Assembly (NCBI GenBank): GCA_016177805.1
Contig: JACOUN010000036.1
Span: 1 to 28,118 of the forward strand
Source of the DNA: Rhodocyclales bacterium
Lineage (GTDB): Bacteria > Pseudomonadota > Gammaproteobacteria > Burkholderiales > Rhodocyclaceae
Direction of reading: 5' to 3'
DNA: 28,118 nucleotides
Part shown: piece by piece, positions 1-28,118 of the stretch
How positions within the stretch are numbered: the stretch's first letter is position 1
Layout of the letters: each line of letters opens with the position of its first letter
The notes under the pieces: generated by a model
Told to the model about the DNA's origin: nothing
The model's database searches: none
Seen by the model: the letters and a program-made list of their open reading frames with translations, nothing else
Translations under genes and position numbers: made by a program

Positions 1-63
1 CAGCAGGTTCTCGGCGATCGCGGCACCGAGGCCACGGCTGTATCCGGTGACGATGGCTTTCAC
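1..63 (-). CDS. Short-chain dehydrogenase/reductase (SDR) family protein, N-terminal fragment; gene continues past the left window edge.
   Basis: Minus-strand translation from GTG at 63 reads VKAIVTGYSRGLGAAIAENLL. This is the classic SDR Rossmann N-terminus (TGxxxGxG). An AGGAA Shine-Dalgarno lies about 9 nt upstream. An alternative in-frame ATG at 114 has no SD. Confidence 0.5.
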   Translation of the reverse strand, partial: MKAIVTGYSRGLGAAIAENLL

Positions 64-200
64 TGGTGGGATTCCTGTGTTGTTCGGGGTGTTGTGAGCA
101 CGGGCGGCAACCATTGGTTTGTCTGTGGGACTCTACATCCATAACATCGTTGCAGGACATGGGGAGTGGGAATGAAACGCACCGCGACACCGGAGAAAAC

Positions 201-467
201 ATGAGACTCAAGCGCAACTTCATGCCGCGGCGTGAATTCCCGGTGACGCCCCGACGCGGCCGTAACCTTGTGCGCAACTTGATCGCGGGTTGTATGGGTG
301 CGCTGGTCGGTGGGATTGGCGCAGCGTTCTTCGGTGCCGGCGCCTTGGCGTGGTGGGTGGCGATGGCTGCCGGGTTTGCGGTGGGTGTGGCGAGTGTGAG
401 CGGGATCAAGCCGCCGGTGCTGTGGCAGAGCAGGCTGCCCGGTCATGGCCGGCGCGGCCCGCCATGA
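201..467 (+). CDS. Small (88 aa) glycine-zipper membrane protein; basic N-terminus, GxxxGxxxG-rich hydrophobic core.
   Basis: GGAGA SD sits 7 nt upstream of ATG 201. The product reads MRLKRNFMPRREFP...GALVGGIGAAFFGAGALAWWVAMAAGFAVGVASVSG. GC3-rich codon usage is consistent with coding. The overlapping antisense ORF 60..446 has an Arg/His/Pro-rich artefact composition. Confidence 0.5.
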   Translation: MRLKRNFMPRREFPVTPRRGRNLVRNLIAGCMGALVGGIGAAFFGAGALAWWVAMAAGFAVGVASVSGIKPPVLWQSRLPGHGRRGPP

Positions 468-490
468 CCGGGTGATGCGCGGCGTCGGGT

Positions 491-1414
491 TCAGGAGAAA
501 TCCAGGCCGAAGTACTTGAGTTCGATCTGGAGGCGGATGCAGATCCAGTCGTCCTCCTTGGCGATGCTGGCGTAGTGAGGCATGACATATGCCCTGAGAT
601 CGGCGGTCTTGCCTTTCAGCATGCTGTATGCGACGTCCACGTTGGCCGATATCGGGCCGACGAAGCTGGTGGTGACGGTAGTGAAGTTGCTGCCGAGGTT
701 GCCGCTGGCCGGCACGGGCTGGCCGGCGCTGGAGAGGATGGTCAGTCCTGACAGTTCTGCGGTGACGGCAAGGGTGCCGTCGGGGACCTGATGGAGCGTC
801 TGGAATTCCTGGGCCACCATCTTGCGCGGGTTTTCGTCCTTCACCACGTCCCTGAACTTGTAGTTGTTGAAGAACACATGGCGGCCCAGGGCCAGCACCC
901 GGAACGGTCCTTCCTTGATGATGACTTTCTTGTGCGGATCCTGGCCGGGAGCATCGAATTCCTTGGCCTTCTTCAGCACCAGGGCCATGCGTCGCAGGGC
1001 TTCGAGGATCGCACGCAGCGTTTCGGCGGTTGATCCGTGGTTGAACAGGACGATGCCCTGCTCGACGCCCCCTTCATCCAGGGGCTCGAAGTCCTCGGGG
1101 GCAAGCGTTCTGAAAAAGCCGTTCTGCAACTGCTCCCATAGCGCGGTGAAGGTTGGCAGATCTTCGTCGCGCCGGGTGATCTGTCCGTCCAGATAGCTGA
1201 CGAACCGCGAGACCAGCTCCGGTTCGGGCGGGCGGAATGCGATGGTCAGGTCGCGCAGCCAGGCGGCCATGCGCTCGGCCAGTTCGGGCGGGGGCGGTTC
1301 GCCGCGGCCGGGGAGCTGCCCGGCGCAGGCGGCGATCAGGTCGAGGATGCGGGCGCCGAAGGCAAAGGGTTCGGCCAGTGTCAGGTGGTTGTAGCTCTCT
1401 TGGTCTTGAATCAC
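491..1414 (-). CDS. Conserved hypothetical protein (about 307 aa); helical N-half, beta-rich C-half. No domain I can name.
   Basis: Long minus-strand ORF. The preferred start is GTG at 1414, preceded by GAGGGGGA 9 nt upstream; the ORF could extend to 1447. It is co-oriented and lies 116 bp downstream of rtcA. There is no GGQ motif, so it is not PrfH. I see no obvious HEPN Rx4-6H motif. Confidence 0.6.
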   Translation of the reverse strand: MIQDQESYNHLTLAEPFAFGARILDLIAACAGQLPGRGEPPPPELAERMAAWLRDLTIAFRPPEPELVSRFVSYLDGQITRRDEDLPTFTALWEQLQNGFFRTLAPEDFEPLDEGGVEQGIVLFNHGSTAETLRAILEALRRMALVLKKAKEFDAPGQDPHKKVIIKEGPFRVLALGRHVFFNNYKFRDVVKDENPRKMVAQEFQTLHQVPDGTLAVTAELSGLTILSSAGQPVPASGNLGSNFTTVTTSFVGPISANVDVAYSMLKGKTADLRAYVMPHYASIAKEDDWICIRLQIELKYFGLDFS

Positions 1415-1530
1415 GTTCGTTATCCCCCTCAAGTGGTGTGCGGGCACCGACGGCGCGCGCCGTCCGGTGCCGCAGCGGTTGTGGATGTGTTGCCATGGGC
1501 ATTATCGACATGGCCGGCACGATTTCCAGT

Positions 1531-2634
1531 TTAGATAACGCCGGGAGGAATGCAAAAGCTGGTTTGCGATTGGCATGATGACGATGGTTGCCCGGAGGCG
1601 GCAGGGTTCGCGGCAATCCGATGACCCTGTGCCGTCTTGGTCGTCTCGAAGCGCAGCGGCAGAAACCGCTGCACCACCTCCATGTTGGTTTCGAGGTGCG
1701 ATGACAGCGTGGCGGTGGTCAGGCTGCCGCCGCGCGCGAGCGCCAGCGGCAGCACCAGTTGATCGGCCAGGTGCTCGCCGACCGCGGCATCCGAGGCGCG
1801 GTCGGCGCGGGCGGCCTTGATCACGCGCGCGGCGACGGCTTCGGCGGGCAGGCCGCGTTCGCCGAAGGCGACGAACACTTCGGTCACTTCGCTGTGCTGG
1901 TCGACCAGCAGCAACGCGTTGCCTGGTCCTTCGCGAGCGGGCAGGACGCGCAGTTCAACTTCGGCACCCAGCGCGGCGGCTTCCACCATGGTCAGTTCGC
2001 GCCTGGCGACATCCACCGGCACGCCCGCGACCACGGCCACGGCGCGCGCCTGCAGCGGCGTGCCGCGCTCGCACAGATGCAGGGTCTTCAGCGCCGCGAC
2101 CGGGGTGACGCGCGCGCGGATCTCGCCCCCGCCGGCCGGGTAGAAGCCGTGGCGCAGCAGTTCGATGTCCATGTCCACCCCCATGCGGCGCATCAGCGGT
2201 AGCCAGGCGTGGATCAGGAAGTCGGCGGGCGGGGCGGCCGGGTTGTGCGTGCCGCCGCTGACCGTCACCGTGCTCGGCGCGTCGGCAAACCACAGCGCGG
2301 GGAGGATGGTTTGCAGCACCAGGGTGCAGCTACCGGCGCTGCCGATGGCGTGGCGATAGTCGCCGCCACGGATGCGTCCGGGCACGAAGTGCAGTGAGCG
2401 CGAGCCCAGCGCCGCGCCATCCACCCGCGCGCCGCAGATCTGCGCGGCGGCCTGCACGGCGGTCAGGTGCTGGCGCAGCAGCCCCGGTTTGGCGCGGCGG
2501 GCGCGGATGTGGTCGAGGCGCAGCGGCGTGCCGGTGATCATCGACAGCGTCAACGCGGTGCGCAGTATCTGCCCGCCGCCTTCGCCTTGTGAGCCGTCGA
2601 GCGTCACGGTGTCGAGCGTACAGGTGTCAGGCAT
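1531..2634 (-). CDS. rtcA: RNA 3'-terminal phosphate cyclase RtcA, with about 25 extra C-terminal residues compared with E. coli.
   Basis: LDGSQGEGGGQILRTALTLSMITG, RAKPGLLRQHLT and FAIGSAGSCTLVLQTILPALWFA match my recollection of E. coli RtcA closely. The ATG at 2634 overlaps the upstream gene's stop by 8 nt. Confidence 0.95.
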   Translation of the reverse strand: MPDTCTLDTVTLDGSQGEGGGQILRTALTLSMITGTPLRLDHIRARRAKPGLLRQHLTAVQAAAQICGARVDGAALGSRSLHFVPGRIRGGDYRHAIGSAGSCTLVLQTILPALWFADAPSTVTVSGGTHNPAAPPADFLIHAWLPLMRRMGVDMDIELLRHGFYPAGGGEIRARVTPVAALKTLHLCERGTPLQARAVAVVAGVPVDVARRELTMVEAAALGAEVELRVLPAREGPGNALLLVDQHSEVTEVFVAFGERGLPAEAVAARVIKAARADRASDAAVGEHLADQLVLPLALARGGSLTTATLSSHLETNMEVVQRFLPLRFETTKTAQGHRIAANPAASGQPSSSCQSQTSFCIPPGVI

Positions 2635-3445
2635 GGGAGTCTCCGGTCATGACGGTCTGGAGCAGGAAACGGTCGAGCGCCTCCGTGTCGCCTTGCGGCG
2701 TGCGGTAGGAAACGTCGCGGTCGACCTGCGCCAGCATGCCTTCTATGTAGGCGTGGATGGCAGGCCAGCGCGGCCCGTGCTCGGCTTCGCCGACGCGCAT
2801 CTTGACCGCCAGCAGGCGGTTGATTTCGTCGCGCAGGGTTTCGTCACTGATGGTTGCTTGCGCGAGTTCGGCGAAGCGCATCGGCGGCATGCTCCGGTAT
2901 TCGTCGATCCATTGCACCGCCAGCAGCGGGCGCAGCACGTACAGGTACTTTTTCAGACGCACCGTATCGCCCCGCAGATAGCCTTGAAAGTTCTTCTTGG
3001 CCATGGCGAGGTAGTGGTAGCGGCCGCGCATGGGCGAGAAGAACTGCGCCGCCAGCGCGCGCAGGCCGGCGGCGGCATCGGAGCGTTCGCGATAGATCAC
3101 CGGCGAGTCCAGCCATTCGAGCAGGGTCGGGTTGGAGCGGCGCAGCAGGCGCAGCGCCTTGCGCAGCTCCCAGCCGCTGACGTCCAGTTCGTCGCTGATC
3201 GGCAGTTCGATGACGTCGCGCTGCGCTTCGACGCGCAAATACCACGGCATGCGTGGCACGTAGACGAAGCGCACATCGTAGTCGCTGTCGGGCGAGGCGA
3301 AGCCCCAGCCCCGGCTCCCCGACTCGCAGGCGAACAGCACCCGCACCTCGTGGCGGGCCTCGATCTCGTCCAGCGCCTGCATCACGCGCTGGCGTACCGC
3401 CGGGTCTATCGGGTGGGCGGTGAGTATTGTGTTGCTTGTTTGCAT
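2627..3445 (-). CDS. Pol-beta-superfamily nucleotidyltransferase (272 aa); a predicted RNA-repair-associated NTase.
   Basis: The GS-x9-DxD minimal NTase signature is present in CESGSRGWGFASPDSDYDVRFVY. The gene sits between rtcB and rtcA in the same orientation. Its stop overlaps the rtcA start (ATGCCTGA), which suggests translational coupling. Confidence 0.85.
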   Translation of the reverse strand: MQTSNTILTAHPIDPAVRQRVMQALDEIEARHEVRVLFACESGSRGWGFASPDSDYDVRFVYVPRMPWYLRVEAQRDVIELPISDELDVSGWELRKALRLLRRSNPTLLEWLDSPVIYRERSDAAAGLRALAAQFFSPMRGRYHYLAMAKKNFQGYLRGDTVRLKKYLYVLRPLLAVQWIDEYRSMPPMRFAELAQATISDETLRDEINRLLAVKMRVGEAEHGPRWPAIHAYIEGMLAQVDRDVSYRTPQGDTEALDRFLLQTVMTGDSHA

Positions 3446-3482
3446 GACTATCTCTTTCGGTATGGTCGGCGGCGTGCCGTGG

Positions 3483-4724
3483 TCATCCTTTCACACACAC
3501 CACCTGACGCAGGGTGTGCACCACTTCCACCAGCTCGCGCTGGGCGTGCATCACCGCGTCGATGTCCTTGTAGGCCATCGGGATTTCGTCGATCACGTCG
3601 CTGTCCTTGCGGCATTCGACGTGGGCGGTGGCGCGCATCTGGTCTTCGATGGTGTAGCGGCGCTTGGCCTCGTTGCGGCTCATCGCGCGGCCGGCGCCGT
3701 GGCTGCAGGAGCAGAAGGCCGCTTCGTTGCCGAGGCCGCGCACGATGTAGCTGCGCGCGCCCATCGAGCCGGGGATGATCCCGAGTTCCCCTTTCTGCGC
3801 CGACACCGCGCCCTTGCGCGTGACCAGCACCTCCTGCCCGTAGTGGCGCTCGCGCTGCACGTAGTTGTGGTGGCAGTTCACCGCTTCCACGTCGGCGGTG
3901 AACGGCTTGGCGATCACCTGGCGCGCGGCGGTCACGACGTTCTGCATCATGGCCTGGCGGTTGCGCCGGGCGTAGTCCTGCGCCCAGCCGACGGCGGCGA
4001 CGTAGTCGTCGAAGTGCGTGCTGCCTTCCTCGAAGTAGGCCAGATCGCGGTGCGGCAAATCGGCGAGGTGCTGGCGCATGTCGGCCTGCGCCAGTTCGAT
4101 AAACACATTGCCGATCGCGTTGCCCACCCCGCGTGAGCCCGAGTGCAGCATGAACCACACCCGGTCGGCCTCGTCCAGGCACACTTCGATGAAGTGGTTG
4201 CCGGTTCCCAGCGTTCCAAGGTGCTTGTAGTTGTTGGTGTTCTTCAGGCGCGGGTATTTCTCGGTGATGCGCGCGAAGCCCGGCTGGAGTGCCTTCCACA
4301 GCGCGTCGACGTTGTCCGGCGGGTTCTCCCACGCGCCCTTGTCGCGGCCGCCGCGTGTCATCGTGCGGCCATGCGGCACGGCGCGTTCGATGGCGTCGCG
4401 CAGTCCGCCGAGCTGGTCCGGCAGATCGCGCGCGAGCAGGGTGGTGCGCGCGGCCATCATGCCGCAGCCGATGTCCACCCCGACGGCGGCCGGAATGATG
4501 GCGCCGACGGTCGGGATCACGCTGCCTATGGTCGAGCCCTTGCCCAGGTGTACGTCCGGCATCACCGCCAGATGGCGGAAGATGAACGGCATCCTGGCGG
4601 TGTTCATGAGCTGCGCGCGCGCTTCGGCTTCAACCGGCACGCCTTGCGTCCACATCCGGATCGGCGCGCCGTTGATCACCTCCAGCAGTTCGGAGGTCGT
4701 GGTGGTGTTGATGTTCGTTTCCAT
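3483..4724 (-). CDS. rtcB: RNA-splicing ligase RtcB (3'-phosphate/5'-OH ligase).
   Basis: Near-colinear identity with E. coli RtcB as I recall it: MWTQGVPVEAEARAQL, MPDVHLGKGSTIGSVIPT, CSCSHGAGR, PMAYKDIDAVM...VVCVKG. It is 413 aa. Confidence 0.97.
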   Translation of the reverse strand: METNINTTTTSELLEVINGAPIRMWTQGVPVEAEARAQLMNTARMPFIFRHLAVMPDVHLGKGSTIGSVIPTVGAIIPAAVGVDIGCGMMAARTTLLARDLPDQLGGLRDAIERAVPHGRTMTRGGRDKGAWENPPDNVDALWKALQPGFARITEKYPRLKNTNNYKHLGTLGTGNHFIEVCLDEADRVWFMLHSGSRGVGNAIGNVFIELAQADMRQHLADLPHRDLAYFEEGSTHFDDYVAAVGWAQDYARRNRQAMMQNVVTAARQVIAKPFTADVEAVNCHHNYVQRERHYGQEVLVTRKGAVSAQKGELGIIPGSMGARSYIVRGLGNEAAFCSCSHGAGRAMSRNEAKRRYTIEDQMRATAHVECRKDSDVIDEIPMAYKDIDAVMHAQRELVEVVHTLRQVVCVKG

Positions 4725-4755
4725 GTTCTTCTCTATCGTTTTCAGCTTGTTTGCG

Positions 4756-5895
4756 TCAGTTGCCCTTGAGTGTGACCAGGCCGTTCAGCACCTGATCCAG
4801 CCCGCCGAACACCGAGATCCGGTCGATCCGCTCCGCCACGCGCTCCAGCGTTTCCAGTTCCTTCAGGCGCAGCGCGGTCGGGTTGTCTTCCATGACCCGC
4901 GCGGTGTTGAGCAGCGAGCGGGTGGCCGAGGTTTCTTCGCGCCGGCGGATGACGTTGGCCTGGGCGGCCTTCTCCGCCTCGACCACCTGCGCGAGTATGG
5001 TGCGCATCTCGCCCGGCAGCACGATGTCCTTGACGCCGAGACTGCGGATCTCGATGCCGAATCCGGCCAGCCGCGTCACCGCGTACTCGCTCACCACCTC
5101 GTCGATGACGCGCTTGTTCTCCAGTAGTTCGTCGAGCGAACGGGTGCCCACCGCCGCGCGCAGCCCGAACTGCAGTTCGCGGTAGAGGTGTTCGACCGGT
5201 TTGGCGAGTTTCTCGCACGCCAGCAACACGTCGGCGTAACGCCAGGTCACGCCCAGGTTGATGCGCAGCGCGACCTTGTCGCGGGTCAGGATTTCCTGGC
5301 CGCTCACTTCCATGTTCTGCAGGCGCGTGTCCACCAGTTCGACCGAGATCTCGCGGTTGAAGCGCCAGTACGCCTCGATGCCGGGGTTCAGCATGCGTTC
5401 CATCCTGCCGTCCATCCTCACTATGCCGACATGGTAAGCCGGAACCTGCGCCAGCAGCACCGCGCCCAGGCCGGCCACCGGCCGGCCGCGCAGGCCGGGC
5501 TGGGTCAGGCGCATCGTCAGCGCGGCCGGCAGGGCGACCGTCTGGCGCAGATCGACCTTCTCCAGCCGGTGCGCGAGCACGCCCTTCCAGATCATGCGCC
5601 GGGTACCCGGCGGCAGGATTTCCACCAGCACGTCATTCTCGTAGCGCAGTCCCGCCTCGTCTTCGGACAGATCCATGATCTCGAAGCAGGATTCGACCAG
5701 ACGGGGTTCGCGGGCACGCAGATACTCACCCAGTTCGACATCGGTGAGCGCCGTGTCGATGCGCCATACCTGCACGCTCAGGCGGTTCATCGGGTCCCAG
5801 AAATAGTGGCGCCCGGCGCTCAGGAGGCGCACGAAATCCCCGTCCTTGAGCAAGGCGGCCTGTTCGTATTTCTTCACCACAAATCTCTTGATCAT
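4756..5895 (-). CDS. SPFH/band-7 (stomatin/flotillin-like) domain protein; first gene of the sigma54-driven rtc operon.
   Basis: The central SPFH core reads LRINLGVTWRY...GIEIRSLGVKDIVLPGEMRTILAQVVEAEKAAQANVIRRREETSATRSL, followed by a coiled-coil-like tail. I prefer the start at ATG 5895 (MIKRFVV), which has a GGAGAA SD 6 nt upstream. The ATG at 5913 lacks an SD. The gene ends 31 bp before rtcB. Confidence 0.88.
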   Translation of the reverse strand: MIKRFVVKKYEQAALLKDGDFVRLLSAGRHYFWDPMNRLSVQVWRIDTALTDVELGEYLRAREPRLVESCFEIMDLSEDEAGLRYENDVLVEILPPGTRRMIWKGVLAHRLEKVDLRQTVALPAALTMRLTQPGLRGRPVAGLGAVLLAQVPAYHVGIVRMDGRMERMLNPGIEAYWRFNREISVELVDTRLQNMEVSGQEILTRDKVALRINLGVTWRYADVLLACEKLAKPVEHLYRELQFGLRAAVGTRSLDELLENKRVIDEVVSEYAVTRLAGFGIEIRSLGVKDIVLPGEMRTILAQVVEAEKAAQANVIRRREETSATRSLLNTARVMEDNPTALRLKELETLERVAERIDRISVFGGLDQVLNGLVTLKGN

Positions 5896-6152
5896 GCTGT
5901 TCTCCAGTTTCATTCATGCGTTGCGTGAGCCGGTCAGCGCCGGCCCGGACGGACGCTTTGCGCGACACACCCAGGGAGGCGGGCGGTGAGCGCTGGGGGG
6001 AGCCACAAACGCGCTGCCCTCCCAGGCTCGCCGCCCGCCTTGCCGCGTGCGCGGCGCAGGGGTCGGTCCGGGCCGGCGACGGGGGCTTGCGCCCACCGCG
6101 ACCGGCGGTTGCTGCTTGACTGCGATGCTTCAGTCGTCTTTTGAGGACGATT

Positions 6153-6216
6153 TGGAGCGGGACTCGAACCCGCAACACGTTGCATATGCAACCGCTCTAC
6201 CCATTGAGCTATCCAG
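6153..6216 (-). ncRNA. tRNA-like element A (64 nt): canonical D-arm and T-arm, with shortened acceptor and anticodon-equivalent arms.
   Basis: Minus-sense sequence: CTGGA TA GCTC AATGGGT AGAGC G GTTGC-ATAT-GCAAC GTGTT GCGGG TTCGAGT CCCGC TCCA. The D-loop keeps the GG pair, and the T-loop TTCGAGT matches T-psi-C-G-A. The anticodon region is a 5-bp palindromic hairpin with a 4-nt loop, so no 7-nt anticodon loop exists. The acceptor helix is only 4-5 bp. It therefore cannot be a functional tRNA. Confidence 0.6.
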
Positions 6217-6265
6217 TGGTGTGCGATCCGGGAATCGAACCCGGATTTCTCAACCATGTCCGCAC
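6217..6265 (-). ncRNA. tRNA-like element B (49 nt): an acceptor/T-arm minihelix ending in an encoded ACCA, immediately 5' of element A.
   Basis: Minus-sense sequence: GTGCGGA CATGGTTGAGAAAT CCGGG TTCGATT CCCGG ATCGCAC A CCA. It has a perfect 5-bp T-stem, a TTCGATT loop and a 6-of-7 acceptor helix. The discriminator and CCA are encoded. It has no D or anticodon arms. Confidence 0.55.
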
Positions 6266-6393
6266 CATGACCGTGTCCTGCTGCCGCGGCATGCGCCAGA
6301 GCCAACGGGATTATTTCCGGGCCAGGCGCACCAGTGGGGCGGATGAACCCCGGCTCGTCGGCGTTGCAGCACTACAGCGGTCGAGCTACCCAT

Positions 6394-6410
6394 AGCGATA
6401 GGCGTGCCAG
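6394..6410 (-). promoter_or_regulatory. Sigma54 (RpoN) -24/-12 promoter for the tRNA-like/SPFH/rtcB/NTase/rtcA operon, divergent from rtcR.
   Basis: Minus-sense CTGGCAC-GCCTA-TCGCT. GG and GC are spaced exactly as in the TGGCAC-N5-TTGCW consensus. It sits 137 bp upstream of the rtcR start, as expected for an RtcR/sigma54 target. Confidence 0.6.
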
Positions 6411-6546
6411 TTGAGCCAGATTGGCGTGATAAATACGCAAGGCATTGAAATAGACGAGTAAATGCATGTTGCAGAAAGATCGTCGCAAGAACGACGCGCC
6501 GGCGTTACTATATGAAAGGCTAGTGAATTATCGTGTGGGATAAGCA

Positions 6547-8139
6547 ATGAAGAAGACGGTGGTGATCGGTTTTCTCGGGACTCAGCTCGACTACTCGGGG
6601 AATGGGGCCAAGCGGTGGGAGAGGTGGCGCCCCACCGTCAGCCTGTGCCAGCACGACGATCTGCTGGTGAGCCGGCTGGAACTGCTGCACGATGCACGTC
6701 GCCGGGGGTTGGCCGAGCGCGTCGCGCTCGACATCGCCAGCGTTTCACCGGAAACGCAAGTGCGCCGGGTTGAAACCGCGATCCGCGACCCGTGGGATTT
6801 CGAGGAGGTGTACACCGCGCTGCACGACTACGCGCGCGGCTACCCGTTCGACGTGGATAACGAGGACTACCTGATCCACATCACCACCGGCACCCACGTG
6901 GCGCAGATCTGCTGGTTCCTGCTGGCCGAGGCGCATTACCTGCCGGCACGGCTGCTGCAGACCTCGCCGCCACGCAAGCAGGCGCCGGCCGATTCGGTGG
7001 GCAGCTACACCCTGATCGATCTGGATCTGTCGCGTTACAACAAGATCGCGCAACGCTTCAGGCGTGAAGCCGAAGAAACCGTGACCCAGCTCAAGTCCGG
7101 CATCGCCACGCGCAACGCGCGCTTCAACGACATGATTGCGCAGATCGAGCACGTCGCCGGGCGCTCCTCCGCGCCGATGCTGCTCATCGGCCCGACCGGG
7201 GCGGGCAAGTCGTTTCTGGCCCGGCGCATCTTTGAGCTGAAGGTGCAGCGTCAGCGTTTCGCGGGTCGCTTCGTCGAAATCAACTGCGCCACGTTGCGCG
7301 GCGATTCAGCCATGTCGGCGCTGTTCGGTCACGTCAAGGGGGCGTTCACCGGGGCGCAGAGCGAGCGGCCGGGGTTGTTGCGTTCGGCGCATCAGGGGTT
7401 GCTGTTTCTCGATGAAATCGGGGAATTGGGCCTGGATGAGCAGGCCATGCTGCTCAAGGCGGTCGAGGAGAAACGCTTCTTCCCGTTCGGCGGCGACCGC
7501 GAGGTGGATAGCGACTTCCAGCTCATCGCCGGAACCCACCGCGATCTGCGGCAATGGGTGGCCGAAGGCCGTTTTCGCGAAGACCTCTACGCCCGCATCA
7601 ATCTGTGGACCTTCGATCTGCCGGGGTTGGCGGCGCGGCGCGAAGACATCGAACCGAACATCGATTTTGAACTGCGCCGCTATGCCGAAGCCGAAAACCA
7701 GCAGGTGCGCTTCAACGTCGAAGCGCGTCAGGCTTACTTGCGCTTCTGCAGCTCTGCCGAAGCGCGCTGGCCCGGCAATTTCCGCGAGCTGTCCGCGTCG
7801 ATCACGCGCCTGGCGACGCTAAGCGATGCGGGGCGCATCACCGTCGAGCATGTGCACGAGGAGATCGCCCGCCTGCGCCGCAGTTGGGGGGGGGATGAGT
7901 CCGGGGGCGGAGTGCTGAGCGCATTGCTGGGTGAGCGTGCGGAACAGATCGATCTGTTCGATCGCGCCCAGTTGTCCGCCGTGATCGCGGTGTGCCAGGC
8001 GTCGAACAGCCTGTCCGACGCCGGGCGCAAGCTGTTCGCGGTGTCACGTCAGGGAAAGAAGCAGCCCAACGACGCGGACCGGCTGCGCAAGTATCTGGCG
8101 CGATTCGGTCTGGATTGGGCTGCGCTCAGCGGCGCTTGA
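6547..8139 (+). CDS. rtcR: RtcR: a sigma54-dependent transcriptional activator with an N-terminal CARF domain, a AAA+ sigma54-interaction domain and a C-terminal HTH.
   Basis: The N-terminus (MKKTVVIGFLGTQLDYSGNGAKRWERWRPT...IASVSPETQV...PWDFEEVY...YLIHITTGTHVAQICWFLLAEA) matches my recollection of E. coli RtcR. Walker A GPTGAGKS and an ESELFGH-like SALFGH motif are present. Confidence 0.95.
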   Translation: MKKTVVIGFLGTQLDYSGNGAKRWERWRPTVSLCQHDDLLVSRLELLHDARRRGLAERVALDIASVSPETQVRRVETAIRDPWDFEEVYTALHDYARGYPFDVDNEDYLIHITTGTHVAQICWFLLAEAHYLPARLLQTSPPRKQAPADSVGSYTLIDLDLSRYNKIAQRFRREAEETVTQLKSGIATRNARFNDMIAQIEHVAGRSSAPMLLIGPTGAGKSFLARRIFELKVQRQRFAGRFVEINCATLRGDSAMSALFGHVKGAFTGAQSERPGLLRSAHQGLLFLDEIGELGLDEQAMLLKAVEEKRFFPFGGDREVDSDFQLIAGTHRDLRQWVAEGRFREDLYARINLWTFDLPGLAARREDIEPNIDFELRRYAEAENQQVRFNVEARQAYLRFCSSAEARWPGNFRELSASITRLATLSDAGRITVEHVHEEIARLRRSWGGDESGGGVLSALLGERAEQIDLFDRAQLSAVIAVCQASNSLSDAGRKLFAVSRQGKKQPNDADRLRKYLARFGLDWAALSGA

Positions 8140-8185
8140 GGGGCGTGCGCGGCTGAGCTGTTCGTCGACGCCCGGTGTGCGGCTG

Positions 8186-8210
8186 TCGCGGCTGAAGCCG
8201 CTTCTGCGGA
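8186..8210. terminator. Candidate bidirectional hairpin between the convergent rtcR and the 141-aa gene.
   Basis: GCGGC-tgaa-GCCGC followed by TTCT, overlapping CCGC-ttct-GCGG. It is short and weak. Confidence 0.2.
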
Positions 8211-8260
8211 CACGCAGTCCGGTTGCCTCGCAGGAGGAGCTTCAGCCCCGAACACACTGC

Positions 8261-8686
8261 TCAGACGAAACGAACCGGCAGGCCCTGCTTGTCGAACGCG
8301 AGGAAGCGCTGGATCTGGCCGTTCTCGATGTTCTTGACCATCAGTTCCAGCGCCTGCTGGGCTTGTTCGCTGGTCAGCGGGATGCCGTTCTGACCGTCCA
8401 GCGCGGCGACGAACATGACGTGCCAGTCGCGCCCGGTGGCCCTGGATTCGTCCAGCAGCGCGGCGAAGTTGGCGACTTCTTCCTGGGCCTTGTCCACGTA
8501 CATCACCGGCGAGAGCGTGCCGCCCTGGCCGCGCGAGTAGCGTTGGGCTTCGTCCGGGGTGTGTTCGCCGGGCAGTTCGGCGGTCGTGAACACGAACAGC
8601 AGCCGTTGCGGTTCGGCTTGCTGGGCGGCGACGAGCAGGAAGTCGTCGAAATGGGTCAGTTCCATGATGGCGTCCGTTGCGGGCAA
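8261..8686 (-). CDS. Hypothetical protein (about 134-141 aa), acidic and soluble.
   Basis: The ORF reads [16 protein letters not shown]...[30 protein letters not shown]. The start is either ATG 8686 or ATG 8665. It converges on rtcR. I recognise no family. Confidence 0.55.
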
Positions 8687-8780
8687 AAGCGGAATTTTAC
8701 GCGAGCCGGTGCGGCCTTGCCCGTCCGCCCGCCGGATTTGTTGGTGGTGTGCCCAACATCACAACCGCCGCACCTCTGGT

Positions 8781-9709
<929 letters not shown>

Positions 9710-9713
<4 letters not shown>

Positions 9714-10471
9714 ACCTGTACGCGATCCGTGCCATCTACCGCTTTGAAATGGCCCGCGCGTGGCGCACGCTGACGCAAAGCATCATCTCGCCGGTGCTGT
9801 CGACCTCGCTCTACTTCGTGGTGTTCGGCGCGGCGATCGGTTCGCGCATTCCCGAGGTGGAAGGGGTGAGCTACGGCAGTTTCATCGTGCCGGGGCTGAT
9901 GATGCTGGCGCTGCTGACCCAGAGCATCGCCAACGCCTCGTTCGGCATATTCTTTCCGCGCTTCACCGGCGCGATCTACGAGGTGCTGTCGGCGCCCGTG
10001 TCGTACCTGGAAATCGTGGTGGCCTACGTCGGGGCGGCGGCGACCAAGTCGCTGGTTCTCGGGGTCATCATCTTGATCACGGCGAGCCTGTTCGTGCCGC
10101 TGCGCATCGAGCATCCTCTGTGGATGGTGCTGTTCCTGCTGCTGACCACCGTGACCTTCAGCCTGCTCGGCTTCATCATCGGCATCTGGGCGGACAACTT
10201 CGAGAAGCTGCAACTGGTGCCGATGCTGGTCGTCACCCCGCTGACCTTCCTCGGCGGCACCTTCTACTCGATCAGCATGCTGCCGCCGTTCTGGCAGACC
10301 GTGACCCTGTTCAACCCGGTGGTGTATCTGGTGAGCGGCTTTCGCTGGAGCTTCTTCGGCATTGCCGATGTCGAACCGGCGCTGAGCCTGGGCATGACCT
10401 TGTTGTTCCTCGGGGTGTGCGTCGCCATCGTGGCGTGGATATTCAGGACCGGCTACCGGCTCAAGCCGTGA
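9710..10471 (+). CDS. ABC-2-type transporter permease (YadH-like), 6 TM.
   Basis: Hydrophobic 253-aa product. Its start overlaps the ATPase stop (ATGA). The ABC-2 family is assigned from size and topology. Confidence 0.88.
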
Positions 10472-10557
10472 CGGGCGCCGACCGTTGCATGCTCCGTCAT
10501 CGCGCTGCAACCTTGCTGCCATGTGACTGACATGATCGCCGCGCACACTGCGCGGCA

Positions 10558-11370
10558 ATGCGATTCAAAACAGTCTTCATCTCCGATGTCCACCTGGGTA
10601 CGCGAGCGTGCCAGGCGGGCCGTCTGCTTGATTTCCTGCGCCACCATCCATGTGATCAGCTCTATCTGGTGGGCGACATCATCGACTTCTGGTCCATGTC
10701 GCGCGGCATCCACTGGACGCGCGAGCAGAACACGGTGGTGCAGAAGGTGTTGCGCATGGCGCGTCACGGCACTCGGGTGTGGTTCATCCCCGGCAACCAT
10801 GACGAGGCCCTGCGCGACTACTGCGGATCGGTCTTCGGCGACATCCACCTGCTTGACGAAGCCATCCACACGACCGCCGACGGGCGTCGTTTGCTGGTGG
10901 TGCACGGCGACGCGTTCGACCAGGTCACCTACCACCACCGCTGGGTCGCGGTGCTGGGGGACATCGGCTACAACACCCTGGTACGCCTGAACATCTGGCT
11001 CTCGCGGATGCGGCGGTTGCTCGGAATCAGCGGCTACTGGTCGCTGGCGGGCTACGCCAAGCAGAAGGTCAAGCGCGCGCTCGAATTCGTGTTCGATTTC
11101 GAGGATTCGGTGATCCATCACGTGCGTGATCGCGAACTCGATGGTGTGGTGTGCGGACACATCCACTGGCCCGCCGTCAAGGACTGCGACGGCACGCTCT
11201 ACGCCAACTGCGGCGACTGGGTGGACTCGTGCTCGGCGCTGGTCGAGGACGCAAGCGGTGCCTTGCGAGTGGTGCGCTGGCACCCCGGCATGTCACAGCC
11301 GGTCATCGAAGAGCCGGTGGGCGAGGTGCCTGAAGTCGTACCCGAGGAGGAGGCCGCATGCGTGTCCTGA
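10558..11370 (+). CDS. LpxH-like calcineurin-type metallophosphoesterase (UDP-2,3-diacylglucosamine diphosphatase family).
   Basis: The N-terminus FISDVHLG, then GDIIDFW, GNHDE, HGD and a GHIHWPA motif. The stop overlaps the GT4 start by 13 nt. Confidence 0.8.
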   Translation: MRFKTVFISDVHLGTRACQAGRLLDFLRHHPCDQLYLVGDIIDFWSMSRGIHWTREQNTVVQKVLRMARHGTRVWFIPGNHDEALRDYCGSVFGDIHLLDEAIHTTADGRRLLVVHGDAFDQVTYHHRWVAVLGDIGYNTLVRLNIWLSRMRRLLGISGYWSLAGYAKQKVKRALEFVFDFEDSVIHHVRDRELDGVVCGHIHWPAVKDCDGTLYANCGDWVDSCSALVEDASGALRVVRWHPGMSQPVIEEPVGEVPEVVPEEEAACVS

Positions 11371-12557
11371 TGCTCAGCGATGTGTACTTCCCGCGTATCA
11401 ACGGGGTGTCCACCTCGATCCAGACCTTTCGCCAGCGCTTGCCCGAGCATGGCATCGCCACCACCCTCGTCGCCCCGGTCTACGGCGGCGAAGGCGAGGG
11501 GGCGGATGACGTGATACGCATTGCCGGGCGCGCGGTGCCGGGCGACCCGGAGGACCGCATCATGCGCTGGCGCGACGCCTGCCGGGCGGTGGACCGCATG
11601 CCGCTGGACGACTACGACGCGATCCATATCCAGACCCCGTTTCTCGCCCACTACCTCGGTGTGCGCCTGCGCCGCCGCACCGGCTTGCCGACCCTCGTCA
11701 CCTATCACACGCTGTTCGAGGACTATCTGCATCACTACGCGCCATGGCTGCCCCGTGCCGCGCTGCGCGCGCTCGCGCGCCGGTTGTCGTGCCGCCAGTG
11801 CAACGGGGTTGATGCGGTGATCGCGCCGTCGACCGCGATGGCCGGGCGTCTGCGCGAGTACGGCGTGCAAAGTCCGGTGCACGTCCTGCCCACCGGCATA
11901 CCGGTCGCGCATTACGCCAAGGGCAGCGGCGCGCGCTTTCGCGCCCGCCACGGGCTCGATCCCGCGCGTCCGCTGGCGCTGTACGTGGGGCGTCTGGCGT
12001 TCGAGAAGAACCTGCACTTCCTGCTCGACGTCGCCGAGCATGCGCGTGGCATGGGGTCGGACGTGTGCATGTTGCTGGCGGGTGACGGGCCGGCCAACGC
12101 CGCGCTGCGCGACGCGGTCAAGCGCCGGGGGCTGGGCGGGCAGGTCGCCTTCGCCGGCTATCTGTCGCGCGATGACGAACTGCCCGACTGCTATGCCGCC
12201 GCCGATGCGTTCGTGTTTGCCTCCAAGACCGAAACCCAGGGTCTGGTCCTGCTCGAAGCCATGGCGGCCGGGGTTCCCGTGGTGTGCCTGCGCGAGATGG
12301 GGGTGCGGGATGTGGTGGCCAACTGTGCGGCGGCCCGCACCCCGCCGGACGACGCGCCTGCCTTCGCCCGCGCGCTGCTCGACCTGCTGGCCGATCCGGC
12401 ACGTGGTACGGTCCTGGCGGATGCGGCGCGACAACATGCGGCGCAGTGGTCCGATACCGCCATGGCGGCGCGCCTGGCGACGTTGTATCGCCAGCTCGCG
12501 CCACGTTCCGCGCGCGCAGCTCACCTGCCCTTGCAGGGCAAACCGCTCGAAGGTTGA
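11358..12557 (+). CDS. Family 4 (GT-B) glycosyltransferase.
   Basis: The product starts MRVLMLSDVYFPRINGVS and carries the EX7E-like region FASKTETQGLVLLEAMAAGVPVV. A strong GAGGAGGAGG SD lies inside the upstream gene's 3' end. Confidence 0.88.
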   Translation: MRVLMLSDVYFPRINGVSTSIQTFRQRLPEHGIATTLVAPVYGGEGEGADDVIRIAGRAVPGDPEDRIMRWRDACRAVDRMPLDDYDAIHIQTPFLAHYLGVRLRRRTGLPTLVTYHTLFEDYLHHYAPWLPRAALRALARRLSCRQCNGVDAVIAPSTAMAGRLREYGVQSPVHVLPTGIPVAHYAKGSGARFRARHGLDPARPLALYVGRLAFEKNLHFLLDVAEHARGMGSDVCMLLAGDGPANAALRDAVKRRGLGGQVAFAGYLSRDDELPDCYAAADAFVFASKTETQGLVLLEAMAAGVPVVCLREMGVRDVVANCAAARTPPDDAPAFARALLDLLADPARGTVLADAARQHAAQWSDTAMAARLATLYRQLAPRSARAAHLPLQGKPLEG

Positions 12558-12609
12558 CCCGATTGCGCGGCGTCGGGGCGCTGGCTGGGGTGAGGTGGTG
12601 CGGAGGCAC

Positions 12610-13140
12610 TCAGAACGACTGGCCGGGACTCGGGGCCGAGACTGGCGGCGGCCCGCTTTGCGGCATCCAGAAGTGTGGATCGACCGGACCGCTGGTCAGC
12701 ACCAGCACCGCCAGCAGCGACAGGGTGGCACCGAGCGTGAGCACGGTGCGCAGCGGCAGATACCAGTGGGGGATGGCGCGGCTCTGGGCCAGATGCACGT
12801 CCAGGCCGTAGTGCACCCAATACACCGCCAGCAGCACCCCGATGTCCAGCCCCACCGGCAGCAGCATCGCGCTCCAGCCCGCCAGCGCCGGGATCACGCT
12901 CCAGCCCATCAAACGCCACTGATCGGTACGGGAGGTGCGCGGCATCATCATCGCGAAGCCCCAGTGCAACGCGCCGATGAAGGTGAGTATGGTCGCGCCG
13001 TAGCCCACCAGTGCGACGTGCACGAAGGCGCTGCCACTGGGGGTACGCACCCGCCATATGGCGAGCGCGACGAAGATGACCAGCCCACCCACTCCAAGCC
13101 AGCGAGCAGCGGACGGTAGCGGAGCGGGGATGCGTTGCAT
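12610..13140 (-). CDS. DUF3429-family membrane protein (about 176 aa).
   Basis: The product reads MQRIPAPLPSAARWLGVGGLVIFVALAIW...GALHWGF, typical of DUF3429. An AGGAGG SD precedes ATG 13140. The six-frame ORF extends further, but the upstream ATGs lack an SD. Confidence 0.75.
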   Translation of the reverse strand: MQRIPAPLPSAARWLGVGGLVIFVALAIWRVRTPSGSAFVHVALVGYGATILTFIGALHWGFAMMMPRTSRTDQWRLMGWSVIPALAGWSAMLLPVGLDIGVLLAVYWVHYGLDVHLAQSRAIPHWYLPLRTVLTLGATLSLLAVLVLTSGPVDPHFWMPQSGPPPVSAPSPGQSF

Positions 13141-13361
13141 GGCTGCCTCCTGTGCTGTTGTTGGTATGACACGGTGGCAGCGGTTGCGTTCGTGTCCGCA
13201 CTGTCCGGCGATCCGGCACCGGAGCTGCGTGCGCATGCGGGCCGCGTTGCAGCAATGGTCGCGGACCAGTCATGCATGTCCGGAATCATATCGTCGTTCG
13301 TCTTGGCGTTTCGCGTTTTGCGCGCCGGATCAAAAAACTGGCGTTGTTACGATTCGCTACA

Positions 13362-13384
13362 TTGCGCAAACAGTTGCGCAAACA
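13362..13384. promoter_or_regulatory. Tandem 11-bp direct repeat TTGCGCAAACA (x2), each containing the palindrome TTGCGCAA. A candidate operator in the divergent intergenic region.
   Basis: aTTGCGCAAACAgTTGCGCAAACAtgg. The palindrome centres are 12 bp apart. It lies about 160 bp upstream of the acyl-CoA ligase start and about 220 bp upstream of the DUF3429 start. Confidence 0.4.
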
Positions 13385-13539
13385 TGGCTTGCGAGACTCC
13401 AGTCACAGAGAAGAGTGCGCGGCCGCATTGCAGCCGGACGCATCGTCACTTGCGACATCGGGGGGTGTCGCGGCCGACAGTCCGGACCCGGTCCGAGGTC
13501 GGTGGATGTACGGGGAACTTATCAAAGGAGGATCTGGGA

Positions 13540-15516
13540 ATGTCCGATACTACCGGGCAAACGGCGCACGCCAATACGCTCGACACCTTTCCGCGCCTGC
13601 TGATGCAGCACGCGAAGACCAGGCCCAACCGGCCGGCGATGCGCGAGAAGGCATACGGAATCTGGCAGACCCATAGCTGGGCCGAGGTCGCGCGCAATGT
13701 GCGCGCCATCGCCTGCGGACTGGCCGAGCTGGGTTTCAAGCGCGGCGATCGTCTCGCCATCATCGGGGACAACCGCCCGCGCCTGTACTGGTCCATTGCC
13801 GCCTGCCAGTGCCTGGGTGGCATTCCGGTGCTGCTGTACCAGGATGCGGTGGCCGAGGAAATGGCCTACGTGCTGCAGGATGCCGAGATCAAGTTTGCCG
13901 TGGTCGAGGATCAGGAGCAGGTCGACAAGATGCTGGAGATCCAGCCCGACGTGCCGTTGCTCCAGCATGTCATCTATGACGATGCGCGAGGCATGCGCCA
14001 CTACACCCAGACCCTGCTGCTGGGGCTGGATGAGCTGGAGGAGATGGGGCGCATCCATGATCGCAACCAGAGCGATTTTCTCGACGCCGAGATCGACAAG
14101 GGGTCGAGCGACGACATCTCGGTGATGTTGTACACGTCTGGCACCACCGGCAAGCCCAAGGGGGTGTGCCAGACGCATGGCGCCTTCATTGCCGCCGCGC
14201 GCGGCGGGGTGCAGTTCGACAACCTCAACGAAGAGGACGACATCCTGTCCTACCTGCCGATGGCGTGGGTGGGGGATCACCTGTTCTCGTATGCGCAGGC
14301 CATGGTGGCCGGTTTCACCATCAACTGCCCGGAGTCGGGCGAGACGGTCATGACCGATCTGCGCGAGATCGGCCCGACCTATTACTTCGCGCCGCCGCGC
14401 GTGTTCGAGAACCTGCTGACCACCGTCATGATCCGCATGGAGGATGCCGGCTGGTTCAAGCGCAAGATTTTCCACTACGCGATGGCGGTCGCGCGCCGCT
14501 GCGGCGCCGAGATTCTCGACGGCAAGCCGGTGGCGAGCGGTGAGCGGTTGCAATACTGGTTGAGCAATTTGCTGGTGTTCGGGCCGTTGAAGAACGTGCT
14601 CGGCCTGAGCCGCGTGCGCGTGGCGTACACCGCTGGTGCGGCGATCGGACCTGATCTGTTCCGTTTCTATCGTTCGATCGGCATCAACCTCAAGCAGTTG
14701 TATGGCCAGACCGAGACTTGCGCCTACGTGTGCCTGCAGCCGGACGGCGAGATCAAGCTTGATTCGGTGGGCAAGCCCGCACCGTTCGTCGAGGTCAAGC
14801 TCGCCGACAACGGCGAGATCCTGGTCAAGGGGCCGATGCTGCTCAAGGCCTATTACAAGCGCCCCGATGCCACGGCCGAGTCGATCAACGCCGATGGTTA
14901 CTTCCTGACGGGGGACGCCGGGTTCTTCGACCAGGACGGGCATCTGAAGATCATCGACCGGGCCAAGGACGTGGGCAGGCTCACCAGCGGGGCGATGTAT
15001 GCGCCCAACTTCATCGAGAACAAGCTCAAGTTCTTCCAGCACGTCAAGGAGGCGGTGGCCTTCGGCAACGGTCGTGATTCGGTGACCGCATTCATCAACA
15101 TCGACCTCGAAGCGGTGGGCAACTGGGCCGAGCGCAAGGGCATGGCTTATTCCGGCTACACCGATCTGGCGCAGATGGCGCCGGTGTACGAGTTGATCCG
15201 CGACTGCATTGAAAAGGTCAACGCCGAACTGGCCTCCGACCCGATGATGAGCGGATCACAGGTCACGCGCTTCCTGATCCTGCACAAGGAACTCGATGCC
15301 GATGACGGCGAGCTGACGCGCACGCGCAAGGTTCGGCGCAATTTCATCGCGGAGCGCTACGCCGTGCTGATCGATGCCCTGTATTCGGGCAATCCCAGCC
15401 AGTACGTCGAAACCGAAGTCAAATACGAAGACGGCCGCACCGGCAAGATTGCCGCGACGCTGCGCATTGAAGACGTCAAGACATTCGCGCCGCAGGCCGC
15501 GAAGTCGGCCGCTTGA
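13540..15516 (+). CDS. Long-chain-fatty-acid/aromatic-acid--CoA ligase (AMP-binding superfamily), 658 aa.
   Basis: AAAGGAGGA SD precedes ATG 13540. The AMP-binding motif is YTSGTTGKPKGV, with a YGQTE motif. The six-frame ORF 13135..15516 is over-extended upstream. Confidence 0.9.
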   Translation: MSDTTGQTAHANTLDTFPRLLMQHAKTRPNRPAMREKAYGIWQTHSWAEVARNVRAIACGLAELGFKRGDRLAIIGDNRPRLYWSIAACQCLGGIPVLLYQDAVAEEMAYVLQDAEIKFAVVEDQEQVDKMLEIQPDVPLLQHVIYDDARGMRHYTQTLLLGLDELEEMGRIHDRNQSDFLDAEIDKGSSDDISVMLYTSGTTGKPKGVCQTHGAFIAAARGGVQFDNLNEEDDILSYLPMAWVGDHLFSYAQAMVAGFTINCPESGETVMTDLREIGPTYYFAPPRVFENLLTTVMIRMEDAGWFKRKIFHYAMAVARRCGAEILDGKPVASGERLQYWLSNLLVFGPLKNVLGLSRVRVAYTAGAAIGPDLFRFYRSIGINLKQLYGQTETCAYVCLQPDGEIKLDSVGKPAPFVEVKLADNGEILVKGPMLLKAYYKRPDATAESINADGYFLTGDAGFFDQDGHLKIIDRAKDVGRLTSGAMYAPNFIENKLKFFQHVKEAVAFGNGRDSVTAFINIDLEAVGNWAERKGMAYSGYTDLAQMAPVYELIRDCIEKVNAELASDPMMSGSQVTRFLILHKELDADDGELTRTRKVRRNFIAERYAVLIDALYSGNPSQYVETEVKYEDGRTGKIAATLRIEDVKTFAPQAAKSAA

Positions 15517-15530
15517 GGAGGGGGTAATTC

Positions 15531-16313
15531 ATGGCAAGAGAGATCGGCGAGGTCATCCTTGACCTGCAGAACATCTCGCTGCGCTTCGGCGGGGTGAAAG
15601 CGCTGACCGATATCAGTTTCAACGTCCGCAAGCACGAGATCCGCGCGATCATCGGGCCCAACGGCGCGGGCAAGAGTTCCATGCTCAACGTGATCAACGG
15701 GGTCTATCACCCCCAGGAAGGCACGATCATGTTCCACGGCAAGCCGCGCAAGGACATGGAGCCGCACATGGCGGCCTCGCAGGGCATCGCGCGCACGTTC
15801 CAGAACATTGCGCTGTTCAAGGGCATGAGCGTGCTCGACAACATCATGACCGGGCGCAACCTGATGATGAAGAGCAATTTCCTGCAGCACGCGCTGTTTC
15901 TGGGCAGCGCCCGGCGCGAGGAAATCGAGCATCGCAAGAAGGTCGAGGAGGTCATCGAGTTTCTCGAGATCCAGAGCATACGCAAGACGCCAGTGGGGCG
16001 GCTGCCCTACGGTCTGCAAAAGCGGGTGGAGCTGGCGCGGGCGCTGGCGGCCGAGCCCAGCCTGCTGCTGCTGGACGAACCCATGGCGGGCATGAACGTC
16101 GAGGAAAAGCAGGACATGTGCCGCTTCGTGCTCGACGTCAATGACCAGTTCGGCACCACCATCGTGCTGATCGAACACGACATGGGCGTAGTCATGGACA
16201 TCTCCGACCGGGTGGTCGTGCTGGACTATGGCAAGAAGATAGGCGACGGCGTGCCCGACGAGGTCAAGAACGACCCGGCGGTGATCGAAGCCTACCTTGG
16301 CACATCGCACTGA
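15531..16313 (+). CDS. livG: Branched-chain-amino-acid-type ABC transporter ATP-binding protein (LivG-like).
   Basis: GPNGAGKSS, LPYGLQKRVELARAL and LLLLDEPMAGM. A GAGGAGGGGG SD is present. Confidence 0.9.
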   Translation: MAREIGEVILDLQNISLRFGGVKALTDISFNVRKHEIRAIIGPNGAGKSSMLNVINGVYHPQEGTIMFHGKPRKDMEPHMAASQGIARTFQNIALFKGMSVLDNIMTGRNLMMKSNFLQHALFLGSARREEIEHRKKVEEVIEFLEIQSIRKTPVGRLPYGLQKRVELARALAAEPSLLLLDEPMAGMNVEEKQDMCRFVLDVNDQFGTTIVLIEHDMGVVMDISDRVVVLDYGKKIGDGVPDEVKNDPAVIEAYLGTSH

Positions 16314-16349
16314 CCCCGGCCCGCGACTTGGGATATTGAGGAGATAACA

Positions 16350-17276
16350 ATGACTTTCTTTTTTGAAGTGCTGATCGGCGGCTTGCTCTCGGGGGTGCTG
16401 TACGCCCTGGTCGCCCTCGGCTTCGTGTTGATATTCAAGGCGTCCGGGGTGTTCAACTTCGCCCAGGGGGCGATGGTGTTCTTCGCCGCGCTGACGTTCG
16501 TGGGGTTCACCGAAGTGCTGCCTGGCTGGACCGGACTGGAGGAAGGGGGCAGCGCGGTGTTCTGGCTGGCCTTCGTGCTGGCGCTGGGGGCGATGATCGT
16601 GCTGGGCATCGCCACCGAGAAGGTCGTGCTGCGCCCGCTGGTCAACCAGCCGCCCATCACGTTGTTCATGGCGACCATAGGGCTGACCTTTCTGGTCGAA
16701 GGTATCGCGCAGGGGCTCTGGGGTGCCGCGGTGCGCGGTCTGTCCCTGGGGATCGAGGACGAGCCGGTCATGTGGATACTCGACCGCTTCGAGATGATCA
16801 TCTCCAAGTTCGACGTCATCGCGGCGGCGGTGGCGCTGGTGCTGTTCGTGTTGCTGGCGGCGTTGTTCCAGTACACCAAGGTGGGGCGCGCGCTGCGCGC
16901 GGTCGCCGATGACCACCAGGCGGCATTGTCGGTCGGCATTCCGCTCAAGCACATCTGGGCCATCGTGTGGGGGGTGGCCGGGTTCGTGGCATTGGTCGCG
17001 GGCCTGATCTGGGGGGCGCGCAACGGGGTGCAGTTCGCGTTGACCTTCACCGCGCTGAAAGCGCTGCCGGTGCTGATCCTGGGCGGGTTCACCTCGGTGC
17101 CGGGCGCGATCCTCGGGGGCTTGATCATCGGCGCCTCGGAGAAACTCGGCGAGGTGTATATCGGACCCTACATGGGCGGCGGGATCGACTCGTGGTTCCC
17201 CTACATGCTCGCGCTGCTTTTCTTGCTGGTTCGTCCGGAAGGGCTGTTCGGCGAGAAGCACATCGATCGGGTCTGA
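16350..17276 (+). CDS. livH: Liv-type ABC transporter permease (LivH-like).
   Basis: Hydrophobic 308-aa product following livG, with a GAGGAG SD. Confidence 0.88.
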   Translation: MTFFFEVLIGGLLSGVLYALVALGFVLIFKASGVFNFAQGAMVFFAALTFVGFTEVLPGWTGLEEGGSAVFWLAFVLALGAMIVLGIATEKVVLRPLVNQPPITLFMATIGLTFLVEGIAQGLWGAAVRGLSLGIEDEPVMWILDRFEMIISKFDVIAAAVALVLFVLLAALFQYTKVGRALRAVADDHQAALSVGIPLKHIWAIVWGVAGFVALVAGLIWGARNGVQFALTFTALKALPVLILGGFTSVPGAILGGLIIGASEKLGEVYIGPYMGGGIDSWFPYMLALLFLLVRPEGLFGEKHIDRV

Positions 17277-17313
17277 TCGACCGGCATAACGACAACGAAT
17301 TCGGAGACTACGC

Positions 17314-18381
17314 ATGTTTTATCGTGAGGCCGGCCAGTTCAAGGCCAGTTACCGGGAAGATCAGCAGATTTTCCCGATCCGCCAGGATCGGATCGGGATC
17401 GTTGCCGCGATCGTGTTCTTCTTCCTGGTCGTCCCTTTGATCGCGAACCAGTACTGGCTGCAGGCCATCCTGACCCCCGTACTGATCTTTTCCCTGGCCG
17501 CGCTCGGGCTCAACATCCTGACCGGCTATGCCGGGCAGTTGTCGCTGGGGTCCGCAGCGTTCATGGCGGTGGGAGCGTTCGGCACCTACAACTTCATGCT
17601 GCGCATGGACGGCATACCGTTTCTCGTGGCGCTGGTGCTGGGGGGGCTGTGTGCCGCCGTGGTCGGCATCCTGTTCGGCTTGCCCAGCCTGCGCATCAAG
17701 GGTTTCTACCTTGCGGTGGCGACACTGGCGGCGCAGTTCTTCATCGTCTGGGTACTGGTCAAGTTCGGCTGGTTCTCCAACCATTCGACCTCGGGCGTGA
17801 TCACCGCCCAGCACGTCGAGATACTCGGCTACACCTTCGATTCGCCCTTGTCCAAGTACCTGCTGACGCTGGCGGTGGTGGTGGTGTTCGCGCTGTTGGC
17901 CAAGAACATGGTGCGCTCGGCCACCGGGCGCAAGTGGATGGCGGTGCGCGACATGGACGTGGCGGCCGAGGTCATCGGCATACGCCTGATGGGCACCAAA
18001 CTGCAGGCATTCGCGATCTCGTCGTTCTACTGCGGCGTCGCCGGCGCGCTGTATGCCTACATGTATCTGGGCACGGTGGAGCCGGAAGGCTTCAACCTCG
18101 ACCTGTCGTTCAAGATCCTGTTCATGATCATCATCGGCGGGGTCGGCTCCATCCTGGGGTCTTTCATCGGCGCGGCCTTCATCGTGCTGCTGCCGGTGTT
18201 CCTGAACGTGGCCATGCACACCTCGCTGGGCGAGTTCATCCCGGCCAACATCGCAGCGAACCTGGAGCTGATCATCTTCGGCGGCATGATCGTTTTCTTC
18301 CTGATCGTCGAACCGCACGGTCTGGCGCGTCTTTGGCAGATTGCCAAGGAGAAGCTGAGGATCTGGCCGTTCCCGCACTAG
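17314..18381 (+). CDS. livM: Liv-type ABC transporter permease (LivM-like).
   Basis: Hydrophobic 355-aa product, third gene in the Liv-type order. Confidence 0.88.
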   Translation: MFYREAGQFKASYREDQQIFPIRQDRIGIVAAIVFFFLVVPLIANQYWLQAILTPVLIFSLAALGLNILTGYAGQLSLGSAAFMAVGAFGTYNFMLRMDGIPFLVALVLGGLCAAVVGILFGLPSLRIKGFYLAVATLAAQFFIVWVLVKFGWFSNHSTSGVITAQHVEILGYTFDSPLSKYLLTLAVVVVFALLAKNMVRSATGRKWMAVRDMDVAAEVIGIRLMGTKLQAFAISSFYCGVAGALYAYMYLGTVEPEGFNLDLSFKILFMIIIGGVGSILGSFIGAAFIVLLPVFLNVAMHTSLGEFIPANIAANLELIIFGGMIVFFLIVEPHGLARLWQIAKEKLRIWPFPH

Positions 18382-18454
18382 GATTGCAGTTCGCCGGCCG
18401 CGCGTCGGCGGTTGCGTTTCACCCGAAGCACCATATAAACGAGGAGGCACACAC

Positions 18455-19777
18455 ATGCAGTTCAAGAAAAGCTTAATGCTCGGAGCGGCCGTTGCGGGTC
18501 TGGCGGTCACTGGCTACGCGGCGGCGGCGGAGCAGTACATCGGTCTGCCGACCTACCGCGTGGGCGCTTACGCCGCAGGCGGTACAGGCCTGTTTGGTGG
18601 CTGGATCGACTACATGACGATGGTCAATGAGCGTGACGGTGGTGTGAACGGACTCAAGCTCGTCTGGGAGGAGTGCGAAACCGAATACAACAACGCGCGT
18701 GGCGTGGAATGCTACGAGCGCATGAAGAAGGGTGGCACGACCGGCAATACGGTGTTCCAGCCGCTGTCGACCGGCATCACCTACTCGGTGCTCGATCGCG
18801 TCGCGAACGACAAGATTCCGCTCGTGACCATGGGCTACGGCCGTACCGACGCCGCCGATGGGCGTGTGTTCCCGTGGGTCTTCCCGCTGATCACCACCTA
18901 CTGGTCGCAGAGCACCGCCAAGATCAAGTTCATCGGCATGAAAGAAGGCGGGATGGACAAGCTCAAGGGCAAGAAGATCGTCAACATTTATCACGATTCG
19001 GCCTACGGCAAGGAAACCATCCCGGTGCTCGACGCACAGGCCAAGCAGTACGGTTTCGAGGTCATCCACATCGCGGTGGCTCACCCCGGCAACGAGCAGC
19101 AGTCGCAGTGGTTGCGGGTGCGCCAGGAAAAGCCCGACTGGGTGATCCTGCGCGGCTGGGGCGTAATGAACCCGACCGCGATCCGCACCGCCGCGCGTAC
19201 CGGCTTCCCGCGTGACAAGATCGTCGGCGTGTGGTGGTCCGGTTCCGAAGAGGACGTGATTCCGGCCGGTGACGGCGCCAAGGGCTACATCGCGGCGGGC
19301 TTCAACGTCGCGGGCACGGACTTCCCGGTGATCAAGGAAATCCAGAAATACGTCTATGCCAAAAACATGGGCAACATGGAAGACAAGTCCCGCGTCGGCA
19401 GCGTGCTGTACAACCGGGGGGTGGTGCATGGCATCGTGACGCTGGAGGCCATCCGCACCGCGCAGACCAAGTTCGGCACGGGCAAGGCGCTGACCGGCGA
19501 GCAGGTTCGCTGGGGCTTCGAGAACCTCAACATCACCGACGAGCGCCTCAAGGAACTTGGCGCTTCCGGCTTCCTGCCGCCGCTGGCCACGAGCTGCATG
19601 AACCACGAAGGTTCGGGCAAGGTGAAGTTCCAGCAGTGGGACGGCGCCAAGTGGAAGGTCATCACCGACTGGATCGACAGCGACCAGGCGCTGGTACGCC
19701 CGATGATCGAGGAATCGGCAGCCAAGTACGCCGCCGAGAAGGGCATCACTCCGCGTGATTGCTCCAAGGAAATGTAA
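18455..19777 (+). CDS. Periplasmic substrate-binding protein of the Liv-type (type I PBP) family, 440 aa, with a signal peptide.
   Basis: Signal peptide MQFKKSLMLGAAVAGLAVTGYAAAA, with a GAGGAGG SD. It is larger than LivK, which fits the aromatic or organic-acid binding subfamily. Confidence 0.85.
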   Translation: MQFKKSLMLGAAVAGLAVTGYAAAAEQYIGLPTYRVGAYAAGGTGLFGGWIDYMTMVNERDGGVNGLKLVWEECETEYNNARGVECYERMKKGGTTGNTVFQPLSTGITYSVLDRVANDKIPLVTMGYGRTDAADGRVFPWVFPLITTYWSQSTAKIKFIGMKEGGMDKLKGKKIVNIYHDSAYGKETIPVLDAQAKQYGFEVIHIAVAHPGNEQQSQWLRVRQEKPDWVILRGWGVMNPTAIRTAARTGFPRDKIVGVWWSGSEEDVIPAGDGAKGYIAAGFNVAGTDFPVIKEIQKYVYAKNMGNMEDKSRVGSVLYNRGVVHGIVTLEAIRTAQTKFGTGKALTGEQVRWGFENLNITDERLKELGASGFLPPLATSCMNHEGSGKVKFQQWDGAKWKVITDWIDSDQALVRPMIEESAAKYAAEKGITPRDCSKEM

Positions 19778-19837
19778 TTGCGTTACCGCGGCGGGTCCGG
19801 GCTGCCGGGCCTGCCGCGTGCAGGCTTCCCCTTCCGT

Positions 19838-19900
19838 GGGGAGGTCTGCACGGTGCATGTCCGCGTGCGCCGTGCAGACCCTCTCCCGGTTTTTCCGGGG
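19838..19900 (+). terminator. Structured intergenic element after the binding-protein gene: a long imperfect hairpin followed by CCGG-TTTTT-CCGG. A candidate intra-operon terminator or attenuator.
   Basis: GGGGAGGTCTGCACGG...CCGTGCAGACCCTCTCCC, then GGTTTTTCCGG. An additional GCCTGC-cgcgt-GCAGGC hairpin lies at 19811..19827. It sits in the 156-bp gap before livF. Confidence 0.4.
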
Positions 19901-19933
19901 AGGTGGGACGGAGACCATAGGCGAAGATAGTCA

Positions 19934-20770
19934 ATGAATACAGCCACGAACACTTCAGCGACCCACGCGTCGCCCTACCTCAGCATCAACAACGTCGAGG
20001 TTATCTACGATCACGTCATACTGGTGCTGAAGGGCGTGTCCCTGCAGGTGCCCAAGGGCGGCATCGTGGCCCTGCTCGGCGCCAATGGCGCGGGCAAGTC
20101 GACCACGCTCAAGTCGATCTCGAACCTGCTCGGCGCCGAGCGCGGCGACGTCACCAAGGGCAGCATCGAGTTCAAGGGCGCGCGTATCGATCAGCTCACC
20201 CCCAACGATCTGGTCAAGCGCGGCGTGATCCAGGTCATGGAAGGGCGCCACTGTTTCGGCCACCTGACCATAGAAGAGAACCTGCTTACCGGCGCCTACA
20301 CGCGCAGCATTTCGCGCGCCGAGTTGAAGAGCAGCCTCGACAAGGTCTACCACTACTTTCCGCGCCTCAAGGAACGTCGCGGCTCGCAGGCCGGCTACAC
20401 GTCGGGCGGTGAGCAGCAGATGTGCGCGATCGGACGAGCCTTGATGGCCAAGCCGGAAATGATCCTGCTGGATGAGCCATCGATGGGACTGGCGCCGCAG
20501 ATCGTCGAGGAGATCTTCGAGATCGTCAAGGATCTGAACGCCAAGGAACAGGTGAGCTTCCTGCTCGCCGAACAGAACACCATGGTGGCGCTGCGTTACT
20601 CCGATTTTGGCTACATCCTCGAGAACGGTCGCATCGTGATGGAGGGGCATGCCACCGACCTGGCCACCAACGAAGATGTGAAGGAGTTCTACCTTGGCTT
20701 GTCCGGCGACGGGCGCAAGAGCTTCCGTGACGTCAAGCACTACCGCCGGCGCAAACGCTGGCTCTCGTAA
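19934..20770 (+). CDS. livF: Liv-type ABC transporter ATP-binding protein (LivF-like), with an approximately 25-aa N-terminal extension.
   Basis: GANGAGKSTT, TSGGEQQMCAIGRAL and ILLDEPSMGLAP. Confidence 0.88.
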   Translation: MNTATNTSATHASPYLSINNVEVIYDHVILVLKGVSLQVPKGGIVALLGANGAGKSTTLKSISNLLGAERGDVTKGSIEFKGARIDQLTPNDLVKRGVIQVMEGRHCFGHLTIEENLLTGAYTRSISRAELKSSLDKVYHYFPRLKERRGSQAGYTSGGEQQMCAIGRALMAKPEMILLDEPSMGLAPQIVEEIFEIVKDLNAKEQVSFLLAEQNTMVALRYSDFGYILENGRIVMEGHATDLATNEDVKEFYLGLSGDGRKSFRDVKHYRRRKRWLS

Positions 20771-20899
20771 CACGGCGTCAGCGGTGTGCGCGATGCGCGT
20801 GGGGTAGTCTCGCCGCCGCCGCGCGCCCCTGGCCACCTGGTTTCCATTGCTGTCCGGTGTCAATCACCGCGGCAGTCTGCGCCCAACGGATGAACGCAC

Positions 20900-22132
20900 A
20901 TGACTTACTACGACAACAAAGAAACCCGTGATCCGGCTGAGCGTGAGCGTGATCTGTTCGAGCGTCTGCCTGCACAGATCGCTCATGCCAAGGCCCAAGC
21001 CCCGGCGTTCGGCCGCAGTTTTGCCGACGTCGATCCCGCCAGCGTGACTACGCGCGAGGCTCTCGCGCGCCTGCCCGTGGTGCGCAAGTCCGAGCTGGTC
21101 GAACTGCAGAAACTGGCGCGCCCGTTCGGCGGGTTCGCCGCGGTGCGCTGGGGGCGCAAATGCCATCGCGTATTTGCCTCGCCCGGCCCCATCTACGAGC
21201 CCGAATCGGACCGCCCCGACTACTACCGGCTCGCCCGCAGCATGTACGCGACCGGTTTTCGCGAGGGGGATCTGGTGCATAACACCTTTTCCTATCACCT
21301 CACCCCCGGCGGTTTCATGATGGAGACTGCGGCGCTGGCGCTCGGCTGCACCGTGTTTCCAGCCGGCGTCGGGCAGACCGATCACCAGATTGCCGCGATC
21401 GCGGATCTAAAGCCCAATGCCTACGCCGGCACGCCGTCCTTTCTGCGCATCCTGCTGGAAAAGGCCGACAAGCACGGCGTCAAGGTCAGCTTCACCAAGG
21501 CCTTCGTGGTCGGCGAGGCTTTCCCCCCGAGCGTGCGCGAGGCGTTTGCCGCGCGCGGTATCACCGCCCATCAGGCCTACGCGACCGCCGATGTCGGTTT
21601 GATCGCGTATGAAACGCAGGCCCGTGAAGGGTTGGTCGTCGATGAGGACGTGATCGTCGAGATCGTCGTTCCCGGCACCGGCGACCCGGTGGCGCCGGGC
21701 GATGTCGGTGAAGTGGTCGTCACCACCTTCAACCCCGACTATCCGCTGATCCGCTTCGGCACCGGCGACCTGTCGCGCGCCATGCCCGGCCAGTCTCCAT
21801 GCGGGCGCACCAACATGCGCATCACCGGCTGGATGGGGCGCGCCGACCAGACCACCAAGATCAAGGGCATGTTCGTGCACCCCGGCCAGATCGCCCAGAT
21901 CGTCAAGCGTCACCCCGAACTGCAGCGTGCGCGCCTGGTGGTGGACAATCCGGGGTTGAACGACGCGATGACGCTGCAGTGCGAGGTCGAATCCGGCGGC
22001 GACGCGCTGGCCCAGGCGATCGCCGCCAGCGTGCGCGAGATCACCAAGCTGCGTGGCGATGTGCTCTTTGTTGCCCCCGGCGCAATCGCGCGCGACGGCA
22101 AGGTCATCGACGACCTCCGGACCTACGAGTAG
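20900..22132 (+). CDS. Phenylacetate-CoA ligase (PaaK)-family / coenzyme F390 synthetase-like adenylate-forming enzyme.
   Basis: 410 aa with PaaK-like architecture: an N-terminal region reading LPVVRKSELVELQ, the motifs YAGTPSF and AYATADVG, and a C-terminal KIKGMFVHPGQI. Confidence 0.8.
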   Translation: MTYYDNKETRDPAERERDLFERLPAQIAHAKAQAPAFGRSFADVDPASVTTREALARLPVVRKSELVELQKLARPFGGFAAVRWGRKCHRVFASPGPIYEPESDRPDYYRLARSMYATGFREGDLVHNTFSYHLTPGGFMMETAALALGCTVFPAGVGQTDHQIAAIADLKPNAYAGTPSFLRILLEKADKHGVKVSFTKAFVVGEAFPPSVREAFAARGITAHQAYATADVGLIAYETQAREGLVVDEDVIVEIVVPGTGDPVAPGDVGEVVVTTFNPDYPLIRFGTGDLSRAMPGQSPCGRTNMRITGWMGRADQTTKIKGMFVHPGQIAQIVKRHPELQRARLVVDNPGLNDAMTLQCEVESGGDALAQAIAASVREITKLRGDVLFVAPGAIARDGKVIDDLRTYE

Positions 22133-22147
22133 GGCGGATGAGTCGCA

Positions 22148-22190
22148 GGCGTTATCCGCCGGATGATGATAGCATGCGTCGGATAACGCC
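22148..22190. repeat. Perfect 11-bp inverted repeat GGCGTTATCCG...CGGATAACGCC with a 21-nt loop, downstream of the PaaK-like gene.
   Basis: Read directly from the sequence. No T-tract follows. It could be a stabilising or terminator hairpin, or a protein-binding site. Confidence 0.5.
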
Positions 22191-22253
22191 TCGCTCATAG
22201 GATCTACTCGGACCGCGATTGCCCGGTGTGGCTGGAGTGATAAGCTGCCGCCC

Positions 22254-23150
22254 ATGCACGGTCTGCTCATCCTCCTTCCCGACTTTTCCCTGATCATGCT
22301 CGGGGCGCTGCTGCGGCGCTCGTTGCTGGAGGCCGAGGCGTTTTGGGGCGGGGTCGAAAAGCTTGTCTACTTCGTGTTGTTCCCGGCGCTGCTGTTCAAG
22401 GCGCTGGCGACCGTCGATATCGATGCGAGCGTCGCGCTGCCGATGTTCGCGAGTGGCCTCGCGGTGATGCTGGCCGGGTTCATCTACGCGTGGCTGGGGC
22501 GGCCGCTGATGGGGCTGGACAGCCTCGGATTCGCCTCGCGCCTGCAATGCGCCTACCGCTTCAACACCTACATCGGCTTCGCCATCGCGGGCAAACTGCA
22601 TGGCGCCTCGGGCATCGCGATGATGGGGGCGATGTGCGGCGCCATGGTGCCATTCGCCAACATCATGGCGGTCGGGGTGCTCGCGCGCCACGGTCAGGTC
22701 GGCCTGCTGCGCGAGATCGCGCGCAATCCGCTGGTGCTGGCCACGCTGAGCGGCGTGCTGTTCAACCTGACCGATATCCCGCTGACCGAGCCGGTCGAGG
22801 CATTCCTCAAGCGCACCGGCGACGCCGCCGTGGCGCTGGGCTTGCTCGCGGTCGGTTCAGCGCTGCGCCTGCGCTTGGGCAGCGTCGGCGGACGCTGGCT
22901 GGGCGCCGGCTGGCTGATACTCGTGAAGTTGCTGCTGGTGCCGGCGACCGCGTTCCTGATCGGGCGTCAGGTCGGGCTCAGCGGCATCGCCTTCGACACC
23001 CTGGTGCTGTTTGCCGCCCTGCCAGCAGCCAGTTCGGCCTATATCCTGGCGGTGCGCATGGGCGGCGATGGCCCTGGCGTCGCGTGGCTGGTGTCGGCAA
23101 CGACGCTGCTGGCGGTGCCGACCCTGTCGCTGTGGCTGAGCCTGTTGTAG
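22254..23150 (+). CDS. AEC (auxin efflux carrier)-family membrane transporter.
   Basis: Hydrophobic 298-aa product starting [20 protein letters not shown], with the typical two-repeat AEC organisation. Confidence 0.8.
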
Positions 23151-23154
23151 CGGA

Positions 23155-23592
23155 CTATTTCTTGCCCGGCGCGACGCCTTTGGCGTTGCCGCGCGGAGGT
23201 GGCTTGGGGGGTTCCGGCTCGGGGGTGCTCGCCTCCGGAGGGGGAGGCGTCGAGCCCTGCGCATGCATGAAGTTCCATGGCCACATCGCTGCCGCCGCGA
23301 ACGGATCGGGCGCCGCGCTCCCTTCCTTGGCCTGCGCCTCGGCGGCGTGCTCGCTCATGGCCTTGACCGCCGCCAGTGCGACGCGCTGCATCTCCAGCCC
23401 CTGGGTGGTCATCTGCAGCATGTTGAGGTTCATCTTCAACCAGTTCTCGACCGCCTTGAGATCGGCGATGCGCTTGTCCAGCTCGTCCAGGTCCACCGTG
23501 GGGGTGACCATGCCGGGCAGCGAAAAGCCCATGTTGTTCCACATGCCACGTACGAAATCGAGCGGGTCCTGCGCTGGCTTGTCCTGTGACAT
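23155..23592 (-). CDS. PhaM-like polyhydroxyalkanoate-granule-associated protein (putative): helical N-domain plus a Lys/Pro-rich basic tail.
   Basis: The product reads MSQDKPAQDPLDFVRGMWNNMGFSLPGM... and ends in the tail PPPPEASTPEPEPPKPPPRGNAKGVAPGKK. A GGAGAGG SD is present. The assignment rests on recalled similarity to betaproteobacterial PhaM, so it is uncertain. Confidence 0.6.
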   Translation of the reverse strand: MSQDKPAQDPLDFVRGMWNNMGFSLPGMVTPTVDLDELDKRIADLKAVENWLKMNLNMLQMTTQGLEMQRVALAAVKAMSEHAAEAQAKEGSAAPDPFAAAAMWPWNFMHAQGSTPPPPEASTPEPEPPKPPPRGNAKGVAPGKK

Positions 23593-23637
23593 GGTCCTCT
23601 CCCGTTGCAGTGATAGGAAATGCCATGTTACCTGAAT

Positions 23638-23676
23638 GCATGAGCGCCGCTGATCTCAGTCGGGCGACGCTCATGC
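23638..23676. repeat. Perfect 9-bp inverted repeat GCATGAGCG...CGCTCATGC (21-nt loop) between amt and the PhaM-like gene.
   Basis: Read directly from the sequence. No U-tract is present on the minus sense. Confidence 0.45.
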
Positions 23677-23684
23677 GGTCCGCG

Positions 23685-24887
23685 TTACCAGGACGTTTCG
23701 CGCTCGGCCGTGGACGAGATCTTGTGGATGGACAGGTCGGCGCCGGCGAACTCTTCCTCGGCATCCAGGCGCAGGCCGATGGCGGCCTTGATCGCGCCAT
23801 ACACCACCAGCCCGCCCGCCAGCGCGATCGCGATGCCGGCCAGTGTGCCCGCCAGTTGCGACATCAGGTTGACGCCGCCCAGGCCGCCCAGCGTGGCGCT
23901 GCCGAAGATGCCCGCCGCGATGCCGCCCCACGCGCCACACAGCCCATGCAGTGGCCACACGCCGAGCACATCGTCGATGCGCCAGCGGTTCTGCGCCTGG
24001 GTAAATAGCAGCACGAACATCCCTCCGGCGACGACGCCGACCACCAACGCACCAAGCGGGTGCATCAGGTCCGAGCCGGCGCATACCGCGACCAGCCCGG
24101 CGAGCGGGCCGTTGTGCACGAAGCCGGGGTCGTTGCGCCCGACCGCGAGCGCCGCCAGCGTGCCGCCGACCATCGCCATCAGCGAGTTCAGTGCCACCAG
24201 GCCGTTGATCGCTTCGAGGCGCTGCGCGCTCATCACGTTGAAGCCGAACCAGCCCACCGCCAATATCCACGCGCCCAGCGCGAGAAAGGGAATGGACGAG
24301 GGGGGGTGGGCGGAAATGGCGCCGTCCTTGTGGTAGCGACCGCGCCGTGCCCCCAGCAGCAGCACTGCCGGCAAGGCGATCCAGCCACCGAAGGCGTGCA
24401 CTACGACGCTGCCGGCGAAGTCGTGGAAGGGGTTGCCGAAGGTGGTTTCCAGCCATGCCTGGAAGCCGAAGTTGCCGTTCCACACCATGCCTTCGAAGAA
24501 CGGGTAGACGAAGCCGACGATGAGAAAGGTCGCGATCAGTTGCGGGCCGAAGCGCGCCCGCTCGGCGATGCCGCCCGAGACGATGGCCGGAATGGCGGCG
24601 GCGAAGGTCAGCAGAAAGAAGAACTTGACCAGCTCATAGCCGGAGTTGGTCACCAGTTCGGTGGCGCTGCCGAAGAAACTGGTGCCGTAGGCGATGGCGT
24701 AGCCGACGGCGAAGTAAGCCAGCGTCGACATCGAGAAATCGCTGATGATCTTCACCAGCGCGTTGACCTGGTTCTTCTTGCGCACCGTGCCGACTTCGAG
24801 AAAGGCGAAGCCCGCGTGCATGGCGAGCACCATGATGGCGCCCAATAATACGAAAAGAACGTCGGCCGAGGTCTTGAACTGCTCCAT
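23685..24887 (-). CDS. amt: Ammonium transporter (Amt/MEP family), 401 aa.
   Basis: The product starts MEQFKTSADVLFVLLGAIMVLAMHAGFAFLEVG, with 11 TM helices and a conserved C-terminus. Its start is ATG 24887. The six-frame ORF is over-extended to 25049. Confidence 0.92.
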   Translation of the reverse strand: MEQFKTSADVLFVLLGAIMVLAMHAGFAFLEVGTVRKKNQVNALVKIISDFSMSTLAYFAVGYAIAYGTSFFGSATELVTNSGYELVKFFFLLTFAAAIPAIVSGGIAERARFGPQLIATFLIVGFVYPFFEGMVWNGNFGFQAWLETTFGNPFHDFAGSVVVHAFGGWIALPAVLLLGARRGRYHKDGAISAHPPSSIPFLALGAWILAVGWFGFNVMSAQRLEAINGLVALNSLMAMVGGTLAALAVGRNDPGFVHNGPLAGLVAVCAGSDLMHPLGALVVGVVAGGMFVLLFTQAQNRWRIDDVLGVWPLHGLCGAWGGIAAGIFGSATLGGLGGVNLMSQLAGTLAGIAIALAGGLVVYGAIKAAIGLRLDAEEEFAGADLSIHKISSTAERETSW

Positions 24888-24922
24888 GAGTGTGCTCCGG
24901 GTATGCGTAACCGGGGGCACCA

Positions 24923-24938
24923 AGCAGATCGCGTGCCA
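24923..24938 (-). promoter_or_regulatory. Sigma54 -24/-12 promoter for amt.
   Basis: Minus-sense TGGCAC-GCGAT-CTGCT with correct GG/GC spacing, about 35 nt upstream of the amt ATG. Confidence 0.5.
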
Positions 24939-25023
24939 CAAGTGGTTGTTATTTAAATACAACGAACTGCCGTTCGGCCGCACTGCGATTGGGCGTGCAA
25001 GGCACGACCGTGGTGCGTGGCGG

Positions 25024-25062
25024 GCACCATCACGGTGCACGGCGCGCACCGTGATGGCGTGC
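25024..25062. promoter_or_regulatory. Two NtrC-type palindromic enhancer sites (GCACC-N5-GGTGC), themselves forming a larger inverted repeat, about 100 bp upstream of the amt sigma54 promoter.
   Basis: GCACCATCACGGTGC and GCACCGTGATGGCGTGC. The half-sites match the NtrC consensus TGCACC/GGTGCA. Confidence 0.45.
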
Positions 25063-25152
25063 GCCGGCAGGCTACCGTGGAGGTCGCCGTGGATTGCCGC
25101 CTACCACCGGCCGTGCGAACATCGCCGCTCCGCAGCGACCGGGGTTCGGTTG

Positions 25153-26115
25153 ATGATCGCAGGTGTTTTGTGTGCCCTGGGCGCCGGGCTGATGTGGGGG
25201 CTGATATTCCTGGTGCCGTTGATACTGGGTGACTACCCGCCGGTGGTGCTGGCGTTCGGCCGTTACGTGGCGTTCGGCCTGCTGGCGGTGGGGCTGGCGT
25301 GGTTCGATCGGCGCGCGCTGGCACGCCTGACGCGGGACGACTGGAAGGAGGCCGCCAGGCTCGCGCTGGTGGGCAACCTGCTGTACTACGGCACCCTGGC
25401 GGCGGCTATACAGTTGGCGGGGGCGCAGGTGCCAGCGCTGATCATCGGCACCTTGCCGGTCGTCATCGCAATCACCGCCAACCTGGTCGAACAACGTAGC
25501 GGCGCGGATAACGGCGCGGTCCAGTGGCGGCGCCTGGCCTTGCCGCTGGCGATCATGTTCGCCGGCCTGGTGTTCGTGCAGCATGGCCCCGATGGCGTGG
25601 CGGAACCCGCGCGGGCACCGGGGGTTTCCTACGTGAGCGGGCTGCTGCTCGCGCTGTGCGCGCTGCTGTGCTGGACCTGGTACCCACTGCGTAACAGCCG
25701 CTGGCTGCGCGCCCGTCCACCCGGACTGTCGCGCGCCTGGGCGACCGCCCAGGGCTTGGCGACCCTGCCGCTGGCCGTGCTGGCGGCGCTGGGTTATGCG
25801 GTCTGGGAGTGGCTGGCGCACGAGGCCGGGGGGCGCTACGCGTGGCCGTTCGGAGCGCGTCCGGGCATGTACGTCGGACTGATGGTGCTGACCGGCCTTG
25901 CGGCCTCGTGGCTGGGGACGCTGTTGTGGAACAAGGCCAGCCATCTGCTACCGGCGCCTCTGGTGGGGCAGTTGATCGTGTTCGAGACGCTGGCGGCGTT
26001 GCTTTATGCCTTTGCCTGGGAGGCACGCTGGCCTGTGGCATACGAGGTCGTGGGGATCGTGTTGCTGGTGGGTGGGGTGTTGCTCGGTGTGAGGATTTTT
26101 CGTGCGTCTGACTGA
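25153..26115 (+). CDS. DMT-superfamily (EamA-like) transporter, 320 aa, 10 TM.
   Basis: Hydrophobic duplicated 5-TM architecture starting MIAGVLCALGAGLMWGLIFLVP. The six-frame ORF starts earlier, but the upstream part is non-hydrophobic and lacks an SD. Confidence 0.8.
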   Translation: MIAGVLCALGAGLMWGLIFLVPLILGDYPPVVLAFGRYVAFGLLAVGLAWFDRRALARLTRDDWKEAARLALVGNLLYYGTLAAAIQLAGAQVPALIIGTLPVVIAITANLVEQRSGADNGAVQWRRLALPLAIMFAGLVFVQHGPDGVAEPARAPGVSYVSGLLLALCALLCWTWYPLRNSRWLRARPPGLSRAWATAQGLATLPLAVLAALGYAVWEWLAHEAGGRYAWPFGARPGMYVGLMVLTGLAASWLGTLLWNKASHLLPAPLVGQLIVFETLAALLYAFAWEARWPVAYEVVGIVLLVGGVLLGVRIFRASD

Positions 26116-26214
26116 CCAAAGAGTCGCCTGGTATTGTCTGCCTTTCCCAAGCATTGAGGTTCCACCCGCCATACGCATTCATTCTCGCAGGAATTGTATG
26201 GTTTCCGATCTGTA

Positions 26215-26244
26215 GCCAAGCAGCATTAATGCTATCATCTTGGC
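26215..26244. promoter_or_regulatory. Nested palindrome GCCAAG-c-AGCATTAATGCT-atcat-CTTGGC in an AT-richer intergenic zone. The core 12 bp is a perfect palindrome.
   Basis: Read directly from the sequence. It lies about 230 bp upstream of the HTH gene, where GC content drops compared with the flanks. Confidence 0.35.
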
Positions 26245-26475
26245 CCATGTCGGCTGGTGCATGGCGCTGTGGGCGGCGTGCCACCAATGCCGACGCATCG
26301 ATGGTGCAGACCAACTGCGGCGCCGAACAAGGCGCGCCCGCGTAACGCCGGCAGCGGCGCGGCAAGGAATGAAACAGGGGGGGGCGCCACGATTCCCACA
26401 GATCCAGTCGAACTGAAACTTCAACCTCCGCACCGCGCCTTCCGGGCGGCGTTTCAAACCGGAGTCGGTATTACG

Positions 26476-26775
26476 ATGAAGCTAAAAATCTACACCGCCG
26501 CCGAGGTTCGCGAGCTACGCCGCAAGAGCGGCCAGACCCAATACAAGTTCTGGCAATGCCTGCACATCACACAGAGCGGCGGCAGTCGGTATGAGTCGGG
26601 GCACAAGATGCCGGCGCCCGTACAACTGCTGTTGAACATAACCTTTGGCACAGAAGCCAAGTCTGCGGCCTGCGTTAACGCGCTGCGCGAGCTGGCGAAG
26701 CCGCCGAAGAAGACAAAGGCTCCGAAACCGGCGAAACCGGCGAAAGAGGTGACCGCGTTTGGCATGCTGCCATGA
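26476..26775 (+). CDS. Small XRE-family helix-turn-helix DNA-binding protein (99 aa) with a Lys/Pro/Ala-rich basic C-terminal tail.
   Basis: A GGAG SD lies 10 nt upstream. The HTH reads VRELRRKSGQTQYKFWQCLHITQSGGSRYESGHKMPAPVQLLL. The tail reads KPPKKTKAPKPAKPAKE. Confidence 0.7.
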   Translation: MKLKIYTAAEVRELRRKSGQTQYKFWQCLHITQSGGSRYESGHKMPAPVQLLLNITFGTEAKSAACVNALRELAKPPKKTKAPKPAKPAKEVTAFGMLP

Positions 26776-27081
26776 CGATGCGGGACGAAACGCCATTGCG
26801 GCCGACCATCCGACCGCGATGGCCCCCGACCCGTGAATCAGTCACGGTGTTGACGGACGCCAGCCTTCCCGGAATGGCGGTAGCAGACGGCTCGTCGAGC
26901 GCCTGAGGACGCACGCTGCGCAATGGGCTGCCCAAGACGTGCACAGGAACACACCGAACATGACATCGCCCATCGCCCGGCAACGGCCTGGCGTACCCAA
27001 CCCCTACAGCGGCGTAGCGCCGAAGCGCCAGCGCAGCGCTCCGATCACGCTTCAGATGGCGCCGAGCGGCTGCCTTCAGGT

Positions 27082-27861
27082 ATGTTGAATAAGCTCCGCG
27101 CGCAGTTTCCCCGGCTCGAAGGGCCGCTCCTTACGGGCCTGAGTCCGTTCACCCTACGCGGTGAGGTGATCGGATGGATCGTCCGGATCGGGCGGCAAGG
27201 CATCTTGTTTCAGCGGGATTTCTGGGCCTCGACCCATTGCGGCATGGAGGCGGCTTTTCGCGCCGCGTCCGCCTACCGGGATGAGGTCGATCGGGACTAC
27301 CCCCGGCTGTCGAGCGCCGAGCGATGCACGACGCTGCGCGCCAACAATACCAGCGGGATCCCAGGGGTAAGCCGGCAGATGGTGGAAGGCAGGCCGTACT
27401 GGGTGGCGGAAGTGGGCGTTCGGGGATACAAGAAGGCGCGCCGCTTCTCCATCCGCAAGTATGGCGACGAGCGTGCCCGGAATCTGGCGATCGAGGCCCG
27501 CCGCGCGCTCCTCGCGCACGTGCAAACCCTGCAAGAGCGTCGGGCCGAGCGGTCCCCACTTGAATCTGCGCAGCCCGAAAACCTGCCCCTGGCGCGGGCC
27601 GCGCTGCGCGGCTTTCCGTGGCCGAATCCCCATGTGCATCGTGCCAGTGGTGTTCTGGGTGTGCGGCTCATGCGCGCCGAACACGTGCGCAAGGACGGAA
27701 CGGTGTCGGTTGCCGAACACTGGATGGCCTCGATGAAGGTTGCCGAGCGGACCTATCGCGCCTGTTTCTCCGTGAAACGCTTCGGCAACGAAGAGGCCAT
27801 GCGTCTGGCGATCGAGCAGCGCAGGGCATGGGAGGCCGAGTACAGAAAACCCCGACGCTGA
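27082..27861 (+). CDS. Protein with three tandem AP2 (Apetala-2/ERF-like) DNA-binding domains, about 259 aa.
   Basis: Three repeats of the AP2 pattern are present. Two examples are SGIPGVSRQMVEGRPYWVAEVGVRGYKKARRFSIRKYGDERARNLAIEARRAL and SGVLGVRLMRAEHV...WMASMKVAERTYRACFSVKRFGNEEAMRLAIEQRRAWE. The first repeat contains GWIVRIGRQGILFQRDFW...EAAFRAASAYRDE. An alternative upstream start at 26923 exists. Confidence 0.65.
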   Translation: MLNKLRAQFPRLEGPLLTGLSPFTLRGEVIGWIVRIGRQGILFQRDFWASTHCGMEAAFRAASAYRDEVDRDYPRLSSAERCTTLRANNTSGIPGVSRQMVEGRPYWVAEVGVRGYKKARRFSIRKYGDERARNLAIEARRALLAHVQTLQERRAERSPLESAQPENLPLARAALRGFPWPNPHVHRASGVLGVRLMRAEHVRKDGTVSVAEHWMASMKVAERTYRACFSVKRFGNEEAMRLAIEQRRAWEAEYRKPRR

Positions 27862-28009
27862 TCAGGTGGCGCCGCAAAGGGCGGCTCGCTCTCCCGTTTC
27901 CAACGCGCGACATCTGCCCCGCCCGAGCGGCATCACCCGCGACCACCACTTCGCAACCCGCGCCACAACTAACATCCGACCCCTGTCAGTAATTATTTTG
28001 AGTTACTAC

Positions 28010-28039
28010 TTGACATAGCGAAACGAGCTGACGCACAAT
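28010..28039 (+). promoter_or_regulatory. Candidate sigma70 promoter (TTGACA-N18-CACAAT) for the last gene, with an adjacent inverted repeat GTAATTATTTTGAGTTAC at 27989..28006.
   Basis: A perfect -35 hexamer and a 4/6 -10 match, about 30 nt upstream of ATG 28072. Confidence 0.3.
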
Positions 28040-28071
28040 CGCCGAAATCCCAATCATCCTAGGCGTACATC

Positions 28072-28118
28072 ATGAACCGCATTCTCGTTGCGCATACCCC
28101 GCTGGGTAAAGCCCTATG
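28072..28118 (+). CDS. Start of an unidentified protein (MNRILVAHTPLGKAL...), truncated by the window end.
   Basis: An ATG with a putative upstream promoter. Only 15 codons are visible. Confidence 0.3.
   Translation, partial: MNRILVAHTPLGKAL

What the first reader, a model, noticed from the sequence alone, without database searches (positions are those of the whole stretch)
2627..3445. Minimal nucleotidyltransferase translationally coupled to RtcA
The pol-beta-type NTase (GS...DxD) stop overlaps the rtcA start by 8 nt (ATGCCTGA). This implies coupled synthesis of an enzyme that could add nucleotides to RNA 3' ends and a cyclase that converts 3'-phosphate to 2',3'-cyclic phosphate.

Possible functions are CCA-like repair, tailing, or nucleotidylation of the tRNA-like RNAs. 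The family is, as I recall, the novel NTase flagged computationally next to diverse RNA ligases, with no biochemical data.
Basis: partly seen in the sequence, partly recalled or inferred. Interest (0 to 1): 0.6.

Follow-up and report, generated by a model that had tools for sequence, protein, structure and literature searches.

The report
RlaP RNA-repair nucleotidyltransferase in rtc operon
[quoted passage not shown] It sits between the RNA ligase gene rtcB and the cyclase gene rtcA, the same arrangement already described and tested biochemically in Pseudomonas.

Summary
A 272-aa ORF lies at 2627-3445 on the minus strand. Its TGA stop overlaps the ATG of rtcA by 8 nt (ATGCCTGA), and a GGAG Shine-Dalgarno sequence sits 6 nt before that ATG.

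The protein is a full-length match to Pfam PF10127 (RlaP, E 5.8e-96). The Pol-beta catalytic residues G43-S44, D55xD57 and D88 are invariant across 51 homologs. The predicted structure has an NTase domain followed by a helical domain.

The gene lies in a divergent rtcR / SPFH-rtcB-rlaP-rtcA cluster. Of 47 related genomic loci, 39 have rtcB upstream and 42 carry at least one rtc gene.

- "No biochemical data" is out of date. A December 2025 preprint shows that Pseudomonas RlaPs from the same rtcB-rlaP-rtcA operon add 1-2 NMPs to RNA 3'-OH ends, and it reports a crystal structure.
- The protein is not a "minimal" NTase.
- The overlap with rtcA is local. Only one of 21 relatives with rtcA downstream shares it, and more than half of the relatives have no rtcA downstream at all.

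RNAs ending in 3'-phosphate are not RlaP substrates, so RlaP and RtcA do not form a simple two-step pathway. This is a known family in a known operon type, and interest is low.

The parts
2627..3445 (-). rlaP: 272-aa RlaP-family Pol-beta nucleotidyltransferase, with an N-terminal NTase domain and a C-terminal helical domain
   Evidence: Pfam PF10127 at E 5.8e-96, profile positions 1-248 of 249. PHROG 14344 'nucleotidyltransferase' at E 2.5e-94. G43, S44, D55, D57 and D88 are invariant in 51 sequences. AF2 model has pLDDT 90.1.
2627..2634 (-). 8-nt overlap ATGCCTGA between the rlaP stop (TGA) and the rtcA start (ATG), with a GGAG Shine-Dalgarno sequence at 2641-2644 inside the end of rlaP
   Evidence: Read directly from the sequence. 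Not conserved in relatives.
1531..2634 (-). rtcA, RNA 3'-terminal phosphate cyclase
   Evidence: Pfam PF01137 at E 3.1e-83. NCBIfam NF003246 equivalog, 452 bits against a cut-off of 352.
3483..4724 (-). rtcB, 3'-phosphate/5'-OH RNA ligase; its stop lies 37 nt upstream of the rlaP start
   Evidence: Pfam PF01139 at E 9.9e-129. Coordinates.
4756..5913 (-). SPFH/Band-7 domain protein, first ORF of the operon
   Evidence: Pfam PF01145 at E 3e-25. Present in the same position in 20 of 47 related loci.
6153..6245 (-). tRNA-like / Y-RNA-like module in the operon leader
   Evidence: Rfam tRNA hit of 40.8 bits at 6153-6215. Sub-threshold YrlA hit of 20.2 bits at 6194-6245. ARAGORN finds no tRNA. Elements at the equivalent position in 7 of 8 relatives that have SPFH.
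6394..6409 (-). candidate sigma-54 -24/-12 promoter element, TGGCACGCCTATCGCT
   Evidence: One mismatch to TGGCAC-N5-TTGCW. The pattern count in the whole window is not above chance, so this call rests on its position between rtcR and the operon.
6547..8139 (+). rtcR, divergently transcribed sigma-54 activator with a CARF-type sensor domain
   Evidence: NCBIfam NF038308 RtcR equivalog, 842 bits against a cut-off of 650. Pfam PF06956 plus PF00158.

Best explanation
[quoted passage not shown] It is expressed from an RtcR/sigma-54-controlled RNA-repair operon with the order leader RNA, SPFH, rtcB, rlaP, rtcA.

The mechanism is inferred from the characterised Pseudomonas orthologues. When tRNAs or other RNAs are cleaved and then lose one or two further nucleotides, RlaP uses its three acidic residues (D55, D57, D88) and divalent metal, preferably Mn2+, to add one or two NMPs from any NTP to the 3'-OH of the broken end. 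This happens without a template. A fraction of the molecules then regain the correct length and sequence once a ligase reseals them.

The 8-nt stop/start overlap with rtcA is ordinary operon compaction. It probably gives some translational coupling in this organism, but it is not part of the conserved design.

- **Shown here:** family membership, an intact catalytic motif, the two-domain fold and the operon context.
- **Inferred:** the activity, the substrates and the coupling.
For: - Full-length PF10127 match at E 5.8e-96.
- G43, S44, D55, D57 and D88 are invariant across 51 sequences.
- A confident AF2 model (pLDDT 90.1) shows an NTase domain, a helical domain and a terminal helix. This matches the published description of the PfRlaP crystal structure (PMC12776372).
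- rtcB lies 37 nt upstream and rtcA overlaps downstream, with rtcR divergent. This is the same order reported for P. fluorescens and P. aeruginosa.
- Of 47 related loci, 39 have rtcB upstream on the same strand and 42 have at least one rtc gene.
- Published biochemistry: 1-2 NMP added to RNA 3'-OH, RNA only, preference for Mn2+, and partial rescue of aminoacylation of a tRNA lacking one nucleotide.
- Earlier computational prediction of the same role.
Against: - RlaP products end in 3'-OH, while RtcB needs a 3'-phosphate or 2',3'-cyclic phosphate. The authors themselves flag this mismatch as unresolved.
- No 3'-phosphatase or RNA 3'-kinase is recognisable among the five annotated genes of this cluster. 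The unannotated 318-aa ORF downstream of rtcA cannot be ruled out.
- No in vivo phenotype has been reported for any RlaP.
- I could not measure identity to PfRlaP or PaRlaP. Their sequences were not retrievable, and the structure is not in the PDB copy.
Confidence: 0.85

Rival explanations
1. RlaP and RtcA are deliberately co-translated because they act in sequence, or as a complex, on the same RNA end.
For: There is an 8-nt ATGCCTGA overlap, and the GGAG for rtcA lies inside the end of rlaP. One relative, L025, has the same type of overlap.
Against: - Among the 21 relatives with rtcA downstream, most have 11-70 nt spacers. Four have 0.3-2 kb gaps, at least two of which hold an inserted gene.
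- 26 of 47 relatives have no rtcA downstream of rlaP at all.
- RlaP does not accept 3'-phosphate RNA and leaves a 3'-OH, which RtcA cannot cyclise (PMC12776372).
Confidence: 0.08
2. The protein is a small-molecule nucleotidyltransferase of the antibiotic-resistance type (ANT(4')/KNTase, AAD(9) or Lnu-like).
For: The best solved-structure neighbours are ANT(4'), AAD(9) and LinB, with the same NTase-plus-helical-domain layout (Foldseek E about 7e-6, TM 0.45).
Against: - Identity to these structures is only 10-16%.
- Pfam returns no family other than RlaP at E<=0.01.
- The gene is embedded in the rtc operon in 42 of 47 relatives.
- Pseudomonas RlaPs labelled RNA only among the macromolecule fractions (RNA, DNA, protein) isolated from E. 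coli.
Confidence: 0.02
3. The protein synthesises a nucleotide signal, in the manner of Hailong HalB or CD-NTases. The signal could, for example, feed the CARF domain of RtcR.
For: HalB, an oligodeoxyadenylate synthase, is among the fold neighbours (E 1e-4, TM 0.43-0.54). RtcR carries a CARF-type sensor.
Against: [quoted passage not shown]
- RlaP has no hit in PADLOC.
- The published assays show RNA 3'-end extension.
Confidence: 0.03
4. The protein is the MNT antitoxin or toxin of a HEPN-MNT module ("minimal nucleotidyltransferase").
For: Only the shared GS...DxD Pol-beta motif.
Against: - At 272 aa with two domains it is not minimal.
- Pfam returns nothing but RlaP at E<=0.01.
- The flanking genes are rtcB and rtcA, not a HEPN-domain gene.
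Confidence: 0.01

Closest known systems
PfRlaP / PaRlaP (Pseudomonas fluorescens and P. aeruginosa RlaP; Carruthers, Fatma & Huang, bioRxiv December 2025, PMC12776372)
   Same: - Same Pfam family, PF10127.
- Same gene order rtcB-rlaP-rtcA, with rtcR alongside.
- Same two-domain architecture, and three conserved catalytic aspartates.
   Different: - The host here is a betaproteobacterium-like organism. The nearest homologues are from Rhodocyclaceae, Gallionellaceae and Chitinibacteraceae, at no more than 76% identity.
- Identity to the Pseudomonas enzymes could not be measured.
- This locus has an 8-nt overlap with rtcA, an SPFH gene and a tRNA-like leader. The paper's text does not discuss any of these.
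RlaP family as defined computationally (Burroughs & Aravind 2016, NAR 44:8525; as cited in PMC6514570 and PMC7824862)
   Same: A Pol-beta NTase encoded next to an RNA ligase, predicted to restore nucleotides lost from cleaved RNA before ligation.
   Different: None of substance. This is a standard RtcB-associated member. Other members pair with 5'-phosphate ligases or occur in phages, for example T4 NrdC.11.
Kanamycin nucleotidyltransferase ANT(4') (PDB 6un8, 1kny)
   Same: Closest solved fold: a Pol-beta NTase domain followed by a helical domain (Foldseek E 7e-6, TM 0.45).
   Different: Only 12-15% identity. It acts on a small-molecule substrate, belongs to a different Pfam family and has no RNA-repair context.
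CCA-adding enzyme
   Same: Template-independent addition of nucleotides to an RNA 3'-OH by a Pol-beta superfamily enzyme.
   Different: RlaP shows little NTP specificity, adds only 1-2 nucleotides, and prefers the anticodon-loop break end to the acceptor end (PMC12776372). There is no Pfam match to the CCA-adding or poly(A) polymerase families.

Membership tests
RlaP (Pfam PF10127) | Sequence match to the family profile above the curated threshold, over the full length | tested here: met
   321.4 bits against a cut-off of 23, E 5.8e-96, profile positions 1-248 of 249. All of the top 120 homologues carry PF10127.
RlaP (Pfam PF10127) | Pol-beta NTase catalytic signature: G[GS] followed by DxD, plus a third acidic residue | tested here: met
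   G43-S44, D55, D57 and D88 are invariant in 51 sequences down to 43% identity.
RlaP (Pfam PF10127) | N-terminal NTase domain, C-terminal helical domain and a final helix that returns to the NTase domain (PfRlaP crystal structure) | tested here: inconclusive
   The AF2 model (pLDDT 90.1, pTM 0.87) has mixed helix and strand elements up to residue 120, mainly helices (with two short strands) from 122 to 240, and a terminal helix at 254-270. This agrees with the published description.
RlaP (Pfam PF10127) | Encoded next to an RNA ligase gene | tested here: met
   rtcB ends 37 nt upstream on the same strand. 39 of 47 relatives have rtcB upstream.
RlaP (Pfam PF10127) | Adds 1-2 NMP to the 3'-OH of RNA | not testable with these tools
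   Shown only for PfRlaP and PaRlaP (PMC12776372).
Minimal nucleotidyltransferase (MNT of HEPN-MNT modules) | Single small NTase domain (about 100-150 aa) paired with a HEPN-domain partner | tested here: not met
   The protein is 272 aa with two domains. Pfam returns only RlaP at E<=0.01. The neighbours are rtcB and rtcA.
Aminoglycoside / lincosamide nucleotidyltransferases | Sequence membership in the ANT or Lnu families | tested here: not met
   No Pfam or NCBIfam match. Resemblance is at fold level only, at 10-16% identity.
RtcR-regulated rtc RNA-repair operon | rtcB and rtcA co-oriented, with a divergent rtcR encoding a CARF plus sigma-54 AAA+ activator | tested here: met
   RtcR matches equivalog NF038308 at 842 bits. 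RtcA and RtcB match their Pfam families. A candidate -24/-12 element lies at 6394-6409; this last point is weak.

The most novel reading that the evidence does not exclude
The tight rlaP-rtcA junction reflects a real functional pairing that resolves the published end-chemistry puzzle. RlaP in vivo might install a nucleotide that carries, or acquires, a 3'-phosphate, for example by using a 3'-phosphorylated donor nucleotide. RtcA could then cyclise that end and RtcB could ligate it.

A related possibility is that the physiological target is the co-transcribed tRNA-like leader RNA of the operon. Nothing here excludes either idea.

The overlap is not conserved, however, and more than half of related operons lack rtcA downstream.
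Probability: 0.04. Interest if true: 0.7.

Novelty: already known. Interest (0 to 1): 0.15.

Why it matters
For genome annotation, this gene can be named rlaP instead of "nucleotidyltransferase domain-containing protein" (no NCBIfam model matched it), and the cluster can be called an rtcR / SPFH-rtcB-rlaP-rtcA RNA-repair operon.

The open biological question is not specific to this locus. An enzyme that makes 3'-OH ends has to cooperate somehow with a ligase that needs 3'-phosphate ends. This window adds no new leverage on that question beyond another example.

The side observation of a conserved tRNA-like leader with non-conserved "anticodons" is more likely to repay further work than the NTase itself.

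Tried and rejected
- **PDB sequence search** with the protein found no hit at E<=0.01. The PfRlaP crystal structure is evidently not in the copy, so no direct comparison was possible.
- **Foldseek against PDB** returned only distant Pol-beta relatives: ANT(4'), 3c18, HalB, AAD(9) and LinB. These were rejected as family assignments because identity is 10-16% and the sequence profile is unambiguous.
- **NCBIfam and PADLOC** gave no model for RlaP.
- **The Burroughs & Aravind 2016 paper** (PMC5062991) is not held, and a search for it by title found nothing. Its content is cited only through later papers. The supplementary files of PMC12776372 are also not held, so the PfRlaP and PaRlaP sequences could not be obtained.
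- **The sigma-54 pattern search** is not above chance across the window: 14 hits against 16 expected. The site at 6394-6409 is proposed from its position only.
- **The terminator and promoter scan** of 1-7000 found nothing above shuffled expectation, and nothing at the rlaP junctions. The two terminator-like hits inside rlaP (3046-3074) are within the shuffled expectation.
- **The alternative rtcA start** (GTG, 27 nt downstream) would abolish the overlap. I consider it less likely because it lacks a Shine-Dalgarno sequence, but it is not excluded.

Full report
**Observation.** The window carries a 272-aa ORF at 2627-3445 on the minus strand, starting at ATG. The reverse complement of 2627-2634 is ATGCCTGA.

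That ATG is preceded by GGAG with a 6-nt spacer (ccGGAGactcccATG). The only other in-frame start is a GTG 27 nt further on, and it has no Shine-Dalgarno-like sequence. The overlapping start is the better call, though it is not proven.

A longer 468-aa ORF on the opposite strand (2372-3778) covers the same region. This is the common antisense artefact of GC-rich DNA, and the profile matches below show that the minus strand codes.

**Identity of the gene.** Pfam places the protein in PF10127 (RlaP, "RNA repair pathway DNA polymerase beta family"). The score is 321 bits at E 5.8e-96, across profile positions 1-248 of 249, and no other family matches at E<=0.01. NCBIfam has no matching model and PADLOC has none. 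PHROG 14344 ("nucleotidyltransferase") matches at E 2.5e-94.

All of the best 120 hits carry PF10127. The nearest distinct relative is 76% identical, and the named ones come from Rhodocyclaceae, Gallionellaceae, Chitinibacteraceae relatives and Ralstonia.

In an alignment of 51 sequences reaching down to 43% identity, the Pol-beta signature residues G43-S44, D55, D57 and D88 are invariant. So are many other residues, including R45, W47, R59, R76-D77, R95-K96, H144-Y145, R163, K165, R172 and K215.

AlphaFold2 gives a confident model (pLDDT 90.1, pTM 0.87). It has mixed helix and strand elements up to about residue 120, a mainly helical region (with two short strands) at 122-240, and a terminal helix at 254-270. 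This matches the published description of the PfRlaP crystal structure: an NTase domain, a helical domain, and a last helix that returns to the NTase domain.

No solved structure matches by sequence. By fold, the nearest are kanamycin NTase ANT(4'), the uncharacterised 3c18, Hailong HalB, AAD(9) and LinB, all at 10-16% identity and TM 0.3-0.5. These are superfamily neighbours, not family members.

**Context.** On the same strand, rtcB (3483-4724, PF01139 at E 1e-128) ends 37 nt upstream of the ORF. An SPFH/Band-7 gene (4756-5913) precedes rtcB, and rtcA (PF01137; NCBIfam equivalog at 452 bits) follows the ORF. The RtcR activator gene (6547-8139; NCBIfam equivalog at 842 bits) is divergent.

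Between rtcR and the SPFH gene lies a candidate sigma-54 element (6394-6409), proposed from its position only. There is also a tRNA-like module.

**Related loci.** I examined 47 related loci from reference genomes.

| Feature | Loci (of 47) |
|---|---|
| rtcB upstream on the same strand | 39 (32 directly adjacent) |
| rtcR present | 37 |
| SPFH gene present | 20 |
| rtcA downstream | 21 (17 adjacent) |
| At least one rtc gene | 42 |

The conserved association is therefore with rtcB and rtcR, not with rtcA. Many Enterobacterales (Erwinia, Pantoea, Xenorhabdus, Citrobacter) have rtcR / (SPFH) / rtcB / rlaP with no rtcA downstream.

**The overlap.** Among the loci that have rtcA downstream, an in-frame stop upstream of rtcA rules out any overlap in several cases. 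Unambiguous junctions have spacers of 11-70 nt. Four loci have gaps of 0.3-2 kb, and in at least two of them the gap holds an inserted gene. Only L025 (Xylophilus) shows the same 8-nt type of overlap.

The overlap in the window is thus a local compaction of the operon. It plausibly allows translational coupling here, but it is not a designed or conserved feature.

**What is known.** RlaP was named from comparative genomics as an NTase that associates with several kinds of RNA ligase. It was predicted to restore nucleotides lost from cleaved RNAs before ligation (as cited in PMC6514570 and PMC7824862).

A December 2025 preprint (PMC12776372) characterises the RlaPs of P. fluorescens and P. aeruginosa. 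Both are encoded between rtcB and rtcA, next to rtcR, which is exactly the arrangement seen here. Its main findings are:
- The enzymes label RNA only among the E. coli macromolecule fractions tested (RNA, DNA, protein).
- They add one or two NMPs (or dNMPs) to RNA 3'-OH ends, with little NTP specificity.
- They do not act on 3'-phosphate RNA or on DNA.
- They prefer Mn2+ or Co2+.
- They favour the 3' end at an anticodon-loop break over the acceptor end.
- They partly restore aminoacylation of a repaired tRNA that had lost one nucleotide.
- A 2.1 A structure is described.

The authors propose RlaP as an antidote to nucleases such as RloC and PaOrf2, which excise nucleotides after cutting. They also point out an unresolved problem: RlaP leaves a 3'-OH, while RtcB needs a 3'-phosphate or cyclic phosphate.

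- "No biochemical data" is out of date.
- "Minimal nucleotidyltransferase" is the wrong label for a 272-aa two-domain protein that has no HEPN-domain gene among its operon neighbours.
- The suggested assay on 3'-phosphate RNA has been done, and the result was negative.
- CCA-like repair and long tailing are disfavoured by the published specificity.
- A simple RlaP-then-RtcA sequence does not fit the end chemistry.

**Most likely mechanism.** RNA damage activates RtcR, and sigma-54 transcription produces the leader, SPFH, RtcB, RlaP and RtcA. RlaP adds 1-2 untemplated nucleotides to the 3'-OH of over-trimmed RNA ends, so that a fraction of resealed molecules regain function.

Shown here are membership, an intact active site, the fold and the context. 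Inferred are the activity, the substrates and the coupling. Confidence is about 0.85.

**Novelty.** This is a known family in a known and biochemically studied operon arrangement, so it is already known. Interest is low (0.15).

The most novel reading not excluded is that the RlaP-RtcA junction reflects a true functional pairing that solves the 3'-end incompatibility, or that RlaP acts on the operon's own tRNA-like leader. I put this at about 4%.

**Side observations.**
- The tRNA-like leader element sits at the same position in 7 of 8 SPFH-containing relatives that I scanned. Where ARAGORN calls it a tRNA, the "anticodon" differs each time and is often unusual: AAC, AAT, TGT, GGT and ATG. In the window it has only a 4-nt anticodon loop, and it shows a weak YrlA-like T-arm to D-arm arrangement. 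No Rsr/Ro60 gene is present among the annotated genes of the cluster.
- In some relatives, HEAT-repeat proteins or a Barstar-domain protein are inserted between rtcB and rlaP.
- A 318-aa ORF downstream of rtcA (491-1447) has no family match and no counterpart in the relatives.

Noticed in passing
window 6153-6245 (-); L003 2925-2998, L004 2827-2901, L005 2896-2959, L013 2204-2277, L018 3178-3250, L021 3287-3361, L029 2834-2904: A tRNA-like module lies in the rtc operon leader, between rtcR and the SPFH gene. It is conserved in position in 7 of 8 SPFH-containing relatives scanned, and absent at the Rfam gathering score from the three relatives scanned that lack SPFH. Where ARAGORN calls it a tRNA, the anticodons are not conserved and are often unusual (AAC, AAT, TGT, GGT, ATG). 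In the window the anticodon loop is only 4 nt, and a weak YrlA (Y RNA-like) match spans the T-arm to D-arm. No Rsr/Ro60 gene is present among the annotated genes of the cluster. It might act as a decoy or sensor RNA for anticodon nucleases that feeds RtcR.
   Followed up: partly
window 6394-6409 (-): A candidate sigma-54 -24/-12 element, TGGCACGCCTATCGCT, lies upstream of the tRNA-like leader. It is plausible from its position, but the pattern count in the window is not above chance.
   Followed up: partly
window 4756-5913 (-): A 385-aa SPFH/Band-7 protein is the first ORF of the rtc operon. It is present in the same place in 20 of 47 related loci. Three Enterobacterales loci (L031, L032, L044) have rtcR, SPFH and rlaP with no rtcB. 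Its role in RNA repair is unknown.
   Followed up: partly
window 491-1447 (-): A 318-aa ORF lies 83 nt downstream of rtcA. It has no Pfam, NCBIfam, PHROG or PADLOC match and no tblastn counterpart in any of the 47 related loci. A sigma-70-like promoter match sits just upstream, at 1501-1528.
   Followed up: partly
L002 2793-6001, L006 4553-5908, L011 3731-5984, L013 5260-5739, L012 4268-5927: In several relatives extra genes are inserted between rtcB and rlaP. These include HEAT-repeat proteins (L002, L006), a Barstar-domain (RNase inhibitor) protein (L013) and ORFs with no family match (L002, L011, L012).
   Followed up: partly
L002, L011, L016, L017, L021 (about 9-11 kb, minus strand): A second, divergent RtcB paralogue (29-31% identity to the window RtcB) is encoded a few kb downstream of the rtc operon, on the opposite strand, in Chitinibacteraceae-like genomes.
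   Followed up: no

Follow-up and report, generated by a model that had tools for sequence, protein, structure and literature searches.

Introduction

RtcB operons respond to tRNA damage, and their non-enzymatic partners (Ro/Y RNA in some bacteria, Band-7/tRNA-like RNA in others) are still without an assigned role some ten years on. A module of a Band-7 protein, a tRNA-like RNA and RtcB was first noted in the Pelobacter carbinolicus genome in 2012 (PMC3543383), and the Band-7, b7a-tRNA and RtcB module was described by Burroughs and Aravind in 2016 (NAR 44:8525), as quoted in two later texts (bioRxiv 10.1101/312249; PMC13404743). Fragments of tRNA that end in a cyclic phosphate activate RtcR, the regulator of such operons (PMC7790460). 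PaFlo8, the SPFH protein of the Pseudomonas aeruginosa PA14 rtc locus, gave no phenotype upon deletion in growth, virulence, motility, biofilm and peroxide assays, all of which were unrelated to RNA damage (PMC13086221). Elsewhere, SPFH proteins are known to build cages at membranes, including the human stomatin 16-mer, QmcA-YbbJ and HflK/C-FtsH. In the eukaryotic vault, a shell of SPFH fold occurs together with a TROVE protein and a small RNA. Bacterial proteins of the kind studied here were named "MVP homologs" in a 2026 preprint.

In this study, we analysed a window of 28,118 nucleotides from a Rhodocyclales bacterium, in which a first-pass annotation had recognized an SPFH gene as the leader of an rtcB operon and as the rtc-associated scaffold counterpart of Ro/TROVE that comparative genomics has proposed and that is uncharacterised. 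The literature that we examined agrees with this description, and the interpretation was supported overall. It is well supported that the gene is the Band-7/SPFH component of the Band-7, tRNA-like RNA and RtcB RNA-repair module.

Results

Operon organization

The operon runs in the order structured leader RNA with tRNA-like elements, SPFH gene, rtcB, rlaP and rtcA, with rtcR in the divergent direction (Table 1). The rtcR product reached 842 bits with the NCBIfam model RNA_repair_RtcR, above its cut-off of 650, and the TGGCA and downstream GC of the sigma-54-type promoter were invariant columns in an alignment of 18 intergenic regions. The SPFH gene is the first protein gene of this RtcR/sigma-54 operon, and its assignment as the lead protein was therefore correct. 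The stop codon of the SPFH gene is followed after 31 nt (4725-4755) by rtcB, as had been reported, and the 37-bp gap mentioned together with it fits two places, namely the 37 nt between rtcB and rlaP (3446-3482) or the stretch at about 5896-5932 that separates the SPFH start from the hairpin foot in the leader. The start of rtcA overlaps the stop of rlaP by 8 nt. With intergenic gaps that are short or overlapping, and no terminator-like site on the minus strand from the promoter to rtcA except chance-level matches inside rlaP, the suggestion of a single transcript was upheld.

A 318-aa ORF at 491-1447 was considered as a further part of the system. It had no Pfam, NCBIfam or PADLOC match and was not detected in any of 80 related loci, and therefore it was not counted. 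PADLOC, which covers anti-phage defence, likewise gave no match for SPFH, RtcB or RlaP.

Leader RNA and tRNA-like elements

The whole leader (5896-6400) gave z = -5.1 against shuffled sequences. Its two-hairpin domain contains 19 pairs, with compensatory changes in 13 (RNAalifold, 16 loci). Module A, a partial tRNA-like element, occupies the position of a full second tRNA-like gene in some relatives (L008 and L012), and it matched the YrlA Y RNA family of Rfam (RF02553) weakly and below threshold, with 20.2 bits where the gathering score is 69. In module B, of the b7a-tRNA type, the acceptor stem has 4 bp, and the anticodon loop is replaced by a loop of 4 nt (AUAU). The 7-nt anticodon loop and 7-bp acceptor stem of a functional tRNA are thus both missing from the RNA at 6152-6216, and ARAGORN found no tRNA in the window. 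With a model of our own (R1), module B scored 76.2 bits. The tRNA-like cloverleaf is backed by covariation, as 98% of cells were paired and compensatory changes occurred in 11 of 18 pairs across 17 loci, and the anticodon loops of the tRNA-like elements of relatives are often swapped for GNRA or UUCG tetraloops.

A long GC-rich hairpin is predicted in the stretch that separates the tRNA-like element from the SPFH start codon. The length of this whole stretch and the foot sequence CCCGCCGG...CCGGCCGG were conserved across loci. No Rfam family was found for the two-hairpin domain (E <= 1) or for the long hairpin; two Rfam miRNA matches to the latter (E 0.13 and 0.45), one on each strand, were regarded as chance.

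Table 1. Features of the rtc operon, its leader RNA and the SPFH protein, with positions in the window
Feature	Position	Strand	Basis
rtcA, RNA 3'-terminal phosphate cyclase	1531..2634	-	Pfam RTC E 3e-83; NCBIfam 452 bits vs cut-off 352
rlaP, polymerase-beta-type nucleotidyltransferase of RNA-repair operons	2627..3445	-	Pfam RlaP PF10127 E 5.8e-96
rtcB, RNA 3'-phosphate/2',3'-cyclic phosphate to 5'-OH ligase	3483..4724	-	Pfam RtcB E 9.9e-129, full length
SPFH/Band-7 (stomatin-like, "slipin") gene, 379 aa	4756..5895	-	Pfam, homologue alignment, profile and structure comparisons
SPFH protein, beta-unit repeats 1-2	aa 1-145		
SPFH protein, SPFH core	aa 146-294		
SPFH protein, long helix and C-terminal oligomerisation-type region	aa 295-379		
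Long GC-rich extended hairpin, tRNA-like element to SPFH start codon	5911..6122	-	Minimum-free-energy fold of 5896-6152
tRNA-like module B ("b7a-tRNA" type), cloverleaf	6152..6216	-	Rfam tRNA 40.8 bits (6153-6215) vs gathering score 29
Partial tRNA-like module A, acceptor-like stem and T arm (CCGGGUUCGAUUCCCGG), ending ACCA	6217..6265	-	Sequence reading; T arm conserved in alignment A3
Two-hairpin domain of 5' leader RNA (...GGGG..CCCC / GGUGCGCC...GGCGCAUGCC)	6288..6355	-	RNAalifold; window coordinates derived by hand from alignment
Sigma-54-type promoter TGGCACgcctaTCGC (GG-N10-GC)	6395..6409	-	Sequence reading; function inferred
rtcR, sigma-54-dependent activator with RtcR/CARF-type N-terminal domain, divergent from operon	6547..8139	+	Pfam RtcR E 8e-87; Sigma54_activat E 1e-48

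Domain and fold of the SPFH protein

The SPFH reading frame opens with MIKRF at 5895. This start is taken as the correct one because 29 homologues begin at the aligned MLKRF and GGAGA stands 5-6 nt upstream. An alternative ATG at 5913 was rejected, as it is not conserved and the homologues begin at the position of 5895.

Pfam Band_7 (PF01145) matched residues 150-321 (E 2.8e-25; 89.8 bits, with the cut-off at 23.6), which places the protein by its SPFH alpha/beta core domain in the SPFH/Band-7 superfamily. Among PDB sequences, the closest solved relatives of the family profile were the stomatins (E 2e-32), followed by QmcA (2e-18) and HflK (1e-11), and each stomatin entry matched has 16 deposited chains. 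The alignment of the 377-position family profile with human and archaeal stomatin began at the first SPFH strand and ended at position 354, and an earlier profile alignment reached position 374 of 379, so that wall helix and cap are both taken in. The NCBIfam equivalog cut-offs for HflK (37.5 bits against 159.4) and HflC (26.1 against 134.4) were not reached. Judged by sequence, the protein is stomatin-like and not HflK/C.

The single-chain AlphaFold2 model had a pLDDT of 78.9 and contained a 43-residue helix at 295-337, with pLDDT below 50 over the C-terminal 40 residues. The long C-terminal helix and cap region typical of the superfamily, which are assigned here by prediction, form the most conserved part of the family. 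The basic stretch RRREETSATR, which had been pointed out behind the SPFH core as a hint of RNA binding, is indeed present (residues 317-326), but it lies inside the long C-terminal helix and is not an appended RNA-binding tail. As this helix aligns with the stomatin wall helix, the stretch by itself carries little information on RNA binding.

Absence of a membrane anchor

No transmembrane helix or hydrophobic hairpin was found in the SPFH protein. Its highest Kyte-Doolittle 19-residue mean was 1.53, at residues 140-158, which agrees with the earlier statement that the N-terminus is not strongly hydrophobic, and this segment forms the first SPFH strand in the AlphaFold2 model. Among 244 family members, the median of the highest mean was 1.3, and only 3 exceeded 2.0. 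Homology to stomatin begins only past the end of the stomatin hairpin. The protein is related to stomatin, a membrane protein, and has lost the membrane anchor.

The usual partners of membrane SPFH proteins are also absent next to the gene, as previously remarked: the gene is flanked by rtcB and the leader RNA, and no nfeD or protease gene adjoined it in the window or in the related loci examined, where the gene downstream of SPFH is rtcB, rlaP or a variable insert.

N-terminal beta units and comparison with MVP

The N-terminal 145 residues consist of two additional copies of the SPFH N-terminal beta unit. Residues 2-48, 70-118 and 146-193 were mutually homologous (hhalign probability 98%, E 1e-14 to 1e-15), and the three units of this protein compare with 3, 5, 7 or 11 in relatives.

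Modelled alone, the N-terminal domain (residues 1-145) was poor (pLDDT 65, first unit unresolved). A Foldseek search of this model against the PDB returned nothing with E < 0.09 and no MVP; the best matches, none of them significant, fell near the N-termini of chains of stomatin, HflK and erlin. The whole query compared with whole MVP chains gave a Foldseek E of 4e-11 over more than 400 columns, with a query-normalised TM-score of up to 0.48. Sequence homology to MVP was not found with a diverse family profile against PDB sequences (E <= 10), nor did Pfam Vault repeat match the SPFH protein. Homology of the N-terminal units to MVP repeats, which we had considered, is unsupported by the Pfam and 1-145 model searches.

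Conservation across related loci

The 80 loci surveyed are the closest of at least 598, and therefore the percentages describe the near family only. In 45 of the 72 loci that were informative, which come from beta- and gammaproteobacteria, RtcB was encoded downstream in the orientation of the SPFH gene, 43 times within 1.3 kb. It was absent downstream in the other 27 and lay upstream in two of these. Model R1 detected a tRNA-like element in about 67 of 78 loci, in the same orientation as the SPFH gene and no more than 700 nt ahead of it, and at least 18 loci without RtcB retain such an element. The tRNA-like RNA is thus a more constant neighbour of the SPFH gene than rtcB. A divergent rtcR was present in 36 of the 80 loci, and its distance from the SPFH start was about 610-840 nt in most of them and 450-545 nt in seven; rlaP was found in 23 and rtcA in 18. 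Arrays of 5-28 tRNA genes surrounded 17 loci, and in L060 the SPFH gene lies within the array. The first-pass annotation had named closer kinship to HflK/C and a lack of linkage to rtcB as points that would speak against it; stomatin ranked ahead of HflK, and the linkage to rtcB was seen in the majority of informative loci.

An E. coli relative, 57% identical to the SPFH protein and carried by about 30% of complete E. coli genomes, is paired with RlaP only; neither RtcB nor RtcR was encoded in its vicinity, and the upstream region gave no Rfam RNA match. No relative was found in phage genomes, and nine "plasmid" matches were secondary chromosomes or megareplicons, all typed as non-mobilizable.

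Discussion

Considering these results, we propose, with a probability of roughly one half, that the protein is a soluble scaffold that forms a ring or cage and organises tRNA repair jointly with its tRNA-like RNA, where oligomerisation, RNA binding and the repair role are what we infer. In this model, tRNA damage would activate RtcR, as is known for RtcR of Salmonella, and RtcR would drive sigma-54 transcription of one long RNA. The first approximately 480 nt of the transcript would form the structured leader and contain a tRNA mimic lacking an anticodon, which is probably cut out by processing, and the soluble stomatin-family protein would be the first protein made. Assembly into a ring or cage would proceed via the stomatin-like C-terminal helix and cap region, with the wall lengthened by the additional N-terminal beta units in place of membrane anchoring. 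The assembled particle may bind or enclose the tRNA-like RNA and serve as a scaffold or compartment, gathering broken tRNAs with RtcB, RlaP and RtcA or shielding them from nucleases.

The greater constancy of the tRNA-like element, its retention in loci without RtcB and the location of 17 of the 80 loci in tRNA arrays would also suit a particle centred on tRNA and independent of RtcB, in which SPFH protein and tRNA-like RNA store, shield or sequester tRNAs, or in which an uncleavable decoy soaks up anticodon nucleases, with RtcB a frequent co-passenger in a "tRNA stress" neighbourhood. Such a mimic would be immune to anticodon nucleases because its anticodon loop is lost, and in Anabaena translational stress induces long tRNA arrays together with rtcB (PMC8421152). 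However, here and in most close relatives the gene stands within an RtcR-controlled operon directly before rtcB, rlaP and rtcA, it is not obvious why a decoy RNA should require a protein that forms cages, and the E. coli module is without a detectable tRNA-like RNA; we consider this explanation possible but rather unlikely. The order of the operon could instead point to a regulator of the Rtc response, since the SPFH gene comes first and its product is therefore made first. The protein, with or without the tRNA-like RNA, would then hold RtcB/RtcA or the tRNA fragments that activate RtcR, tuning induction or shut-off of the operon and not repairing. One E. coli study reports that RtcA and RtcB bind the CARF domain of RtcR and are needed for activation (PMC9650030). 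Nicked tRNAs or tRNA halves have been proposed as the ligands of RtcR (PMC10159003, PMC7790460), and a cage that binds tRNA could buffer them. Yet many family members have no RtcR, which was found in only 36 of the 80 loci surveyed and is absent from the E. coli module, and a regulatory role appears improbable.

A conventional SPFH function, in which a membrane microdomain scaffold tethers or regulates a membrane protease or channel in the style of HflK/C-FtsH or stomatin/QmcA-NfeD and the placement among rtc genes is unrelated to RNA, draws on the fact that the solved SPFH assemblies matched here are all membrane-attached rings or cages. Relatives are annotated at source as "regulator of protease activity HflC", and 3 of 244 have gained an N-terminal transmembrane segment. 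It is nevertheless very unlikely for this protein, in view of the missing helix or hairpin, the start of stomatin homology past the hairpin, the HflK and HflC scores far below their cut-offs, the lack of an adjoining NfeD or protease gene, and conserved neighbours that are RNA genes and RNA-repair enzymes.

A more elaborate form of the scaffold reading is doubtful, and we put it forward as speculation: a soluble vault-like shell, made of two stomatin-type half-cages or one open barrel with a wall height set by the number of beta units (3, 5, 7 or 11), may enclose the anticodon-less tRNA mimic and damaged tRNAs as a compartment for tRNA repair or protection, and might be, in terms of function, the prokaryotic forerunner of the vault of eukaryotes. 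If it exists, an SPFH assembly that is soluble and associated with RNA would widen the uses of the fold and bear on vault origin and function. The missing anchor, the variable beta-unit array, the partnership with a tRNA mimic devoid of an anticodon loop and the 57%-identical relative in E. coli make the system testable.

Comparison with known systems

The membrane cages of stomatin/slipin, QmcA-YbbJ and HflK/C-FtsH share with the SPFH protein the SPFH core, the long wall helix and the C-terminal cap region, and they provided the best sequence and fold matches. In contrast to them, the protein has no hairpin or transmembrane anchor, carries two additional N-terminal beta units, has no NfeD or protease gene beside it and stands in a cytoplasmic RNA-repair context. 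MVP and the eukaryotic vault may have in common with it the succession of an N-terminal array of small beta-rich repeats, an SPFH-fold "shoulder" and a long cap helix, and they are soluble and associated with a small non-coding RNA, as is proposed for the protein here. However, the units here resemble SPFH N-terminal strands and not MVP repeats and number three against nine in MVP, and the family profile matched no MVP sequence at E <= 10.

The Rsr (Ro60/TROVE)-YrlA/YrlB-RtcB-RtcA operon of Salmonella Typhimurium is similar in its RtcR/sigma-54 control and in having a ring-shaped or scaffold protein and a non-coding RNA with a tRNA-like domain beside rtcB. It differs in that the protein is TROVE there and SPFH here, and in that the RNA lies between rsr and rtcB there and in the 5' leader here; moreover, YrlA has a permuted fold, whereas the RNA here is a linear cloverleaf.

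The Band-7, b7a-tRNA and RtcB module agrees with the window in every respect compared. The divergent rtcR, the tRNA-like gene with its aberrant anticodon region, the stomatin-like gene, the rtcB/rtcA order and the RlaP nucleotidyltransferase were all found here, with rtcB co-directional, the tRNA-like RNA adjoining, and RtcR/sigma-54 control over an operon that includes RtcA. There is no essential difference between the two, and the window holds an orthologue of the module in a Rhodocyclales-like betaproteobacterium. As the Band-7/tRNA-like/RtcB pairing has already been reported by genome comparisons, this is not a new kind of system but a clean example of a known one, as seen in its domain make-up, missing anchor, repeat architecture, promoter type, conserved synteny and tRNA-like fold.

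Results

Genomic organization of the SPFH gene

The gene for the 379-aa SPFH/Band-7 protein belongs to a compact cluster on the minus strand (window 1531-6409), with rtcR, encoding a sigma-54-dependent activator, in divergent orientation. The first-pass annotation had described it as the lead gene of an rtcB operon, and its coordinates, intergenic gaps and domain call all proved correct: the start at 5895 was confirmed by the aligned MLKRF that opens 29 homologues and by GGAGA directly upstream, and Pfam Band_7 matched residues 150-321 (E 2.8e-25). From the promoter to rtcA, the minus strand had no terminator-like site other than chance-level matches inside rlaP; therefore, a single transcript carrying the leader, SPFH gene, rtcB (RNA ligase), rlaP (nucleotidyltransferase) and rtcA (RNA 3'-terminal phosphate cyclase) is plausible.

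Features of the SPFH locus and other open reading frames in the window
Feature	Position	Strand	Remark
rtcR	6547-8139	+	Divergent from the cluster
Sigma-54-type promoter, TGGCACgcctaTCGC	6395-6409	-	Read from the sequence
Two-hairpin domain	6288-6355	-	Conserved, 5' end of leader
Minihelix (T-arm + acceptor), ACCA end	6217-6265	-	Immediately upstream of the tRNA mimic
tRNA-like element	6153-6215	-	Rfam tRNA, 40.8 bits
Long GC-rich extended hairpin, predicted	5911-6122	-	3' of the tRNA mimic, ahead of the SPFH start codon
SPFH gene	4756-5895	-	Pfam Band_7
rtcB	3483-4724	-	31-nt gap after the SPFH gene
rlaP	2627-3445	-	37-nt gap after rtcB
rtcA	1531-2634	-	8-nt overlap with rlaP
Sigma-70-like promoter match	1501-1528
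318-aa ORF	491-1447	-	83 nt 3' of rtcA
Five long ORFs	12521-19918	-	No Pfam match

The 318-aa ORF had no match in Pfam, NCBIfam or PADLOC, was undetected in 80 related loci and is probably unrelated to the rtc operon. The scanned remainder of the window (8559-12557 and 20900-26115) was ordinary in gene content, with an ABC ATPase-like ORF (from a reading of its translation), an ABC-2 permease, a metallophosphoesterase, a group-1 glycosyltransferase, an AMP-binding enzyme and an EamA transporter. The five long minus-strand ORFs may be shadows of plus-strand genes.

The SPFH protein and its N-terminal repeats

This is a large family whose conservation spans the whole protein; it comprises at least 6,809 clusters when grouped at 90% identity and 4,732 representatives at 50% identity (E <= 1e-3), 546 of which reach E <= 1e-30; NCBI labels its members 'slipin family protein'. 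When the family profile was compared with the sequences of solved structures, human and archaeal stomatin ranked highest (E 2e-32), followed by QmcA (2e-18), HflK (1e-11) and flotillin (2e-4), and the major vault protein (MVP) was unmatched even at E <= 10. Scores against the HflK and HflC NCBIfam models were far under the cut-offs. The alignment with stomatin opens at profile position 147 with the first SPFH strand, just past the end of stomatin's hydrophobic hairpin, and continues into the wall helix and the cap region.

The AlphaFold2 model (pLDDT 78.9) comprised a beta-rich N-terminal part, the SPFH core and a 43-residue helix (295-337), with the final 40 residues uncertain. Its top Foldseek match was stomatin (E 6e-15); whole MVP chains were also aligned over 400-497 columns (E 4e-11), with a query-normalised TM-score of at most 0.48. 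As the annotation had noted, the N-terminus is not strongly hydrophobic: the 19-residue Kyte-Doolittle maximum of 1.53 corresponds to the first SPFH strand in the model, and the maxima of 244 full-length relatives had a median of 1.3 and exceeded 2.0 in only three, each through an added N-terminal segment. The basic stretch RRREETSATR (residues 317-326), the best-conserved motif in the family, is part of the long helix, where its counterpart in stomatin is AAEGEMNASR; it is not an RNA-binding tail added to the protein.

Residues 1-145 are made up of two additional copies of the unit with which the SPFH domain begins. The pattern of this unit is x-V-x-V-x-x-x-E-x-G-L-x-x-x-D-G-x-x-x-x-x-L-x-P-G...W...V-D, and hhalign matched the segments 2-48, 70-118 and 146-193 to one another at a probability of 98% (E 1e-14 to 1e-15). 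The protein is an anchorless member of the stomatin family with extra wall-type units. Longer relatives, with a period of about 70 residues, carry five units (about 525 aa; proteins P0005, P0121, P0124, P0135 and P0142), seven (637-672 aa; P0224 and P0233) or eleven (894 aa; P0238). Since the counts of 3, 5, 7 and 11 are all odd, they suggest that the array grew two units at a time, and the wall height would differ among relatives if the beta units build a wall. Modelled alone, the N-terminal part was poor (pLDDT 65) and gave no significant structural match; the highest-ranked hits were to N-terminal regions of stomatin, HflK and erlin chains, not to MVP repeats.

Conservation of the neighbourhood

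Scanning a single genome for each species gave at least 598 loci, and the best 80 (42-71% identity), from beta- and gammaproteobacteria and cyanobacteria, were retrieved. The proposed linkage to rtcB held across these genomes: RtcB was encoded downstream on the same strand in 45 of the 72 loci with at least 1.5 kb of downstream sequence (within 1.3 kb in 43 and within 300 nt in 20), and upstream in two more. Among the best 80, RtcR was divergent upstream in 36, mostly about 610-840 nt from the SPFH start and in seven at 450-545 nt, and RlaP and RtcA were found in 23 and 18, respectively. A tRNA mimic detected with our model of the element (R1) was present within 700 nt upstream on the same strand in about 67 of 78 loci, tallied by hand and including most loci without RtcB, and the tRNA-like RNA is a more constant partner of the SPFH gene than rtcB. 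The gene combines a sigma-54/RtcR promoter and co-transcription signals with conserved synteny to the tRNA mimic and RNA-repair enzymes.

Inserts between SPFH and rtcB vary. In five loci (L004, L008, L010, L012 and L037) the junction holds a small ORF of about 120-150 aa with the conserved Cys-rich, zinc-ribbon-like motif F-x-C-x-D-C-G...W-W-Y-E...R-C-x-x-C-R, and in others unrelated inserts of 250-360 aa; the window has none of these. Downstream genes in loci without RtcB are mixed (TIR-methyltransferase, AAA ATPase, HNH endonuclease and proteins without family match). In an Accumulibacter locus (L039, 1018-2346), a TIR domain-methyltransferase fusion lies directly 3' of the SPFH gene, which hints that some family members occur in conflict or defence contexts.

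In 17 of the 80 loci (L016, L017, L021, L022, L023, L026, L038, L045, L052, L058, L060, L061, L063, L064, L069, L074 and L079), a long array of 5-28 ordinary tRNA genes adjoins or surrounds the SPFH gene, with 18 tRNAs upstream and 10 downstream in L060 and 25 upstream in L064. RtcB is often close by, and some of these loci have an HNH-type endonuclease; the window has no long array.

A full-length E. coli relative (57% identical) forms a two-gene module with an RlaP-type nucleotidyltransferase (locus L081, CP061233.1, 4472-6925), flanked by a DUF3811 gene and lysC. RtcB and RtcR were absent nearby, and the 530-nt upstream region had no Rfam match. At least 80% of this module was found in 1,625 of 5,426 complete E. 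coli genomes, which offer a tractable host for experiments.

The leader RNA and the tRNA mimic

The leader between promoter and SPFH gene is about 480 nt long and strongly structured (z = -5.1 vs. shuffles). ARAGORN called no tRNA in the element that matched Rfam tRNA. Aligned with 16 relatives, it folds as a cloverleaf whose acceptor stem has 4 bp and whose D and T arms are normal; 98% of cells were paired (34-45% in slid controls), with compensatory changes in 11 of 18 pairs and covariation at all five pairs of the 'anticodon' stem. Because the 'anticodon' loop is AUAU here, and in other loci either a tetraloop of the GNRA or UUCG type or a loop of 7 nt whose 'anticodon' varies, the element is a mimic of the tRNA body with no decoding role.

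In some relatives, the position of the minihelix is occupied by a full second tRNA-like gene; an RNase P cut at the 5' end of the mimic, if any, would leave the minihelix with a CCA-like 3' end. The two-hairpin domain matched no Rfam family and showed compensatory changes in 13 of 19 predicted pairs across 16 loci. The stretch from mimic to start codon is conserved in relatives in length (about 240-310 nt) and in the hairpin foot sequence, and the predicted hairpin may serve in processing, attenuation or protein binding.

Discussion

It is close to certain that this SPFH gene is a member of the known Band-7/tRNA-like/RtcB module; its place at the head of the rtcB operon was confirmed, and the scaffold interpretation attached to it was supported. 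We propose that the protein would oligomerise through its stomatin-like helix and cap region, since these are the best-conserved parts of the family and are homologous to the cage-forming part of stomatin, for which the matched entries hold 16 chains per deposition. The assembly may bind or enclose the tRNA mimic and serve as a scaffold or compartment in which broken tRNAs are concentrated or protected for RtcB, RlaP and RtcA. We place the probability of this mechanism as a whole at about 0.5. The greater constancy of the tRNA-like partner relative to RtcB, together with the tRNA-array context, speaks for the main rival, a particle centred on tRNA that stores it or acts as a decoy, independent of RtcB, which we consider possible but rather unlikely. 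A classical membrane scaffold is improbable, with both the anchor and an NfeD or protease partner missing, and we hold a regulator of the Rtc response to be just as doubtful.

Cyclic-phosphate-ended tRNA fragments are described as activating RtcR (PMC10159003 and PMC7790460). The SPFH protein of the P. aeruginosa PA14 rtc locus, PaFlo8 (PA14_60630), was deleted with growth, pyocyanin, proteases, virulence, motility, biofilm and peroxide tolerance unaffected, in assays without RNA-damaging conditions (PMC13086221). In the literature we came across neither structural nor biochemical work on the Band-7/SPFH protein.

A 'mutant tRNA' beside a stomatin-like gene, rtcA, rtcB and divergent rtcR was reported in the Pelobacter carbinolicus genome in 2012, when an RNA-repair role was also proposed (PMC3543383). 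Burroughs and Aravind (2016), as quoted in bioRxiv 10.1101/312249 and PMC13404743, defined a pair made up of a scaffold, the Band-7 protein, and an RNA, its 'band 7-associated tRNA', by analogy with Ro/Y RNA. The window adds no new kind of system and is a fresh example of one described computationally, made more testable by the repeat array, the anticodon-less mimic, the tRNA-array link and the widespread E. coli relative. The SPFH-linked arrays resemble the 'L-arrays' of Anabaena, reported to be induced by translational stress in PMC8421152, where, by a term search of the main text, Band 7, SPFH and stomatin are not mentioned. Band-7 proteins have been termed 'MVP homologs' (PMC13404743); given the results for the N-terminal part modelled alone, the resemblance to MVP is one of architecture, in which beta repeats lead to a shoulder of SPFH fold and then a long helix, rather than demonstrated homology of the repeats.

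Follow-up and report, generated by a model that had tools for sequence, protein, structure and literature searches.

The window, i.e. the whole stretch of 28,118 nucleotides of Rhodocyclales DNA that was analysed, holds on its minus strand a slipin (SPFH/Band_7) gene followed by rtcB, rlaP and rtcA, with rtcR on the opposite strand (Table 1). On balance, and with the partner role proposed below for its noncoding RNAs included, the locus probably comprises the control sites and the 5' part of an RNA-repair operon that depends on RtcR and sigma-54, slipin(SPFH)-rtcB-rlaP-rtcA. The rtcR product is a sigma-54 activator with an RtcR/CARF N-terminal domain, and its gene is oriented divergently in 54 of the 80 related loci.

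Regarding the slipin, its homologues share 60-95% identity with it and are labelled 'slipin family protein'; the protein is without a transmembrane segment, and its N-terminal ~195 aa are beta-rich. The homologues support ATG 5895 (MIKRF...) as its start, with the Shine-Dalgarno sequence GGAG at 5905..5902, so the first in-frame ATG, at 5913, was rejected. The predicted structure has moderate confidence (pLDDT 64) and again a beta-rich N-terminal part; its best Foldseek matches are ordinary stomatin, HflK/C and prohibitin. Against rabbit MVP, Foldseek aligned 413 columns (E = 3e-8) with a TM-score of 0.22 and 14% identity, which was judged too weak a support for an MVP-like fold. Finally, a scan of 30 long ORFs of the window found no TROVE (Rsr) domain.

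Table 1. Positions of the genes, predicted control sites and RNA elements of the slipin-rtcB-rlaP-rtcA locus in the window
Feature	Position	Strand	Remarks
rtcA	2634..1531	-	Pfam RTC, E = 3e-83
rlaP	3445..2627	-	PF10127; Pfam RlaP, E = 6e-96
rtcB	4724..3483	-	Pfam RtcB, E = 1e-128
slipin (SPFH/Band_7) gene	4756..5895	-	first ORF of the operon; Pfam Band_7, E = 3e-25
Spacer with Shine-Dalgarno GGAG (5905-5902)	5896..5928	-	unstructured; before the SPFH ATG (5895-5893)
Module C	5929..6115	-	187-nt GC-rich RNA, three-way junction; nhmmer and RNAalifold
Hairpin H, UCGUC-CUCAAAA-GACGA	6134..6150	-	directly 3' of B2
B2, tRNA-like RNA of 'band-7-associated tRNA' type	6153..6215	-	Rfam tRNA (RF00005), 40.8 bits
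B1, reduced tRNA-like element	6221..6265	-	alignment of 58 leaders
Module A	6269..6382	-	114-nt structured RNA domain; RNAalifold and covariance model R1
Sigma-54 (-24/-12) promoter, CTGGCACGCCTATCGCT	6394..6410	-	GG 6408-6407, GC 6396-6395
IHF-like site, TTTCAATGCCTTG	6438..6450	-	consensus WATCAANNNNTTR; ~36 bp upstream of the -24 GG
Palindrome TTATC-N6-GATAA	6528..6543	.	3 nt before the rtcR ATG; the -24 element lies ~120 bp downstream of it
rtcR	6547..8139	+	divergent; Pfam RtcR, E = 8e-87, and Sigma54_activat, E = 1e-48

The preliminary description of this DNA had placed a -24/-12 element 137 bp from the start of rtcR and facing away from it, and the element was found as stated: its core, TGGCACGCCTATCGCT, lies at 6409..6394 of the minus strand with C6410 just before it, 137 nt from the rtcR ATG (6547). 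It fits nine of the ten positions of the TGGCAC-N5-TTGCW consensus, and the -24/-12 spacing is exact. The pattern TGGCAC-N5-TNGCW has two matches in the 28-kb window against 0.21 expected; the other one, at 24196..24181, falls within the amt ORF, so that chance matches do happen. As for the conservation of the element, by which its value was to be judged, 80 related loci were compared: written as TGGCACG-N4-T[C/G/T]GC[A/T], its distance is 120-160 nt to rtcR and 420-540 nt to the SPFH start downstream, and it is kept at the same position and in the same orientation in about 60 of them, including essentially every locus with a divergent rtcR; the only loci without it are those without an adjacent rtcR. 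The taxa that conserve it are Rhodocyclales, Thiobacillus, Gallionellaceae, Pseudomonas, Paraburkholderia and Chitinilyticum. From the usual spacing to the -12 element, transcription is predicted to start near 6384-6382.

Two further sites lie between this element and rtcR. The palindrome is a candidate RtcR binding site (UAS); TTATCCAnAAAGATAAAT is conserved in it among 51 aligned upstream regions, with the strict form present in 22 and a relaxed form, TAT[C/A]-N5-9-[G/T]ATA, in 47. In 36 of 51 related loci the putative IHF core, TCAR-N4-TTR, precedes TGGCAC by 28-41 nt. Taken together, the sequences support a predicted, conserved sigma-54 promoter that faces SPFH-rtcB-rlaP-rtcA and has its usual companions, namely a neighbouring bEBP gene, an IHF-like site and a palindrome.

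The leader that would be transcribed from this promoter measures ~488 nt, from the predicted start near 6383 to ATG 5895, in agreement with the ~490 nt given previously. It is conserved over nearly its full length, although the overall identity is only 35-59%, and it is made of five parts in fixed order, Module A, B1, B2, hairpin H and Module C, each module present in one copy per locus and separated from the next by linkers of 2-18 nt; its fold is much better than that of shuffled sequence (z = -6.2). No conserved ORF occurs in it: the overlapping ORFs match weakly (31-57% identity) in 0-19 of the 80 loci, and translated matches are equally good on both strands, as expected of conserved RNA-coding DNA, while the flanking genes are 60-77% identical; a coding leader was accordingly rejected. 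The same holds for the GC-rich segment, which had been said to contain no credible ORF: its G+C content is 80% versus 65% for the whole window, and it has no conserved ORF. An origin of the GC hairpin from a dispersed repeat, a REP element or a MITE was also rejected, since nhmmer and the covariance model give one copy per locus at the same position. The 'further RNA structure' anticipated in the leader corresponds to Modules A and C, both with strong compensatory covariation.

Module A begins at the predicted transcription start with a closing stem that pairs GACCG (6382-6378) with CGGUC (6273-6269); its interior contains a second stem, a junction, a GGGG/CCCC hairpin and a long hairpin, and the motifs CCGGUGCG and AUGCCGC are invariant. 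RNAalifold returned 22 pairs, 17 of them with compensatory changes, and in that alignment 93.8% of the cells are paired versus 39-49% in slid controls. On 80 sequences the paired fraction is 83% versus 36-52% in slid controls, with 587 double-change cells versus 108-159. The outer stems pair in 60-71% of the cells, less consistently than the inner helices, and the closing stem was seen in 42 of 48 individual folds. Covariance model R1 detects one copy of the module upstream of SPFH in 80 of 81 sources.

Downstream of Module A, both of the tRNA-like elements noted beforehand are real, B2 scoring above the Rfam cut-off and B1 being, in the window, only a partial tRNA mimic. In B1, GUGCG (6265-6261) pairs with CGCAC (6225-6221) as an acceptor-like stem, and there are also a weak hairpin and a T arm, CCGGGUUCGAUUCCCGG (6244-6228), the latter present in the RNAalifold consensus; by eye, the acceptor-like stem covaries (UGCG/CGCA, GGCA/UGCC, GAGG/CCUC, GACG/CGUC). 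In Pseudomonas relatives the B1 slot is occupied by a full cloverleaf, D arm included, and two T-arm-like elements are found in 47 of 62 leaders. B2 matches model positions 4-67 of the Rfam tRNA family, with 40.8 bits against a cut-off of 29; in 14 related loci there is one such match per leader. Its D and T arms have canonical loops, its acceptor stem has 4 bp (UGGA/UCCA) and its 'anticodon' loop 4 nt, and its 3' end carries an AAA tail and no CCA; in the cloverleaf consensus the anticodon stem covaries.

A functional decoding tRNA would show a 7-bp acceptor stem, a 7-nt loop with a conserved anticodon and a CCA/discriminator end, and B2 does not have these traits: across 54 loci its acceptor stem has 3-7 bp (mostly 4-6) and its anticodon-arm loop 3-9 nt (7 nt in only 17), and a CCA end was found in none. 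ARAGORN makes no tRNA call for B2 in the window, and the anticodons it assigns vary among the loci tested (Met, Ile, Thr or undetermined). A search for phage copies of B2 was uninformative: the four pattern matches on viral contigs are ordinary tRNA-Met or tRNA-Ile genes, and neither a slipin nor Rtc genes nor Modules A/C occur in their vicinity.

The small hairpin that follows, H, had been reported at 6135..6151; it exists and covaries, and its coordinates are one base lower. A hairpin of at least 4 bp occupies this position in 49 of 54 leaders, with different stem sequences (UGCC, UGUC, AGCC, CGUC and others). It has no U tract on its 3' side, and in a terminator scan it appears as terminator-like on the opposite strand alone.

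Module C corresponds to the GC-rich segment. It has a conserved 5' motif, GCAGCAACCGCCGG, and is organised in three helices: P1 (6106-6100 with 5935-5929); P2, a hairpin with a GCAA loop (6099-6079); and P3, a long rod (6078-5938) whose base, CGCCGGCCCGGAC/GUCCGGGCCGGCG, and internal loop, GGCAAGG//CCUCCC, are conserved and whose tip is variable. The module includes a long, nearly perfect GC duplex, in blocks of 13 and 10 bp. Fourteen homologues folded singly gave the same architecture. In the RNAalifold consensus of 42 sequences, 32 of the 37 pairs are compensatory. A check of covariance of this segment in orthologous loci had been recommended, and it came out in favour of structure: 92.2% of the cells are paired versus 29-46% in slid controls, double-change cells number 242 versus 33-59, and none of 500 shuffles reaches the observed values. 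With nhmmer, Module C gave one match per locus, in 60 of 81 sources and in 53 of the 54 loci with a divergent rtcR; loci without an adjacent rtcR have a different 3' module in its place. A free anti-Shine-Dalgarno mimic within Module C was considered and dropped: in the consensus structure the conserved CCUCCCC is not free but paired with GGCAAGG on both sides of a 2x2 internal loop.

Neither Module A nor Module C matches an Rfam 15 family at curated cut-offs; at E <= 10 only implausible miRNA, snoRNA and riboswitch fragments come up, none of which recurs for a given module between the window and the P. nitroreducens locus (L048). In the literature on slipin/RtcB RNAs, on PA4581.1 and in structured-RNA surveys, no description of either module was found.

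Among known systems, B2 fits the band-7-associated tRNA-like RNA (b7a-tRNA), predicted by Burroughs and Aravind in 2016 according to bioRxiv 10.1101/312249; as that source defines it, this is a tRNA-like RNA beside a Band-7/SPFH gene in an RtcB-type neighbourhood, and the same source states that it is occasionally swapped with YrlA/Rsr. B2 shares both context and features with it, that is a CCA-less tRNA-like gene directly upstream of the Band-7/SPFH gene in an RtcB operon adjoining rtcR. In P. aeruginosa the band-7-associated RNA is annotated as tRNA-Arg4, PA4581.1, between rtcR and PA4582. The difference lies in the number of elements: the accessible literature mentions one tRNA-like RNA, although the 2016 paper may mention more, whereas the locus described here has two of them along with Module A (114 nt), Module C (187 nt) and the hairpin, all conserved.

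A second comparison is with the Salmonella operon rsr-yrlB-yrlA-rtcB-rtcA, in which Y RNAs are encoded inside an RtcR-controlled operon (PMC7790460). Shared traits are the divergent rtcR, the sigma-54 operon and the internal ncRNAs, one of them with a tRNA-like domain, and the logic proposed for both combines a scaffold protein that binds RNA, its cognate RNA and RtcB/RtcA. Here, in contrast, slipin replaces Rsr/TROVE, the RNAs come before the first ORF and not after it, the tRNA mimics are linear cloverleaves instead of the permuted YrlA fold, and Modules A and C have no counterpart in YrlA/YrlB. Weak matches to the YrlA model (RF02553), of 20.2 bits in the window and of 33.5 bits at the P. 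nitroreducens locus, span only the T arm, linker and D arm of two adjacent tRNA-like elements; membership in the YrlA/Y RNA group was rejected, as both scores fall far short of the 69-bit cut-off and no Rsr gene was found in the window.

The rtcBA operon of E. coli has an ordinary short leader and is not known to contain embedded RNAs or a slipin, while ~490 nt of structured RNA precede the first ORF here. What the two have in common is a sigma-54 -24/-12 promoter, in E. coli activated by divergently encoded RtcR (Genschik et al. 1998, as cited in PMC12776372 and PMC8619066). Finally, the vault, with its MVP that carries an SPFH-like shoulder and its vault RNAs, is similar in having a soluble SPFH protein, N-terminal beta-rich repeats and small structured RNAs beside the gene; at the TM-score, pLDDT and identity given above, this is a resemblance only.

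The interpretation that we favour starts from what is observed at the locus, namely a conserved promoter motif and a set of covarying modules that keep one order beside the slipin gene. By analogy with the Y RNAs (YrlA/YrlB) and Rsr of the Salmonella operon, it is somewhat better than an even guess that RtcR/sigma-54 drives a precursor carrying ncRNAs that work with the slipin-RtcB-RlaP-RtcA proteins. RtcR would bind upstream, probably at the TTATC-N6-GATAA palindrome, and, with the DNA bent at the IHF-like site, would activate sigma-54 RNA polymerase at TGGCACG-N4-TCGCT, so that transcription would begin near 6383. The first ~455 nt of the transcript would be a head-to-tail array of Module A, B1, B2, the small hairpin and Module C, to be followed by a free ribosome-binding site and the slipin ORF. 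The modules would then be made together with the proteins, either as one RNA or after processing, and would serve the soluble slipin and the repair enzymes as noncoding RNA partners or scaffolds, most likely in place of a simple on/off switch. A link to the slipin emerges from 19-20 Burkholderiales loci in which Modules A and B stand upstream of the slipin gene without an adjacent rtcR or a sigma-54 motif, some of them also without rtcB: the modules that persist there appear tied to slipin and not to the promoter.

The preliminary description had gone further and suggested that the leader might hold an attenuator gating the protein-coding genes separately from the small RNAs. In its broader form, which we consider unlikely, this explanation sees in Modules A-C, or in C alone, a sensor or attenuator that sets the slipin/RtcB/RlaP/RtcA output separately from the tRNA-like RNAs, for instance as a riboswitch-like element, as an operator bound by a protein, as an RNase III processing site or as a Rho/ribosome-access structure. 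Position speaks for it: in all 60 loci that have Module C, the slipin ribosome-binding site follows it immediately, and its being always directly before the ORF fits a cis-acting role too. Its GC duplex could also be an RNase III substrate, and its presence tracks the RtcR/sigma-54 layout, a link that is nevertheless inseparable from phylogeny. In P. aeruginosa, where the leader layout may differ, PA4581.1 is present at about half the level of ordinary tRNAs and is unchanged when Rtc proteins are strongly induced (PMC13637947); such uncoupling suggests an extra promoter, high stability of the RNA or a control that operates downstream of the RNAs, and RNAs and proteins may be controlled separately.

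Against a cis-acting leader, no intrinsic-terminator-like site occurs on the transcribed strand from the promoter to SPFH, and the Shine-Dalgarno sequence and start codon sit in the unstructured spacer, which in 30 loci is A/G-rich and places the slipin start 20-57 nt past Module C; in 29 of the 30 a Shine-Dalgarno-like sequence is free and outside the module. Judged from the sequence, the traits of an attenuator or of a riboswitch leader that sequesters the Shine-Dalgarno sequence thus seem to be missing, and the attenuator is left without support; control that depends on a ligand or a protein may nevertheless exist. A non-systematic look noticed no conserved alternative pairing, and tRNA-like folds with conserved D/T loops are typical of RNAs recognised in trans. 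With no terminator, no U tract and a free Shine-Dalgarno sequence, what had been called an unusually long leader is better described as a tightly packed array of conserved structured ncRNA modules ahead of the first ORF. Overall, the earlier observation is confirmed and its interpretation partly supported.

Slightly less likely again is that the tRNA-like elements, and perhaps Module A, are independent small-RNA genes with a constitutive promoter and processing of their own, in which case the sigma-54 promoter would merely read through them to reach the protein genes and their common location would be a matter of history. This would agree with the annotation of PA4581.1 as a tRNA gene, whose RNA can be detected without induction of Rtc and does not change on it (PMC13637947), and with its place among the most up-regulated genes of a late cystic-fibrosis isolate (PMC8743555); the modules of the Burkholderiales loci, moreover, lie behind a co-directional gene with no sigma-54 motif. 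However, wherever rtcR is present, at most a few nt lie between the predicted sigma-54 start and the beginning of Module A, which leaves no room for a separate promoter between them, a crude scan of 5600..6800 gave no sigma-70-like site, and the linkers between modules measure only 2-18 nt. That the region has no function, being one or more decayed tRNA genes plus GC-rich filler or a repetitive palindrome with a chance sigma-54 match, is scarcely credible: GC-rich genomes do yield long hairpins and spurious ORFs, and the amt ORF does hold a chance match, but the comparative data contradict this idea through position-specific conservation in ~60-80 genomes of two proteobacterial classes, hundreds of compensatory changes, far above shuffled and slid controls, and a single copy per locus, unlike a dispersed repeat.

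To our knowledge, the substrates and cofactors of bacterial RtcB/RtcA repair and the role of Band-7/slipin in it are poorly defined. Returning to RNA partners of the slipin and repair enzymes, a more tentative extension of this proposal, one that we would call possible and still doubtful, is that the ~455-nt RNA is an undescribed multi-domain ncRNA, the dedicated partner of a soluble, cage-forming, vault-like slipin, with which it would build a bacterial RNP whose task would be to present damaged RNAs to RtcB, RlaP and RtcA or to protect them for these enzymes; in that case Modules A and C would represent two new families of structured RNA. Such a slipin RNP would be comparable in its logic to Ro-Y RNA or vault-vault RNA particles.

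In conclusion, the RNA array accounts for the ~630-nt 'empty' intergenic region of this locus and for the odd tRNA gene that genome pipelines call there, and Module A precedes the slipin gene in all related loci for which the upstream region is available. If the leader supplies dedicated RNAs, the RNA component of slipin-type Rtc systems would be much larger than the single tRNA-like RNA predicted so far, it would include two new, well-supported structured RNA motifs, and its modules would offer a direct parallel to Ro-Y RNA biology.

The whole finding sits in the 633 nt gap between the slipin (SPFH/Band_7) gene and rtcR (see table). As for the slipin start codon, ATG 5895 was chosen over 5913, the first in-frame ATG, because the homologues begin with MIKRF or MLKRF; two in- or near-frame ATGs (5917 and 5913; 5911..5917, minus strand) precede it, and mechanical ORF calling therefore adds six codons of spacer to the gene. 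A 318-aa ORF (491..1447, minus strand) follows rtcA directly in the same orientation; Pfam gave no match for it, and it might also belong to the operon.

Regarding the slipin protein, no transmembrane segment was predicted; its predicted model has a beta-rich N-terminal region of ~195 aa (pLDDT about 80), followed by the SPFH domain and a long helix. In Foldseek searches, the model matched stomatin, HflK/C and prohibitin cages, and, weakly, the whole model aligned over 413 columns with rabbit major vault protein (E = 3e-8, TM 0.22). The model, together with the absent transmembrane segment, would fit a soluble scaffold, which is only a lead.

Features of the slipin-rtcR intergenic region and of the flanking genes
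Feature	Position	Strand	Remarks
rtcR	6547..8139	+	Pfam RtcR and Sigma54_activat domains
Palindrome TTATC-N6-GATAA	6528..6543		adjoins rtcR start; relaxed form in 47/51 loci
IHF-like core TCAR-N4-TTR	6438..6450		28-41 nt upstream of TGGCAC in 36/51 loci
Sigma-54 -24/-12 element CTGGCACGCCTATCGCT	6410..6394	-	137 nt from rtcR ATG
Module A	6382..6269	-	closing stem starts at predicted transcript 5' end
B1, reduced tRNA-like element	6265..6221	-	acceptor-like stem, hairpin, T arm
B2, tRNA-like	6215..6153	-	Rfam tRNA, 40.8 bits (cut-off 29)
Hairpin H	6150..6134	-	in 49/54 leaders; stem sequences differ
Module C	6115..5929	-	80% G+C; GC-rich sequence of the preliminary description
Slipin Shine-Dalgarno GGAG	5905..5902	-	ahead of ATG 5895
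Slipin (SPFH/Band_7) gene	4756..5895	-	points away from rtcR
rtcB	4724..3483	-	second of four genes running away from rtcR
rlaP (PF10127)	3445..2627	-	same four-gene set
rtcA	2634..1531	-	same four-gene set

The preliminary description of this region had placed a -24/-12 element facing away from rtcR, and this was borne out by CTGGCACGCCTATCGCT; the observation as a whole was confirmed, with small corrections to its coordinates. By chance, 0.21 matches to the pattern TGGCAC-N5-TNGCW would be expected in the window, and there are two. The other exact match (TGGCACTGAACTCGCT; 24181..24196, minus strand) lies within an ammonium-transporter ORF (23685..25049, minus strand), ~850 nt from the gene start, and is probably due to chance; amt genes are often sigma-54 regulated. 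Among 80 fetched loci encoding close slipin relatives, 54 have a divergent rtcR, with intergenic distances of 590-745 nt, and essentially all of these keep TGGCACG-N4-T(C/G/T)GC(A/T) at a distance of 120-160 nt from rtcR, with the slipin start 420-540 nt downstream of the element; lack of conservation, the weakness foreseen for the match, was thus not encountered. No sigma-70-like site was detected by a consensus scan of 5600..6800. As judged from sequence, the promoter and the two conserved elements upstream of it, the palindrome and the IHF-like site, have the standard anatomy of an enhancer-dependent promoter, and the usual spacing would put the transcription start near 6383; this promoter reading is well supported. 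Only 3 nt separate the palindrome from the rtcR start codon: should RtcR use this site to activate the divergent promoter, it would also cover its own translation-initiation/5' UTR region, and autoregulation could result.

The transcript leader, ~490 nt up to the slipin ATG, had been described as structured, which is correct but understated. In an alignment of 62 leaders, overall identity is 35-59%, yet nearly the full length is conserved, with obvious paired substitutions, and the leader folds much better than shuffled sequence (z = -6.2). It is composed of five consecutive conserved modules joined by linkers of 2-18 nt, with covariation in the two large domains, Modules A and C. None of the ORFs overlapping the leader is conserved as coding sequence, in agreement with the earlier view that its GC-rich stretch holds no credible ORF. 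With a single copy at each locus, none of the modules is a dispersed repeat.

The closing stem of Module A encloses another stem, a junction and a pair of hairpins, with CCGGUGCG and AUGCCGC as invariant motifs. RNAalifold returned 22 inner pairs, of which 17 show compensatory changes; 93.8% of cells are paired in the alignment used, compared with 39-49% once the partners are slid. A covariance model that included the outer stems hit 80 of 81 sources once each, and every hit lay upstream of the slipin gene; over these 80 sequences 83% of cells pair (36-52% slid), and double-change cells number 587 (108-159 in the slid controls). The outer stems are less regular, with 60-71% of cells paired, and the 5' and 3' ends were closed in 42 of 48 individual folds.

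For Module C, 14 diverse homologues folded singly all gave the same predicted three-way junction. In P1, GCCGGUC pairs with GACCGGC; P2 is a GNRA-capped hairpin; and P3 forms a long rod in which the base and an internal loop are conserved and the tip varies. Further RNA structure had been suspected in the leader, and this segment shows strong compensatory covariation: across 42 sequences, 32 of the 37 consensus pairs are compensatory, 92.2% of cells pair against 29-46% slid, double-change cells are 242 against 33-59 slid, and none of 500 shuffles reached the observed values.

As for the tRNA-like elements, the B1 slot holds a full cloverleaf in Pseudomonas relatives and the reduced form in the clade of the window. 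B2 is a cloverleaf whose anticodon stem covaries; the acceptor stem has 4 bp in the window (3-7 bp elsewhere, mostly 4-6), and the "anticodon" loop has 4 nt (3-9 nt elsewhere, with no conserved anticodon). The short acceptor stem, the odd loop, the missing CCA end and the lack of an ARAGORN call rule out B2 as a working tRNA. The Rfam YrlA model spans the B1/B2 junction, covering the T arm of the first, the linker and the D arm of the second, with 33.5 bits in Pseudomonas nitroreducens (L048, 3614..3676) and 20 bits in the window (6245..6194, minus strand); the cut-off being 69, the window locus falls outside the YrlA family. Speculatively, a tandem pair of this kind could be the evolutionary source of YrlA's circularly permuted tRNA-like domain, or the pair might adopt an alternative YrlA-like fold.

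In 19-20 Burkholderiales loci (Roseateles, Aquabacterium, Ramlibacter and others) rtcR is not adjacent and no sigma-54 motif is present. Even there, the slipin gene has Module A and the tRNA-like elements directly upstream, which indicates that they follow this gene; a co-directional gene and a hairpin precede them. Some of these loci, such as L055, have no rtcB downstream. Here Module C is swapped for a different conserved 3' structure; window-type Module C occurs in 53 of the 54 loci with the RtcR/sigma-54 arrangement and appears to follow it, a link inseparable from phylogeny. The replacement module has the hairpin GGUCGAAAGACC and the motif CUGUAACGGCACCC (L055 3500..4012, L062 3500..4003, L077 and L059). 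In the loci inspected, L055 in detail, an ORF ending in ...WLAARLPKGSRLS, with no Pfam match, directly precedes Module A. In L055, a Tll0287-like/HAMP protein and a Ser/Thr kinase are encoded after the slipin gene instead of rtcB. L062, from an Aquabacterium MAG, carries six canonical-looking tRNA genes (Asp, Phe, Arg, Pro, His and Glu; 2145..2705) just upstream of an unannotated ORF, and L055 has tRNA-Glu and tRNA-Asp at the equivalent position.

[quoted passage not shown] In the most likely mechanism for the window locus, RtcR would activate sigma-54 RNA polymerase at 6409..6394, the transcript would open with ~455 nt of structured RNA modules, and slipin translation would then begin from a free ribosome-binding site. 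We infer that slipin and the repair enzymes have these modules as their noncoding RNA partners, either in the form of a single composite RNA or after processing. Four grounds lead to this reading: the tRNA-like features, a linkage to the slipin gene that stays tight irrespective of the promoter, the lack of any switch features, and the occasional exchange of b7a-tRNA and YrlA in Rsr and Band-7 systems reported in the same preprint (bioRxiv 10.1101/312249). The main rivals are that Module C acts in cis and that the tRNA-like RNAs are expressed independently. In P. aeruginosa, the element annotated as tRNA-Arg4 (PA4581.1), without CCA, lies between rtcR and PA4582-PA4585; by qRT-PCR its level was about half that of normal tRNAs and unchanged on Rtc protein induction (PMC13637947). 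This result favours one of the two rivals, or a very stable RNA. Finally, the attenuator once suggested for this leader is not supported, and the sequence gives no sign of a switch: there is no terminator-like site on the transcribed strand of the leader, no U tract follows hairpin H, the spacer between Module C and the start codon is 20-57 nt and A/G-rich, and the Shine-Dalgarno is exposed in 29 of 30 loci; the conserved CCUCCCC of Module C is not a free anti-SD since it pairs within the rod.

The closest functional parallel to the window locus is Salmonella rsr-yrlBA-rtcBA, an RtcR/sigma-54-driven operon whose Y RNAs include one that has a tRNA-like domain (PMC7790460); no Rsr gene is present in the window. 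As for Modules A and C, no Rfam 15 family matched them at curated cut-offs, short-range scans that covered the window and the Pseudomonas locus at E <= 10 yielded none either, and no description was found in the searchable literature. In conclusion, promoter and tRNA-like RNA both belong to known kinds, and the two large domains with covariation appear to be undescribed, which makes the locus a variation on the theme of an RNA-repair operon with embedded noncoding RNAs.

Follow-up and report, generated by a model that had tools for sequence, protein, structure and literature searches.

Two tandem tRNA mimics in the conserved leader of an SPFH-RtcB operon of a Rhodocyclales bacterium

Genes of the locus and anatomy of the two elements

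The window, that is, the whole stretch of DNA that was analysed, comprises 28,118 nucleotides from a Rhodocyclales bacterium. It carries rtcR on the plus strand (6547-8139), coding for a sigma54-dependent activator with an RtcR/CARF N-terminal domain (Pfam RtcR 8e-87, Sigma54_activat 1e-48), and, divergent from it on the minus strand, a leader that is followed by four genes. The first of these encodes an SPFH/band-7 protein (slipin; 4756-5895, in an ORF open from 5913; Pfam Band_7 3e-25), and the others encode the RtcB ligase (3483-4724; Pfam RtcB 1e-128), the RlaP nucleotidyltransferase (2627-3445; Pfam RlaP 6e-96) and the RtcA cyclase (1531-2634; Pfam RTC 3e-83). For the SPFH gene, ATG 5895 is a likelier start than 5913, since GGAGAA precedes it and homologues align from residue 7 of the 5913 ORF; an earlier annotation made from the letters of this DNA (the sequence-only reading) had chosen the same start. 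Further genes sampled in the window code for an ABC transporter, a phosphoesterase, a glycosyltransferase, AMP-binding enzymes and an ammonium transporter, and an ORF with an AP2 domain is located about 20 kb away from the elements described below.

The family of the SPFH protein is large and counts more than 7000 database relatives. AlphaFold models lack an N-terminal membrane helix and contain a beta-rich region of 150 amino acids N-terminal to the SPFH domain. In Foldseek searches the SPFH part matches stomatin and HflK/C, and the full-length model aligns end to end with the major vault protein only. The N-terminal 150 residues modelled alone (pLDDT 81) gave no significant PDB match and no vault match, and a vault-like architecture was on that account reduced to a generic similarity in the SPFH shoulder. 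No recognisable RNA-binding fold was found in the N-terminal domain.

A sigma54-type box, TGGCACGCCTATCGC (TGGCAC-N5-TCGC), is located at 6409-6395 on the minus strand; it was found by pattern match with one mismatch to the consensus, and each of the 19 close leaders aligned has it in the same place. From the position of the box, transcription is predicted to start near 6383. A search of the minus strand from the elements to the SPFH gene revealed no intrinsic terminator, which together with the conserved box suggests that the leader is probably made together with SPFH, RtcB, RlaP and RtcA from the RtcR/sigma54 promoter. The sequence-only reading had assigned the elements to an RtcR/sigma54-driven leader of an SPFH-RtcB operon, and the conserved box and the Pfam gene order agree with this. 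It had also taken the elements to be the first thing transcribed, which proved wrong: a conserved structured domain of about 80 nt comes before them (see below).

Element B (6217-6265, minus strand), delimited from the sequence, an orthologue model and covariation, is a reduced tRNA mimic. Its parts, read from the 5' end, are the acceptor strand GUGCGGA (6265-6259), a 14-nt connector, CA-UGGU-UG plus AGAAAU (6258-6245), a perfect T-arm, CCGGG-UUCGAUU-CCCGG (6244-6228), the 3' acceptor strand AUCGCAC (6227-6221), the discriminator A (6220) and an encoded CCA (6219-6217). There is no anticodon arm. When folded alone, its minimum-energy structure is a continuous minihelix of 12 bp (5+7 bp), with the acceptor on the T stem and a free ACCA end. 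A covariance model of element B was built from eight orthologues of the same length with only the acceptor and T stems specified; same-length seeding was used because the MAFFT alignment was out of register. This model, made from orthologues only, matches 6220-6265 on the minus strand with 40.1 bits (E 3e-7 in 566 kb) and gives a single match per locus in 35 loci. It does not match the genuine tRNA genes that occur elsewhere in the same loci (upstream arrays).

Element A (6153-6216, minus strand) is a cloverleaf tRNA mimic, identified from the sequence, the Rfam tRNA model and covariation, and its first base directly follows the CCA of element B. It begins with the acceptor strand (C)UGGA (6216-6212) and a spacer, UA, followed by the D-arm GCUC-AAUGGGUA-GAGC (6209-6194). 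The anticodon-like arm GUUGC-AUAU-GCAAC (6192-6179) has a stem of 5 bp and a loop of 4 nt, and is separated by GUGUU from the T-arm GCGGG-UUCGAGU-CCCGC (6173-6157); the UUCGA of the T-loop is common to both elements. The 3' acceptor strand UCCA (6156-6153) forms 4 bp with UGGA, and no CCA is encoded in the sequence after it. Rfam tRNA matches 6153-6215 on the minus strand with 40.8 bits, above the gathering score of 29 (E 1.5e-5 in the window). The match covers positions 4-67 of the model, and element A is thus recognised without the outer acceptor pairs. Its orthologues score 44-57 bits on the same model. The minimum-energy structure of element A folded in isolation is a cloverleaf with an acceptor stem of 4 bp. 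ARAGORN made no calls in the whole window, neither for element A nor for element B. The coordinates and sequence features given in the sequence-only reading are exact to the base and to the strand.

Thermodynamic stability was set aside as evidence, with z-scores of -0.5 to -1.7 that are not significant. The elements, each folded alone, give -1.45 and -1.70; these values are weak, and the real evidence is therefore that from comparison.

Conservation among relatives and the structured leader

Reference genomes of Rhodocyclales, Burkholderia, other Burkholderiales and Pseudomonas supplied the 80 loci for the comparison. The usual layout in the sampled loci is rtcR, about 650 nt, and SPFH, and the band-7/RtcB cluster layout of the window is repeated in at least 60 loci. 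The tRNA-like units were counted by a T-arm pattern search, with inspection of the exceptions, in the 78 loci having upstream sequence. Two units, spaced 68-77 nt and lying 270-390 nt upstream of SPFH, are present in about 70 of the 78; about six, several of them in Pseudomonas, have one unit, and two, both of P. entomophila, have none. The latter two loci retain SPFH, the 5' domain and the 3' motifs of the leader (see below). The mimics are thus not indispensable to SPFH, as the P. entomophila loci without any and the several Pseudomonas loci with one indicate. The carriers of units at the conserved position, about 70 genomes, come from several families and two classes. In one whole clade the mimics and the leader are kept and rtcR is not nearby.

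The form of the first unit differs between groups. In Pseudomonas it is a full cloverleaf without CCA, and only 0-1 nt separates it from the second unit. In the loci outside Pseudomonas it has the reduced B form, with a connector of 10-24 nt. In 44 of 45 relatives this connector contains a GG, and it usually forms a hairpin of 2-3 bp with a loop that contains the GG. The sequence-only reading had described element B as a minihelix with neither D nor anticodon arm; the absence of the anticodon arm stands, but the connector is not featureless. CCA follows element B in 20 of 45 non-Pseudomonas loci and in 0 of 19 Pseudomonas loci.

Among the orthologues of element A the anticodon loop has 7 nt in 27, 6 nt in 23, 4 nt in 7 and 5 nt in 5, with 8 nt in one locus and 15 nt in one outlier. 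In many genomes element A has a 7-nt loop and receives a tRNA call from ARAGORN. The identities called are Val, Ile, Met, Thr, Leu, Arg, Ser, Phe and others, and for some orthologues ARAGORN also gives "anticodons" of 2 or 4 nt, which are impossible. Since the "anticodon" and the loop length vary between genomes, and the acceptor stem has 4-6 bp, the mimics are not decoding tRNAs.

Both elements covary. In the covariance-model alignment of element B all 7 acceptor pairs are changed on both sides, pair 7 being usually open; 93% of cells are paired, against 25-61% with the partner slid, and none of 500 shuffles scores as high. The 3' strand covaries with its own 5' strand and not with the 5' strand of element A. 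For element A a plain MAFFT alignment of 46 orthologues, fitted to no structure, was used. Its anticodon stem covaries in 5 of 5 pairs, with 99% of cells paired, its T stem covaries in 3 of 5 pairs, and its D stem is invariant in the 46 sequences. Of the acceptor stem only the inner four or five pairs persist, and pair 1 is unpaired in 38 and pair 2 in 25 of the 46. The covariation in the acceptor stem of element B and in the anticodon and T stems of element A indicates that the structure of both elements is under selection. A lack of conservation or covariation in orthologous loci had been named beforehand as what would speak against the elements, and the outcome is strongly positive for both. 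The claim of two tandem, tRNA-shaped elements that cannot be decoded likewise holds, by the Rfam tRNA match, the element B model, the covariation and the variable anticodons.

The pair of elements is the middle module of a leader of about 480 nt that is conserved throughout. The domains were analysed separately because a whole-leader fold from a single MAFFT alignment is unreliable, and because GC-rich CCGG repeats dominated a naive column-pair scan. The 5' domain (6285-6363, minus strand), defined by RNAalifold covariation, is a three-helix junction composed of P1 (CGC 6363-6361 with GCG 6287-6285), the P2 hairpin (6355-6333) and P3 (6332-6321 with 6301-6288, bearing an apical hairpin), and its 3' end is a conserved AUGCCGC motif. 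Compensatory changes were found in 17 of its 24 pairs (RNAalifold, 37 sequences of four clades); the proportion of paired cells is 94.9% and falls to 38-56% on sliding, and none of 500 shuffles attains the observed score.

Just after element A stands a small conserved hairpin, UCGUC-CUCAAAA-GACGA (6134-6150, minus strand), with covarying stems that read CUGUC/GACAG, CUGCC/GGCAG or UCGUC/GACGA across all clades. It is followed by a conserved single-stranded motif, GCAGCAACC (6107-6115, minus strand), which in most relatives reads GCAGUACCC (GCAGYAACC/GCAGUACCC); it occurs in leaders of Rhodocyclales, Burkholderia and Pseudomonas and is kept where the tRNA mimics are lost. The 3' domain (5929-6106, minus strand; about 180 nt), also defined by RNAalifold covariation, consists of an outer helix (6106-6101 with 5934-5929) and, within it, a GNRA hairpin with the loop GCAA (6098-6080), a long helix (6078-6068 with 5948-5938) and an inner GC-rich helix, and ends about 25 nt ahead of the SPFH ribosome-binding site. 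Compensatory changes occur in 37 of its 45 pairs (RNAalifold, 28 sequences), and its 11-bp helix was recovered by an independent column-pair scan with 9 covarying pairs. A long-range pairing of AUGCCGC with GCGGCA of the 3' domain was considered and dropped, a local covarying hairpin explaining the GCGG better. Rfam has no family that matches the 5' or the 3' domain, and the 3' domain gave chance miRNA matches only.

Both flanking domains persist in loci with one or zero mimics, and the 5' domain persists also in loci without rtcR or the sigma54 box. With constant flanks and 0, 1 or 2 modules between them, the mimics behave as a variable insert in a steadier RNA.

Comparison with known RNAs

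The closest counterpart is b7a-tRNA, which is described by Wang et al. (2018) as a non-coding RNA predicted by Burroughs and Aravind (NAR 2016) beside band-7 and RtcB genes. In their summary it strongly resembles a tRNA, is YrlA-like in function and lacks experimental validation. Element A fits this description, the gene context as summarised there (band-7/SPFH beside RtcB) is identical, and b7a-tRNA is there the proposed SPFH counterpart of a Y RNA. The sequence-only reading had named a tRNA-like RNA predicted by Burroughs and Aravind near band-7, and the summary by Wang et al. bears this out. In Rfam, b7a-tRNA has no family. As far as that summary goes, elements A and B are a further and better-described example of the tRNA-like RNA predicted in 2016 and not a new kind; what is added to it are the tandem units, the reduced B form, the variable copy number and the covarying flanking domains.

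In P. aeruginosa the gene PA4581.1, annotated as tRNA-Arg4, is located between rtcR and PA4582 (PMC13637947, 2026). It was reported to be without CCA and to have an unusual base in the D-loop, and its qRT-PCR signal was about half of that of normal tRNAs and the same with or without induction of the Rtc proteins (PMC13637947). PA4581.1 is the orthologue of the tRNA-like RNA in P. aeruginosa and is detectably expressed. As its level is unaffected by Rtc induction, a stable or separately transcribed RNA fits better than a strictly sigma54-dependent leader.

YrlA (RF02553), defined by Chen et al. (2014; PMC4201824), shares with the elements a non-decoding tRNA-like module with conserved T and D arms that occurs in RtcR-controlled rtcBA operons. 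Some YrlA RNAs are cut by RNase P and given CCA, as reported for that of M. smegmatis, and the cleavage was tied to a 7-bp stem (PMC4201824); the 4-bp acceptor stem of element A is by this measure a poor determinant for RNase P. The topology is different. A YrlA RNA consists of one circularly permuted unit (T, acceptor-like stem-loop, D) that an Rsr-binding stem closes, and lies beside rsr, whereas the elements are two units of ordinary order, each with its own acceptor helix, and are not accompanied by rsr. That A and B together are a permuted Y RNA of this type which binds Ro/Rsr, formed by the T-arm of B, a middle stem-loop and the D-arm of A, is extremely unlikely. Weak Rfam YrlA matches do run across the B T-arm and the A D-arm: 20.2 bits in the window (E 0.14, partial model 30-81) and 29.1 bits in one relative, L015. 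Both are far below the gathering score of 69, however, and the 3' strand of element B pairs by covariation within its own unit. Furthermore, no rsr/TROVE gene was found in the operon with Pfam, and no GNCGAA motif (the GNCGAAN0-1G criterion for YrlA; PMC4201824) was seen in the leader when read by eye. The permuted reading was thus rejected, and the resemblance to YrlA put forward earlier, at 20 bits against 69, with no rsr gene and a different topology, is superficial.

Element B may also be compared with the tRNA-like domain of tmRNA, with which it shares an acceptor stem, a T-arm, a D remnant containing GG, a CCA end and the absence of an anticodon arm. Unlike tmRNA, element B has no mRNA-like reading frame and no pseudoknots, and in place of the G3:U70 alanine identity pair the window has G-C. 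ARAGORN made no tmRNA call in the window, and Rfam gave no tmRNA match at the gathering score in the window or at E<=10 in the leader. The mascRNA of MALAT1 offers a functional analogy: a tRNA-like fold with a shortened anticodon arm inside a longer transcript, which is not decoded and receives CCA after its recognition by RNase P and RNase Z. It is eukaryotic, however, and forms the 3' end of a long non-coding RNA, and the likeness would be one of function only. Compared with canonical tRNA (RF00005), element A lies above the gathering threshold and has textbook D and T arms; it differs in its 4-bp acceptor, its 4-nt loop, the missing CCA and the anticodons that are not conserved among orthologues. 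Element B differs by two missing arms, and its acceptor end is present.

Explanations and significance

The mimics exist, are conserved and structured, and occur in the gene context described above; this much is shown. What they retain are features of shape: in element B the 12-bp acceptor/T minihelix, often with N-CCA, and in element A the invariant D-arm and the T-loop, which make up the elbow. Selection has released what is required for decoding, namely the full 7 bp of the acceptor stem, an anticodon loop of 7 nt and an anticodon that is fixed. The best explanation, to which a probability of about 0.6 is given, is that elements A and B are genuine conserved non-decoding tRNA mimics that form the middle module of the leader, made together with the operon, and have the role of a tRNA-shaped partner. 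In this role the leader would serve as scaffold, adaptor or decoy for SPFH, RtcB, RlaP and RtcA, or for tRNA-directed enzymes and toxins. The geometry of element B and its CCA abutting element A suggest that tRNA-processing enzymes probably recognise the mimics: RNase P would cut 5' of element B, and cleavage between the two elements would free the CCA end of element B, dividing the leader into discrete RNAs. Several observations count against so simple a picture, namely the mimic-free P. entomophila loci, the CCA that is not conserved after B, the short acceptor of element A, the induction-independent level of PA4581.1 and the SPFH N-terminal domain without a recognisable RNA-binding fold. 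The idea of the mimics as an obligatory partner of SPFH is weakened by the two genomes that have SPFH and the rest of the leader and no mimics. It is possible, and is proposed only tentatively, that the functional unit is the whole leader of about 480 nt, with the 5' junction, 0-2 exchangeable mimics and the 3' domain, acting as the RNA of an SPFH ribonucleoprotein. The soluble SPFH protein is here taken as a member of a cage- or ring-forming family.

The same cleavage steps could also be the main purpose of the modules, which would then be cis-acting processing signals for RNase P and 3'-end enzymes, comparable to MALAT1/mascRNA and to mitochondrial tRNA punctuation; the 5' domain would be freed as a small RNA, the 3' domain would become the 5' end of the mRNA, and the mimics would be by-products. 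Element B would be an ideal minihelix substrate, its CCA touching the first nucleotide of element A, the Pseudomonas units abut with 0-1 nt between them, the flanking domains are invariant while the number of modules goes from 0 to 2, and YrlA provides a precedent for RNase P cleavage plus CCA addition (PMC4201824). This account is nevertheless unlikely on balance: a pure cleavage signal does not need the D-arm and the anticodon stem of element A, which are maintained by covariation, P. entomophila manages without any module, and the short acceptor stem of element A is a weak determinant for RNase P. A feedback device for RtcR is improbable. According to this idea damage and repair of the mimics would make and remove 2',3'-cyclic-phosphate tRNA fragments that activate the CARF domain. 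RtcR does respond to damaged tRNA fragments (Hughes et al. 2020; PMC7790460), and the mimics adjoin rtcR in most loci; against this, a whole clade has the mimics and the leader and no rtcR nearby, the anticodon loops are unconserved, so that no specific anticodon nuclease could target the mimics, and a Salmonella nuclease gave no YrlA fragments.

Two further explanations take the elements as tRNA genes, either in use or in decay. That they are working spare tRNAs (e.g. tRNA-Arg), charged and used during stress, would suit the 7-nt loop and ARAGORN call of element A in many genomes and the expression of PA4581.1 under its annotation as tRNA-Arg4 (PMC13637947). It is very improbable in view of the 4-nt loop and 4-bp acceptor of element A in the window, the lack of an anticodon arm in element B, the missing ARAGORN calls, an "anticodon" that differs between close relatives, outer acceptor pairs that are not kept, and the absence of a CCA encoded by element A. 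Functionless pseudogenes, or att-site remnants of an integrating element, might be expected to show truncated acceptor stems and an odd anticodon loop, as seen here, and the AP2-domain ORF about 20 kb away could be read in the same sense. But across about 70 genomes, drawn from several families and two classes, the elements keep their place relative to SPFH, with compensatory changes in four helices, and decay is effectively refuted by this combination of covariation and synteny. The sequence-only reading had itself pointed to an integrase or mobile DNA nearby as the sign of such an origin; no integrase, transposase or mobile DNA was found among the sampled neighbour genes, and a search of viral contigs for the SPFH gene gave a single match, which is uninformative.

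The reading of elements A and B as non-decoding mimics bears on the substrates and cofactors of bacterial RtcB/RtcA repair, which are poorly defined; a tRNA-shaped RNA made together with these enzymes would give a handle on their recognition. The b7a-tRNA prediction, as far as the summary by Wang et al. (2018) extends, appears to have stood for a decade without validation. It is now provided with exact boundaries, a structure backed by covariation and a set of natural variants that differ in the number of modules (0, 1 or 2) and in the presence of CCA; P. aeruginosa (PA4581.1) and Burkholderia are tractable hosts for direct testing. If the whole-leader reading is true, the RNA would be a previously undescribed large structured RNA presenting tRNA-shaped handles to RtcB, RlaP and RtcA. 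On the practical side, tRNA finders report the mimics as real tRNAs with arbitrary anticodons, and the tRNA gene sets of many proteobacterial annotations are thereby inflated and distorted.

Leader domains around the tRNA mimics

On the minus strand of the window the two tandem tRNA mimics of the rtc leader, elements B and A, are flanked on both sides by conserved RNA structure. The stretch from the sigma54 box to element B contains a three-helix-junction domain (6285-6363, minus strand) that ends in AUGCCGC; this domain is conserved, shows covariation across four clades, and has no match in Rfam. Between element A and the ribosome-binding site of the SPFH gene, a conserved region (5929-6150, minus strand) comprises a hairpin, a GCAGYAACC motif and a multi-helix 3' domain of about 180 nt. 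The inner helix of the 3' domain is formed by a GC-rich inverted repeat (5977-6041), whose matches to Rfam miRNA families are due to chance. The slot occupied by the mimics varies among the 80 SPFH loci from reference genomes (L001-L080): the mimic is absent from two P. entomophila loci (L077, L079), which retain the remaining leader, three Pseudomonas loci (L040, L045, L068) carry a single cloverleaf only, and one Chitinimonas locus (L035) has a single T-arm unit without a D-arm.

SPFH gene and the spacer to RtcB

The SPFH reading frame was listed with its start at ATG 5913 (minus strand). ATG 5895 (minus strand) is the likelier start, since it is preceded by a GGAGAA ribosome-binding site and the alignment of homologues begins at its methionine. 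Residues 1-150 (5446-5895, minus strand) are predicted to fold into two beta-rich repeats with a helix after each (pLDDT ~81), and contain no membrane helix. Comparison of this region with the PDB yielded nothing significant; its only matches were short, weak ones to the beta portion of SPFH domains. The spacer between SPFH and RtcB is 31 nt long in the window, whereas in some other loci it reaches about 300 nt. In locus L002 the spacer (4142-4439) contains a third T-arm with CACGUCC-G-CCA after it; the complementary strand, GGGCGUG, is located about 200 nt upstream, a pairing that resembles the split acceptor stem of tmRNA. Rfam tmRNA matches are weak (17 bits). The same T-arm sequence was found again near L009 4391, L011 4582, L015 4353 and L049 2954.

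Gene context and tRNA annotation

The upstream rtcR gene is absent from eight loci (L062, L063, L064, L069, L072, L073, L078, L080), which belong to Roseateles, Aquabacterium, Rubrivivax and Ottowia-type genomes. These carry same-strand arrays of up to nine normal-looking tRNA genes, at approximately 250-1900 in each locus, and at least in L080 an HNH endonuclease ORF (1843-2499) is placed between array and leader. Here the same cassette appears to sit in mobile or phage-like surroundings. AP2 domains are frequent in phage or mobile-element proteins; the AP2-domain ORF of the window (26923-27861, plus strand) is some 20 kb away from the leader, with nothing connecting it to the tRNA-like elements. 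A 318-aa ORF (491-1447, minus strand), 84 nt 3' of rtcA on the same strand and without a Pfam match, is a possible fifth operon gene. ARAGORN reports most leader mimics in the 80 loci as tRNA genes and gives them arbitrary anticodons; P. aeruginosa PA4581.1 carries the annotation tRNA-Arg4. Such calls on leader mimics probably represent an annotation artefact that is widespread among the tRNA gene sets of proteobacteria.

Follow-up and report, generated by a model that had tools for sequence, protein, structure and literature searches.

What is the purpose of two identical copies of a short word that stand almost end to end in front of a transport operon, and what kind of factor reads them? 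This question is raised by a locus in a 28,118-bp stretch of DNA from a Rhodocyclales MAG (hereafter, the window), where a string search located TTGCGCAAACA exactly at 13362–13372 and 13374–13384 on the + strand and at no other place. A sequence-only reading of the locus had described an exact 11-bp direct repeat with an 8-bp palindrome in each copy, and both statements hold: the copies are identical and each opens with TTGCGCAA. The copies are not tandem 11-mers, however, since one base (G13373) intervenes and the unit is 12 bp (TTGCGCAAACAG / TTGCGCAAACAT). Likewise, the palindrome centres are indeed 12 bp apart, but this is about 1.14 helical turns and not the single turn that had been claimed. 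Because each copy begins with the palindrome, the two copies double as an inverted repeat with 8-nt arms and a 4-nt gap. The exact 8-mer TTGCGCAA occurs in the 28,118 bp at these two places only, and there are 17 matches with up to one mismatch against 15.9 expected; since such variants are about as frequent as chance predicts, the window does not contain the word as a dispersed or REP-like element. When the window was simulated with a first-order Markov model, about 4% of the runs gave an exact repeat of at least 11 nt at a spacing of 11–13. By itself, the repeat is only mildly improbable, and its significance comes from conservation.

The region of about 400 bp that holds the repeat has a GC content of 0.58–0.60, against 0.65–0.74 in most neighbouring genes, as expected from its earlier description as a lower-GC region; the ligase gene itself ranges from 0.60 to 0.67. 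The features of the locus are collected in Table 1. The operon on the + strand probably serves to take up and activate short or branched organic acids, and the only close solved homologue of its binding protein is 4ru0, a name that includes no ligand. In several unrelated lineages (L001, L005, L009, L015, L022, L025, L078 and others), the ligase/Liv operon is adjoined by a gene for the fused isobutyryl-CoA mutase IcmF (B12-binding + MeaB + MM_CoA_mutase), and this adjacency hints that the operon handles short or branched acids.

Table 1. Positions of the block, its parts and the neighbouring genes in the window
Feature	Position	Strand	Basis or remark
Promoter/operator block of 50 bp, ACGATTCGCTACATTGCGCAAACAGTTGCGCAAACATGGCTTGCGAGACT	13349–13398	+	Ungapped alignment; position weight matrix
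Distal unit, ACGATTC	13349–13355	+	ACAATTC in nearly all relatives
Second unit, TACATT	13358–13363	+	Final two bases are the first two of repeat copy 1
Repeat copy 1, TTGCGCAAACA	13362–13372	+	About -43 to -33 from the inferred start
Repeat copy 2, TTGCGCAAACA	13374–13384	+	About -31 to -21; at the place of the -35 element
Putative extended -10, TGcGAGACT	13390–13398 (hexamer 13393–13398)	+	G43, A46 and T50 invariant, A48 at least 90% conserved (alignment A1)
DUF3429 gene	ORF 12610–13236, likely start about 13141	-	
Whole operon, putatively regulated	13540–22132	+	Pfam and NCBIfam matches; same gene order in relatives
AMP-binding acyl-CoA ligase, 658 aa	13540–15516	+	Pfam/NCBIfam
livG	15531–16313	+	Pfam/NCBIfam
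livH	16350–17276	+	Pfam/NCBIfam
livM	17314–18381	+	Pfam/NCBIfam
Peripla_BP_6 binding protein	18455–19777	+	Pfam/NCBIfam
livF	19934–20770	+	Pfam/NCBIfam
PaaK-like ligase	20900–22132	+	Pfam/NCBIfam

No regulator gene adjoins the repeat, as had been noted from the sequence; the nearest are rtcR (6547–8139) and a gene for an RsaL-like HTH protein (26257–26775). The expectation that the cognate factor is encoded elsewhere is borne out so far as none lies beside the repeat in the window. The site had also been placed upstream of both the ligase/Liv operon and the DUF3429 gene on the other strand. It is a regulatory site of the operon, and the DUF3429 gene has no part in it: the gene 5′ of the conserved block is DUF3429 in the window and encodes a GGDEF protein, glutamate dehydrogenase, icmF, PEP-CTERM proteins or others in relatives, and because this gene is not the same in all genomes, the block is to be assigned to the ligase operon alone. 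Two other parts of the window deserve mention. An RNA-repair cluster occupies 1531–8139, where rtcR, which encodes a sigma-54 activator (+ strand), is divergent from the minus-strand genes SPFH/Band_7 (4756–5913), rtcB (3483–4724), the RlaP nucleotidyltransferase gene (2627–3445) and rtcA (1531–2634). The RsaL-like HTH protein (PF22495) is encoded next to a 312-aa AP2-domain protein (26923–27861), and the two may be a quorum-sensing or mobile-element remnant.

We compared 80 loci encoding relatives of the ligase and added further loci from Aromatoleum, Thauera and Azoarcus olearius. The motif was found about 70–150 nt upstream of the ligase start in Azoarcus, Pseudothauera, Thauera, Zoogloea and related MAGs, and it was likewise upstream of the ligase in the Aromatoleum, Thauera and Azoarcus olearius loci. 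The repeat pair proved to be the promoter-proximal half of an ungapped 50-bp block. In relatives, this block reads ACAATTCnnTACATTnnnCAAACAGTTGCGCAAACATGnnnTGCGAnACT, is equivalent to 13349–13398 of the window and aligns without gaps among Azoarcus, Aromatoleum, Thauera, Pseudothauera and Zoogloea. Across 17 ligase promoters, mean pairwise identity was 0.82 in the block and only 0.32 and 0.33 in the 50-nt flanks. Conservation upstream of orthologous operons, a check that the sequence-only reading had recommended, was thus observed (82% identity). A position weight matrix of the block recognized exactly one site in the window and one in each ligase locus, and a scan of the window and all loci detected no further sites besides copies in L210 and L211 that are described below. 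In terms of REP elements, there is one block per 10–22-kb locus, always at a promoter, in place of multiple copies; the earlier preference for a regulatory site over a REP-like repeat is upheld by this and by the presence in the window of two adjacent copies only. Elsewhere, REP-like repeats (GTAGGAGCGGCGCCAGCCGCGAG) do fill intergenic regions of a Thauera locus (L202, 18400–18705 and 20345–20792). Two longer repeats flank the block in the window, namely a 14-nt direct repeat (GGCCGCGTTGCAGC / GGCCGCATTGCAGC, 13240–13253 / 13421–13434) and a 20-nt inverted repeat with 80% complementarity (13191–13210 / 13471–13490); both are probably chance matches in GC-rich DNA.

Outside Rhodocyclales, Hydrogenophilus thiooxidans (L025) has a block-like promoter with two 1-nt insertions, TAACAATTGCGTTACATTTCCGCAAAACCGTTGTAACAATCGCGTGCGATGATT, about 140–190 nt upstream of the ligase, in which the palindrome TTGTAACAA replaces TTGCGCAA. 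BLAST searches of plasmids with the block returned chance matches of 19–30 nt only. A metagenome scan for ACANTTGCGCAAACA gave no orthologue among the at least 120 loci listed, and its chance matches were of every GC content. Two tandem look-alikes from that scan (L118 and L190) were inspected; L118 is unrelated, being similar to a LacI-type operator and located upstream of a gene for a sugar-binding protein. Literature searches turned up nothing relevant on TTGCGCAA, on FadP/PsrA/LiuR motifs or on regulation in Aromatoleum. Taken together, the block is a genuine and conserved regulatory site; it is of a familiar kind, and apparently it has not been described before.

Which feature of the block is under selection? 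We addressed this with alignment A1, whose 17 rows are 16 ligase-promoter blocks and the icmF copy of L210. In repeat copy 2, all 11 positions are conserved in most relatives (T26, T27, G28, G30, C31, A32 and A33 invariant; C29 at least 90% conserved). In copy 1, relatives keep only TT....AAACA, and the inner GCGC is replaced by CCGC, CCAC, TGAA, CTGC, TCCC, CGAA, ACGC, TCAA and others; among the 17 rows, variants of the left TTGCGCAA include TTCCGCAA, TTCCACAA, TTTGAAAA, TTCTGCAA and TTTCCCAA. Exact duplicates of the TTGCGCAAACA type are also present in L002, L003, L005 and L212. The inner four pairs between the two 8-mers are broken in 4 to 12 of the 17 sequences, and no compensatory change was seen at any of the eight possible pairs. 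Because of these broken pairs and the lack of compensation, selection acts on neither a hairpin nor a pair of equivalent palindromes. The earlier proposal of dimer-of-dimers palindromes fails at this point, as the left core varies without compensation and dyad symmetry is kept in copy 2 only.

What is retained in both copies across the 17 sequences is the direct repeat TTnnnnAAACA. Upstream of it, the distal unit has invariant A1, A4, T5 and T6 with A3 at least 90% conserved, the window being the only sequence with G at block position 3, and the second unit has invariant T10, A11, C12, T14 and T15 with A13 at least 90% conserved. Self-similarity of the block is maximal at shifts of 10 and 12 bp, and the ACA-centred units CACAATT, TACATT, AAACAGTT and AAACATG follow one another at spacings of 10, 11 and 12 bp. 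The selected feature is the direct repeat together with the two upstream units, ACAATTC and TACATT.

The position of the block relative to the promoter is also informative. Its 3′ end, TGcGAnACT, fits an extended -10 element (TG, one base and a hexamer whose second position is A and whose sixth is T), from which we infer a transcription start at about 13404–13406. Counted from there, the array begins at about -59 with ACA cores near -56, -46, -35 and -23. Copy 2 ends 8 bp before the conserved GAGACT, and this distance is fixed across the alignment. A consensus scan of the intergenic region detected no canonical -35/-10 pair, and TTGCGC of copy 2 cannot act as a -35 hexamer because it is only 13 bp from the -10 hexamer. 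The repeat is very probably part of a transcription factor-dependent promoter of the ligase operon. Several known sites were compared with the conserved positions by eye. The FNR/NnrR-type TTG-N8-CAA, the sigma-54, ECF and sigma-32 promoters, LysR T-N11-A, the marbox, the TyrR box and PhaR repeats did not fit. A PurR/LacI operator, identical to ACGCAAACGTTTGCGT at 13 of 16 positions, was rejected in the same manner, as the left half is not conserved.

The same operon is arranged differently in sister lineages. In 45 of the 80 loci, a gene of the Crp/Fnr family (220–240 aa, cNMP_binding + HTH_Crp_2) is divergent from the ligase; these loci come from Dechloromonas, Accumulibacter, Propionivibrio, Comamonadaceae, Achromobacter and others (L010–L080). 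Their promoters carry the palindrome ATTGTC-N8-GACAAT (core TTGTC-N8-GACAA) about 100–230 nt upstream of the ligase start, and it accompanies the divergent gene in most of these loci. TAnnnT lies exactly 29 nt past the centre in 30 of the 48 candidate palindromes (up to two mismatches), with most others off by 1 nt; this geometry makes the palindrome a class II site at -41.5. In the window's clade, GAGACT is the counterpart of the -10 that these promoters have (TAGACT, TACACT), and it corresponds more generally to TAnACT/TAnnAT 29 ± 1 nt after the palindrome centre. Between the Crp/Fnr site and the -10, Comamonadaceae also have a conserved GCGTCAAA. Neither the Crp/Fnr gene nor the palindrome was found in block-type loci, and the best 120 homologues of the regulator included no named protein of Azoarcus, Thauera or Aromatoleum. 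Because of these two absences, the window's clade seems to have exchanged the regulatory system of this operon; the difference looks like a non-orthologous replacement in that clade.

A candidate for the replacement is encoded close to the block in several relatives. In Azoarcus taiwanensis (L002), a PAS_7-PAS_4-HisKA kinase gene is divergent from the ligase. Full-length orthologues of this kinase are hybrid proteins of about 685 aa with a receiver domain and are present in Azoarcus, Aromatoleum, Thauera, Pseudothauera, Denitromonas, Nitrogeniibacter and Zoogloeaceae. Those that are named among the best 120 matches all come from the block-bearing clade, and several share a contig with the ligase. 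Throughout the loci compared, the kinase gene overlaps the 5′ end of a gene for a 237–250-aa regulator of the OmpR/PhoB family (Response_reg + Trans_reg_C); in A. olearius BH72 (L206), the regulator gene spans 12055–12786. This regulator is a generic family member whose best NCBIfam models, CreB and OmpR, both score below their curated cut-offs. In L002 and L209, the pair and the ligase operon diverge directly from each other; in L207 (= L001) and L210, icmF is the gene that diverges from the pair, and the ligase operon comes after icmF. L212, L214 and Azoarcus sp. TTM-91 have the pair within 10 kb of the ligase, with an AraC-type gene and icmF in between. The genes that surround it are always icmF, a methylmalonyl-CoA epimerase-like gene and those for propionyl-CoA carboxylase and methylmalonyl-CoA mutase.

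Further copies of the block were detected near this system. The kinase-icmF intergenic region of L210 contains a copy, ACAATTTGCTACATTGACAAAACAGTTGCGCAATGGTG, that scores 43 bits and is followed by GACTAT at the same 8-bp spacing, and that of L207 contains a degenerate one. In L211, the operon after icmF is another one, livGF-SBP-livHM, and upstream of it stands AAGATTCGCTACAATTCAGCAATGCTTGTGCAAAGATT, from which TAGCCT is again spaced by 8 bp; the 14.2 bits of this copy were reached in none of 200 simulations (mean maximum -16.6, highest 12.1). The block thus appears to be used at three kinds of promoter, those of the ligase operon, of icmF and of a second Liv-type transporter, each of them next to the two-component system. 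Alternatively, icmF insertion may have produced the extra copies of L207 and L210 as by-products that are not working sites.

Other conserved words and genes were seen in the same neighbourhoods. MerR/LiuR-like palindromes, TTGACGTTTACGTGAACGTAA and TTGACGCGAACGTCAA, stand in promoter-like contexts upstream of icmF or the kinase gene (L207 at about 9760–9790, the kinase-icmF intergenic regions of L210 and L211, and L206 at about 9900–9915). Directly upstream of the methylmalonyl-CoA epimerase-like (Glyoxalase_4) gene, which is itself downstream of the response regulator, ATAATTATGAATTCTTAA is conserved (L206 at about 13330–13350, L207 at about 12885–12905 and L208 at about 13770–13790). On the 3′ side of the ligase operon there is a gene for a second hybrid kinase (sCache_4-HAMP-HisKA-HATPase-REC) with one for a 133–151-aa protein that has no Pfam match (L201 19905–21977, L202 19908–21992, L204 20012–22010 and L209 1–1050). 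Both are kept in Aromatoleum, Thauera, A. olearius and a MAG, usually after a CoA_transf_3 gene, and the window has a Mem_trans gene at the place of this second kinase.

Based on these observations, we predict that the block is a box bound by the phosphorylated OmpR/PhoB-family regulator of an uncharacterised two-component system, a reading to which we give about an even chance. The box would be an array of about four head-to-tail units, (C)ACAATT, TACATT, AAACAGTT and AAACATG, of which the two promoter-proximal ones are supplied by the TTGCGCAAACA copies. This array would fill the -35 position and end 8 bp upstream of the extended -10. When occupied by the phosphorylated response regulator of the hybrid PAS_7-PAS_4 histidine kinase system, it would recruit RNA polymerase, as PhoB does at the pho box, and so switch on the acyl-CoA ligase/Liv-type ABC transporter operon; we would expect activation rather than repression. 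PhoB-type activation is suggested by direct repeats spaced by about one turn, the replacement of the -35 element, the linkage of the regulator in relatives and the re-use of the block nearby. A short or branched organic acid is the probable trigger, given that operon and sensor travel with the genes for icmF, propionyl-CoA carboxylase and methylmalonyl-CoA mutase. The two-component system may also be present in the window's own genome.

Several findings count against this reading. The 28-kb window carries no two-component system, and the pair lies elsewhere in the genome, away from the ligase operon, in both A. olearius BH72 and Azoarcus sp. CIB. No block was seen upstream of the kinase in BH72, L208 or CIB. 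OmpR/PhoB-family sites usually repeat every 10–11 bp, whereas the spacing of the proximal units here is 12 bp, and conservation of the inner GCGC of copy 2 is full or nearly so, which is beyond the needs of a hexamer-repeat model. Finally, about half of the genomes have a linked AraC-type regulator as well.

It is conceivable, although unlikely, that the site consists of two adjacent 8-bp palindromes, each bound by a dimer (e.g., of a ribbon-helix-helix or small HTH repressor), which would cooperatively block the -35 region. The window itself invites this explanation with its two perfect TTGCGCAA palindromes 12 bp apart, as do the exact duplicates in the four relatives named above, the conserved GCGC core of copy 2, the palindromic counterpart in Hydrogenophilus and a location over the -35 region that suits a repressor. 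However, the left core is not conserved and its pairs are broken without compensation, about 25 bp of conserved upstream sequence (ACAATTC..TACATT) are left unexplained, there is no -35 element to occlude, and no such regulator gene was linked in any locus examined. This reading could apply to the right-hand palindrome only, with the same low probability. Slightly more doubtful is a composite site, in which a second factor would read a separate, strictly conserved TTGCGCAA palindrome superimposed on the response-regulator array. In that event, duplication of the 12-bp unit may have made the second palindrome in the window, A. taiwanensis, Pseudothauera and two MAGs, and the site would have been caught while acquiring a new operator, after a two-component system had wholly replaced the ancestral Crp/Fnr control of the operon.

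Binding of the block by the AraC-family regulator (Arabinose_bd + HTH_18) that many relatives encode between icmF and the kinase is about as doubtful as the composite site. The gene adjoins icmF and the kinase in L201, L206, L208, L212, L213, L214 and TTM-91, and direct repeats overlapping the -35 region are used by AraC-type activators too, an architecture that the block shares. On the other hand, the gene is absent nearby in L002, L209, L207, L210 and L211, all of which bear the block, and the icmF-araC intergenic regions carry another conserved word, TTGGCGGATTTTGCACGA, with no match to the block matrix. This word was observed in L201 (about 385–405), L206 (about 8690–8710), L208 (about 8700–8720) and L009 (about 300–420), and it is probably the site of the AraC-type regulator.

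It is improbable that RNA polymerase with some sigma factor reads the block by itself through UP-like and -35-like elements, with no dedicated factor. Such a reading would account for the fixed, ungapped geometry relative to the -10-like element and for the TTG of copy 2, which resembles the start of a -35 hexamer, but not for the 13-bp distance from TTGCGC to the -10 hexamer or for a consensus scan without a promoter of the sigma-70 type. Moreover, some 38 bp of specific, not especially AT-rich sequence are conserved upstream of -19, and sister lineages have an activator site at the same place.

That the block is a diverged site of the Crp/Fnr regulator of Dechloromonas, Accumulibacter and Burkholderiales is very improbable and largely refuted. 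The operon is the same, with the divergent gene in 45 of 80 loci and the palindrome centred 29 ± 1 nt before TAnnnT in most of these, and both kinds of promoter share the word ACAATT. Nevertheless, the block lacks an inverted repeat with its centre near -41.5, the Crp/Fnr gene was found in none of the block-type loci, and the clade's named proteins are missing from the regulator's best homologues. The least credible reading, a DNA or RNA hairpin (GCGCAA-ACAG-TTGCGC) or dispersed REP-like repeat prompted by the perfect 8-nt inverted repeat with its 4-nt gap, is refuted by the pair counts, with no covariation and with pairs broken in most relatives; the single occurrence of the repeat pair in the window, the lack of an Rfam match and a position upstream of the predicted transcription start also speak against it.

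The block offers a concrete, testable target for a PAS kinase/OmpR-type system that is still uncharacterised, together with a candidate regulon made up of the ligase/Liv operon, icmF and a second transporter of the Liv type. This system is conserved in Azoarcus, Aromatoleum, Thauera and their relatives, which are important in wastewater treatment and the anaerobic degradation of pollutants. The locus would also serve as an example of regulator replacement, in which the same operon is under Crp/Fnr control in most Betaproteobacteria while one clade relies on another system. Mechanistically, it is neither new in kind nor surprising.

The proposed box can be placed among known sites. The pho box of E. 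coli, bound by PhoB, has an 11-bp unit of CTGTCAT plus 4 bp, and strong promoters have two boxes, or four units. As in the pho box, where the units end about 10 bp upstream of the -10, head-to-tail units replace the -35 element here, and an OmpR/PhoB-family activator would bind them; unlike in the pho box, the proximal units are 12 bp and of another sequence, and the linked regulator scores below the cut-off of the PhoB model. PhoP boxes have the form (T/G)GTTTA-N5-(T/G)GTTTA in enterobacteria and consist of TT(A/T/C)ACA repeats in Bacillus. The opposite strand of our block reads TGTTTG-N6-TGTTTG, which is near the PhoP hexamer, and in both cases direct repeats lie at -35; the spacer is 6 nt instead of 5, however, the repeats face the opposite way relative to the gene, and neither the organism nor the signal is the same. 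CreB recognizes the 'cre tag' TTCAC-N6-TTCAC, and OmpR sites at ompF and ompC are tandem half-sites of 10–11 bp with ACA/CAC cores. The block likewise has tandem half-sites with ACA cores, and CreB and OmpR are the best named models for the linked regulator, but the scores below the cut-offs indicate that it is not an orthologue of either, and the cre tag sequence is absent from the block. The class II Crp/Fnr site of the sister lineages serves the same operon from the same promoter position, with an activator that would overlap the -35 next to a good -10; in contrast to the block, it is an inverted repeat accompanied by a divergent regulator gene, and the window's clade has neither. Operators of the ribbon-helix-helix proteins MetJ and Arc are short palindromic boxes repeated about one turn apart, as the boxes are here, but palindromic symmetry is conserved in just one of our two boxes, and there is no linked gene for a repressor of this type. 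In our judgement, the likeness of the block to the pho, PhoP, OmpR and CreB boxes is one of resemblance, not of membership.

Follow-up and report, generated by a model that had tools for sequence, protein, structure and literature searches.

An RsaL-type regulator with a C-terminal FGxLP peptide, probably carried on mobile DNA of Rhodocyclales

The gene at 26476..26775 on the forward strand of the window (the whole stretch of 28,118 nucleotides analyzed here, which is an entire contig of a Rhodocyclales metagenome-assembled genome) encodes, as judged from profile searches and a structural model, an RsaL-type DNA-binding regulator and not a generic XRE protein. The regulator is probably carried on mobile DNA. 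The best explanation, which we regard as reasonably probable, is that the product is a small, dimeric, sequence-specific repressor of the RsaL-like family HTH_92, from a subfamily that travels with the plasmids and genomic islands of Rhodocyclales, and that a docking or degron peptide is displayed on its flexible tail. The searchable literature, in which no paper treats RsaL-like proteins outside quorum sensing, does not describe the mobile-element subfamily, the association with nucleases or the C-terminal motif FGxLP; the Pfam family itself is known.

An RsaL-type helix-turn-helix domain

The open reading frame is a real gene that runs from ATG 26476 to TGA 26773-26775 (the stop codon is included in the coordinates) and yields the 99 residues that an earlier note, made from the letters of this DNA alone, had given (MKLKIYTAAEVRELRRKSGQTQYKFWQCLHITQSGGSRYESGHKMPAPVQLLLNITFGTEAKSAACVNALRELAKPPKKTKAPKPAKPAKEVTAFGMLP). 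A longer in-frame reading from GTG 26257 is disfavored because the homologues all begin with MKLK and because the extension has a non-coding pattern of GC content at the three codon positions (0.70/0.66/0.62; the respective values for the gene are 0.56/0.47/0.75). The Shine-Dalgarno sequence, described in the earlier note as strong, was overstated: as read from the sequence, it consists of a GGAG core only (26461..26464, forward strand), separated from the downstream ATG by a long spacing of 11 nt. The interval 26050-27000 yielded no sigma-70-like promoter, and the 5′ region of the gene shows no significant RNA structure (folding z-score of -0.58) and no Rfam match.

The assignment of a canonical XRE helix-turn-helix in the same note stands with respect to the fold but not to the family. 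In the profile search, residues 12-55 match positions 1-44 of the 45 positions of Pfam PF22495 (HTH_92, RsaL-like HTH; E=1.6e-19, 69.3 bits, cut-off 27), whereas HTH_3 gives no Pfam match and HTH_31 remains sub-threshold (E=0.0077). The SRYESG recognition helix, which had been singled out as well, is the most conserved stretch of the family. An exhaustive search collected 850 homologous cluster representatives with E-values up to 0.001. Among the proteins of the PDB, the only significant relative detected with phmmer is RsaL of Pseudomonas aeruginosa (5j2y; E=5.6e-6), to which the protein aligns as ISQSCGSRFENG versus ITQSGGSRYESG, with the stretch ISQSCGSRFENGENLPFPIYLLL paired with ITQSGGSRYESGHKMPAPVQLLL.

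The AlphaFold2 model (a monomer, built from 26 homologues) predicts a folded five-helix domain comprising residues 8-74 (26497..26697, forward strand), with pLDDT above 90 and helices at residues 8-18, 22-28, 33-40 (the recognition helix, QSGGSRYE), 47-57 (the equivalent of the dimer-interface helix of RsaL) and 60-74. When this model was compared with the PDB using Foldseek, the top matches were the two chains 5j2y_A/B (probability 1.00, TM-score of 0.66-0.70 on the target length, identity of ~30%); HigA2, HigA, the 434 and lambda repressors and the C proteins C.AhdI and C.Esp1396I followed at lower ranks, with weak E-values.

[quoted passage not shown] When these functional residues are transferred through the phmmer alignment to 5j2y, the RsaL residues R20, Q27, G35, S37, Q38, S42, R43 and E45 correspond to R12, Q22, H30, T32, Q33, S37, R38 and E40, respectively, so that the base-reading pair becomes Q33/R38; all contact residues are retained or conservatively replaced, except for the change of G35 to H30. 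Across the family, Q22, Q33, R38, E40, P46, L52 and L53 show little or no variation, and the hydrophobic helix that serves as the dimer interface in RsaL is conserved, with P46, L52 and L53 invariant. Furthermore, proteins of 150-340 aa in which two HTH_92 domains are fused in tandem are common among the matches (L115, 6813-7289; L160, 2727-3203; P0055, P0060, P0063 and others); such natural single-chain “dimers” fit with the dimer being the working unit. Thus, the likeness to RsaL (5J2Y) extends over the Pfam family, the five-helix fold, the recognition helix QSxGSR[FY]E, the base-reading Gln and Arg, the hydrophobic dimer helix and the small size. The two proteins differ at the C-terminus, as RsaL is 80 aa long and ends in KIRE, whereas a 25-aa disordered basic tail with FGxLP is found only in the protein from the window.

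A likely operator did not emerge from the window itself. The RsaL box (TATG-N7-CATA, allowing up to one mismatch) does not occur within 6 kb of the HTH_92 gene, and the seven one-mismatch sites of the window are all located between 12988 and 20020. The AT-rich palindrome that the earlier note had placed at 26215..26244 has a perfect core only at 26222..26233 (AGCATTAATGCT, 12 bp), which is flanked off-centre by GCCAAG (26215-26220) and CTTGGC (26239-26244). This candidate operator was rejected: the window contains 18 perfect 12-bp palindromes, the probability that the 360-nt spacer holds one or more by chance is ~0.11, and its ATG/CAT half-sites face outward, 3 bp off centre, whereas those of the RsaL box face inward, with 10-bp spacing. 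In the loci L004, L013, L100, L101, L103 and L104, a strongly conserved block, (CTGGAACTGGCC)GCGCTAGAATATGC(C/G)(C)TTTG, lies ~25-40 nt upstream of the HTH_92 ATG, and it persists in close relatives even where another gene precedes HTH_92. This block, which is probably a dedicated promoter/operator, is common to the close relatives in the form GCTAGAATATGC, ~25 nt 5′ of the start codon; the window has no such block. At the position of the block, L102 carries TGCATT-N3-AATGCA, the resemblance of which to GCATTAATGC in the window is faint, differs in spacing and is not significant.

Genomic context in the window and in related loci

The HTH_92 gene is located at the contig end, after housekeeping genes. 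Upstream lie ordinary chromosomal genes, namely the RtcR-RtcB-RlaP-RtcA RNA-repair cluster, ABC transporters, acyl-CoA ligases, an ammonium transporter and an EamA transporter. The low-GC segment invoked in the earlier note is unexceptional in bulk GC content (0.61, with two other 1-kb windows of the contig at 0.603), but the GC content at third codon positions (GC3) is indeed atypical: the HTH_92 gene (0.75) and the next gene (0.74) have the lowest values in the window, under those of all 20 upstream host genes (0.82-0.91), which fits acquired DNA. No integrase, att site or tRNA was seen in the window, and the contig stops 1.3 kb downstream of the gene, so that island status is putative. Run SRR12113422 of the source metagenome carries an identical copy of the locus. 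Searches of defence-system and phage libraries returned nothing decisive for the locus, with no match in PADLOC and none in the phage genome collection.

The downstream neighbor (26923..27861, forward strand) starts 147 nt 3′ of the HTH_92 gene and encodes, according to Pfam, an AP2-domain DNA-binding protein that could be regulated cargo; it is not homologous to the neighbors seen in the relatives. AP2 DNA-binding domains occur at least twice in its 312-aa product, for which the only relatives on plasmids are hypothetical proteins from Agrobacterium/Rhizobium (~38% identity over ~115 aa). The N-terminal ~55 residues of this product do not look authentic, and translation may instead begin at ATG 27085 (MLNKLRAQF).

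Several features in the rest of the window are recorded here for completeness. The RNA-repair cluster at 1531-8139 is complete, with the RtcA cyclase, RlaP, the RtcB ligase and a Band-7/SPFH protein on the minus strand and the sigma-54 activator RtcR transcribed divergently. The listed EamA open reading frame (456 aa, 24745-26115) overlaps the start of the divergent ammonium-transporter gene (23685-25049) by ~300 nt; since the EamA domain match begins only at residue 139, the real start is probably located much further downstream. Two minus-strand open reading frames, 491-1447 and 23155-23592, show good coding GC3 (0.82 and 0.86, respectively) and match no Pfam family at E up to 1e-5. At the contig end, a new open reading frame (28072-28118), preceded by TTGACA-N18-CACAAT, begins with MNRILVAHTPLGKAL, presumably resembling the N-termini of VgrG, the type VI secretion spike; vgrG paralogues are a frequent cause of assembly breaks.

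The closest relatives of the HTH_92 protein come from Rhodocyclales (Thauera, Aromatoleum, Azoarcus) and are encoded on plasmids and genomic islands. Among the fetched loci, three types can be distinguished: a ~100-aa chromosomal type that is widespread in Rhodocyclales and other Betaproteobacteria, a ~85-aa type, and the closest type (MKLKxYTG...LLNIAFGT), which includes the protein from the window; the latter two are both found on mobile DNA. The plasmids concerned include one with KorA, ParB, ParA and TrwC, the conjugative Thauera pTX1 and EbN1 plasmid 2, and Thauera pTha01, which is typed as non-mobilizable, whereas islands with integrases, transposases, SRAP and H-NS are represented in Thauera humireducens and in the EbN1 chromosome; on one contig, the relative lies next to a gene for a 2273-aa polyvalent MuF_C protein. 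Thus, the “island regulator” of the earlier note survives as a plausible regulator on horizontally acquired DNA, given the atypical GC3 and the exclusively plasmid or island locations of the close relatives. Between the window and the related loci, no homology of the flanks was detected, and the HTH_92 gene alone is shared, the sole weak exception being an AP2-like stretch in L026 (31% identity); the partner genes found upstream in relatives (encoding a 106-aa protein, a 126-aa protein and YdjM) are absent from the window. The regulated target in the window genome is accordingly a guess.

The chromosomal ~100-aa HTH_92 paralogue (type-A loci; L028-L091, L134-L178) reads …REIRRKLGxNQxQFWSKxGVTQSGGSRYESGRNxPRPVQxLLRLVHVEQID…KKEARAKRK, is conserved in numerous Rhodocyclales, also matches contigs that bear the labels Neisseria and Bordetella, and never adjoins nucleases.

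The recurrent neighbors of the relatives are SRAP, H-NS, KfrA, YdjM, transposases and, above all, nucleases. When genes for SNase, Endonuclease_1, Endonuclease_NS and HNH_2 were counted within 1.5 kb, such a gene was present in 22 of the 69 distinct loci of the non-chromosomal types versus none of the 89 loci of the chromosomal type; in L004, the HTH_92 stop and the start of the downstream nuclease overlap. A perfect LexA-box-like site, CTGT-N8-ACAG (CTGTAGATGTTTACAG), occurs in L004 (~7616-7635) and at the same position in L012, with a one-mismatch version in L014. In Thauera, where a 106-aa gene precedes the HTH_92-SNase pair, the site separates this gene from a fragment of an SRAP gene, and its presence suggests SOS control of the Thauera island module that includes the pair.

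The association with nucleases is the main argument for a timing switch comparable to the C proteins of restriction-modification systems, which would delay or limit the expression of potentially harmful cargo, for example a nuclease, once the element has entered a new host. This possibility, which falls within the best explanation and is not a genuine competitor, is also in line with the presence of C.AhdI and C.Esp1396I among the structural neighbors, weak as that similarity is, with the conserved promoter that close relatives possess immediately upstream of the gene and, more generally, with the likeness of a small dimeric HTH protein encoded just 5′ of a nuclease gene on mobile DNA in the relatives. 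However, neither a methyltransferase nor a restriction enzyme accompanies the gene, the nucleases of the relatives (SNase, Endonuclease I, Endonuclease_NS) are non-specific, no repeated operator resembling a C-box was found, and the window holds no nuclease. In this specific form, the proposal is improbable, even though it fares better than the readings considered below.

The C-terminal tail and the FGxLP motif

The folded domain is followed by a tail, residues 75-99 (KPPKKTKAPKPAKPAKEVTAFGMLP; 26698..26772, forward strand), that is predicted to be disordered (pLDDT about 50-55) and consists of a basic, proline-rich linker and a terminal motif; in homologues, the tail varies in both length and sequence. 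The notable part of the tail, which the earlier note had missed in favor of the lysine-rich stretch, is the C-terminal peptide F95-G96-M97-L98-P99 (FGxLP-COOH; 26758..26772, forward strand). F95, G96, L98 and P99 are invariant in 16 homologues that show 35-67% identity in the domain, and the preceding linker of about 15 to 45 residues has no conserved sequence. Among the 19,046 stop-to-stop open reading frames of at least 50 residues in all fetched loci, 15 end in FG.LP, all of them HTH_92 proteins, and no non-HTH_92 protein in these loci has this ending; the best 80 metagenome contigs yielded no further loci with the motif. All motif-bearing homologues with a source name belong to Rhodocyclales; the named carriers are Thauera linaloolentis, Aromatoleum buckelii, A. 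aromaticum EbN1 (ebA350), Thauera sp. K11 pTX1 and an Azoarcus metagenome-assembled genome. The copy on EbN1 plasmid 2, p2A165 (L093, 6241-6312; 90 aa), is cut by an in-frame TAG, past which the frame continues to ...PRGFGYLP*, indicating recent loss of the tail; its chromosomal counterpart ebA350 (L179, 9001-9342; 113 aa), which adjoins a module of H-NS, Endonuclease_NS and SRAP genes, shows 92% DNA identity to it. The tail is therefore not essential in every copy.

To our knowledge, none of the beta-clamp, SSB-tail and ClpX-tag motifs fits FGxLP. We tentatively propose that FGxLP, held on a disordered Pro/Lys tether of 15-45 residues, could be a new short linear motif that plugs a repressor of Rhodocyclales mobile elements into a host machine. 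This machine could be a protease or adaptor, whose action would render the repressor conditionally unstable and thereby switch cargo such as exported nucleases, or it could be a DNA-associated hub protein.

A different function for the tail is conceivable if the protein is an antitoxin or immunity-type regulator, in which the HTH domain autoregulates the operon and the FGxLP tail folds onto and neutralizes the nuclease or other toxin encoded by the adjacent gene, in the manner of HigA, MqsA or HipB. The usual antitoxin layout, indeed, is an N-terminal DNA-binding domain with a disordered C-terminal peptide, and in HipB the disordered C-terminal end serves as a Lon degron. The Cro/C1-like HTH with a GxSRYE-type recognition helix is shared with the MqsA/HigA-type antitoxins and HipB, a match to the MqsA antitoxin HTH was obtained (TIGR03830, E=4.6e-6), HigA2 and HigA are among the structural neighbors, and relatives are frequently tightly coupled to a downstream nuclease gene, up to the stop/start overlap in L004. 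However, the TIGR03830 score (26.4 bits) is far below the family cut-off of 61.8, the zinc-binding N-domain is lacking, PADLOC gives no match, no toxin family is encoded beside the gene, and the next gene of the window, 147 nt away, encodes a DNA-binding protein. Moreover, the genes beside members with FGxLP are of mutually unrelated kinds (AP2 protein, SNase, Endonuclease I, HNH_2, a convergent KfrA and unknowns), so that the partner of FGxLP is probably not the product of the neighboring gene, and most of the SNase-linked relatives have no FGxLP. The SNase and endonuclease families found as neighbors are usually exported, and at least two of the neighboring nucleases (L093, L094) begin with a hydrophobic, signal-peptide-like N-terminus; nucleases that look exported would have no need for a cytoplasmic antidote. 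Taken together, the antitoxin reading is unlikely.

The part of the tail emphasized in the earlier note is the basic stretch KPPKKTKAPKPAKPAKE, which is present as described, with 7 K, 5 P and 3 A in 17 residues (41% K, 29% P, 18% A). It includes KPAKPAK, encoded by the tandem 9-nt repeat AAACCGGCG x2 followed by AAA (26725..26745, forward strand; repeats 26725-26742), with a direct repeat (D3) recorded nearby. In a search for the tail among homologues, KPA-type repeats occurred in only 1 of 178 single-domain family proteins, the one from the window (P0001), and the closest homologue (65% identity) carries APKPVTVPVAFDKLP in place of KPAKPAK; comparison of the sequences indicates that KPAKPAK arises from a private 9-nt tandem duplication. 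What the relatives do have in common is a basic patch straight after helix 5, P-K-K-x-K, which takes the form (N/K/R)-P-K-K-K-(A/T)-K in close relatives, and a net charge of +3 or more, found in 77 of the 127 family tails with 8 or more residues.

These features bear on the earlier suggestion that the protein is a nucleoid-associated protein or xenogeneic silencer, with an H1-like K/P/A tail that would silence the island through non-specific binding to AT-rich foreign DNA. The composition of the 17-residue stretch does resemble that of H1-type tails (PhaM, AlgP, mycobacterial HupB, chlamydial Hc1), many homologue tails are basic, and the gene lies in DNA of atypical GC3, a location in probably foreign DNA that recalls H-NS, MvaT, Lsr2 and Rok. 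However, H1-like tails are long, multi-repeat and conserved as such, whereas the protein from the window has two KPA units acquired by private duplication in a tail of only 25 aa, and in many relatives (74-87 aa) the tail is much shorter or almost non-existent. The protein keeps the Gln and Arg with which RsaL reads bases, no homology to H-NS, MvaT, Lsr2 or Rok was detected (the Pfam matches being confined to HTH_92 and the sub-threshold HTH_31), the AlphaFold2 model comprises a single globular HTH domain with no coiled-coil oligomerization domain, and the tail contains no RGR AT-hook. In addition, bona fide H-NS genes are separately encoded next to homologues in Thauera and Aromatoleum islands. 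The silencer reading is thus quite improbable.

Finally, that the protein is a true RsaL orthologue, i.e. a quorum-sensing repressor of a luxI-type synthase gene, is, despite the agreement in Pfam family, fold and DNA-contact residues, essentially excluded by the context, which is that of mobile elements and not of quorum sensing: no Autoind_synth or Autoind_bind was detected among the 23 window proteins scanned (20 upstream and three at the end of the contig, which stops 1.3 kb downstream of the HTH_92 gene) or in the neighborhoods of the relatives, the gene has no lasR/lasI-type neighbors and no RsaL box nearby, and the identity to RsaL is only about 30%.

Proposed mode of action and implications

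With the mobile-element repressor as the preferred reading, we infer the following mode of action from the fold, the conserved residues and the genomic associations. The dimer would recognize a palindromic operator through helix 3 and would repress its own promoter and/or adjacent cargo, the latter being a nuclease gene in many of the relatives and, in the window, the gene with the AP2 domain. The basic patch after helix 5 probably adds non-specific DNA contacts, and the proline/lysine linker would serve as a flexible tether through which FGxLP is offered to a partner, either a protease or adaptor, in which case the peptide would be a degron, or another protein of the host or the element.

By itself, the finding is modest, in that it concerns an uncharacterized branch of a known HTH family. 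Nevertheless, RsaL-type domains are widespread outside quorum sensing, in regulators encoded on plasmids and islands, as indicated by the 850 cluster representatives, many of them beside nuclease genes, and the repeated occurrence of regulator and nuclease side by side points to a controlled role for the poorly understood nucleases of mobile elements. The only part that deserves follow-up is the FGxLP end, a clean, testable candidate for a new docking or degron motif, for which Aromatoleum aromaticum EbN1 (ebA350) and Thauera linaloolentis offer hosts that can be cultivated and are genetically tractable.

Follow-up and report, generated by a model that had tools for sequence, protein, structure and literature searches.

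The AP2 gene and its surroundings

The DNA analysed here, called the window, is a stretch of 28,118 nucleotides from a Rhodocyclales bacterium and makes up a whole MAG contig. Close to its 3' end lies a string of co-oriented genes that code for a small RsaL-like helix-turn-helix (HTH) protein, a protein with three AP2 modules and a probable VgrG whose gene is cut by the contig end (Table 1). The product of the AP2 gene is identical to the NCBI entry "AP2 domain-containing protein [Rhodocyclales bacterium]" of 259 aa, a name that agrees with the AP2 assignment made for this gene in an earlier sequence-only reading of the window.

Table 1. Features at the 3' end of the window, numbered from its first nucleotide
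Feature	Position	Strand	Details
RsaL-like HTH_92 gene	26476..26775	+	99 aa; upstream of the AP2 gene; Pfam HTH_92
Three-AP2 protein gene	27082..27861	+	ATG 27082; 259 aa plus stop; ORF list, Pfam AP2
Longer version of the AP2 ORF	26923..27861	+	in-frame ATG 26923; 312 aa
Module 1, divergent AP2 fold	27133..27306	+	aa 18-75; TGLSPFTLRGEVIGWIVRIGRQGILFQRDF...AAFRAASAYRDEV
Module 2, canonical AP2	27346..27531	+	aa 89-150; Pfam AP2 44.0 bits, E=2.7e-11 when scanned alone
Linker, helix extension then disordered stretch	27532..27642	+	aa 151-187; poorly conserved in the alignment
Module 3, AP2 with a longer first hairpin	27643..27837	+	aa 188-252
Promoter-like site, TTGACA, 18-nt spacer, CACAAT	28010..28039	+	within the 210 nt that separate the AP2 gene from the next one
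Probable vgrG, first 15 codons	28072..28118	+	MNRILVAHTPLGKAL; cut by the contig end

The start of the AP2 gene is unsettled. NCBI uses ATG 27082, whereas Logan gene calls on identical DNA choose 26923; the GC3 of the segment 26923-27081 is only 0.585, which is not coding-like. The 259-aa protein is strongly basic, with 48 lysines and arginines versus 27 aspartates and glutamates, a pI of 10.98 and a net charge of +21.

The gene directly upstream had been read as an HTH gene, and this holds. Its product matches Pfam HTH_92 with 69.7 bits (E=1.3e-19, threshold 27) over profile positions 1-44 of 45, and has also a match to a generic PHROG family named "transcriptional regulator" (4.5e-8). Like RsaL, the Pseudomonas quorum-sensing repressor, it is a small, single-domain protein with a full-profile match. 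Unlike RsaL it is paired with an AP2 array and has no luxI or luxR gene beside it. This comparison concerns the neighbour gene and not the AP2 protein.

The rest of the window is ordinary chromosome. It carries rtcA, rtcB, an SPFH gene, rtcR, ABC transporters, a glycosyltransferase, acyl-CoA synthetases, a Liv-type transporter, Amt and an EamA transporter that ends at 26115. The earlier reading had placed the AP2 gene in a low-GC segment, and that is not what the composition gives: the gene has a GC content of 0.656 and the window one of 0.647, and among stretches of equal size the gene ranks at the 63rd percentile. The idea of a low-GC island was therefore dropped. GC is slightly low only in the HTH_92 gene (0.593) and in intergenic stretches, and the GC3 of the AP2 gene is mildly reduced (0.77 versus 0.82-0.90 in neighbouring genes). 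The same reading had seen no integrase in the window, and none was found among the scanned window ORFs, nor was a transposase or a phage gene; in the last 8 kb there is no nuclease either. A search for repeated DNA motifs around the AP2 gene that might be binding sites returned only short two-copy matches at chance level. The promoter-like site of Table 1 is a pattern match, the consensus scan giving one site where 0.4 are expected by chance.

The ORF cut by the contig end

The first 15 residues of the cut ORF are identical at 11 positions to the amino terminus of the Pfam-annotated VgrG of locus L002, from a Rhodocyclaceae MAG (MHRPLVAHTPLRDAL), and the nucleotide differences between the two genes are found mostly at third codon positions. 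The overlapping Logan contig L089, of identical DNA, adds four codons (…ALWAVA) and brings the identity to 13 of 19 residues when compared to MHRPLVAHTPLRDALWVVS (…ALWVVS). The L002 VgrG is also the best blastp-short match of the cut ORF among the 9102 six-frame ORFs of the fetched loci. Three other assemblies of the same DNA stop within about 10 nt of the contig end, as assemblies would be expected to do if a multi-copy vgrG came next. From these 15-19 codons, which lie upstream of any VgrG domain, the ORF that begins at 28072 is very probably a vgrG, the gene of the type VI spike. A second AP2 paralogue with a leader like that of homologue P0002 was also considered and rejected: beyond codon 10 the ORF tracks VgrG (ALWAVA versus ALWVVS) and not P0002.

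Sequence and fold of the three modules

The whole protein matches Pfam AP2 (PF00847) with 57.9 bits (E=1.2e-15), well over the gathering score of 33.3. The sequence-only reading had counted three AP2 repeats and proposed to scan each of them with this profile. Module 2 passes, covering profile positions 1-53 of 54; module 3 scanned alone reaches 21.8 bits (E=2.3e-4), under the cut-off, and module 1 scanned alone has neither a Pfam match nor a PDB sequence match. Modules 2 and 3 are clearly related and align with E=4e-8 by BLASTP and E=5e-13 by hhalign. The relation of module 1 to them is seen at profile level only: with profiles built from 14 homologues it aligns by hhalign to module 3 (E=3.2e-6) and to module 2 (E=1.3e-4) in register, namely a tryptophan, then a G..F motif, then the helix. 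The equivalent of module 1 matches Pfam AP2 unaided in three of 15 homologues, with a best E-value of 2.8e-7.

Modelled whole with AlphaFold2 (pLDDT 77.3), the protein shows three units, each composed of three strands followed by a helix: E20-25/E28-38/E41-48/H55-72, E96-101/E104-113/E116-123/H129-157 and E194-202/E208-220/E223-230/H236-255. Residues 158-187 are disordered in the model (pLDDT <50). The AP2 fold, three antiparallel strands packed on a carboxyl-terminal helix, is thus found in each predicted unit. The in-register alignment, the Pfam matches of homologues and the predicted fold together identify module 1 as a divergent AP2. The presence of three AP2-fold modules at the positions of Table 1 is confirmed, the first being divergent and missed by Pfam alone.

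The family alignment shows S91, G92, G95, V96, W107 and A109 of module 2 to be invariant, and the strand tryptophan and arginines (W107, R98 and R140) are among its conserved positions. The motif RxNNTSGIPGV, which precedes module 2, is the conserved linker motif of the family.

The earlier reading had the protein made of AP2 domains only, and Pfam indeed finds no second domain in it. The NCBIfam, PHROG and PADLOC libraries gave no match to the protein, and no catalytic domain was found with these libraries and Pfam; a toxin, PAAR, MIX or adaptor domain was likewise absent in the Pfam and NCBIfam scans. Sequence searches of solved structures with the whole protein and with the module-1 profile returned chance matches only, to designed repeat proteins and 14-3-3. 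The structural matches include the PfSIP2-DNA complex (PDB access code 6sy0). The best of them include also ribosomal-RNA-binding AP2 proteins, which counts against reading the protein as a DNA regulator.

Relation to known AP2 proteins

By score and by predicted fold the protein belongs to the AP2 superfamily, of which it is an unremarkable member that NCBI annotates as such already. It shares with plant ERF/AP2 and apicomplexan ApiAP2 factors such as PfSIP2 the same domain by sequence, and tandem domains are found also in the plant AP2 subfamily and in PfSIP2. Unlike these factors it is bacterial, it is just 259 aa long and lacks regions for activation, repression or anything else, and it carries three modules, the first so divergent that Pfam misses it. 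When module 2 is compared by eye to AtERF1, GVSRQ appears to stand for GVRQR and AEVG for AEIR, so that several of the ERF base-contacting residues are presumably replaced.

The known home of AP2 domains in bacteria and phages is a group of AP2-HNH homing endonucleases, found also in cyanobacteria and ciliates (PMC5318435); that paper cites Magnani et al. 2004 for the link. The AP2 domain of these enzymes matches the canonical module with 40-42% identity over about 65 aa. In contrast to them, no nuclease domain is present in the protein described here or in 149 of its 150 top relatives, and its gene is chromosomal and not inserted in another gene or intron. The arm-type domains of tyrosine integrases (HPI integrase, PDB access code 3jtz; the amino-terminal domain of lambda Int) score below true AP2 domains, and the catalytic domain of integrases is missing here, where the 259 residues are filled by three AP2 modules plus linkers. 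The protein is therefore neither an AP2-HNH endonuclease nor an integrase, since the domains that define these enzymes were tested for and are absent.

A bacterial family of stand-alone AP2 arrays

A profile search run exhaustively on 1.84 billion representatives gave 5260 clusters (50% identity) of relatives of the protein at E<=1e-3; their number falls to 1808 at 1e-10 and to 232 at 1e-30. A word-indexed search had found only 17 relatives. When HMMs of the three modules were scanned over the top 161 proteins, nearly all were found to open with the pair formed by module 1 and module 2, joined by a linker of consensus P.(L/M)(S/T)..E.....R.NNTSG(I/V)PGV. The pair stands alone in 42 of these proteins (about 145 aa), is followed by one extra AP2 in 53, as in the protein of the window, is duplicated in 41 and is part of a longer array in about 15. 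Judged from sequence, the invariant core of the family is this two-module unit, a divergent AP2, the RxNNTSGIPGV linker and a canonical AP2, to which extra modules or a second unit are added. One half of this core is invisible to Pfam, and database counts of AP2 domains are therefore too low.

Stand-alone multi-AP2 proteins are common in bacteria, as follows from the 5260 clusters, the 53 three-module proteins among the top 161 and the AP2-only content of 146 of the top 150 members scanned with Pfam. The opposite had been claimed, namely that a stand-alone triple-AP2 protein is uncommon; the 232 clusters at E<=1e-30 and the number of three-module proteins contradict this. Equally, bacterial AP2 domains had been said to occur mainly in integrases and HNH enzymes, and this has to be revised: HNH and integrase arm domains were found in one protein each of the 150, within a large family of nuclease-free arrays. 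In bacteria AP2 is thus more than a module attached mostly to integrases and homing endonucleases: there is a large nuclease-free family built on a conserved two-module core. The loci fetched for family members span Burkholderiales, Rhodocyclales, Pseudomonadales, Alphaproteobacteria, Verrucomicrobia, Planctomycetes and Actinomycetes.

The main rival to a regulatory function of the protein (see below) is that it descends from a homing endonuclease, lacks the nuclease and acts in cassette mobility. The protein would then be what is left of a selfish element, domesticated or decayed. Its two-module unit would stem from the DNA-recognition part of an HNH homing endonuclease or of another mobility protein, and the array would now promote, target or regulate the movement and recombination of island cassettes, including the toxin-immunity cassettes of Rhs and vgrG, and not gene expression. 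The family provides arguments on both sides. In homologue P0014 the same pair of modules is fused to HNH/McrA, AP2-HNH endonucleases are documented (PMC5318435), and in phage genomes the canonical module matches the HNH homing endonucleases of G7C, AR9 and PBS1. The GC3 of the AP2 gene, somewhat under that of the neighbouring genes, fits as well. Against it stand the rarity of nuclease and integrase arm domains among the top members and the window's last 8 kb, devoid of transposase, integrase and nuclease. The protein has no PHROG match and the phage matches are restricted to the canonical module; plasmid matches, on Agrobacterium and Rhizobium megaplasmids, are restricted to the two-module unit, and no relative over the full length was found in the phage or the plasmid collection. 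All three modules are moreover well conserved among homologues at 35-74% identity, which argues for a selected function and not for decay.

The HTH_92 partner in relatives

Genes of HTH_92 proteins adjoin AP2-array genes in the closest clade, in loci L002/L007, L019 and L036/L037. In L036/L037 the HTH_92 gene comes first and its stop overlaps the start of the AP2 gene by 4 nt. The order is inverted in L002, with the same 4-nt stop/start overlap, while in L019 the HTH_92 gene is found upstream of the AP2 gene. Three HTH_92 copies are present in L002, where the AP2-HTH_92 cassette is tandemly duplicated with a period of about 2.26 kb and 69% amino acid identity and a third copy is degraded. Such tandem repetition and degradation speak for the selfish-element remnant described above.

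The closest orthologue, in locus L001 (74% identity), lacks an HTH_92 gene as well as type VI genes over the 8 kb that follow it, which counts against the regulatory reading, and its upstream region has no gene in common with that of the window. Its first 12 codons together with 8 upstream bases resemble the start of vgrG (33 of 41 nt). This vgrG-like 5' end suggests recombination between the AP2 gene and vgrG, and is a further point in favour of a mobile origin.

Type VI secretion genes in the neighbourhood of relatives

A gene for VgrG, DUF2169, a PAAR or PAAR-like protein, Rhs or a Tle1-like protein is present in the fetched flanks of 12 of the 18 loci whose AP2 ORF has at least three modules (13 of 18 when the window is counted) versus three of the 25 loci with two-module ORFs. 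The contrast, drawn within the AP2-array family from non-redundant loci of at least 5 kb, has a Fisher p of 3e-4, which rises to 0.006 when related loci are roughly collapsed; the loci share ancestry, and their flanks differ in length. In several Betaproteobacterial lineages, arrays of at least three modules thus show a strong association with clusters of type VI spike and effector genes. The lineages that display the link are Rhodocyclaceae, four Paracidovorax species, Massilia and several metagenomic lineages, and many family members, especially two-module ones, are encoded away from type VI genes. In the literature searched no paper was found with both "AP2 domain" and "T6SS", and the association of multi-module AP2 arrays with type VI islands and HTH_92 appears to be unreported.

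The layout of these clusters varies. In L002 the order is VgrG, DcrB, Rhs, a small ORF and AP2. Paracidovorax citrulli has DUF2169, Rhs (Tox-SHH), a 130-aa ORF and AP2, the gene of the 262-aa AP2 homologue following the Rhs effector-immunity pair directly, with related layouts in P. oryzae and P. cattleyae, while in P. valerianellae VgrG, DUF2169 and a PAAR-like protein precede four unknown ORFs and AP2. VgrG is accompanied by a Tle1-like phospholipase in L051 and its relatives. In Massilia violaceinigra, L014 and L056 the AP2 gene is divergent from vgrG, a layout typical of local regulators and which fits such a role. The aligned vgrG-AP2 divergent spacers of the related loci L034, L014 and L056 have in common one AT-rich, promoter-like block and contain no repeat array. 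In many loci the AP2 gene is found at the far 3' end of an effector/immunity string, a position that fits a boundary or passenger gene equally well as a regulator.

The AP2 protein might also be no regulator but a type VI cargo or accessory protein encoded together with the spike gene, or a binder of RNA rather than DNA. The neighbours of vgrG are often genes for cargo effectors, adaptors or immunity proteins, and such contexts are found in these loci. The protein has, however, none of the toxin, PAAR, MIX or adaptor domains searched for, recognisable effector and immunity genes are already present in the loci, and many members, above all two-module ones, are encoded elsewhere. These roles are the least credible of those considered and we hold them to be highly improbable.

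The AP2 genes are located at the edges of effector islands and near ICE-like genes (TraG, AlpA, ParA), which are found further along in Paracidovorax and L002, or near prophage-like ones, as in the region beside P0030; one small two-module gene lies beside housekeeping genes. The earlier reading had proposed a mobile-element-derived DNA-binding factor. The accessory regions with ICE-like and prophage-like flanks support an origin from a mobile element only loosely; the recurring context is one of type VI vgrG/Rhs clusters and not of phages or integrases, and phage matches are limited to the canonical module of HNH homing endonucleases. On balance, descent from a selfish element, now serving cassette mobility, is an unlikely explanation of the protein, though the foremost rival of the regulatory one.

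Proposed function of the AP2 array

The 259-aa protein is very probably a DNA-binding AP2 array. The AP2 domains of plant ERF and apicomplexan proteins place their three-stranded sheet in the major groove of DNA. By analogy, the sheet of each module would enter the major groove, and the three-module array might read a long composite DNA site. The protein would then be a sequence-specific DNA-binding regulator devoid of enzymatic activity.

A lower specificity is conceivable. A very basic protein with several modules on flexible linkers, whose gene sits in accessory regions, could coat or bridge DNA as a general nucleoid-associated or silencing protein for horizontally acquired DNA, and the operator searches in flanking and divergent spacers found none specific. 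However, the AP2 domains characterised so far (ERF, ApiAP2) are to our knowledge all sequence-specific, and the complex of PfSIP2 with DNA is among the structural matches. The patchy distribution of the family, often with several divergent paralogues per locus, is unlike that of a housekeeping nucleoid protein, and the AP2 gene is paired with a specific gene of the HTH repressor type. A nucleoid or silencing role is for these reasons quite improbable.

The best explanation at hand is that the protein is a sequence-specific regulator attached to a type VI vgrG-effector island, a candidate function whose chances we consider to be even. The AP2 array and its HTH_92 partner may control transcription of the adjoining type VI spike/effector island; alternatively, the array may be carried along as the island's own DNA-binding cassette. 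For a role of the AP2 protein tied to the type VI island, in whichever form, the chances are even at best and perhaps slightly less. More tentatively, and rather doubtful as a general rule, multi-module arrays, often with an RsaL-like HTH protein, could be the dedicated DNA-binding cassette of vgrG/Rhs/Tle islands, acting either as the local transcriptional switch of these islands or as the factor by which effector-immunity cassettes are marked and mobilised.

If this last reading is correct, it would provide the first function of bacterial AP2 domains outside homing endonucleases and define a new class of type VI regulators. The regulation and exchange of auxiliary vgrG-effector islands are poorly understood, and Paracidovorax citrulli offers a tractable candidate for their study.

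A further conserved gene of these loci codes for a protein of 450-470 aa. It immediately precedes the AP2 or the HTH_92 gene in L036, in L038, whose ORFs gave no Pfam matches, in L092 and in the DUF2169 cluster of P. cattleyae.

Genes at the end of the contig and the start of the AP2 gene

The contig ends inside a gene whose first 15 codons lie in the window. When it is extended with L089, an overlapping Logan contig of identical DNA that runs four codons further, 13 of 19 residues match the N-terminus of a VgrG, the type VI secretion spike. Three other assemblies of the window DNA break within about 10 nt of this point, which suggests that the gene is a multi-copy vgrG that disrupts short-read assembly.

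A vgrG-like sequence is also found at the 5' end of an orthologue of the AP2 gene. P0002, encoded in locus L001, is 74% identical to the window protein, and L001 417-460 resembles the vgrG start at window 28063-28110 (33 of 41 nt). The resembling part of the P0002 gene comprises 8 bases upstream, the called start codon and about 12 codons (MNRNPVAHTPSG), while homology of L001 with the window AP2 locus starts only about 52 nt upstream of ATG 27082. Judged from this sequence comparison, the P0002 gene looks like a vgrG 5' end joined to an AP2 gene through deletion or recombination.

The start codon of the window AP2 gene is ambiguous. NCBI places it at ATG 27082, yielding 259 amino acids, while the Logan gene calls on identical DNA start at ATG 26923 (312 amino acids). 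The extension 26923-27081 has a GC3 of 0.585, unlike coding sequence. The orthologues, however, lack an ATG at the position of 27082 and start 27-37 codons further upstream.

Features of the window and of loci carrying AP2-family genes
Feature	Locus	Positions	Strand	Remarks
tRNA match	window	6153-6215	-	Rfam, 40.8 bits, model positions 4-67
Truncated gene start	window	28072-28118	+	first 15 codons; N-terminus resembles VgrG; see also L088 and L089
Duplicated AP2-HTH_92 cassette	L002	8001-13190		Rhodocyclaceae MAG JBKBMG010000018
450-470-aa protein	L036	2-1417
450-470-aa protein	L038	3359-4690
450-470-aa protein	L009	4534-5529
450-470-aa protein	L092	3-1346
Prophage-like block	L092	2946-10487		adjoins P0030, three-module relative

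Neighbourhoods of related genes

In L002 a cassette of a five-module AP2 gene and its HTH_92 (RsaL-like helix-turn-helix) partner is duplicated in tandem with a period of 2262-2268 nt, the copies being 69% identical in amino acids and about 80% in nucleotides. Pieces of module 1 and HTH_92, found 3' of a TsiV immunity gene, represent a degraded third copy. The whole array, this remnant included, is directly preceded by a VgrG-DcrB-Rhs effector string.

Four loci that otherwise differ, among them the DUF2169 cluster of Paracidovorax cattleyae, encode a protein of 450-470 amino acids, without a Pfam match, directly 5' of either the AP2 gene or its HTH_92 partner. This protein may be a further type VI-associated partner.

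Some family members do adjoin phage DNA, as P0030 lies next to a prophage-like block that codes for RecT, a PD-(D/E)XK nuclease, a CI-like repressor with an S24 peptidase domain and DUF1367. In the loci of the small two-module genes, mainly from Burkholderiales (L015-L031, L044-L072), the AP2-family gene has TctC-family (tripartite tricarboxylate receptor) genes nearby in 11 cases and LysR regulators in 5, a proximity that may reflect the mere abundance of such genes in Burkholderiales.

ARAGORN found no tRNA in the whole window. The Rfam tRNA match has the SPFH/rtcB/rtcA genes on one side and the divergent rtcR on the other, and it may be a tRNA-like element belonging to the rtc locus instead of a functional tRNA.
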